Source: Synechococcus sp. (GTDB taxonomy: Bacteria > Cyanobacteriota > Cyanobacteriia > Thermostichales > PCC-7336). Taken from it: DNA of 31,706 nucleotides. Location: positions 1 to 31,706 of the forward strand of contig JBFRWD010000063.1 of NCBI GenBank assembly GCA_051439425.1, in the 5' to 3' direction. This document shows positions 1 through 31,706 of this stretch, in pieces (the first letter of the stretch is position 1; each line of letters begins with the position of its first letter). Made by a program: the position numbers and the translations under genes. The notes under the pieces were generated by a model. The model saw only the letters and a program-made list of their open reading frames with translations. It was not told the DNA's origin and ran no database searches.

Positions 1-1
1 C

Positions 2-325
2 GATATTGCGATGGTGCCGGGGGCGCTGACGCCGACGGAGATCGGTACGGCTTGGCGGGCTGGGGCAACGGCTGTGAAGGTGTTTCCGATTCAGTCGGTG
101 GGGGGAGCGCAGTATCTCAAGGCGTTAAAAGGGCCGATGGGGTATGTTCCGTTGATTCCGACGGGGGGAGTGACTTGTGATAATGCTCGGTCGTTTTTGG
201 AGGCGGGGGCGATCGCGATCGGGTTGGCCACCCATTTGTTTCCGAAAGACTTGGTTAGAGAGCAGAACTGGTTGGCGATCGAAGGTTCAATTCGCTTGTT
301 TCTAGAGAAAGTTAGTCGAAGGTAA
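2..325 (+). CDS. eda: KDPG/KHG aldolase, 3' part (gene starts before the window)
   Basis: Motifs PGALTPTEI, VKVFP (Schiff-base Lys), GG..YLKALKGP and IPTGGV are typical of Eda. The frame is open to the window edge. Confidence 0.9.
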   Translation, partial: DIAMVPGALTPTEIGTAWRAGATAVKVFPIQSVGGAQYLKALKGPMGYVPLIPTGGVTCDNARSFLEAGAIAIGLATHLFPKDLVREQNWLAIEGSIRLFLEKVSRR

Positions 326-391
326 AGGTGTCTTGTTTTTTCGGGATATCTGTGAGGAAAATGTTGTCTATCGGGATGTGGGCATTAGGTT

Positions 392-2344
392 GTGTCGAAG
401 CTGTTTGTTAGTTACAGCCGTCAGGATGAAGCGCTCGCCGCAACCTTGATCGATGATTTAAAAACGCTTGGACATACTGTTTGGTTTGATCGGGAGCTGA
501 GTGGAGGCCAAGCCTGGTGGGATCGCATTCTGACTAACATTCGCGAATGCGAAGTGTTTGTATTTGTGTTGAGTGAGAACTCTCAAAGCTCCACTGCTTG
601 TAAGCGCGAATATAGGTATGCCGATGCGCTGAGGAAGCCCATCTTACCAGTATTGCTGGCAGACGGGATTAACGTTAACTTGTTACCTCCTGCTCTCGCA
701 AAAGTTCAATATGCAGACTATCGGAAGCGTGACAGTACAACAGCGCTTCTCCTCGCCAGAGCATTCATTACGCTGTCACCCCCTAGTCCGTTACCCGATC
801 CGTTGCCCGATCCGCCCAGCGCACCGATTTCTCACCTTGGCGGCCTGCTGGAGCAAATCGAATCGTCTGCCAACTTGAGTTTAGAAGCTCAAAGTGTTTT
901 GTTGCTCGATCTGAAAAGGGGGTTGCACGACTCTAGAACCCGCACAGATACCTTGATTTTGTTGGATAAATTCAAGAACCGGCGCGACATCTATGCCAGC
1001 ATTTTCGATGAAATTCATGACTTACTTGAATCCTTTTGTGAAGAGGCAGCGGAGACACAGGAGCAAATCACTCGAACTGCTGCCCAACCCGCCCAACCCT
1101 CCGATAATTCACCAGACCAAGCCAAACCAAACCAACCTCTGAGTGAGCCTATTCCTCCCGTTCCAGAAGCTGTTGCAGATTCGCTGCCTGAACTTCGAAT
1201 GTCGTCTGTAACGTCCGAACGAGCGCCTTCCACCCAGTCGATTGGCAAACCTATCGGGACTACACGGCAACCGCCGAGGGTCTTGAAGCAGAACGAGCCA
1301 ACACAACCCCCTGTGCTGCCTGTTCCACCACGAAAAGAATTTTCCAGTGCATCAGAAACTGAACCTGCTGGTGAGAGCGAAACTGGCCAGCCAACATCTT
1401 TGCCAGCGAGCAACCTTTCGAGACGTCGGGTTCTAAAATTGCTGGGATTTGTTGTTGGAGGAGGATTGGGAACTGCCTGGTTGGTAGAAGCTCTGCGTCC
1501 CAAGAAAGTTGAGTATACGGTGGTTACGGTTGACGAGGAGGGCAATAGAAATGAGCCAGAGCCACGGCAAAACAAATATCGCAGCGTCGATTTGGGTAAT
1601 GGAATACAGATGGGAATGGTGAATATCCCGGAGGGTAATTTTTTGATGGGGTCGCCAGAATCTGAGGAGGGCCATAACAATAACAATAACGAGGGGCCTC
1701 AACGGGATGTGATGGTGCCGTCTTTTTGGATAGGGCAGTTTCAAGTCACACAAGCTCAATGGCAGGCTGTAGTTGAATTACCCAAAGTCGAACACGACTT
1801 GGATTCCGCTCCTTCACACTTTAAAGGTGACGAACTCCCCGCTGAACAGATTAATTGGTGGGAGGCTACAGAGTTTTGCAATCGCTTGAGCGCAGCAACT
1901 GGCCGCACCTATCGCTTGCCCAGCGAAGCGGAATGGGAATATGCCTGTCGGGCGGGGACAACCACACCGTTTCATTTTGGCGAGACGATTACAACCGACC
2001 TGGCGAACTACAAGGGCAATTACACCTTCGCTTCTGAGCCGACAGGCGTGGGTCGCCAACAAACCACCCCTGTCGGGAGCTTTGGGGTGGCCAATGAGTT
2101 TGGGCTCTACGACATGCACGGCAACGTGTGGGAGTGGTGTGAGGATGCCTGGCATGAAAATTACGATGGCGCGCCCCTAGGGGGAACCCCCTGGATAGAA
2201 GGAGGAGATAGTAGTAGAAGGGTGGTGCGCGGTGGATCTTGGGTCAACTATCCTAGGAACTGTCGCTCGGCTCGCCGTGCCTGGTTCGACTCGGACGACG
2301 GGGACGACTTCATCGGCTTCCGTGTGGTGTGTTCCTCGGCGTGA
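392..2344 (+). CDS. TIR-domain / Pro-rich linker / TM / FGE-sulfatase (SUMF1, CLec-fold) multidomain protein
   Basis: N-terminal LFVSYSRQD...VWFDREL..G..WW..I...I..C..FVFVLS..S..S..CKRE is TIR_2-like. A hydrophobic stretch follows RRRVLK. C-terminal FLMGS, RLPSEAEWEYACRAG, NEFGLYDMHGNVWEW, RGGSW and GFRVV are FGE-sulfatase motifs. GTG start. Confidence 0.9.
   Translation: MSKLFVSYSRQDEALAATLIDDLKTLGHTVWFDRELSGGQAWWDRILTNIRECEVFVFVLSENSQSSTACKREYRYADALRKPILPVLLADGINVNLLPPALAKVQYADYRKRDSTTALLLARAFITLSPPSPLPDPLPDPPSAPISHLGGLLEQIESSANLSLEAQSVLLLDLKRGLHDSRTRTDTLILLDKFKNRRDIYASIFDEIHDLLESFCEEAAETQEQITRTAAQPAQPSDNSPDQAKPNQPLSEPIPPVPEAVADSLPELRMSSVTSERAPSTQSIGKPIGTTRQPPRVLKQNEPTQPPVLPVPPRKEFSSASETEPAGESETGQPTSLPASNLSRRRVLKLLGFVVGGGLGTAWLVEALRPKKVEYTVVTVDEEGNRNEPEPRQNKYRSVDLGNGIQMGMVNIPEGNFLMGSPESEEGHNNNNNEGPQRDVMVPSFWIGQFQVTQAQWQAVVELPKVEHDLDSAPSHFKGDELPAEQINWWEATEFCNRLSAATGRTYRLPSEAEWEYACRAGTTTPFHFGETITTDLANYKGNYTFASEPTGVGRQQTTPVGSFGVANEFGLYDMHGNVWEWCEDAWHENYDGAPLGGTPWIEGGDSSRRVVRGGSWVNYPRNCRSARRAWFDSDDGDDFIGFRVVCSSA
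2228..2344 (+). other. Candidate DGR variable region (VR) at the 3' end of the FGE/CLec domain
   Basis: Between the invariant RGGSW and GFRVV codons, the non-conserved positions are mostly NNC/NNT/NGG codons (GTC AAC TAT..AGG AAC..CGC..GCC TGG TTC GAC..GAC GAC GGG GAC GAC TTC). This is what adenine mutagenesis of AAC/AAT/AGG template codons would give. Confidence 0.5.
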
Positions 2345-2528
2345 TTCTCCTTCCCTTTATTTTCTAACCCTGTAACCCTTTACACTCGACTTTATTCACT
2401 CAAAATAATTCGAACGGGGTTTAGATCGCCCATAAACGAGCTTCCCATTATTTAAAAAGCCTACGATTTAGCTAACCGCTTTACTTCTCTCCGGTGAATT
2501 CTATCCACTTCAACAGCCAGTCAGTAAA

Positions 2529-3515
2529 TCATCCAGCCGCCGCACGCGAGTCGAGAAAGACTCCCATTGTGCGGAATTTTTGATATCGCTCTTCCCGGAG
2601 TTCTCGGCCACTCATCGCCGATAGTTCGTTTAAGTGGCGAGACCAGGCCTTCTTCAAGGCATCGGCCGCTGTCAGTGGAGACTGATGAGCACCTCCAATA
2701 GGTTCCGGCAAAATCTCGTCAATAATGCCCATCCCTAACAGGTCTTTAGCCGTAATCTTGAGAGCTTCTGCCGCCCGAGAAGCCTTACTGGCATCCTTCC
2801 ACAAAATTGCCGCGCAACCCTCGGGAGAAATCACCGAATAAACCGAATGCTCGAACATAAGCACGCGATTGCCCACACCAATCGCCAGGGCACCACCAGA
2901 GCCCCCTTCGCCAATAATCGTGCAGATGACCGGCACTTCCACTTCAAACAACTCGCGTAAGTTAACGGCGATCGCCTCCCCCTGACCGCATTCTTCCGCC
3001 TCGATGCCCGGATAGGCCCCCGGAGTGTCGATCAATGTCAGGATAGGGAGCCGAAAGCGATTGGCATGTCGAATCAGTCGCAAAGCCTTCCGGTATCCGG
3101 CTGGATTGGGCATACCGAAATTACGCAACACGTTGTCTTTGGTGTCGCGCCCTTTTTGATGACCCATCACCACCACCGGACGGTTCTCCAAACGAGCCAA
3201 ACCCACAACCAAAGCCCGATCGTCGCAACCGTGGCGATCGCCGTGCATTTCGAACCAGTCGTCACAGATGGTCTGGATGTAGTCAAGGGTGCTGGGGCGG
3301 CGGGGATGACGAGCCACCTGCAATCGCTGAGCGGGGGTGAGTCGTAGAAAAATTTCCTTCCGTAATTCAGCCGCCCGCTGTTCTAATTCGCGGATCTGAT
3401 CGCTGGCCTCTAACTCGTTCTCGTCTGCCAGAGAGCGAATTTCTTCGATGCGCTGTTCGAGATCGGCAACGGGCTTCTCAAAACTCAGCAACATGCGATC
3501 GGATGCCTTGGCCAT
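2529..3515 (-). CDS. accA: Acetyl-CoA carboxylase carboxyltransferase alpha subunit
   Basis: Motifs [43 protein letters not shown] and [14 protein letters not shown]. Confidence 0.98.
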
Positions 3516-3700
3516 GTGTTCTTACTGGTAACTCTCGTAATGGGTAGCTGGCGAGACGGGTAACTCTAACTCTGGTAATGGTCGGCTACATCGGGCTCTT
3601 TATTCTCTCAGGTTGAGGCGATCGCTGTCACCTCCAATGGGGTTTGGCTGTGCCAGATAATTGAAATGACAATCAGCGTCTATCAGATAAGCCTGCAATC

Positions 3701-3976
3701 ATGACCGAGATCGTCGTCACTCACCAACCCTCCGCCGACACCCTAACCGAGCTAGGAGTCACCGATTGGCCCATCTGGACCAAAGATGCCTCCGAGTTTC
3801 CCTGGACGTACGGAGAATCCGAAACCTGCTACTTTCTGGCCGGTGAAGTGATTGTCACCCCAGACGGTGGCGACCCGGTTTCGATGGGAGAAGGCGACCT
3901 GGTGACGTTCCCCGCTGGGATGAGCTGCACTTGGAAGATTGTTAAGGATGTGAGAAAGCACTATTGCTTCGGTTAA
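3701..3976 (+). CDS. Cupin superfamily protein (DUF861/Cupin_3-like)
   Basis: LGV..WPIW.K..SEFPWTY...ETCYFLAG.V.VTP.GG.PV....GDLVTFPAGMSCTW...VRKHY. Confidence 0.9.
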   Translation: MTEIVVTHQPSADTLTELGVTDWPIWTKDASEFPWTYGESETCYFLAGEVIVTPDGGDPVSMGEGDLVTFPAGMSCTWKIVKDVRKHYCFG

Positions 3977-4039
3977 ACTCAGCTCTGACTTTTGGCGATC
4001 GCGACGAACGACTAAAAACTTGCATCTAGAATCTTGTTT

Positions 4040-4107
4040 CCTAAAATCTGCACCCTTAAAGTCGCTTGCGTCAGACGCAGGATTTCTTAAGGGGCAGGAT
4101 TTGGAGG
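4040..4107. repeat. Long imperfect palindrome (~68 bp)
   Basis: Arms AAATCTGCACCCTTAA and TTAAGGGGCAGGATTT flank a central TGCGTC-A-GACGCA. Confidence 0.6.
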
Positions 4108-4181
4108 CTTGACCTCAAATTGTTTTTTGCCGTAGACCATCGCCAGAGCAGAACCACAGAGTTGCGAGTGAGGAAGAGTGC

Positions 4182-5990
4182 ATGCGGCGATTTTCCGATT
4201 GGTTAGCACCCATTGGGTTAACCGCTATTGCCGTTGGATTGGCCCTGTTAATAGCGGGGCAAGGCTCGATTCCAATCACCACCGTGTTATTGGTGGCAGG
4301 CTTACTGCTGGTGCTGCTATGGGTCTTCACCCATCTCGATCGCCTGCGCTCGTTTATAGGGCTGCGCTCTACCCAAAGCAACCTCAACGCGATCGTCTCG
4401 GTTCTGGCTGTAGCGGTTATTCTGATTATCCTTAACGTTGTGGCGACCCGCTATTCTGCGCAGCTCGATCTGAGCGAAGCCCAACTATTTACCCTGGCCC
4501 CCCAAACCCAAACCGTTATGGAGGGGCTGCCATCCCAGGTGGAGGTGACGGTATTCAGTGGAGGTACCGTTCCGGAGATTCGCGATCGGTTAGAGCAGTT
4601 TCGTCGGCTCAATCCAGAACGGTTTTCCTTCCAGTTCGTCGATCCCGACAGCAACCCCGGACTGGCCCGTCAGCTCAACCTCAATGCTCGGGAATCCATT
4701 GTGGTGCAAGCCGGCGATCGCTCCGAACAATTTCCCATACCTGCCCCCTCCACTCTAGAGCGAGTCCTGACTCCCACGCTGGTGCAGTTGACCAATACCG
4801 AGCAAAGAACTATTTACTTCGTGCAGGGGCATGGTGAATTGCCACTGCAGCCACAGGAAAACGCTGCTGCAATGTCGCAGGCGATCGGCGCACTAGAAGA
4901 AGACGGGTTTACCGTCGCTCCTCTCAACCTAATTGAACTCGGAGCTGTTCCCGACGATGCTTCGGTTGTGGTCATTGCCGCCCCCGAAACTCCTTGGCTA
5001 GCGTCCGAGATCCGGCGCTTGCAAACTTATTTGAATGCAGGTGGGCGAGCCTTGTTGTTGGTCAATCCCATTGCTACACCGGGGCTTGACGCACTGTATG
5101 AAGACTGGGGATTGCAATTAGTCAACGATCTGGTGGTGGATGTCAATCAAATCAGTCGAGAATTTGGCCAGGGGCCTTACATTCCCCTCGTCACCCGCTA
5201 TGGAGACCACCCCATCACCACTCCACTCGCCGATAAAAATTTAGCCAGTTTCTTTCCGTTGGCTCGTTCGCTCTCCGCAGCCGATGACTCGATGGCCACC
5301 GCATTACTGATTAGTAGCGATCGCAGTTGGGGCGAAGTTAGTTTAGACGATCCGAATGTTGAGTTTGACCCAGACAGCGATATTCAAGGCCCACTTACAT
5401 TAGGACTAGCATTTACACGACCAGCAACCGAGGCTGTGGCTCAATTGGAAGAGTCGCAGGCAGATGAGACAGAACCGGTCGAAGAAACCGAAGCTTCAGA
5501 AGATTTGGGTACCACGGATGAAGTCTCTGCTGCCGAAGCAACTGAAGGTACAAGCTTAGAGGACACAAGCACTCAGGCTGAGAATTCAGCTGAAGGTCCA
5601 GGTGACGCCAGCGATCCTCCTGAGGAGGTGGCCCTCGACACTGCCCCGTCTGAATTGGATGAATCCGAAACCACCGATCCGGCAATACCTTCTGGAGAAG
5701 ATGATTCTGAGGACATCGCGGCAGCAGAATCTCGATTGGTGGTTATTGGCAATTCTCAGTTTGTTGCTGACGGAAACTTTAGCGAGCTAGGCAACGGCGA
5801 CCTATTTTTGAACTCGATTAACTGGCTTTCCAACCGCGCGGAAGCCATCACTATCCGCCCCAAATCCCCCACAAACCGTCGATTTACCATCAGTCCTGCG
5901 GGGTTGCAGTGGCTGCGTCTCCTCTCCGTCATTCTGCTCCCAGCCGGTGCCCTTTCGTTTGGCGCGGCGCAGTGGTGGAAACGTCGCTAA
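4182..5990 (+). CDS. GldG-like / ABC-type uncharacterised transport system auxiliary component
   Basis: Three N-terminal TM segments, DLS...FTLAPQT, FVDPD..P.LA, IYFVQGHGE, HPIT, RLVVIGNS.F, N.DLFLNSINWL and a C-terminal TM ending WWKRR. Confidence 0.85.
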   Translation: MRRFSDWLAPIGLTAIAVGLALLIAGQGSIPITTVLLVAGLLLVLLWVFTHLDRLRSFIGLRSTQSNLNAIVSVLAVAVILIILNVVATRYSAQLDLSEAQLFTLAPQTQTVMEGLPSQVEVTVFSGGTVPEIRDRLEQFRRLNPERFSFQFVDPDSNPGLARQLNLNARESIVVQAGDRSEQFPIPAPSTLERVLTPTLVQLTNTEQRTIYFVQGHGELPLQPQENAAAMSQAIGALEEDGFTVAPLNLIELGAVPDDASVVVIAAPETPWLASEIRRLQTYLNAGGRALLLVNPIATPGLDALYEDWGLQLVNDLVVDVNQISREFGQGPYIPLVTRYGDHPITTPLADKNLASFFPLARSLSAADDSMATALLISSDRSWGEVSLDDPNVEFDPDSDIQGPLTLGLAFTRPATEAVAQLEESQADETEPVEETEASEDLGTTDEVSAAEATEGTSLEDTSTQAENSAEGPGDASDPPEEVALDTAPSELDESETTDPAIPSGEDDSEDIAAAESRLVVIGNSQFVADGNFSELGNGDLFLNSINWLSNRAEAITIRPKSPTNRRFTISPAGLQWLRLLSVILLPAGALSFGAAQWWKRR

Positions 5991-6106
5991 GGCGATCGCA
6001 TGGGCCCCGCCCCTTTGGAAAGCAAGCTACTGGGGGTAAAAAGACTGCTCTGGGCGCGGTGACATTAATGCAGGGGTGAATGAAGTCCAAGGCAGGAGGA
6101 GATCTG

Positions 6107-7477
6107 ATGAAACGCAACACAGCTATTCTGGTGGGCATTGCCCTGATTGGTGGCCTGGGAGTCGCCATTATCGAGCTAGGGCCACAGCGAGTGCGCCAAG
6201 AGCAACAAGCGCAAGATCGACAGTTGCTAACCTTCGCCGCCGATGATGTGACCGGGTTAGATATCGAGGAGGGAAATCTGTCGGCGTCTCTGGCCAAAGA
6301 GGACAGTGGCCACTGGCAGTTGGTGCAACCCGTTGAAGCCCCTGCAGAATCGGTTGTGGTGCAATCCATTGTCGCGACATTGACGTCTGCCGAAGCACCA
6401 GCCATCGCAACCGATGACAACTCTCCCCAAACTCCAGACAATCTAGATGCCTTTGGACTATCCGCCCCTAAGCAAACTATTGTCATTCGCCATGCCGATG
6501 GCACCGCAACTGTTCGAGTAGGGGGACTGACATTTGATGACTCCGGGCAGTTTTTGCAAGTGGATGATGGCCCGATTCGGGTACTGGATGTGTCTCTCAC
6601 ATCGCAACTCTCCACCAGCCTATTTGCCTTGCGCGACAAAAGCTTAGTGGATTGGACACCAGAAGACGTGCTGGCTCTGACGATTAGCAGCCCGGAGGAA
6701 ACTGTTGAACTGGAGAACGAGGACGGCAACTGGCAACTGAGCGATCGCCCAGGGGTACTGTTGAGCGACCCAGATATCGCCGATACCCTCTCCCAATCGC
6801 AATACCTACAAGCCAGTCAGTTTATTGCCGAAACCAAAGACGATTTAGCCAACTACGGACTAGAGGTTCCTACCTTACAAATTGCAGCCACCCTCTCCGA
6901 CGGCAGCACCCAAACCATTGCCATTGGGGAGCCAGTAGAAAGCACTCCAACCGCTCTCCACGCGATGTCTAGCCAGCGGAATGGGGTTGTGGCGATCGAG
7001 GCATCCAATCTCGAAGCGATCGCCACGACCGAATTGGAACTGCGCGATCGCAGTCTGGGACCATTATCCCCGGCCTTGATTGGCGAAATTGCGATCGCTT
7101 CTGCCGAGTCCCCAGCCATCACTCTCTCCCCTTCCACAGCTCCCGACACCACCCCCGACCAATGGGAGATTGCCGGTCAATCTGGCCAAACCGTTGCCAT
7201 TGAAGAATTCCTGATTCCGCTGCAAGACGCCCGCGCCAATGGCTTTTTGCCTGCAGACGATCCCACCGCAAGTCAACTGCTGGACGGGCCATCCATCACC
7301 ATCCAGATCGCACCCACCGACGGTGTTGCCAACGATCCACTGACCCTCGAATTTGCAGCCGGTGACGAAGTCCTTTACGTGCGCACCAGCCATATACCCG
7401 GTGAAATTCTCATCCTCGATCGCCAGTTTTTCGATTTGCTGACAGCAGCGATCGGCACGCTCGATTCCTCGACGTAA
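6107..7477 (+). CDS. DUF4340 domain protein
   Basis: N-terminal membrane anchor and repeated W.L..P / L..FGL..P / LRDK(R)SL units. It follows the GldG-like gene, as is typical. ATG at 6107 has AGGAGGA upstream; an alternative start is at 6080. Confidence 0.8.
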   Translation: MKRNTAILVGIALIGGLGVAIIELGPQRVRQEQQAQDRQLLTFAADDVTGLDIEEGNLSASLAKEDSGHWQLVQPVEAPAESVVVQSIVATLTSAEAPAIATDDNSPQTPDNLDAFGLSAPKQTIVIRHADGTATVRVGGLTFDDSGQFLQVDDGPIRVLDVSLTSQLSTSLFALRDKSLVDWTPEDVLALTISSPEETVELENEDGNWQLSDRPGVLLSDPDIADTLSQSQYLQASQFIAETKDDLANYGLEVPTLQIAATLSDGSTQTIAIGEPVESTPTALHAMSSQRNGVVAIEASNLEAIATTELELRDRSLGPLSPALIGEIAIASAESPAITLSPSTAPDTTPDQWEIAGQSGQTVAIEEFLIPLQDARANGFLPADDPTASQLLDGPSITIQIAPTDGVANDPLTLEFAAGDEVLYVRTSHIPGEILILDRQFFDLLTAAIGTLDSST

Positions 7478-7500
7478 GTGTCTAGCCTCAGACCACGTGG

Positions 7501-7555
7501 CTTCAGCCTGACTGCGATCGAAACCTCTGTCCTAACTGAAATGGCAAATATTTAG
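7501..7555 (-). repeat. Dispersed repeat family 1, partial copy
   Basis: The reverse complement, ATTTGCCATTTCAGTTAGGACAGAGGTTTCGATCGCAGTCAGGCTGAA, matches the 5' half of the copies at 11034, 17716 and 25183. Confidence 0.75.
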
Positions 7556-7560
7556 TGCGC

Positions 7561-7657
7561 TAGGTAACCCGCTACGGAGAAGTCTCCAATCATTTCGCCT
7601 TGTAGACTAAGCCTTTGAGCTGTCTCCCGACTTTAGGCCTGATAGCGGATTGCTATA
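7561..7657 (-). repeat. Dispersed repeat family 2 (MITE-like, 97 bp)
   Basis: The reverse complement aligns without gaps to 23963-24059 (62/97 identities by manual count, first 14 nt identical). It has imperfect terminal inverted repeats. Confidence 0.75.
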
Positions 7658-8024
7658 TTCCCTGGAGCAGGCATCCTGCGGGGATGTTGGACCCTAGCAC
7701 GGTAGCGAACCTGTGTTGATACGTAGCATTGAGCAACATAAATTTCCTTCGAAAGTGCTCTGGGCTACCGTTTTCAGGTTTCAGGGCATGTTAACAACAC
7801 CTTTGTAAAGCCCCTCCACAATGCAACTTTATTGTGTGTGGTTGCAATCTGGATTGAGTTCCACAACACCAGCGATGACTCTCCCTCTGGGAACGATCGC
7901 GATGGCAGCTATAACCAAGCTGCCGTTTAGCTAGCAGGCTTCGTGGAGCCGACTAGGACCTTTGCACGCCTGATGCGTTATCTAACGCGATCTCCACTCG
8001 CCGTCTCCACTTCGTTACCCCTCT

Positions 8025-9395
8025 ATGACGCCGCTGAGCCTTTTCTCTCGAACGATTACTTGTTTTTCCATTCTTGTCGCCACCCTTACGACTCCTTCGC
8101 TGACAACACCTGTCCTCGCCAATGAATCCGAGGATGCGCAAGCACTCGTGGATAATGTTGTGCGATTGATCGACAATCAGCATCTCGACAGCCCTGCTCT
8201 ACCTGCCGCGTGGGAGCGCCAGCGGGAACAACTGCTCTCCCGCACCTATACCGATGAAACAGAAGCCCGAGCTCACATCGCCCGGGCTTTGGAATATCTA
8301 AACGATCCATACACTTATTTGCTATCACCTTCCGAGTTTGAAGCAATGCAGGATAGCGTAGCTGGGGATGCTGCATGTATCGGCATTCGCTTGGTGCTAG
8401 GTTCGCGAGGTGCGCCCACCGTTTCAGCCCCTCCTTTACTGGGATCACCAGCGTTTTACTCGGGAATCCAACAGGGAGACGTCATCGTGGCTGTCGATGG
8501 CAGGAATAGCGAAGCATGGACTCCCGGGCAAACGTTGCAGCACATTCAGGGACGTGAAAACAGCACCGTTCAACTGACGTTGATGCGGAATAGCCAACGC
8601 ATTGAGGTTGAGGTCGTTCGGACAAACTTGTCCCAGCCATCAGTGACCTATTCGGTGCGCAGTTACCAAGACGAGAGTAACCGCGAGCGACAGGTGGGCT
8701 ATATCAGGCTGGCTCGGTTCGACGATCGTGCCGCTGAAGATATGAAGGCGGCCATAGTTGAACTGGAATCTCGATCGGTTGATGGCTACGTACTCGATCT
8801 ACGCTCCAATCCGGGGGGACTATTAGGGGCAGGGACAGCGATCGCCGAATTGTTTTTAGATGGAGAAGCGATCGTTACCGTGCAGGATCGCGACAGGGTC
8901 CGCAGAATAGTCGACCGAAAAGCTCCCATGACGAGTAAACCATTAACGCTACTAGTGGATGGGGGATCTGCTAGCTCCAGTGAAGTATTAGCCGGTGCCC
9001 TGCGCGATGCAGAGCGGGCAACTCTAGTAGGAACTCGAACCTTCGGGAAGGGGGTAGTGCAAACACTGTACGTACTGCCAGACGATTCCAGTCTGGCCAT
9101 CTCTACGGCCAACTACCGCACACCAAACGGTCACAACTTGCATGGTGTTGGGTTGCATCCTGACGTGACTGTCGCGATTACCAATACCGAATTTGCTATG
9201 CTGGCTCAGCACGATCCTCAATACAGCGCGGCAGTTGACTCCCTATTTGGCCAATCCCCCTCATCTCCCACAACTCCAGGAACCGGTCTCGCTGAATTGG
9301 CCCGAGAGGCTGTAGGCATGGATGCTGAAAGCAGTCCTGCGCCTGTGGATGTGGCAACGACAGCGATGGTTCCCTTACCCCTACCATCTGAGTAA
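8025..9395 (+). CDS. C-terminal processing peptidase, S41 family (CtpA/Prc-like) with signal peptide and PDZ domain
   Basis: LNDPYT, PDZ domain (SPA...GI..GD.IVAVDG), GYIRL..F, DLRSNPGGLL, SASSSE (catalytic Ser), GTRTFGKG (catalytic Lys) and G..PD. Confidence 0.93.
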   Translation: MTPLSLFSRTITCFSILVATLTTPSLTTPVLANESEDAQALVDNVVRLIDNQHLDSPALPAAWERQREQLLSRTYTDETEARAHIARALEYLNDPYTYLLSPSEFEAMQDSVAGDAACIGIRLVLGSRGAPTVSAPPLLGSPAFYSGIQQGDVIVAVDGRNSEAWTPGQTLQHIQGRENSTVQLTLMRNSQRIEVEVVRTNLSQPSVTYSVRSYQDESNRERQVGYIRLARFDDRAAEDMKAAIVELESRSVDGYVLDLRSNPGGLLGAGTAIAELFLDGEAIVTVQDRDRVRRIVDRKAPMTSKPLTLLVDGGSASSSEVLAGALRDAERATLVGTRTFGKGVVQTLYVLPDDSSLAISTANYRTPNGHNLHGVGLHPDVTVAITNTEFAMLAQHDPQYSAAVDSLFGQSPSSPTTPGTGLAELAREAVGMDAESSPAPVDVATTAMVPLPLPSE

Positions 9396-9686
9396 CGTCA
9401 GCTCGATCTCGGTAGAGCTTCGAATCACGAGAAAAGACAACCGCCTACCCATTCCGTTGCAAACGATATCAGCGGTTTCTCACAGGTAAACGCAGAGCTA
9501 ACATGCTCGACCGGTCGATAAAACCGAGGAAAATACTGAAATTTAATAGCAAGAACCATTGAAATCCGCAAATACCGGTTGTTCTGTAAATAGCGAACGT
9601 CACGGTTCCTACAGGAGAAACGCGCAACACCGATGTAGGCTATTCTTGTTAACTTTCTTCACGATTGACCAACCAGGAGGGCCATA

Positions 9687-10871
9687 ATGAGCGAATCTGT
9701 TGAGACGATCGCAGCCCATGGCGGCACGCTGATTAACCGCATCGCCACCGCAGAACAGCGCGCCGACATTCTGGCGAAAGCAGATTCTTTGCCCAAAGTC
9801 GCTATTGATGCCCGCGCCCAATCCGATCTTGAGATGATCGCGATCGGTGGGTTTAGCCCTCTTGAGGGGTTTATGGCTGAAGCAGATTATTCGTCTGTCG
9901 TCACCGATATGCACCTGAGTAACGGCGTGGCCTGGGCTATTCCCGTTGTACTACCGGTGACGGAAGCGGTAGCCGACGGGCTGGAAATCGGTCAAACCAT
10001 CGGTTTGACCAACGCTGACGGACGCCTCCTCGGCACCATGGAACTGACTGAAAAGTTTGTTCCCGATAAAGAGAAAGAAGCACTACACGTCTACCGCACA
10101 ACCGAAGACAAGCACCCCGGCGTCAAAGTCATTTACGAACAGGGTAACGTCAACTTGGCTGGCCCTGTAATTCTGCTAGAGCGCGATCCTCACCCTCTAT
10201 TCCCTTCCTACCAAATCGACCCTGCGGAATCCCGCAAGATGTTTGTGGAGAAGGGCTGGAATACGGTCGTTGGTTTCCAAACCCGTAACCCGATCCATCG
10301 CGCTCACGAATATATTCAAAAGTGCGCTTTGGAAATTGTTGATGGTTTGTTCCTCCATCCTCTGGTGGGTGCAACTAAGAGCGATGACATCCCCGCAGAT
10401 GTTCGTATGCAGTGCTACGAACTGATGATGGAGCATTACTTCCCCCAGGATCGCGTCACTCTCGCGATCAACCCTTCCGCGATGCGGTACGCCGGTCCTC
10501 GCGAGGCGATTTTCCACGCCCTTATTCGTAAGAACTACGGCTGCACCCACTTCATCGTGGGCCGCGACCACGCTGGTGTTGGCGACTACTACGGCACCTA
10601 CGATGCTCAGCACATCTTTGATGAGTTCGAGCCCGGCGCACTGGGAATTACCCCTCTCAAGTTCGAGCACGCCTTTTTCTGCAAGAAGACCGGCACCATG
10701 GCCACATCCAAGACCAGCCCTGCTGGTCCCGAGGATCGCGTTCACCTCTCCGGTACCAAAGTGCGAGCCATGCTGCGCGAAGGTAAGACTCCCCCTCCCG
10801 AGTTCTCTCGCCCTGAAGTAGCTGCACTGCTAGCAGAAGTCATGTCTGCTCGCGTAGCACAGCCCGTATAG
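9687..10871 (+). CDS. sat: Sulfate adenylyltransferase (ATP sulfurylase)
   Basis: [36 protein letters not shown] and LSGTKVR motifs. AGGAGG RBS upstream. Confidence 0.98.
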
Positions 10872-10956
10872 CTTCATCTCGACGCTCCTACCCTCTAACG
10901 GATGTAGGGGTCGTTTCGGGCCATAGCTTCACGCTTATGTGGCTATTGCCCAAGTA

Positions 10957-10999
10957 CTAAAAGCCATGGTCAAGGAGTTGTCCTAGCCATGGCTTTTAC
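10957..10999. terminator. Probable bidirectional intrinsic terminator between convergent sat and pmbA
   Basis: Stem AAAAGCCATGG...CCATGGCTTTT with an inner AGGA/TCCT pair, flanked by A and T runs. Confidence 0.7.
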
Positions 11000-11033
11000 T
11001 GTCTAAAGATGAAAGTGTCTAGAGATAGAGGAG

Positions 11034-11130
11034 TGTAGTGTTTGCCATTTATTTAGGACAAACATTTCCAAGCGCAGTTGGGTTGAACATTGCTGAAATG
11101 TCTGCGGTTGGGATACGGGCACTGCAATGA
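11034..11130 (+). repeat. Dispersed repeat family 1 copy
   Basis: TGTAGTGTTTGCCATTTATTTAGGACAAACATTTCCAAGCGCAGTTGGGTTGAACATTGCTGAAATGTCTGCGG..., collinear with the copies at 17716 and 25183. Confidence 0.85.
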
Positions 11131-11197
11131 AATCGCGCGCCCGTACCTAAGATCTCAAGACTGCTGGTTTGCCACTGGAGTGAGCTAAAACTGAGCG

Positions 11198-12541
11198 TTA
11201 GTCACCAGTGATTGACAGCTCTTTGACCCAAATGCGCGGGCACACTCCACCTGGGGTGATCTCGGGGTCGGACTCAACATAGACAATGTCTTTGAGAAGC
11301 TGACGGAAATCACCGGCCACGGTTGCTGACTCGATGCTGACCGTCTTGCCTTGCTCGATAATCCAACCATCGAACGGCAGCGAGAAAGATCCTTCCAAGG
11401 CATTCACGCCAGCGTGAAGGGCTTTAATCTCATCAATCCACACGACGTTGTCGGCAGTATCAACGCTATATTCCTCCTCTGCAGGCGCTCCGGGAAAAAC
11501 GTGGGTGTAGTTGCCGCTGACCGTGACTTTTGCCCCCAAATTAGCGTGGCCGGTGGGTTGAGCATTCATGCGCTTGGCGGTGCCGGAGCTGTGCATGAAG
11601 TTGCTGAGCACTCCTTCAGTTATTAGGGGGAGGCGGCGGGTGGGAGTGCCTTCGCCGTCAAAGTGGCTAGGGGAGAAATTGCCATCATGTAACTCGTCGT
11701 CTGCTACAGATAGCAGGGGAGAGGCGATCTCCGTACCCAACGATTCAGGAGTGGAGAGGCTGCGATTATCTAAAATGCTCTGGGCATTAAAGATATTTGA
11801 GAAGGCTCCGAACAGACTGAGAAAGGCTTCAGCGGAGAGGACAACGGTGTACTTACCGGTGGGAATTTTTTTGTAATCCAGGTGGCTGATGGTTTTGTCT
11901 GCAGTTTCCTGGATGCAGCTCGCAATATCGAGTTTGTCCACCCCCTGCTCGACACGAAATGCACCGGCGCTGCGCGGCTTTTTCCCATCCTGCTCCGTCT
12001 TGCTGTAGAGGTAAATGGACGCAACCGAGCCAGCCTCGTATCGTTCCGCTCCGTCGCTATTGATGTAAAACCGTTCGATGTCCCGCTGGGAGAGACCGTT
12101 GTAGGGTACACCAGCGATCGCCGGATGAGCATCCAGTAACTTGGCCTCGGCATCTTTGAGGGATTCGAGCAGCTCGGCAACCGGAGTTTGCTCGACGTAG
12201 ACATTGTCGTACTCGGGCAGTGGAGTTGTTGCCTCGGGACTAAAGTCGGGAGCGTGTTCTTTGACTCCAAACGCACTGGCTTCAGCAGCCGTTTTGAGGG
12301 CAAGTTCCAAACCAGCAGCATCGGTGTCGGTGGTGGAGGTAATGCCGACGGTGTTGCGGTCACTCCAGACGCGGACGGTGAAGCTCGCTCGATTGGAGGC
12401 TTTGACTTGCTTGGGTTCGCCGCGATCGATTTGAACGCTGTTTTCGTCGACAGAGGAACCGGAAATATCGAATTTTGAGATGCCGAGCTTGCCGGCGATG
12501 CTGCGGGCTTGGCTGCCTAAATCCTGAATGTTGGTGGTCAT
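11198..12541 (-). CDS. pmbA: TldE/PmbA family protein
   Basis: FDGEGTPT, GHA, LHAG.N...GSFSLPFDGW and TVAGDF..LLK motifs. No HExxH zinc motif was seen, which fits PmbA rather than TldD. Likely start is MTTNIQ at 12541. Confidence 0.85.
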   Translation of the reverse strand: MTTNIQDLGSQARSIAGKLGISKFDISGSSVDENSVQIDRGEPKQVKASNRASFTVRVWSDRNTVGITSTTDTDAAGLELALKTAAEASAFGVKEHAPDFSPEATTPLPEYDNVYVEQTPVAELLESLKDAEAKLLDAHPAIAGVPYNGLSQRDIERFYINSDGAERYEAGSVASIYLYSKTEQDGKKPRSAGAFRVEQGVDKLDIASCIQETADKTISHLDYKKIPTGKYTVVLSAEAFLSLFGAFSNIFNAQSILDNRSLSTPESLGTEIASPLLSVADDELHDGNFSPSHFDGEGTPTRRLPLITEGVLSNFMHSSGTAKRMNAQPTGHANLGAKVTVSGNYTHVFPGAPAEEEYSVDTADNVVWIDEIKALHAGVNALEGSFSLPFDGWIIEQGKTVSIESATVAGDFRQLLKDIVYVESDPEITPGGVCPRIWVKELSITGD

Positions 12542-12676
12542 AAACCTGCTAGAGCTGTAAATCGCTGGTTTTCCAACTATAACAATCCAGCTCGAACTCA
12601 ACCGGTGGCTAGAATACCCCAGTATCTTATGCAAGCAGGGTATCTCGAAAAGTACAGTACCTAACCGAGCTGGCGT

Positions 12677-12985
12677 TTAGATTAACCACTCTGAGGCCCG
12701 TTCCCCCAGCTCTAGAGGAATCGCCACAGCCTTCCCCAGCCGAGGCCGCTGGCGAGTACTTTGCATTTCCTGAATTGCAAATTCCAGTACCCCCCAATCT
12801 GCCAATCGTTCCATTACTGATTCCAAATGCCCGAGGTACTCATCTTCGCTGAGACCAAAAGATCGCTGGCCTAAATATTTCCACATCACCAACAGCAGAA
12901 CGCGCTCGCCCCGGCGCTGCAGTTGAATGTCATAGGCTCGCCCCCACTTGCCGACAATGAAACGGCGAAAATCCTCGCCCTTCAT
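12677..12985 (-). CDS. DUF3067 family protein (conserved in cyanobacteria and plastids)
   Basis: KWGRAYD.QL, VMWKYL.Q.SF.LSE.EY..HL and RPRLGKAV.IPL..GERASEW. It sits divergent from petC. Confidence 0.88.
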   Translation of the reverse strand: MKGEDFRRFIVGKWGRAYDIQLQRRGERVLLLVMWKYLGQRSFGLSEDEYLGHLESVMERLADWGVLEFAIQEMQSTRQRPRLGKAVAIPLELGERASEWLI

Positions 12986-13233
12986 GGCTTTACATTTTGT
13001 ATCGTCATGCCCATGCCCTTCTCCCCAAAATACTAAACTGACAATGTCAAGTTTTGTAAGCTTTACTCATTTCCAGTTTAAGTTTCTAAACTTAACATCC
13101 CGTCCTTTACACTGAAACGTGCGAGCGCTCGATCTTTCAGCGATCGCCATTCAGAGCCAGGTGACAATTTATATTTTCTTTGACGCCTGTTTTTCACTGC
13201 AAACCTCTTTTTGCAATCCATTTAGAGTAAGCC

Positions 13234-13752
13234 ATGACCGAAGCTACGAGCACAGTTGAAGCTCCCAGTATGGGACGCCGTACCCTTTTGACCGCCATGT
13301 TGGGTGGCTCCGTTGGGGTTGTAGCCCTGGGAGCGTTGTATCCCTTCGTGAAATATTTCATTCCTCCGTCCTCCGGTTCCGGCTCCGGCGGCGTTCTGGC
13401 TTCGGACAAGTTGGGCAACCCCATTAGTATTTCCGCAACCTTGGCGTCCAACCCCGCAAAAGCCCGCGTTCTCACCCAAGGTCCCAAGGGCGATCCCACC
13501 TATGTCGTCATCGACGATGCTCAGGTGGCCAACTACGGAATTAACGCAATTTGTACCCACCTGGGTTGTGTTGTGCCCTGGAATGCTGGCGCTGACCTGT
13601 TTAAGTGCCCTTGTCACGGCTCTCAATACGCACCCAATGGCAAGGTCGTGCGCGGCCCTGCGCCTAAGTCCTTGGGCCTGGTGGCAGCTTCTGTGGAAGG
13701 AGACAACGTGCTCTTCTCCACCTGGGAAGGTGAAGACTTCCGCGACGCCTAA
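13234..13752 (+). CDS. petC: Cytochrome b6f Rieske iron-sulfur subunit
   Basis: Tat-like MGRR plus a TM segment, Gly/Ser hinge, GDPTY, CTHLGC and CPCHGS boxes, and RGPAP.SL. Confidence 0.97.
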   Translation: MTEATSTVEAPSMGRRTLLTAMLGGSVGVVALGALYPFVKYFIPPSSGSGSGGVLASDKLGNPISISATLASNPAKARVLTQGPKGDPTYVVIDDAQVANYGINAICTHLGCVVPWNAGADLFKCPCHGSQYAPNGKVVRGPAPKSLGLVAASVEGDNVLFSTWEGEDFRDA

Positions 13753-13839
13753 CTTATCTTTTTGGGCAGTTTGGCTTCCTGAATCTAAAGAACCAAGCTG
13801 CCGTTCTGTTGACGATACTTTCGGTCTTAAATCGCTCCC

Positions 13840-14823
13840 ATGATTAGAATCTTGCTTACGGCGATCGCCTGCGTAGCCCTTCTCTTCTCCTCGGCGAACC
13901 AGGCATCTGCTTATCCCGCTTACGCCCAGGCTGCTTACGACAATCCTCGTGAAGCCACCGGTAAAATTGTTTGTGCAAACTGCCACCTGGCCCAGAAAGC
14001 CACTCAGCTGGAGCTGCCCCAAGCAGTTACTCCCGGTCAGGTATTCAAAGCCACCGTTAAAATTCCCGTTGACACGTCCGTTCAGCAGCCCACCGGTGAT
14101 GGGTCTTACGGTGCTTTGAATGTTGGTGCGGCAATTGTGTTGCCGGAAGGTTTCCGCATGGCCACCCCTGAAGAAATGGGTGAAGAGCTGTTTGCGGAAA
14201 CGGAAGAGTTTTACATTCAGCAGTACAACGACGATCATCCCAACATCCTGGTTGTGGGCCCGATTGGCTCTCCTGAAGACCAAGAAATTGTTTTTCCCGT
14301 CATGGCTCCCGATCCTGCTGAGGACGAGTCCGTTGCCTTTATGAAGTACTTGGTCTCTGCCGGGGGTAACCGCGGTCGCGGTCAGGTGAATCCCGATGGT
14401 AGCATGACCAATAACAATGCCTTCAAGGCTGCTGCCACCGGTCGTGTTTCCGCCATCACTGAAGTGGCTGACCCCTTCTCTCCCCCCTCTGATGGCCCTG
14501 CTGCTCGCGTTGACCTGAGCAACTATTACTCTCCTGTCAGCATCGTCACCATTGACACTGCTGCTGGCCCTGTTGACGAGATCGTTCCTGCTGGCCCTCA
14601 ACTGCTGGTTGGTGTAGGTGACTCCGTTGAGGAAGGCACTTTGATTACCAATGACCCCAACGTTGGTGGCTTCGGTCAAGCCGAGCGGGAAATCGTTCTC
14701 CAGAATCCCACCCGTGTCAAGTGGTTGATTGCGTTCTTGGCTGCTGTTTCATTGGCTCAGATCATGCTGGTGCTGAAGAAGAAGCAAATCGAGAAGATTC
14801 AAGTGGCAGAAGGTTTCGTGTAA
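13840..14823 (+). CDS. petA: Apocytochrome f
   Basis: Signal peptide, mature N-terminus YP..AQ, NPREATGKIVCANCH heme motif, GGNRGRGQ, NVGGFGQ and a C-terminal TM with LKKKQ. Confidence 0.98.
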   Translation: MIRILLTAIACVALLFSSANQASAYPAYAQAAYDNPREATGKIVCANCHLAQKATQLELPQAVTPGQVFKATVKIPVDTSVQQPTGDGSYGALNVGAAIVLPEGFRMATPEEMGEELFAETEEFYIQQYNDDHPNILVVGPIGSPEDQEIVFPVMAPDPAEDESVAFMKYLVSAGGNRGRGQVNPDGSMTNNNAFKAAATGRVSAITEVADPFSPPSDGPAARVDLSNYYSPVSIVTIDTAAGPVDEIVPAGPQLLVGVGDSVEEGTLITNDPNVGGFGQAEREIVLQNPTRVKWLIAFLAAVSLAQIMLVLKKKQIEKIQVAEGFV

Positions 14824-14855
14824 CCCCTTCTCTTTCAATCTCAAATTGATACTCC

Positions 14856-14887
14856 TGGCCCGAGGGACACCCTCGGGTCATTTTTTT
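14856..14887 (+). terminator. Rho-independent terminator of petCA
   Basis: TGGCCCGAGGG-ACA-CCCTCGGGTCA followed by T7. Confidence 0.88.
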
Positions 14888-15173
14888 GTGCGAGCGATCG
14901 CCGCGCCTCAATGTGTTCTGAGAGACACCCTTCCATTCCATACCCTTGCTAGAAGGGTATCTAAGCCAATACAGTGTCGCTCTCGCCTTACTCACTTTGT
15001 TAATACGTAGATAGAGCTTTAGGCGCAAGAAACGTTAAAACTTCTAGTCGCAGGTGGATTCTTCGCTTGTGATCGCGGCTATTCCTAAAGGATAGGAGGC
15101 TCGAAGTGGAAGGGGCTAAAGCCTGACAGAGAGCCGCCACCGGTTTGTAACAAATATCTGTGCGAATACAGCT

Positions 15174-17585
15174 ATGACTCAAGCGATATCGACTCCCACC
15201 GAGCAAACAGGACCTCTCAGTCCTGAGGAACTCCGCAATATCGATGCCTATTGGCGAGCTTGTAATTACTTGGCGGCGGGCATGATCTACCTCAAAGACA
15301 ACCCATTGCTGAAAGAGCCCTTGGAGGCGAAGCACGTCAAGAAGCGGTTGCTGGGTCACTGGGGAGCCTCCCCTGCTTTGAGCTTTAGCTACATTCACCT
15401 CAATCGTCTGATTAACAAATACGATCTCAGCGCGATCTTTATGGCAGGTCCCGGACACGGTGCCCCTGGAGTCATCGGGCCAGTGTATCTAGAGGGAACG
15501 TATTCGGAGTACTACCCCGATAAGGGCGAAGACGAAGAGGGCATGATGAATCTCTTCAGGTGGTTCTCATTCCCCGGCGGTATCGGTAGCCATTGCACCC
15601 CCGAGTTACCGGGTTCGATTCATGAAGGGGGGGAATTAGGCTATAGCCTGTCCCATGCCTATGGTGCTATTTACGATAGTCCGGAGCTGATAGTGGCCTG
15701 CGTCGTTGGAGACGGCGAAGCGGAGACTGGGCCGCTAGCCACTGCTTGGCACTCCAACAAGTACGTCAATCCCATCAGAGACGGGGCTGTCTTGCCTATT
15801 CTCAACCTGAACGGCTACAAAATCGCGAATCCAACGCTGCTATCTCGTATTTCCAAGCGAGAGCTGAACAGCCTGTTTGAAGGGTACGGCTACAGACCGT
15901 ATGTGGTTGAAGGAGACGATCCGCTGGAGATGCACCAGAAAATGGCGGCCACGATGGAGAAGTGCGTCGACCATATTCGCGAACTCCAAGCGGAATGTCG
16001 CCGTACAGGGGAGCCCAAGCGCCCCATGTGGCCGATGATTATTCTCCGTACCCCGAAAGGCTGGACGGGGCCAAAAGATGTAGACGGTCATAAAGTTGAG
16101 GGCTTTTGGCGGGCTCACCAAGTGCCGATGGGTGGCATGCATAGCAATCCCGAGCACCTGCAATTGCTAGAAACTTGGATGAAGGGCTACAAACCCGAAG
16201 AGCTGTTTGATGACAACGGCACATTGATGCCCGAACTGAAGGCTTTAGCACCTACCGGTCACCGTCGCATGAGCGACAATCCAGTGGCCAATGGTGGTCG
16301 CATTCGCAAAGCTCTTTGTATGCCAGACTTTCGCGATTTGGCTGTTGATGTTCCGACCCCCGGCACCGTCGAGGTCGAGAACACTCGCGTATTGGGCTAT
16401 CTCTTACGAGAAGTCATGCGCAAGAATATGGACAACTTTAGGGTGTTTGGTCCTGATGAGACGGCTTCCAACCGACTGCAGGCTCTGTATGAAGTCACCA
16501 AGAAAGCCTGGATGGCCGATTACTTGCCTGAGGATGCCGACGGTAGCGAGATGTCCCCCGATGGTCGGGTGATGGAAATGTTGAGCGAACATACTTTGCA
16601 GGGGTGGCTGGAGGGCTATTTACTGTCCGGTCGTCACGGATTCTTCCACACCTACGAAGCATTTGCCCATGTGGTGGATTCGATGTTTAACCAACATGCC
16701 AAGTGGTTGGATATCTGCAAGAAGGAAGTTCCCTGGCGAGCTCCAGTGTCTTCGCTCAATATCCTGCTGTCTTCGTTGGTGTGGAGACAGGATCACAACG
16801 GCTTCAGTCACCAAGATCCCGGCTACATCGATTTGGTAACGAATAAAAGCGCGGATGTGGTGCGTGTGTATTTCCCCCCAGATGCAAATTGCCTGCTTTC
16901 GGTCGCCGATCACTGCTTGCGCAGTACCGATTACATCAATGTGATTGTGTCGGATAAGCAGAAGCACCTGCAGTATCTGACGATGGAAGAGGCGATCGCC
17001 CACTGTACGAAGGGATTGGGCATTTGGGAATGGGCCAGCAATGATGACTGTGGTGCATCTCCCGACAATCCGGATGTCGTCATGGCCTGCTGTGGCGATA
17101 TTCCGACAATGGAGTCGCTAGCGGCTACTTCAATCTTGCGGGAGGAGTTTCCCGACTTGAAGGTGCGGTTTATCAACGTGGTTGACTTGCTGACCTTGGT
17201 GGATGAAAAAGAGCATCCCCACGGGTTGTCGAATCGCGACTTCGATACCCTGTTCACTCCCGACAAGCCGATTATGTTCAACTTCCACGGCTATCCCTGG
17301 TTGATTCACAAGCTGGTGTATCGGCGCAGCAACCAGGAACGCATTCACGTGCGGGGATACAAGGAGAAAGGCAACATCAACACGCCGCTGGAACTAGCGA
17401 TGGAGAACCAGATCGATCGCTTTAATCTCGTTATCGACGTCATCGATCGCGTTCCGTCGTTAGGCTCTCGGGCTGCTTATGTGAAAGAGCGGATGAAGAA
17501 TGCCATCATCGAGCACACCCACTACGCATTCACCTATGGAATGGACAAACCGGAGATTACGAACTGGAAGTGGCCTCATAGCTAG
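15174..17585 (+). CDS. xfp: Xylulose-5-phosphate/fructose-6-phosphate phosphoketolase
   Basis: [22 protein letters not shown], the TPP motif [11 protein letters not shown]...N, FGPDET.SNRL, LSEH and [12 protein letters not shown]. Confidence 0.97.
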
Positions 17586-17605
17586 CTATCGACGATAGCG
17601 CTGGA

Positions 17606-17642
17606 GGAAGCTGAGTTGAAGGCTTGGCTTCCTTCTTTATTT
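17606..17642 (+). terminator. Probable terminator after xfp
   Basis: GGAAGCTGAG-TTGAAGG-CTTGGCTTCC followed by TTCTTTATTT. Confidence 0.6.
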
Positions 17643-17715
17643 CGGGGACAACAGCTGGGGATGTATGGCGTCCGCTTTCAGGTCTGGAGTACCAAGGCAG
17701 CTCAAACCCTTAATG

Positions 17716-17809
17716 TGTAGCATTTGCCATTTAGTTCGGACAACCGCTTCCGATCGTAGTAAGGGTTGAATCTCGCTGAGATGTCCGCAGTGGCATGGCC
17801 GCGGCTACA
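17716..17809 (+). repeat. Dispersed repeat family 1 copy (94 bp)
   Basis: TGTAGCATTTGCCAT...ATGGCCGCGGCTACA with inverted termini, collinear with the copies at 11034 and 25183. Confidence 0.85.
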
Positions 17810-17973
17810 CAAAGAGAGGTGGTTAGAAAACTCTCCATTTTGACTGTGGCAGGGATGAGTCGGTTGTTTATCGATCTTTCGATTCGAGACCATGCCGAAA
17901 ACAGCTGTGGAGCTTACAGATTACGTTCAAGCAGCTGCGCCGTTAATTTTGAATTAATAGAGGGGGCGTCATT

Positions 17974-18612
17974 GTGAGTTTGAATCTCTATTTGCTCAGG
18001 CATGGCGAGACCACTTATAGCCAGAGGGGAGGTTATTGCGGCAGGCTCGACCCCGAGCTGACGTCGTCCGGATTGGCAATGGCACAAGCATTTTCTGATG
18101 CCTACCGTCAGCTCGAATGGGCTGCCGTATTTGCCAGTCCGATGAAACGCACGCTCGCTACCGCCAATCCCTTATGTGCTGCAACTGGCATGACCCCGCA
18201 GTTGCGGGATGGCCTGAAGGAAATTGACTACGGGAATTGGGAAGATCTGACCCACGACATCGTGCGGGATAAATATGCGCATGAATATGTCGCCTGGATG
18301 ACGGAACCGGCTTGGAATGCTCCAACTGGCGGTGAAACGGCTGTTCAGGTAGCCAGTCGTGCCGATCTGGTGATTGCCGAGATTCAGGAGACGTTTCCAG
18401 ATGGCAACATTCTGGTGGTGTCTCATAAAGCCACTATCCGCATTATTTTGTGCAGCTTGCTGGGGATCGATTTGGGTCGCTATCGCGATCGCATCGAAAT
18501 GCCCGTAGCATCCGTCAGCGTTGTCACATTCGGTCGCTACGGTCCGATGCTGCAGCGACTGGGCGATCGCTCCCACTTACCTGAAGCCCTTCGCAATCGA
18601 GCGGGGACATAG
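17974..18612 (+). CDS. Histidine phosphatase family protein (phosphoglycerate mutase-like)
   Basis: LLRHGET, SP.KR...TA, LKEIDYGNWE, GGET and LVVSH motifs. GTG start. Confidence 0.92.
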   Translation: MSLNLYLLRHGETTYSQRGGYCGRLDPELTSSGLAMAQAFSDAYRQLEWAAVFASPMKRTLATANPLCAATGMTPQLRDGLKEIDYGNWEDLTHDIVRDKYAHEYVAWMTEPAWNAPTGGETAVQVASRADLVIAEIQETFPDGNILVVSHKATIRIILCSLLGIDLGRYRDRIEMPVASVSVVTFGRYGPMLQRLGDRSHLPEALRNRAGT

Positions 18613-18618
18613 ATAGCC

Positions 18619-19821
18619 ATGAATATTCTGATTCTCAATGCTGGCTCCAGCAGCCAGAAAAGTTGTTTGTACCGCTTTGATGGCAGCGTACCGGACTTAC
18701 CACCCGAGCCATTGTGGAGCGCACATATTGAGTGGTCGGAACACTCTGGCCAAATGGTCGTCACGGCGAGTGAAGCAAGGATTGCCGTCGAACTGGAGAC
18801 AGGCGATCTGGCTACGGCCATCTCCAAAATGTTGGACACGCTGCTGGTGGGGGACACGCAGGTTCTCGATGACCTGGCAGAGATAAACGTGGTGGGTCAT
18901 CGGGTAGTGCATGGGGGGTCGAATTACTCTCAACCAATCGCAATCGATAACGATGTGAAAACGGCAATCGCGGACTTGAGCGTGCTGGCTCCGGCCCACA
19001 ATCCGGCAAATTTGGCCGGGATTGAAGCGATCGAGCATTGTTTGGGTGATGTGCCTCAAGTGGCGGTCTTTGACACGGCGTTTCATAGCCAAATGCCTCT
19101 AGCATCAGCGGTTTATCCCATTCCCTACGGGTTTTTCGAGGACGGCATTCGACGCTACGGCTTCCACGGTATCAGTCACGACTACTGTGCCCATCGGGCG
19201 GCGCAGCTTGTGGGCCAGCCTCTTGAGGAGTTGAAGCTGGTTAACTGCCACTTGGGCAACGGCTGTTCGCTGGCGGCAGTCGATGGTGGCATTGGTATCG
19301 ATACCACCATGGGATTTACGCCGCTGGAAGGATTGATGATGGGGACCCGCAGCGGATCGGTCGATCCGGCGATCGCGATCCATCTCATGCGGACAAAGGG
19401 ATACGACGCCGACCGCTTGGATACCATGCTCAACCGGGAATCGGGGTTGAAGGGAGTGTCTGGAATTTCGGGCGATATGCGCGAGATTGCAGCGGCGATC
19501 TCGAATGGCAATGAGCGGGCTCAGCTAGCCTTTGACCTTTATATCCATCGGTTGAAATCTGCGATCGGAGGAATGGTAGCGAGTTTAGGCGGTCTGGATG
19601 TGCTTGTGTTTACAGCGGGGGTTGGGGAGCATTCGGCTATGGTTCGAGAACAGGTGTGTAGGGGGTTGGAGTTTCTGGGGGTGACTCTGAATGATGCCCA
19701 AAACTCAGCATCGCCCGTGGACACCGTCATTTCTGGACCGGACTCGGCAGTAACTGTGCTGGTGATTCATACCGAAGAAGACTGGGCGATCGCCAAAGCC
19801 TGTTGGCAACTGCGCCAGTAG
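18619..19821 (+). CDS. ackA: Acetate kinase
   Basis: NAGSSS.K, GHRVVHGG, APAHNP, VFDTAFH, RRYGFHGISH, HLGNGCS, TTMGFTPLEGLMMGTRSG and FTAGVGE. Confidence 0.97.
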   Translation: MNILILNAGSSSQKSCLYRFDGSVPDLPPEPLWSAHIEWSEHSGQMVVTASEARIAVELETGDLATAISKMLDTLLVGDTQVLDDLAEINVVGHRVVHGGSNYSQPIAIDNDVKTAIADLSVLAPAHNPANLAGIEAIEHCLGDVPQVAVFDTAFHSQMPLASAVYPIPYGFFEDGIRRYGFHGISHDYCAHRAAQLVGQPLEELKLVNCHLGNGCSLAAVDGGIGIDTTMGFTPLEGLMMGTRSGSVDPAIAIHLMRTKGYDADRLDTMLNRESGLKGVSGISGDMREIAAAISNGNERAQLAFDLYIHRLKSAIGGMVASLGGLDVLVFTAGVGEHSAMVREQVCRGLEFLGVTLNDAQNSASPVDTVISGPDSAVTVLVIHTEEDWAIAKACWQLRQ

Positions 19822-19887
19822 CTTCGCTAGCATTGGTGCTTGGGGGATGAGAATGAGGGAATTTTCCGCCAAATATTAAGGACATTC

Positions 19888-21540
19888 ATGGATAAGCCTG
19901 TCATGTTGACCATCGATGACGATCCTGCCGTATTGCAGGCGATCGCTCGGGATTTGCGCAAACAATACGGCGATCGGTTTCGGATTGTGAGAGCCGATTC
20001 GGGCGCGAAGGCATTGGACGTCGTCCAACAATTGAAACTGCGAGGCAGTACAGTGGCCCTGTTTCTGGCAGATCAACGCATGCCGGAAATGAGTGGAGTG
20101 GAATTTCTCAATCAGGTGTCGGAGATCTTTCCGCAAGCCAAGCGTGCTTTACTGACGGCTTACGCAGATACCAATGCAGCCATTGATGCCATTAACACTG
20201 CTCAGTTGGATTACTACTTACTCAAACCCTGGGATCCACCGGAAGAAAAACTGTATCCGATATTGGATGACCTCATTCACGATTGGCAGGGCACCTTTAA
20301 ACCCGAGTTTCAAGGGGTGAAGGTGATTAGCGATCGCTGGTCGCCGCAATCCCATGCATTGCGAGACTTTCTTGCCCGGAACCAAATTCCGTATCGCTGG
20401 TTGGACATTGAAACCAATACCGAAGCTCAACAACTGGTCTCCTGCGCCGGGGAAACCGAAAACCCTTGCCTGCCGCTGGTTCTATTGCCAGATGGTGAAA
20501 AGCTCGTCAAACCCAGCCCAGCCGACTTAGCCCAGCATGTGGGTATGCAAACCGAAGCAACCAATCCCTTCTACGACTTGGTGATTATTGGGGGTGGCCC
20601 TGCCGGACTGGCCGCAGCTGTCTATGGGGCATCGGAAGGTTTGCGAACGGTGATGCTGGAACGCGAGGCTCCGGGCGGACAAGCAGGGACTAGCTCGCGC
20701 ATTGAAAACTATTTGGGCTTTCCGGTGGGATTGAGCGGCAGCGATTTGGCTCGCCGAGCGGTGACTCAAGCCAAGCGGTTCGGAGTTGAAATCTTGAACC
20801 CTCAGGAAGCCACCTCCATTCGGCTGGAGGATAACTACCGCGTTGTGACGTTGGCCGATGGCAGCGAGATTAGCTGTCACTCAGTGATTTTGGCCATGGG
20901 AGTATCGTGGCGCAGGCTTACAGTCCCGGGGATTGAGAAATTTACCGGTGCTGGAGTGTATTACGGAGCAGCGCAAACGGAAGCAGCGGCCTGTCAAGAC
21001 GAGGATGTGTATGTGGTTGGCGGGGCAAACTCTGCCGGACAGGCAGCTATGTATTTCTCCAAGTACGCCCGTAAGGTCCGCATGTTGGTGCGTGGCGAGT
21101 CGCTTACCAAGAGCATGTCTCAGTACTTGATCGACCAAATTGATGGGACGGACAACATTGAGGTACTACCGTTCCACAGCGTCATGGAAGCGAAAGGGGA
21201 CGATCGCTTAGAAGCCATTGTGGTGAAGGACTCTCAGACGGGTGAGCTAAAAAACTTCGACACCAATTCTCTGTTCATCTTTATTGGGGCGACACCTCGC
21301 ACAGAATGGCTGGATGGAGTGGTGCAGCGAGATGGGCGAGGCTTCTTGCAGACGGGACCGGATGTCACCAATGGCAGCCCTTGGCCATTAGAACGCGATC
21401 GCTTTTTGTTGGAAACCAATATCCCCGGCATCTTCGCGGTAGGAGATGTGCGATCGGGCTCGGTGAAACGGGTGGCGTCGGGGGTAGGTGAAGGATCGAT
21501 TTGCGTCCAGTTTGTCCACCGGCACCTAGCTACGGTCTAG
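19888..21540 (+). CDS. Response-regulator receiver fused to a thioredoxin-reductase-like FAD/NAD(P)H oxidoreductase
   Basis: REC domain: IDDD, ADQRMP (phospho-Asp), LLTAY, KPW. TrxB-like domain: GGGPAG, GGQA..SS.IENYLGFP, GGANSAGQAA, FIFIG, PGIFAVGDVR. The likely start MDKPV has AAGGA upstream. Confidence 0.92.
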   Translation: MDKPVMLTIDDDPAVLQAIARDLRKQYGDRFRIVRADSGAKALDVVQQLKLRGSTVALFLADQRMPEMSGVEFLNQVSEIFPQAKRALLTAYADTNAAIDAINTAQLDYYLLKPWDPPEEKLYPILDDLIHDWQGTFKPEFQGVKVISDRWSPQSHALRDFLARNQIPYRWLDIETNTEAQQLVSCAGETENPCLPLVLLPDGEKLVKPSPADLAQHVGMQTEATNPFYDLVIIGGGPAGLAAAVYGASEGLRTVMLEREAPGGQAGTSSRIENYLGFPVGLSGSDLARRAVTQAKRFGVEILNPQEATSIRLEDNYRVVTLADGSEISCHSVILAMGVSWRRLTVPGIEKFTGAGVYYGAAQTEAAACQDEDVYVVGGANSAGQAAMYFSKYARKVRMLVRGESLTKSMSQYLIDQIDGTDNIEVLPFHSVMEAKGDDRLEAIVVKDSQTGELKNFDTNSLFIFIGATPRTEWLDGVVQRDGRGFLQTGPDVTNGSPWPLERDRFLLETNIPGIFAVGDVRSGSVKRVASGVGEGSICVQFVHRHLATV

Positions 21541-21650
21541 GTGTTGCGCCCAACAGAAGGCTCAAATGTGTGGATTGTCCAATTCGTTATCTCACCACTC
21601 TGGGGCCTGAATAATTCGGTATCTCAAGCTGTCATTAGAAGGTCACGCAG

Positions 21651-23090
21651 GTGCTTTGCAAAGAATCGCTATTGCAGATGAAGCCCTTCCAGACACTCCC
21701 TCAAGAGCGGTTGGACTGGATTTGCGAAAACGCCGAGCCAATTCATCTGGAGGCGGGAGACGTACTGGTGCGCGAGGGGGAGCGATCGAAGGGATTTTTT
21801 ATCCAAATTTGCGGGCAAACCACGATCTCTCGTCTCAGCCACGGCACCGATATGCCCATAGGTCGTCACCTTAGCCCATCATTTTTTGGAGAAATACAGG
21901 TTCTCACCCACGACCTGGTACCTGTCACACTGACAGCCGATACACCGACCCAGTTGTACCGACTCAACTGCAATGACTTTCTAGAGATTCTGCACAGTTG
22001 TCGCGAATTTGAAAAAGACATCTTTCGCACCGTGGAACAACGACTCCGTGGTTTGGAGTCGTTTATTCAAAACCGCGAGAAGATGGCTGCCTTAGGGACT
22101 CTCGCCGCCGGTTTGGCCCACGAACTCAACAATCCTGCAGCAGCCCTAGTGCGTGTTTTGAAGGATATCAAACCTGCCATCTTGGAACTGCAGCGCATGA
22201 ACCTAGTCTATGGTCAGCAGCAGCCGGATGACGAGCACACCGAGCAGTGGGAAGCATTGCGAGATCGTGGGTTCGAAGCCATCTTGCACCCCAAAAACGA
22301 TCCGCTAGCTCAGGGAGATCGCGAAGATGCTCTGACTGAGTGGCTGGAGGATTATGGAGTAGAGGATGCTTGGAAGCTGGCAGAACCATTGGCAGCCGGG
22401 GAGGTCGATCTCCAGATCTTGGATGGGCTAACGGAACGGTGGCGAGATACCTCAACAGAGTTGAGGGAGATGGGGTTGAGATGGCTAGCGCTGTCGTTTG
22501 ATGTGATGAGTATGGTGGTCAACGGTCTGGATGGGGCAGAGCGGATTTCGACGCTGGTGCAGTCGATGAAGTCATACTCCTATATGGATCGGGCCGCACA
22601 ACAAGAAATTGACATTCATGACGGAATTGAGGATACATTGCGGCTATTTGCATTCAAGCTGAAGCATGGAATTAAGGTAGACCGCATGTATAACCGGGAG
22701 CTGCCCAAGTTAATGGCTTACGGTAGCGAGTTAAATCAGGTATGGACCAATTTGCTCGATAACGCGATCGATGCGCTGAATGATGGCATTCCAGACGGAT
22801 CTAAACCCAAGATTTCCATTCGCACCTGCCTAAAAAATAACTGCTTGAGGGTGCAGGTAGTCGATAATGGCCCCGGCATTCCCCCCGATGTGAAAGAGCG
22901 CATTTTAGATCCGTTTTTTACGACAAAGCCCATGGGGAAGGGAACGGGATTGGGGTTAGATGTTGTGCGTCGAATTGTTGAAAATCGCCACGGTGGCAGT
23001 CTGTTAATCGAATCCGTTCCCGGTAAAACCTGCTTTGAAGTGTTGTTGCCACTGGCGGAAGTGCGATCGCCCTCTCTACAGGCAAGTTAG
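21651..23090 (+). CDS. Soluble sensor histidine kinase with N-terminal cyclic-nucleotide-binding (cNMP/CAP_ED) domain
   Basis: cNMP domain: L..GDVLVREGE...FFGEI. HisKA: AGLAHELNNP. HATPase: NLLDNAIDA, DNGPGIP, PFFTTK..GKGTGLGL. No TM segment is evident. Confidence 0.93.
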   Translation: MLCKESLLQMKPFQTLPQERLDWICENAEPIHLEAGDVLVREGERSKGFFIQICGQTTISRLSHGTDMPIGRHLSPSFFGEIQVLTHDLVPVTLTADTPTQLYRLNCNDFLEILHSCREFEKDIFRTVEQRLRGLESFIQNREKMAALGTLAAGLAHELNNPAAALVRVLKDIKPAILELQRMNLVYGQQQPDDEHTEQWEALRDRGFEAILHPKNDPLAQGDREDALTEWLEDYGVEDAWKLAEPLAAGEVDLQILDGLTERWRDTSTELREMGLRWLALSFDVMSMVVNGLDGAERISTLVQSMKSYSYMDRAAQQEIDIHDGIEDTLRLFAFKLKHGIKVDRMYNRELPKLMAYGSELNQVWTNLLDNAIDALNDGIPDGSKPKISIRTCLKNNCLRVQVVDNGPGIPPDVKERILDPFFTTKPMGKGTGLGLDVVRRIVENRHGGSLLIESVPGKTCFEVLLPLAEVRSPSLQAS

Positions 23091-23164
23091 GCCACCCGAT
23101 ATCGTAATGTTTTGCAATATTTGGGGGATGAGTGGTAGCTTCTACCTAACGCACAGCTTCTTCT

Positions 23165-23872
23165 ATGACTCATACTCAGCACCTTCGCTCGGCTACCAAA
23201 CTAAATCCCCTCAAGCTGGTGGCGATCGGAGACAGTTTTGTCTATGGCTATGGCGATTGGGAGGGAGGGGGCTGGGCCGAGCGCCTGAAACGCCATTGGC
23301 ATCATCCCCAACAAGAGGGGCATATCCTTTACAATCTGGGGGTGAGGGGAGATACGGTGCGCCATCTGGAGCAGCGCCTGGAATCGGAATTGGGTCGCCG
23401 TGGAGAGTTACGACGTAGCGTGCCTGATGGGCTGATTGTGTCGGTGGGGGCCAATGACTCGGCACGGCTAGGCCATGCAAATGGACGACATTACGTGCCG
23501 CTGGATGAATTCGAAGGGGCGATCGCTAGAATTTTGACAAAGGCCCGAGAGTTTTGCCCGGTGTGGTTTGTGGGCATGGTGCCGGTGGATGAAGCGAAGA
23601 TGCCGTTTGCCGGTTCGGTGTATTACAGTCACGCCGATCAAGCGTTGTATAACGAGGCGATTCGTGAGGCTTGCGAGCAGTACAACGTTCCATTTCTCAA
23701 CTGCTTCGATCGCTGGAATCGTCGAGGTGAATTGTGGCGCAAGTCCCGGCTATTGGATGATGGCCTGCATCCGAATGTAGAAGGACATAAAGCCGTGTTT
23801 AATGACTTGCTGGATTGGCCTGAATTTGCTCAGTTGTTGGAGAAGACGGGTAGAGAGCTGGCGATCGCATGA
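23165..23872 (+). CDS. SGNH/GDSL hydrolase family protein
   Basis: Blocks GDSFVYG, NLGVRGD, GAND and DGLHPN. Confidence 0.93.
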   Translation: MTHTQHLRSATKLNPLKLVAIGDSFVYGYGDWEGGGWAERLKRHWHHPQQEGHILYNLGVRGDTVRHLEQRLESELGRRGELRRSVPDGLIVSVGANDSARLGHANGRHYVPLDEFEGAIARILTKAREFCPVWFVGMVPVDEAKMPFAGSVYYSHADQALYNEAIREACEQYNVPFLNCFDRWNRRGELWRKSRLLDDGLHPNVEGHKAVFNDLLDWPEFAQLLEKTGRELAIA

Positions 23873-23928
23873 GGCACATGTCAGCAGAAGAATTGCGCAC
23901 ACTGCTTGTTGAACGAAGCTTTACTTCC

Positions 23929-23958
23929 GATTATGCAGCTGTGCTTCACTGCATAATC
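23929..23958. terminator. 10-bp perfect stem-loop between the convergent GDSL and VanZ-cNMP genes
   Basis: GATTATGCAG-CTGTGCTTCA-CTGCATAATC, with no clear U-tract. Confidence 0.4.
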
Positions 23959-23962
23959 TAGA

Positions 23963-24059
23963 TATAGCAATCCGCTGTAAGGTCTGGAATGCAAGGACAG
24001 CTAAACCCCTCGACCTATAAAGAAAAATGGCCAGAGTATTCTCCATAGCTGATTGCAGA
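23963..24059 (+). repeat. Dispersed repeat family 2 copy
   Basis: TATAGCAATCCGCT...TAGCTGATTGC; ungapped match to the reverse complement of 7561-7657. Confidence 0.75.
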
Positions 24060-24245
24060 AAGTTGTACGTTTGGCCTTTCTGACTTCAGTTCGACAGTAC
24101 GCGTAACTGCGATGGCTTGTGGAGCGAGTGGAGTCACATTCCGGACGCTCCTACTTCGGCCTGAAAAGATCGCTAGTTTAAACCACAGCTTCCATCCAGT
24201 CGGCCACTATCAAGTCAGTCAAACTGCGATGTCAATTACACCTGG

Positions 24246-25022
24246 TTATTTTCCCTTTAGTGTGGCAATGCTCTGGCCCATGCGGCGCAATTCGTTTGCC
24301 ATCTGCGTCACAATGATCCCAAGTGGCTGCTGGGAGCCACCGATGTCATCGATGAGTGCGTCGTAGTCAATTGGATAAACCTGTACGGTTGTCTCTGCCG
24401 TCACCGTTGCCGGTTGAGGAATCTTAAGTATTTCGGGTAACAGGCCGAACATAGAGCCCACCCCCAAACGGGCGATTTCTACAGAATTTCCGTCTTGCTG
24501 AGACTGGGTCAGGATAACTGTTCCACTGTGGATAACGTAGAGCCGGTCGATGACTTGTCCTTCTTGCAGCAGGACACTTCCGGGGGGAAACGATTTCAAG
24601 CTCCGTCGGATACGGGCCGTTTCCAATTCAGTTTTGACGTAACCGTAGCCGAGTCTTGCCGCCAAGCCAACTCCTGCGCCGACCAATATCCCCAAGGTAT
24701 TGGCGATCGCGTCACCAATATCGAACGATCGCATGTTCAGAGGTTGCAATAGCTCGATCGCGTAACTCAGCAACGCCAGCCAAATGAGCGGATAGAGGCA
24801 CCAGCGCAACTTGAGGGAAAGGACAAAAACGGCAGCAAGGGTACCGTAAGCCATGAAGTGAATGACTTTATCCACTTCTAAGGTTTCGGGGCGATCGCCC
24901 ACTAAGCTACCGGCAACAACTAATATGACACCGACGACACCTGCCAAGGCCAGCAATTGGGCAACCTTTGGCGGAACGTCAAGCACGCTCCCCGAGCGCA
25001 AGGCCAATTCCTTAAAATCCAT
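24246..25022 (-). CDS. VanZ-like membrane domain fused to a cyclic-nucleotide-binding domain
   Basis: VanZ signature DKVIHFMAYG.L...IELLQ...RSFDIGDAIANTLG. C-terminal cNMP fold F..GSVLLQEG...LYVI.SG.V...G.MFG.L......ATVTA. Confidence 0.82.
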   Translation of the reverse strand: MDFKELALRSGSVLDVPPKVAQLLALAGVVGVILVVAGSLVGDRPETLEVDKVIHFMAYGTLAAVFVLSLKLRWCLYPLIWLALLSYAIELLQPLNMRSFDIGDAIANTLGILVGAGVGLAARLGYGYVKTELETARIRRSLKSFPPGSVLLQEGQVIDRLYVIHSGTVILTQSQQDGNSVEIARLGVGSMFGLLPEILKIPQPATVTAETTVQVYPIDYDALIDDIGGSQQPLGIIVTQMANELRRMGQSIATLKGK

Positions 25023-25182
25023 AGATATTCATTTGAGGTCATACACCACCGAATCACGTAGAGCGTCTATTGCACAACAGACGGTTCACACGATATCCCC
25101 ACAGAGAAGCATGAAAATAAAGAGGAAACTATCGGCAGTTGTTCTTCTCAAAATCGATACATTCTGACAGAGTTACTAATGC

Positions 25183-25277
25183 TGTAGTTTTTTCCATTTC
25201 AGTTAGGACAAACGTTTTTAATCGCAGTTAGGGCTGGACATCGCTGAAATGTCTGCAGTGGTATGGCCACTGCTATA
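25183..25277 (+). repeat. Dispersed repeat family 1 copy (95 bp)
   Basis: TGTAGTTTTTTCCATTTCAGTTAGGACAAACG...GACATCGCTGAAATGTCTGCAGTGGTATGGCCACTGCTATA. Confidence 0.85.
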
Positions 25278-25448
25278 TTGCATCGTCAACCATAGAGCTG
25301 TTCACAACAGACTCCTTCGAGGAACAAAAGTAATCACCAGAAATAATCTCCTCGAAGAACAGGGGGCAATAAGAGGGCTCAAATTTCTCAACAATCAACT
25401 ATCCGCAGTTGTCGTCGTAAAGATGCCACACATTCCTCATTAACGACT

Positions 25449-26759
25449 TCATGCGAGACTGTCATCGCAATCCAATAAACTCAGCTGCTCTTGCTCGGGT
25501 ATCCATAACGATTCATCCATATCCTCATCAGTCCAATCGGGAACCGTGTCGGCGGCTAGCTGGCGGGCAGCCTCCATCATGTCACTCTGTAACCCCGACA
25601 AATCGTCGCGCATCTGCAAGTAATGTTCGAGCGCATCGATCGGGCTCAGTGATGTGGAGGCCAGGTCGGGAAGGCGTGTCCGCGAGGGGGTTAGAACTTC
25701 GGGGTTGATGGAATAGGTGGATGCACTCGCTAATAACTCATGCAGGTGGCGATCGTCGATTTCATCCACGCGATCCGAACGAACGCGATAAATCAGGCGA
25801 ACTACTGCATCTGCAACCTCATGTTTGGCGATCGCCGTCTCTAATATTTGCATGGGAGCAAACTCCAGCTCGGGAGCCGTCAGATCGACCCGAATCGTGG
25901 AAAACTGTCGCACGTGTAGCGGCACAAATTCATAGCCAGTCTTCTCCAGCGTCACGTCCGCCAGCACAAACCCCTTCTCCTCGTTCTCCTCACCAAAATC
26001 CACCCGTTCGATACTGCCGGGATAAATGACCGGTGGATTCTCACACAACACTTGATGGCGATGAACGTGACCCAATGCTACGTACTGATATGCAGGGCGA
26101 GCCACAAACGACAGCGGCACCGTAAAACCTTTTCCCACCGCCAGATGGCGTTCGGCGCCAAAGCGAGCCCGATCGATCGTGGTATGAGCCAAAAGAATTG
26201 CAGGGATATTGGGCTCAAGACTGCGGGTTTCGGCCTCCAACGCCACGTTTAGCTTATTCAGCAGCGCCTGAGAGAGTGCTGAAGCCGATAATCCATCCGA
26301 TTCGGGACGTGTCAGCAATGCCGAGCGATTCAGCCAAGGGAGGGTGGTGACTTGAATGGGGCCGCTTGCTGTTTCGATCGTAAGGGTGCGGAGGCGATCT
26401 CCCACGTAAAACCCCGGTACGGCTAGAGTGCGATAAATGCTGAGGCTGTTTCCCTCCAATCCCTGACCGTGTTGATCATGATTCCCGACCAATAGAACGG
26501 TGGGAATATTGGCTTCCGCCAGGCGACTGAACTGAGAGGCAAATGCTTCTTGATGGAGTGGTGGTGGGGTGGCGTCAGGGAAAGCATCTCCGCCGAACAG
26601 GACGAGATCGACCGAGTCGTCAATGGCGCGATCGATGCAGTGACCTAGGGTCGCAGTGAAATCTTCCAGACGGGTGTTAAACCCTGTTTGAGGGTTAATG
26701 CGTCCGTGATTGAGTCCGCTACCTAAATGGATATCGGAAAGGTGTAGGACTTTAACCAT
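25449..26759 (-). CDS. sbcD: Exonuclease SbcCD subunit D (Mre11-like nuclease)
   Basis: Metallophosphoesterase motifs HLSDIHLG, GGDAF, GNHD, ALGHVH and YPGSIERVDFGE..E.KG. Confidence 0.95.
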   Translation of the reverse strand: MVKVLHLSDIHLGSGLNHGRINPQTGFNTRLEDFTATLGHCIDRAIDDSVDLVLFGGDAFPDATPPPLHQEAFASQFSRLAEANIPTVLLVGNHDQHGQGLEGNSLSIYRTLAVPGFYVGDRLRTLTIETASGPIQVTTLPWLNRSALLTRPESDGLSASALSQALLNKLNVALEAETRSLEPNIPAILLAHTTIDRARFGAERHLAVGKGFTVPLSFVARPAYQYVALGHVHRHQVLCENPPVIYPGSIERVDFGEENEEKGFVLADVTLEKTGYEFVPLHVRQFSTIRVDLTAPELEFAPMQILETAIAKHEVADAVVRLIYRVRSDRVDEIDDRHLHELLASASTYSINPEVLTPSRTRLPDLASTSLSPIDALEHYLQMRDDLSGLQSDMMEAARQLAADTVPDWTDEDMDESLWIPEQEQLSLLDCDDSLA

Positions 26760-27123
26760 AGAAATATGGACGATACGGAGAAGTTTGGGACCAGAGAGAG
26801 CGTGTCAAACCCACTACCGCGATGCGAAACAATGACAGCCTATGACTGTGAAAAACTGTACTAAAAAAATAGTCTAGGCTCATCGAAAGAGTCGCTCAGC
26901 TAGTGTCCGGAAATCCGCTAAGATATCGCGATTCAAGCCCGCTCGAAATCAGAGCCAGCCAGCCAACTGACAGCCGACTTTCAGGTGAGTCGTAAGTTCG
27001 TTTTTTTGAACCACGCCACAAATCGAGGTTCGCTGACATCCCAAAAGCTCCAATCGACGGTTGTTCCACATCTTGCAGATAACTACCACCTATACTGGCT
27101 CCCGTTGGGTTGAGTGACGCGGC

Positions 27124-28725
27124 ATGTCTCCAGTATTGGCGAGCTGGTTGTGGATTCTGTTGGGAGGGTTGCTGGCGGGGCAAGTGGCTCGGCGGCTGGG
27201 GGCTCCGGCGTTGTTGGGGGCAATTGCGGCTGGGTTGTTGATGGCTTGGGGGCGGGCGATCGCTCCCGAAGTGTTGGGCCAAGCGAACGATTTGCGAACG
27301 ATTGCCGTGACGATCGTACTGATGCGGGCAGGATTAGGTCTCGATCGCAACAAGCTGGTGCGACAGGGGACAGTGGCGCTGCGATTGGGAATTCTGCCAG
27401 GTGCGTGTGAGGCGATCGCGATCGCGATACTGGCCCGCTTCATTTTGGGGTTTGATTGGACAACGGGATTGTTGCTGGGAACCATCATTGGAGCGGAATC
27501 TCCGGCGGTGATTGTGCCAGGGATGTTGCGGCTGAAAAGTTCCGGGTGGGGGGTCGCAAAGGGAATTCCCGATGCCATGTTAACCGGAAGTGCACTGTCG
27601 GATGCCTTGCTTCTTCTAGTTTTTAGCTTGCTACTGGGAAACGCCGAGGGAAATGCTGAGGGGTCGTTGTTTGGCAGCGCTGCTCTACTGCCGCTACAGG
27701 TGATAGTCCAGGTGGGGTTGGGGGCCGCCTTGGGATATGGGTTGGCCTACGCCTTGGTATGGGTGTTGGCACGACAAGCTTGGACTCAGAATGCCGTTCA
27801 GGATGTATTGGTGGCGGCAGGTGCGGCCCTTTTCTTGGTGTTAGGTGCCCAACAGTGGCCCTACTTTTCTGGCTATTTGGCTGCAATGGCGATGGGGTTT
27901 TTCGTCATCGAGTTCGATCCACCATTGGCCCGACGACTGCGGAACGGCTTCAACGTGCTGTGGATTGTGGCGGAAATTGTCCTGTTTGTCTTGTTAGGAG
28001 CTACCGTCAATCCGATCGCATTGGTCGATCTTATACTCCCCGGTTTGCTGTTGCTAAGTCTGAGCTTGCTCCTTGGGCGATCGCTCGGATGGTATCTCTC
28101 TACTGTTGGAAGCAACTGGACACTTAGGGAAAAATTGTTTCTCTTGCCGGGAAATTCAGCCAAAGCCACCGTGCAAGCAGCGATCGGAGCGGTACCGCTG
28201 GCGGCGGGCATAGAGGGGGGCCAGACTATTTTGGCGATCGCCGTGCTCTCGATCTTGATTACGGCTCCGTTGGGGGCTTGGGCTATTCCATTCTTCGCCC
28301 CAAAATTGCTGGACAAAGGAGAGGTCGACCCTACCAAAGTGGTGGTGTCGACTCAAACTCGAACGCTGGCGGCAGTGGACACGTCTGTATTATCTGAGAA
28401 TGTGTTGACCAAAGCGGCGGATGTGGCTCGGCGCACGGATGGCGAAGTGGTCGTGTTACATGTCCGTGCCCGCCAAGATCCGGTTGGAGTCAGCAATCTG
28501 CGGGCCCGGGCTCAAGAATTACTGGCTGATATTCGCTATCGATTTGAAGAGATGGACGGCTCGATTCCTGCCACGATCGTGCGTGTAGCCTCGGACATAG
28601 ACGCGACAGACATTGTGATGGGCAAACGGGGGCATCGCACTCATCTATTGCTGGGCTCTGTATCCGAAGCGGTGCTAGCCACCAGCCAAATTCCGGTGTC
28701 GTTAGTGGAACGCAGCGTCGACTGA
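27124..28725 (+). CDS. Cation/H+ antiporter with C-terminal universal stress protein (USP) domain
   Basis: About 12 TM segments with RAGLGLD, SPAVIVP.M, LFVLLGA, KATVQAAIG and ILITAPLGA. C-terminal USP: LAAVD.S, VLHV, IVMGKRG, LLGSVSEAV. Confidence 0.9.
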   Translation: MSPVLASWLWILLGGLLAGQVARRLGAPALLGAIAAGLLMAWGRAIAPEVLGQANDLRTIAVTIVLMRAGLGLDRNKLVRQGTVALRLGILPGACEAIAIAILARFILGFDWTTGLLLGTIIGAESPAVIVPGMLRLKSSGWGVAKGIPDAMLTGSALSDALLLLVFSLLLGNAEGNAEGSLFGSAALLPLQVIVQVGLGAALGYGLAYALVWVLARQAWTQNAVQDVLVAAGAALFLVLGAQQWPYFSGYLAAMAMGFFVIEFDPPLARRLRNGFNVLWIVAEIVLFVLLGATVNPIALVDLILPGLLLLSLSLLLGRSLGWYLSTVGSNWTLREKLFLLPGNSAKATVQAAIGAVPLAAGIEGGQTILAIAVLSILITAPLGAWAIPFFAPKLLDKGEVDPTKVVVSTQTRTLAAVDTSVLSENVLTKAADVARRTDGEVVVLHVRARQDPVGVSNLRARAQELLADIRYRFEEMDGSIPATIVRVASDIDATDIVMGKRGHRTHLLLGSVSEAVLATSQIPVSLVERSVD

Positions 28726-28791
28726 GTTCAGACCGCTATCCTCACTATCGCAAGTGTTCCATCCTGGACGAAGTTTCAGGCCAGGACCGTC

Positions 28792-29094
28792 TCAGTAGCG
28801 ATGGACCTCCACCAAAAAACCGCGATCGCCAAATCGATTGGAATATTCTCGATATCCGCGAACTCGATTGCTGCTCTCCGATGTTCGCAGGCGGCTGGCC
28901 GTTGCCGACATTGATGCACGAATCGATGTGCCACCAGCTGCATTCCCTGTAGAAATCGACATCCCGTTTCCTAATGCTTGGGATGAGGCTTGACGCCGGG
29001 TTTGAGCGGCTGCGCTGTCGAAGGTCGCCCCTGTTCCAAGCGCCACGACCACCGCGATCGTGACAACACTCTGTATCGGCTTGAAACGGGCCAT
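28792..29094 (-). CDS. Hypothetical small secreted protein (100 aa)
   Basis: ATG at 29094 is preceded by AGAGGAGAA. The N-terminus MARFKPIQSVVTIAVVVALGTGATFDSAAAQ resembles a Sec signal peptide. Confidence 0.55.
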   Translation of the reverse strand: MARFKPIQSVVTIAVVVALGTGATFDSAAAQTRRQASSQALGNGMSISTGNAAGGTSIRASMSATASRLRTSESSNRVRGYREYSNRFGDRGFLVEVHRY

Positions 29095-29170
29095 CTTTAG
29101 TTCTCCTCTAACTGTCAGGCTTGCAGCAACGAGCCGCGATCCAACCCTTGCCGCAAGCCCGAGCGTCCAT

Positions 29171-30352
29171 CTAACGAGCCGCAGCCGCCAGATGTACTTC
29201 TGCCCCCAAACCAGCCGCCATCTCCGCCGGAGTAATGCGACCATCGCGATCGGTATCTAGCGCATCGAAGACTGCATCGGTACCGGCCCACTCCTCGCGG
29301 GCAATAGAGCCATCACCATCCAAGTCATAGACTTTAAAGATGTCCTCTGCTGCATGGCTCAGGGTATTTTCCCCTTCCAATTGGGCCAGACGTCGAGCTA
29401 GCGAAGACTCCAACGCTTCCAATGCCTTCGAGAACTTGTCGATGCCCCCAGCCAGCTTGTCCGTGGCCATCTGATTCTCGGCGTGCATGCGATCGAACGT
29501 GGCTCGATCCATGGCAATTTTGTCGAGCGCCATATCAACCGCTTTGGCTGGGTCGAGCTTGCGAGGCAGCTCCTCGTCTTGAGAACTCAGCTCGTCCAGC
29601 AACTTGGGAGAAATGGTCAGCAGATCGCAGCCGGCCAACTCGCAAATCTCGCCAATATTGCGGAAGCTCGCCCCCATGACTTCGGTCTGGTACCCAAACT
29701 TTTTGTAGTAGTTGTAGATCTGCGTAACAGAGACAACCCCTGGATCCTCCGGGGCAGGATAGCTATCGCGGCCAGTGCTCTGTTTGTACCAGTCGAGAAT
29801 GCGGCCCACAAAAGGAGAGATTAGGGTCACCTTGGATTCTGCACAGGCGATCGCTTGGTGCAATCCAAACAGGAGAGTGAGATTGCAGTGAATCCCCTCG
29901 GTTTCCAACACTTCAGCTGCTTTAATGCCTTCCCAGGTGGAGGCTATCTTAATCAGAACCCGATCCCGCGAAACCCCTTTGGCTTCGTACTGGGCGATAA
30001 TATCGCGGGCTTTTTCCAGAGTTGCCTCGGTGTCATAGGACAGCCTTGCATCGACTTCTGTAGACACGCGACCGGGAATGATATTGAGAATTTTGAGACC
30101 GAAGGCAACGGCAAGGCGATCGAATGCCAGACTCGCGACATCTGAAGGACTTGCTGCAGCTCCCAAATCTTGGCGGGCTTGCTTGAGGGTGTCATCAACA
30201 ATGTCGCTGTATTCAGGCATCTGAGCCGCAGCAGCAATCAGCGACGGATTGGTCGTGGCATCGCGAGGAGTAAAGGCTTCAATGGCATTGATATCCCCTG
30301 TATCCGCCACAACAATGGTGTATTGGCGCAGTTGCTCGAGCAGGCTGGGCAT
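29171..30352 (-). CDS. tal: Transaldolase with C-terminal EF-hand pair
   Basis: [57 protein letters not shown] and MGASFRN. C-terminal loops [12 protein letters not shown] and [12 protein letters not shown]. Confidence 0.96.
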
Positions 30353-30564
30353 GGCAAGCTCCCGGTTAGCTAGTGAACGATCGATTAATAGCTCTATTGT
30401 GGCTTGGGTTTATTGCGATCTCCCTTAGCGATCGTTCTATCTTCGGGTGTGAAAGCCAGATAAACCTGACTTATGTTACTTGGGTAGACCGAAGTCTTCG
30501 TCGCGTTTGTGTTTTGTCCCCATTCGTCAGCAGGTATAAGTCCATTTCAGTGAATGAATCGCGT

Positions 30565-30790
30565 CTATGTAGAGACCCGGAGTTTTTCAACACTAGGTTC
30601 AAGATGTTTAGTCACCCATAAAACGGTCTGCGATAGCGGGAAGGTCAGGATTAATGGGTCATGCGAAGTCGAAAACACGTTCAATCAGCTCAGCCCGAGT
30701 CCGATGGCAAGCGCGATCGGTGACGTCCTCCCGCAACCACTGCCACAAATGCTCAGCCGGCATGAAATCGGGACTGTAGCTGTGTAATTG
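30565..30790 (-). pseudogene. IS630-family transposase C-terminal remnant
   Basis: Manual translation: QLHSYSPDFMPAEHLWQWLREDVTDRACHRTRAELIERVFDFA*PINPDLPAIADR-(+1 frameshift)-LWVTKHLEPSVEKLRVST*. YSPD..P.E.LW is the IS630/Tc1 motif carrying the catalytic Glu. Confidence 0.85.
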
Positions 30791-31706
30791 AATCACCCTC
30801 CCTATCGTTTGCTTGATGGGGGCGGGCAAAGGGGGAAATGACCGCCCGTATACCGATATTCGAGCGCTGCTAGTCCACCGTTCTTTAGCGATGCCCCTAC
30901 TGCATGACTGTTTGTGGATGATGCTCTATGGCTCGACCCACGTGGGTTGCACCCTGACCTTTTAAATGTCGTAAAGCGTCATCAGACGTGCTTGCGCTCA
31001 TTGATGAGACGCTTGCACCGCTTGCTTTCTCAAATCCTTGCTGCTTTGCTGCCAGCGCTGGCTAGTAACTTTGAGAGTTATCGCCCCATCCTCCGGGCAC
31101 TCCAGTGCTCGACAGGATACAACATTTAAGACTACGGCTCTCAATGGATGGGATTTACAGCAATTGGAGGCTCAACAATGCACTCCCAACTCCTTTGACC
31201 TCTCCTTGTCTACGTTCCTCGTGAGCGAGATGCAAAATCTCAGTCACGTTTCGTCAGTTTTTCCACCAATCTGGCAGACAGAAAAAGATACCTAGATCTG
31301 AAGATTGACGTCGCAGCCCGAGTTGGTGTACTTAATACTACAGGCAATTGATTTTTCTACGGTCATTTCTTTCTCAAAGCAAGGGAGAAAGAGTTTCTCT
31401 GCTGAGAATTTGAGATTGTCCTGTCCAAAATAGAAGTAGTGAATGCTAATTGATCCGCTGAAGGCTGAAAACTGTAATGCAATATGAGTAGAAGTCTTAT
31501 TTCCCTGTGAGGTTGGAATCTGGTTGACTGACAAAAGATCTTATAGTGTCGACTAAAGCCCTTACAGTGATGGGGCTCTGGCTGTTGGAAAGGGTCAGGG
31601 ATTGACGAATAGGAGGGGAGGCAGCACTCTCAGACAAGAAACCACTCAACGCCAAAAAGTGCCGCAAAAAACTCCCCCCTCTACAATGCGTTGCAGACTT
31701 GGTTGA

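Follow-up and report, generated by a model that had tools for sequence, protein, structure and literature searches.

A gene on the forward strand of the cyanobacterial contig analysed here (31,706 nucleotides, the whole of which is called the window) encodes a protein with a TIR domain at one end and an FGE-type CLec domain at the other. Its 3′ end carries a variable region (VR) of the type written by DGRs, and the short interval between the stop codon and the convergent neighbouring gene holds the traces of a DGR cassette. The features of the locus are as follows.

392 to 2344, + strand: gene for a TIR, linker, hydrophobic segment and FGE/CLec protein of 650 amino acids (Pfam TIR_2 and FGE-sulfatase)
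404 to 733, + strand: TIR domain, residues 5-114 (PF13676, 2.2e-24)
1418 to 1486, + strand: S-R-R-R-V-L-K motif and hydrophobic segment (Kyte-Doolittle 1.73)
1613 to 2329, + strand: FGE-sulfatase domain, CLec-type, residues 408-646 (PF03781, 1.4e-55)
2179 to 2192, + strand: G5-AA-C5 inverted repeat inside the gene, some 30 nt ahead of the block that matches the template repeat
2220 to 2344, + strand: VR of 125 nt, colinear with template repeat (TR) 9993-10117 of the reference cassette L017 and ending at the stop codon
2345 to 2431, + strand: spacer homologous to the VR-avd spacer of L017 (74/87 identical)
2432 to 2470, + strand: remnant of the 5′ end of bAvd, 13 codons, the first of which is ATA where ATG is expected and the eighth TAA
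2529 to 3515, - strand: accA (acetyl-CoA carboxylase carboxyltransferase alpha), convergent neighbour of the 392-2344 gene

The gene begins with a GTG codon directly behind an in-frame TAG. Its TIR_2 match scored 86.7 bits, above the Pfam gathering score of 28, and a Pro/Ser-rich linker lies between the TIR domain and the hydrophobic anchor segment. Among known structures the TIR domain matched 8qlo (E=0.0027) and Cat1 (9mud, E=0.0084); in the latter, Glu73 was aligned to the Glu of the Cat1 C-W-D-E stretch, the putative catalytic glutamate that is conserved in NAD-cleaving TIR domains. The TIR domain would serve as the output domain of the protein. The protein formed a singleton cluster in the homologue search. 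An FGE-sulfatase domain of this kind could also be a catalytic FGE/SUMF1/EgtB-type enzyme whose C-terminus is simply the tail considered below; source records call its homologues "formylglycine-generating enzyme family" or "SUMF1/EgtB/PvdO family nonheme iron enzyme", and the Pfam match covers nearly the full profile (positions 4-254 of 255). The TIR fusion, the hypervariability of the tail and its DGR setting are instead in keeping with the non-catalytic use of this fold as a CLec domain in DGR targets, as set out in the available text of two studies (PMC10907252, PMC7517822), and the enzyme reading is regarded as extremely improbable. No sulfatase was present among the window's 20 scanned ORFs.

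In Tat signal anchors a hydrophobic stretch comes directly behind an S/T-R-R-x-F-L-K-like motif. The 392-2344 protein contains S-R-R-R-V-L-K at residues 343-349 and then a hydropathy peak at residues 347-365, its sole strongly hydrophobic 19-residue segment on the Kyte-Doolittle scale. This twin-arginine-like motif sits internally, away from the N-terminus. A comparable RRR and Gly-rich hydrophobic segment was seen ahead of the FGE domain in homologues P0060, P0081, P0094, P0112 and P0114. Segment 347-365 is probably a signal anchor, with the TIR and CLec domains on opposite sides of the membrane, a topology suggested by the one hydropathy peak together with the general motif.

The initial annotation had placed a probable DGR variable region at 2228-2344, an interval that falls inside the VR as delimited here. 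These positions are the last 38 codons and the stop of the ORF, translated exactly as given there, and all of the variable codons that it named are present (the sequence has five GAC codons where four were listed, a trivial difference). The tail is A-poor, with 12.0% A in 117 nt; the gene as a whole has 24.6% and the window 23.1%. Thirteen of its 14 variable NNY codons end in C. This bias was significant against the NNY codons of 18 window genes (1325 C vs 1278 T, 51% C; binomial p=0.0011) and against those of the same gene upstream of the tail (71 C, 102 T, 41%; p=8e-5).

Loci for comparison were gathered by searching genome contigs with the pattern [IVF]GFRVVCSS, taken from an alignment of VR-tail proteins; the pattern covers the closing codons of the repeat, so the resulting 64 loci sample TRs and VRs with that ending. 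None of these loci is fully identical to the tail of the window, the best reaching 66%. On both strands of these loci there were eight places with at most 22 non-adenine mismatches to the VR, the best being the TR of an intact cassette (L017) on contig JBFRWN010000088.1, from another cyanobacterial MAG. This cassette is ordered target, bAvd, RT and TR. Its target, a WD40+FGE protein, is 1306 aa long and carries the cis VR at 8357-8481; matches to bAvd (1.5e-18) and RVT_1 (2.3e-20) follow, and then the TR at 9993-10117. Between this TR and its own cis VR there are 23 differences, 18 at TR adenines. The G5-AA-C5 inverted repeat found in the window also occurs in the L017 cis target and in L001 and L019. 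Downstream of the VR no stem-loop stood out that could act in cis as a homing signal, the DNA fold of 2300-2435 being no better than shuffles (z=0.11).

Measured against the L017 TR, which is another organism's template standing in for that of the window, positions 2220-2344 show 26 mismatches in 125 nt. Seventeen of these fall at the 31 TR adenines and nine at the 94 other bases (Fisher p=6.1e-7). All 17 adenine mismatches are at codon positions 1-2, and seven of the nine others are at third codon positions; we read the nine as probable divergence between the two cassettes. Homology to L017 extends beyond the repeat. From about 2160, in the last part of the target gene, the window is colinear with L017 at 74-85% nucleotide identity across the VR scaffold and the stop and on through the spacer into the avd start, and one blastn HSP unites window 1788-2467 with L017 7925-8603 (E=2.5e-113).

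Variation among relatives followed the same pattern. An A-templated codon was defined as one with A at position 1 or 2 in the L017 TR. Among 119 homologues, 102 had tails with equal spacing, and the mean column entropy of these tails was 3.37 bits at the 17 A-templated codons and 0.97 at the 20 others (Mann-Whitney p=2.5e-7). The orthologue P0060 was identical to the 392-2344 protein at 108/125 residues of the TIR domain (86%), 136/215 of the linker and 188/242 of the FGE domain (78%). Within the VR, 19 of the 21 non-A codons were identical and only 2 of the 17 A-templated ones, so that the check on relatives suggested by the initial annotation, made with this one orthologue, found variation concentrated where a template would direct it. 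The 64 loci contained no orthologue; their sole TIR-region tblastn matches were 28-31% identical (L032, L034, L043). A tblastn search of a plasmid collection gave 255 records with FGE-domain matches, of which the closest full-domain match was 55.7%.

The adenine-tied mismatches to a TR, the hypervariability of the family and the pattern in the orthologue uphold the identification of the tail as a DGR-type VR within the FGE-type CLec domain of a TIR fusion protein. Ordinary divergence of paralogues, by point mutation under diversifying selection and with no retroelement ever involved, would draw on the great abundance of FGE-sulfatase domains (at least 8000 matches) and on the fact that surface loops vary in proteins outside DGRs too. 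It is opposed by mismatches tied to the adenines of a real TR (p=6e-7), by the retention of third-position C in 13 of 14 codons, and by the DGR spacer and avd stub directly 3′ of the gene, and we judge it very unlikely.

That the window holds neither a TR nor an RT was borne out. No second copy of the tail was found in it (best ungapped match elsewhere 54/117), no RVT_1 domain was found by Pfam among the 20 ORFs, and tblastn with the L017 RT gave a best E of 0.84. L017, L018 and L026 share a conserved motif immediately behind their TRs; as a probe for a hidden TR flank it had no match in the window at one mismatch or fewer. The step from these absences to a remote target diversified in trans found no support in that form: the 126 nt that follow the stop consist of a VR-avd spacer and a 13-codon avd stub. 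Intergenic positions 2345-2467 matched L017 by blastn at 84.6% over 123 nt (E=1.5e-32), and the same region matched the avd start of a further cassette, L013, at 84% over 45 nt (E=1.7e-6). The avd start was aligned across five cassettes (L017, L006, L007, L013 and L014). The stub peptide, INELPII*KAYDL, aligned to MNELPIIQKIYDL with 10 of 13 residues identical; as a protein match by itself it is short (E=0.068 within the window), and it carries weight because it is colinear with the DNA match.

An intact bAvd is an ORF of about 110-120 aa that forms the Avd four-helix bundle. At 2432-2470 no intact bAvd (PF22296) ORF is present; only codons 1-13 are recognisable, as a remnant, and they were the only match of the L017 Avd in the window by tblastn. 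Identity to L017 falls to 45% past 2470, so cassette homology stops near that position, about 58 nt short of accA. Neither Pfam (20 ORFs) nor tblastn with the L017 RT and Avd showed an RT or anything more of avd in the window, and the TR is missing from it too. The accA gene limits the room in which a cassette would sit. A VR-avd spacer and a dead avd stub behind the 392-2344 gene indicate that it once served as a cis target, or is a copy of a gene that did, and that the cassette is now missing here. The three blocks resemble L017 to much the same degree (79% ahead of the VR, 85% in the spacer and 79% in the stub), so they give no order of events for the loss. In-place deletion and copying of the 3′ module with its flank are indistinguishable on the present sequence; copying would leave an intact DGR elsewhere and so favours diversification in trans.

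Taken together, the account that we consider reasonably probable is that of a TIR-CLec membrane sensor with a DGR-written VR, a former cis target or flank-carrying copy whose local diversifier has been lost. The product of the gene would be a single-pass membrane sensor made up of a TIR effector, a linker, an anchor and a C-terminal FGE-type CLec domain. An AAC-rich template repeat, of the type that survives in the intact L017 cassette (target, bAvd, RT and TR), would have been transcribed and then reverse-transcribed with random bases opposite adenines. By mutagenic retrohoming the cDNA would have taken the place of the 3′ end of the gene (2220-2344), randomising some 17 codons on the predicted ligand-binding face and leaving the scaffold unchanged. 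The gene would have been a cis target itself, or a copy taken along with its 3′ flank, and the local diversifier would later have been lost.

Whether the gene is still rewritten is a separate matter. It may be an active remote target: a complete DGR at another site of the genome would provide RT, Avd and a TR that fits, and would rewrite 2220-2344 in trans, the avd stub being a mere passenger of the duplication that gave rise to this copy. The ORF is intact, as are the scaffold of the VR and the 87 nt that come right after it, and these are 85% identical to their counterparts in the working cis target of L017; the NNC third positions of the VR are undrifted (13/14), and P0060 differs at 15 of the 17 A-templated codons, which implies that rewriting continued after the lineages split. 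Most cyanobacterial VR-type gene ends moreover lack a nearby RT: an RT match was found at three of the 27 loci that have cyanobacterial titles and 3 kb or more of sequence past the gene end. Both DGRs that act in trans and remote variable proteins are on record in the available text of PMC10907252 and PMC7517822. On the other side, the sole physical trace of a cassette at the locus is broken, and paralogues with leftover TR-VR homology and no diversifier have been published, as the consulted portion of PMC7517822 describes for all3226 of PCC 7120. The two remote VR-like ends of the L017 genome also match its TR poorly (12 non-A mismatches for L019, 15 for L012). An active remote target is on balance somewhat unlikely, though a serious contender. 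We infer, with a slight lean over a trans-acting DGR elsewhere, that the gene is at present a fixed variant that undergoes no further rewriting. The intact ORF, intact scaffold and unequilibrated NNC third positions fit recent rewriting and a young frozen copy equally.

A bolder version of the account, in which the sensor was first diversified and then locked, is decidedly tentative and on the whole unlikely. The protein would be a TLR-analogue with a cytoplasmic TIR domain, an internal twin-arginine anchor and, outside the cytoplasm, a retroelement-randomised lectin tip, whose specificity was frozen by deletion of avd, RT and TR, with the 13 codons as the scar. Were this true, the avd stub would be direct physical evidence that DGR targets become fixed by loss of the cassette after a useful variant has arisen, and the conserved layout of effector (TIR or caspase), RR-anchor and CLec would define a family of externally programmable trans-membrane sensors.

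DGR-diversified TIR-CLec proteins are regarded as sensors of antigens or signals in bacterial conflict systems, and we know of no ligand for any of them. The 392-2344 locus offers a clean example of a sensor that has lost its diversifier, with the avd scar still attached. It bears on a published idea, put forward in the available text of PMC7517822, that the diversifying machinery is removed after selection of a good variant. A missing RT and TR near a VR does not alone imply diversification in trans, and cassette scars in the flank are worth checking before a target is named remote. The predicted layout, in which the TIR domain lies inside and the variable lectin faces outward, is a simple and testable model of signal transfer across the membrane.

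The CLec fold, as in TvpA of Treponema denticola, which is of the FGE subtype, and Mtd of a Bordetella phage, tolerates massive variation at A-templated codons. These two, likened here by description, are proteins of a surface or a phage tail and lack any cytoplasmic effector domain, unlike the layout predicted for the 392-2344 protein. As an analogy of working only, animal Toll-like receptors bind ligands through a variable ectodomain, cross the membrane once and carry a TIR domain in the cytoplasm, the topology predicted here. The 392-2344 protein differs from them in its N-terminal TIR domain (reversed order) and in having a lectin fold in place of an LRR, and its diversity would come from a retroelement where theirs comes from a gene family. 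In the L017 system, which shares the colinear 3′ region, the target is WD40+FGE where that of the window is TIR+FGE, the cassette is complete and the organism is a different one.

Among multicellular bacteria, Dore et al. 2024 described CLec/FGE VR domains joined to conflict-system effectors that include TIR and peptidases, and transmembrane segments that in some targets place the CLec domain in the periplasm (PMC10907252, in its available text). The 392-2344 protein resembles these antigen sensors in pairing a VR-bearing CLec/FGE domain with a TIR effector; those sensors were established from a full genome and population reads, the present one from sequence comparison. In another difference from the sensors of that text, no STAND NTPase or MoxR/vWA partner was found among the 20 scanned ORFs of the window. 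Cyanobacterial examples of CLec targets with a TIR domain, of remote targets and of degraded cassettes are on record in the available portions of PMC7517822 and PMC10907252. Vallota-Eastman et al. 2020 list TIR-like domains among the rarer N-terminal domains of variable proteins and report a degraded cassette in Anabaena sp. 90 (PMC7517822, available text). Like the cyanobacterial variable proteins covered there, which also occur as copies far from an RT, the protein has an N-terminal signalling or effector domain on a VR-bearing C-terminal CLec domain (PMC7517822). The paralogue all3226 of PCC 7120 retains TR-VR homology with, as far as that text goes, no proximal RT genes or pseudogenes (PMC7517822); at 392-2344, by contrast, a cassette stub of the spacer and 13 avd codons is still joined to the target, so that the local cassette context is shown directly. 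Within what these sources cover, the TIR-CLec target, the remote target and the degraded cassette are types already published, and 392-2344 adds to a sort of target that was known before; what is new at the locus is the finding of a VR-avd spacer and a dead avd stub behind a TIR-CLec target.

The initial annotation proposed positions 2228-2344 as the variable region (VR) of a remote diversity-generating retroelement (DGR) target that is diversified in trans. Its translation of the final 38 codons was exact, and every codon that it listed is present. The gene that ends in this tail encodes a 650-residue protein with an N-terminal TIR domain and a C-terminal FGE-type C-type lectin (CLec) domain:

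392-2344, + strand: TIR-FGE open reading frame, 650 residues, GTG start immediately 3' of an in-frame TAG
Residues 5-114: TIR_2 domain (Pfam, 2.2e-24)
Residues 408-646: FGE-sulfatase domain (Pfam, 1.4e-55)

The codon pattern of the tail, poor in A and with an excess of NNC, goes beyond chance. Adenine makes up 12.0% of the 117-nt tail versus 24.6% of the whole gene, and 13 of the 14 NNY codons at variable positions end in C. The same codon boxes hold 1325 C and 1278 T in a background of 18 window genes (p=0.0011), and 71 C and 102 T in the part of the reading frame 5' of the tail (p=8e-5). The window makes up one entire contig of 31,706 nt, and the surrounding genes are an ordinary chromosomal set of an oxygenic phototroph by Pfam, including accA, cytochrome f, phosphoketolase, acetate kinase and transaldolase. 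The genes at 15174-19821 (+) code consecutively for phosphoketolase, a histidine-phosphatase-family protein and acetate kinase; next come a fusion of a response-regulator receiver with a pyridine-nucleotide-disulphide oxidoreductase (19840-21540) and a cNMP-binding histidine-kinase-type ATPase (21651-23090), all assigned by Pfam. The transaldolase (29171-30352, -) carries C-terminal EF-hand calcium-binding motifs (Pfam TAL_FSA with EF-hand_5/6/1). A mechanically called 485-aa ORF at 13222-14679 (-) lacks a Pfam match, lies antisense to part of cytochrome f (13840-14823, +) and is most likely not a real gene.

Searches of the window bore out the statement that it holds neither template repeat (TR) nor reverse transcriptase (RT): no RT was found, and no stretch elsewhere in it repeats the tail, ungapped matches reaching at most 54/117. 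Six related tails were aligned, and the alignment (pattern [IVF]GFRVVCSS) was used to scan a collection of species-representative genomes. This gave 124 matching stretches, 76 of which passed tblastn and defined 64 loci, all from genomes other than the source of the window and at most 66% identical to its tail. Five of the 64 matches (L017, L018, L026, L043 and L054) are Asn-rich, as in template repeats, with 9-12 Asn per 38 residues. One of these, L017 (contig JBFRWN010000088.1 of another cyanobacterial MAG), contains a complete cassette:

Ending at 8481: WD40+FGE target, 1306 aa, with the cis VR as its last 125 nt (8357-8481)
8568-8918: accessory gene bAvd (1.5e-18)
8915-9973: RVT_1 reverse transcriptase (2.3e-20)
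9993-10117: TR

Between the L017 TR and its cis VR there are 23 differences, 18 of which lie at TR adenines. With mismatches at adenines tolerated, no other position in the 64 loci, on either strand, matched the window tail as well as this TR. It belongs to another organism's cassette, and its 26 mismatches to the window over 125 nt fall at 17 of 31 TR adenines versus 9 of 94 other bases (Fisher p=6.1e-7). In the alignment the 17 adenine mismatches all occupy first or second codon positions. Of the remaining nine, seven are in third positions (e.g. CCC/CCT, GCG/GCT, GGT/GGC), a pattern that divergence of two related cassettes would give. The homology to the TR begins at 2220, 8 nt 5' of the start first proposed, and ends exactly at the stop codon. 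Two kilobases 3' of the L017 cassette, an 806-aa protein (12249-14669) matches RNase_T exonuclease and STAND/AAA-type NTPase, which fits the conflict-system surroundings described for such DGRs.

Variation in the family follows the same positions. Among 102 tails of matching spacing, drawn from 119 homologues, mean entropy was 3.37 bits at the 17 codons for which the L017 TR has A as first or second base and 0.97 bits at the other 20 tail codons compared (p=2.5e-7). The closest relative is an orthologue, P0060 (TIR_2+FGE, 680 aa), with the following residues identical to the window protein:

TIR: 108/125
Linker: 136/215
FGE: 188/242
VR, non-adenine codons: 19/21
VR, adenine-templated codons: 2/17

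The proposed comparison with a sister genome, run at the protein level on this one orthologue, found differences concentrated at adenine-templated codons, and it shows that rewriting of the VR continued after the window and P0060 lineages separated.

Similarity to L017 also runs past the stop codon of the window gene, which the initial annotation missed. Window 1788-2467 and L017 7925-8603 align in a single blastn HSP (E=2.5e-113). Taken by itself, the intergenic segment 2345-2467 shows 84.6% identity to L017 over 123 nt (E=1.5e-32), and it has a further match at the start of avd in another locus, L013 (E=1.7e-6). Two features were distinguished:

2345-2431: homologue of the VR-avd spacer, 74/87 identical to L017
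2432-2470: remnant of the first 13 avd codons, in which ATA replaces the ATG and codon 8 is a stop

The remnant peptide, INELPII*KAYDL, aligns with MNELPIIQKIYDL, and the avd start can be aligned across five cassettes (L017, L006, L007, L013 and L014). Past 2470 identity to L017 is only 45%, and the convergent accA ends 58 nt further on; the remainder of the cassette is absent at this locus. Since spacer and avd-start homology lies 3' of the stop, the target either formerly adjoined a target-avd-RT-TR cassette or is a copy of such a target taken with 126 nt of flank. Truncated cassettes also occur outside the window. In L013 codons 1-61 of a 116-codon avd (10302-10484) lie 3' of a VR-type gene end, and no RT match was found across the locus, including about 9.6 kb beyond the remnant; L013 is a second decayed cassette. 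An avd or RT match was present in 18 of the 64 loci (RT in 16, avd in 15). Among the 27 loci that have a cyanobacterial title and 3 kb or more of sequence downstream, 3 gave an RT match; this set takes in L017, L018 and L026, where the pattern match is the TR itself.

Evidence on continued rewriting of the window VR, by a DGR elsewhere in the genome as first proposed, points both ways. The reading frame 392-2344 and the VR scaffold are unbroken, the 3' flank of the VR is conserved and the NNC third positions of the tail have not equilibrated, all of which speak for activity in trans. In favour of a frozen copy, the sole local trace of a diversifier is dead. The L017 TR is also a poor match for the two remote VR-like ends of the L017 genome, which differ from it at 12 and 15 non-adenine positions, and paralogues that retain TR-VR homology but lack a diversifier have been described (PMC7517822). 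We lean slightly towards a frozen copy; continued rewriting in trans has a little less than an even chance.

Sequence motifs were also shared near the repeats. A G5-AA-C5 inverted repeat lies in the coding sequence at 2179-2192, about 30 nt 5' of the repeat-homologous block. It recurs in the L017 cis target (about 8316-8333) and in 2 of 29 cyanobacterial VR loci examined (L001 and L019). Over about 60 nt around the inverted repeat, the window agrees with these three at 79-89% of third-codon positions, although the L017 TR does not extend over this stretch. A 12-nt motif occurs about 25 nt 3' of three TRs (L017 10140-10151, L018 1523-1534, L026 280-291) and 3' of the gene-embedded VR of L019 (5085-5096); it is absent from the window. 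The motif may belong to the DGR RNA. The 3' flank of the L019 VR resembles the flank of the L017 TR rather than that of the L017 cis VR, and L019 may have received additional template flank.

The window protein has one strong hydropathy peak only, at residues 347-365 (1.73). An internal twin-arginine-like motif, S-R-R-R-V-L-K, precedes it, the two together covering 1418-1486 (residues 343-365). An RRR with a Gly-rich hydrophobic segment likewise follows the TIR or caspase effector domain and precedes FGE in the homologues P0060, P0081, P0094, P0112 and P0114, which suggests that an effector-anchor-lectin layout is conserved; it may go back to a Tat signal peptide. One predicted span would put the membrane between the TIR domain and the variable lectin, and in the simplest model ligand bound outside by the diversified lectin face would control TIR activity inside. 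Glu73, a putative catalytic residue, lines up with the Glu in C-W-D-E of the TIR enzyme Cat1.

The particular value of the locus is that the avd scar is still joined to its target. Vallota-Eastman et al. 2020 (PMC7517822) include TIR-like domains in the N-terminal repertoire of cyanobacterial DGR variable proteins and give a definition of remote variable proteins. The study also reports a paralogue in PCC 7120 that keeps remnant TR-VR homology but lacks a proximal RT, and for Anabaena sp. 90 a cassette that has degraded. Dore et al. 2024 (PMC10907252) describe CLec/FGE targets with TIR and peptidase effectors, transmembrane DGR targets, and trans diversification shown through a perfect match at non-adenine sites. 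Given these published TIR-CLec, remote and degraded cases, the window locus therefore belongs to a kind already known.
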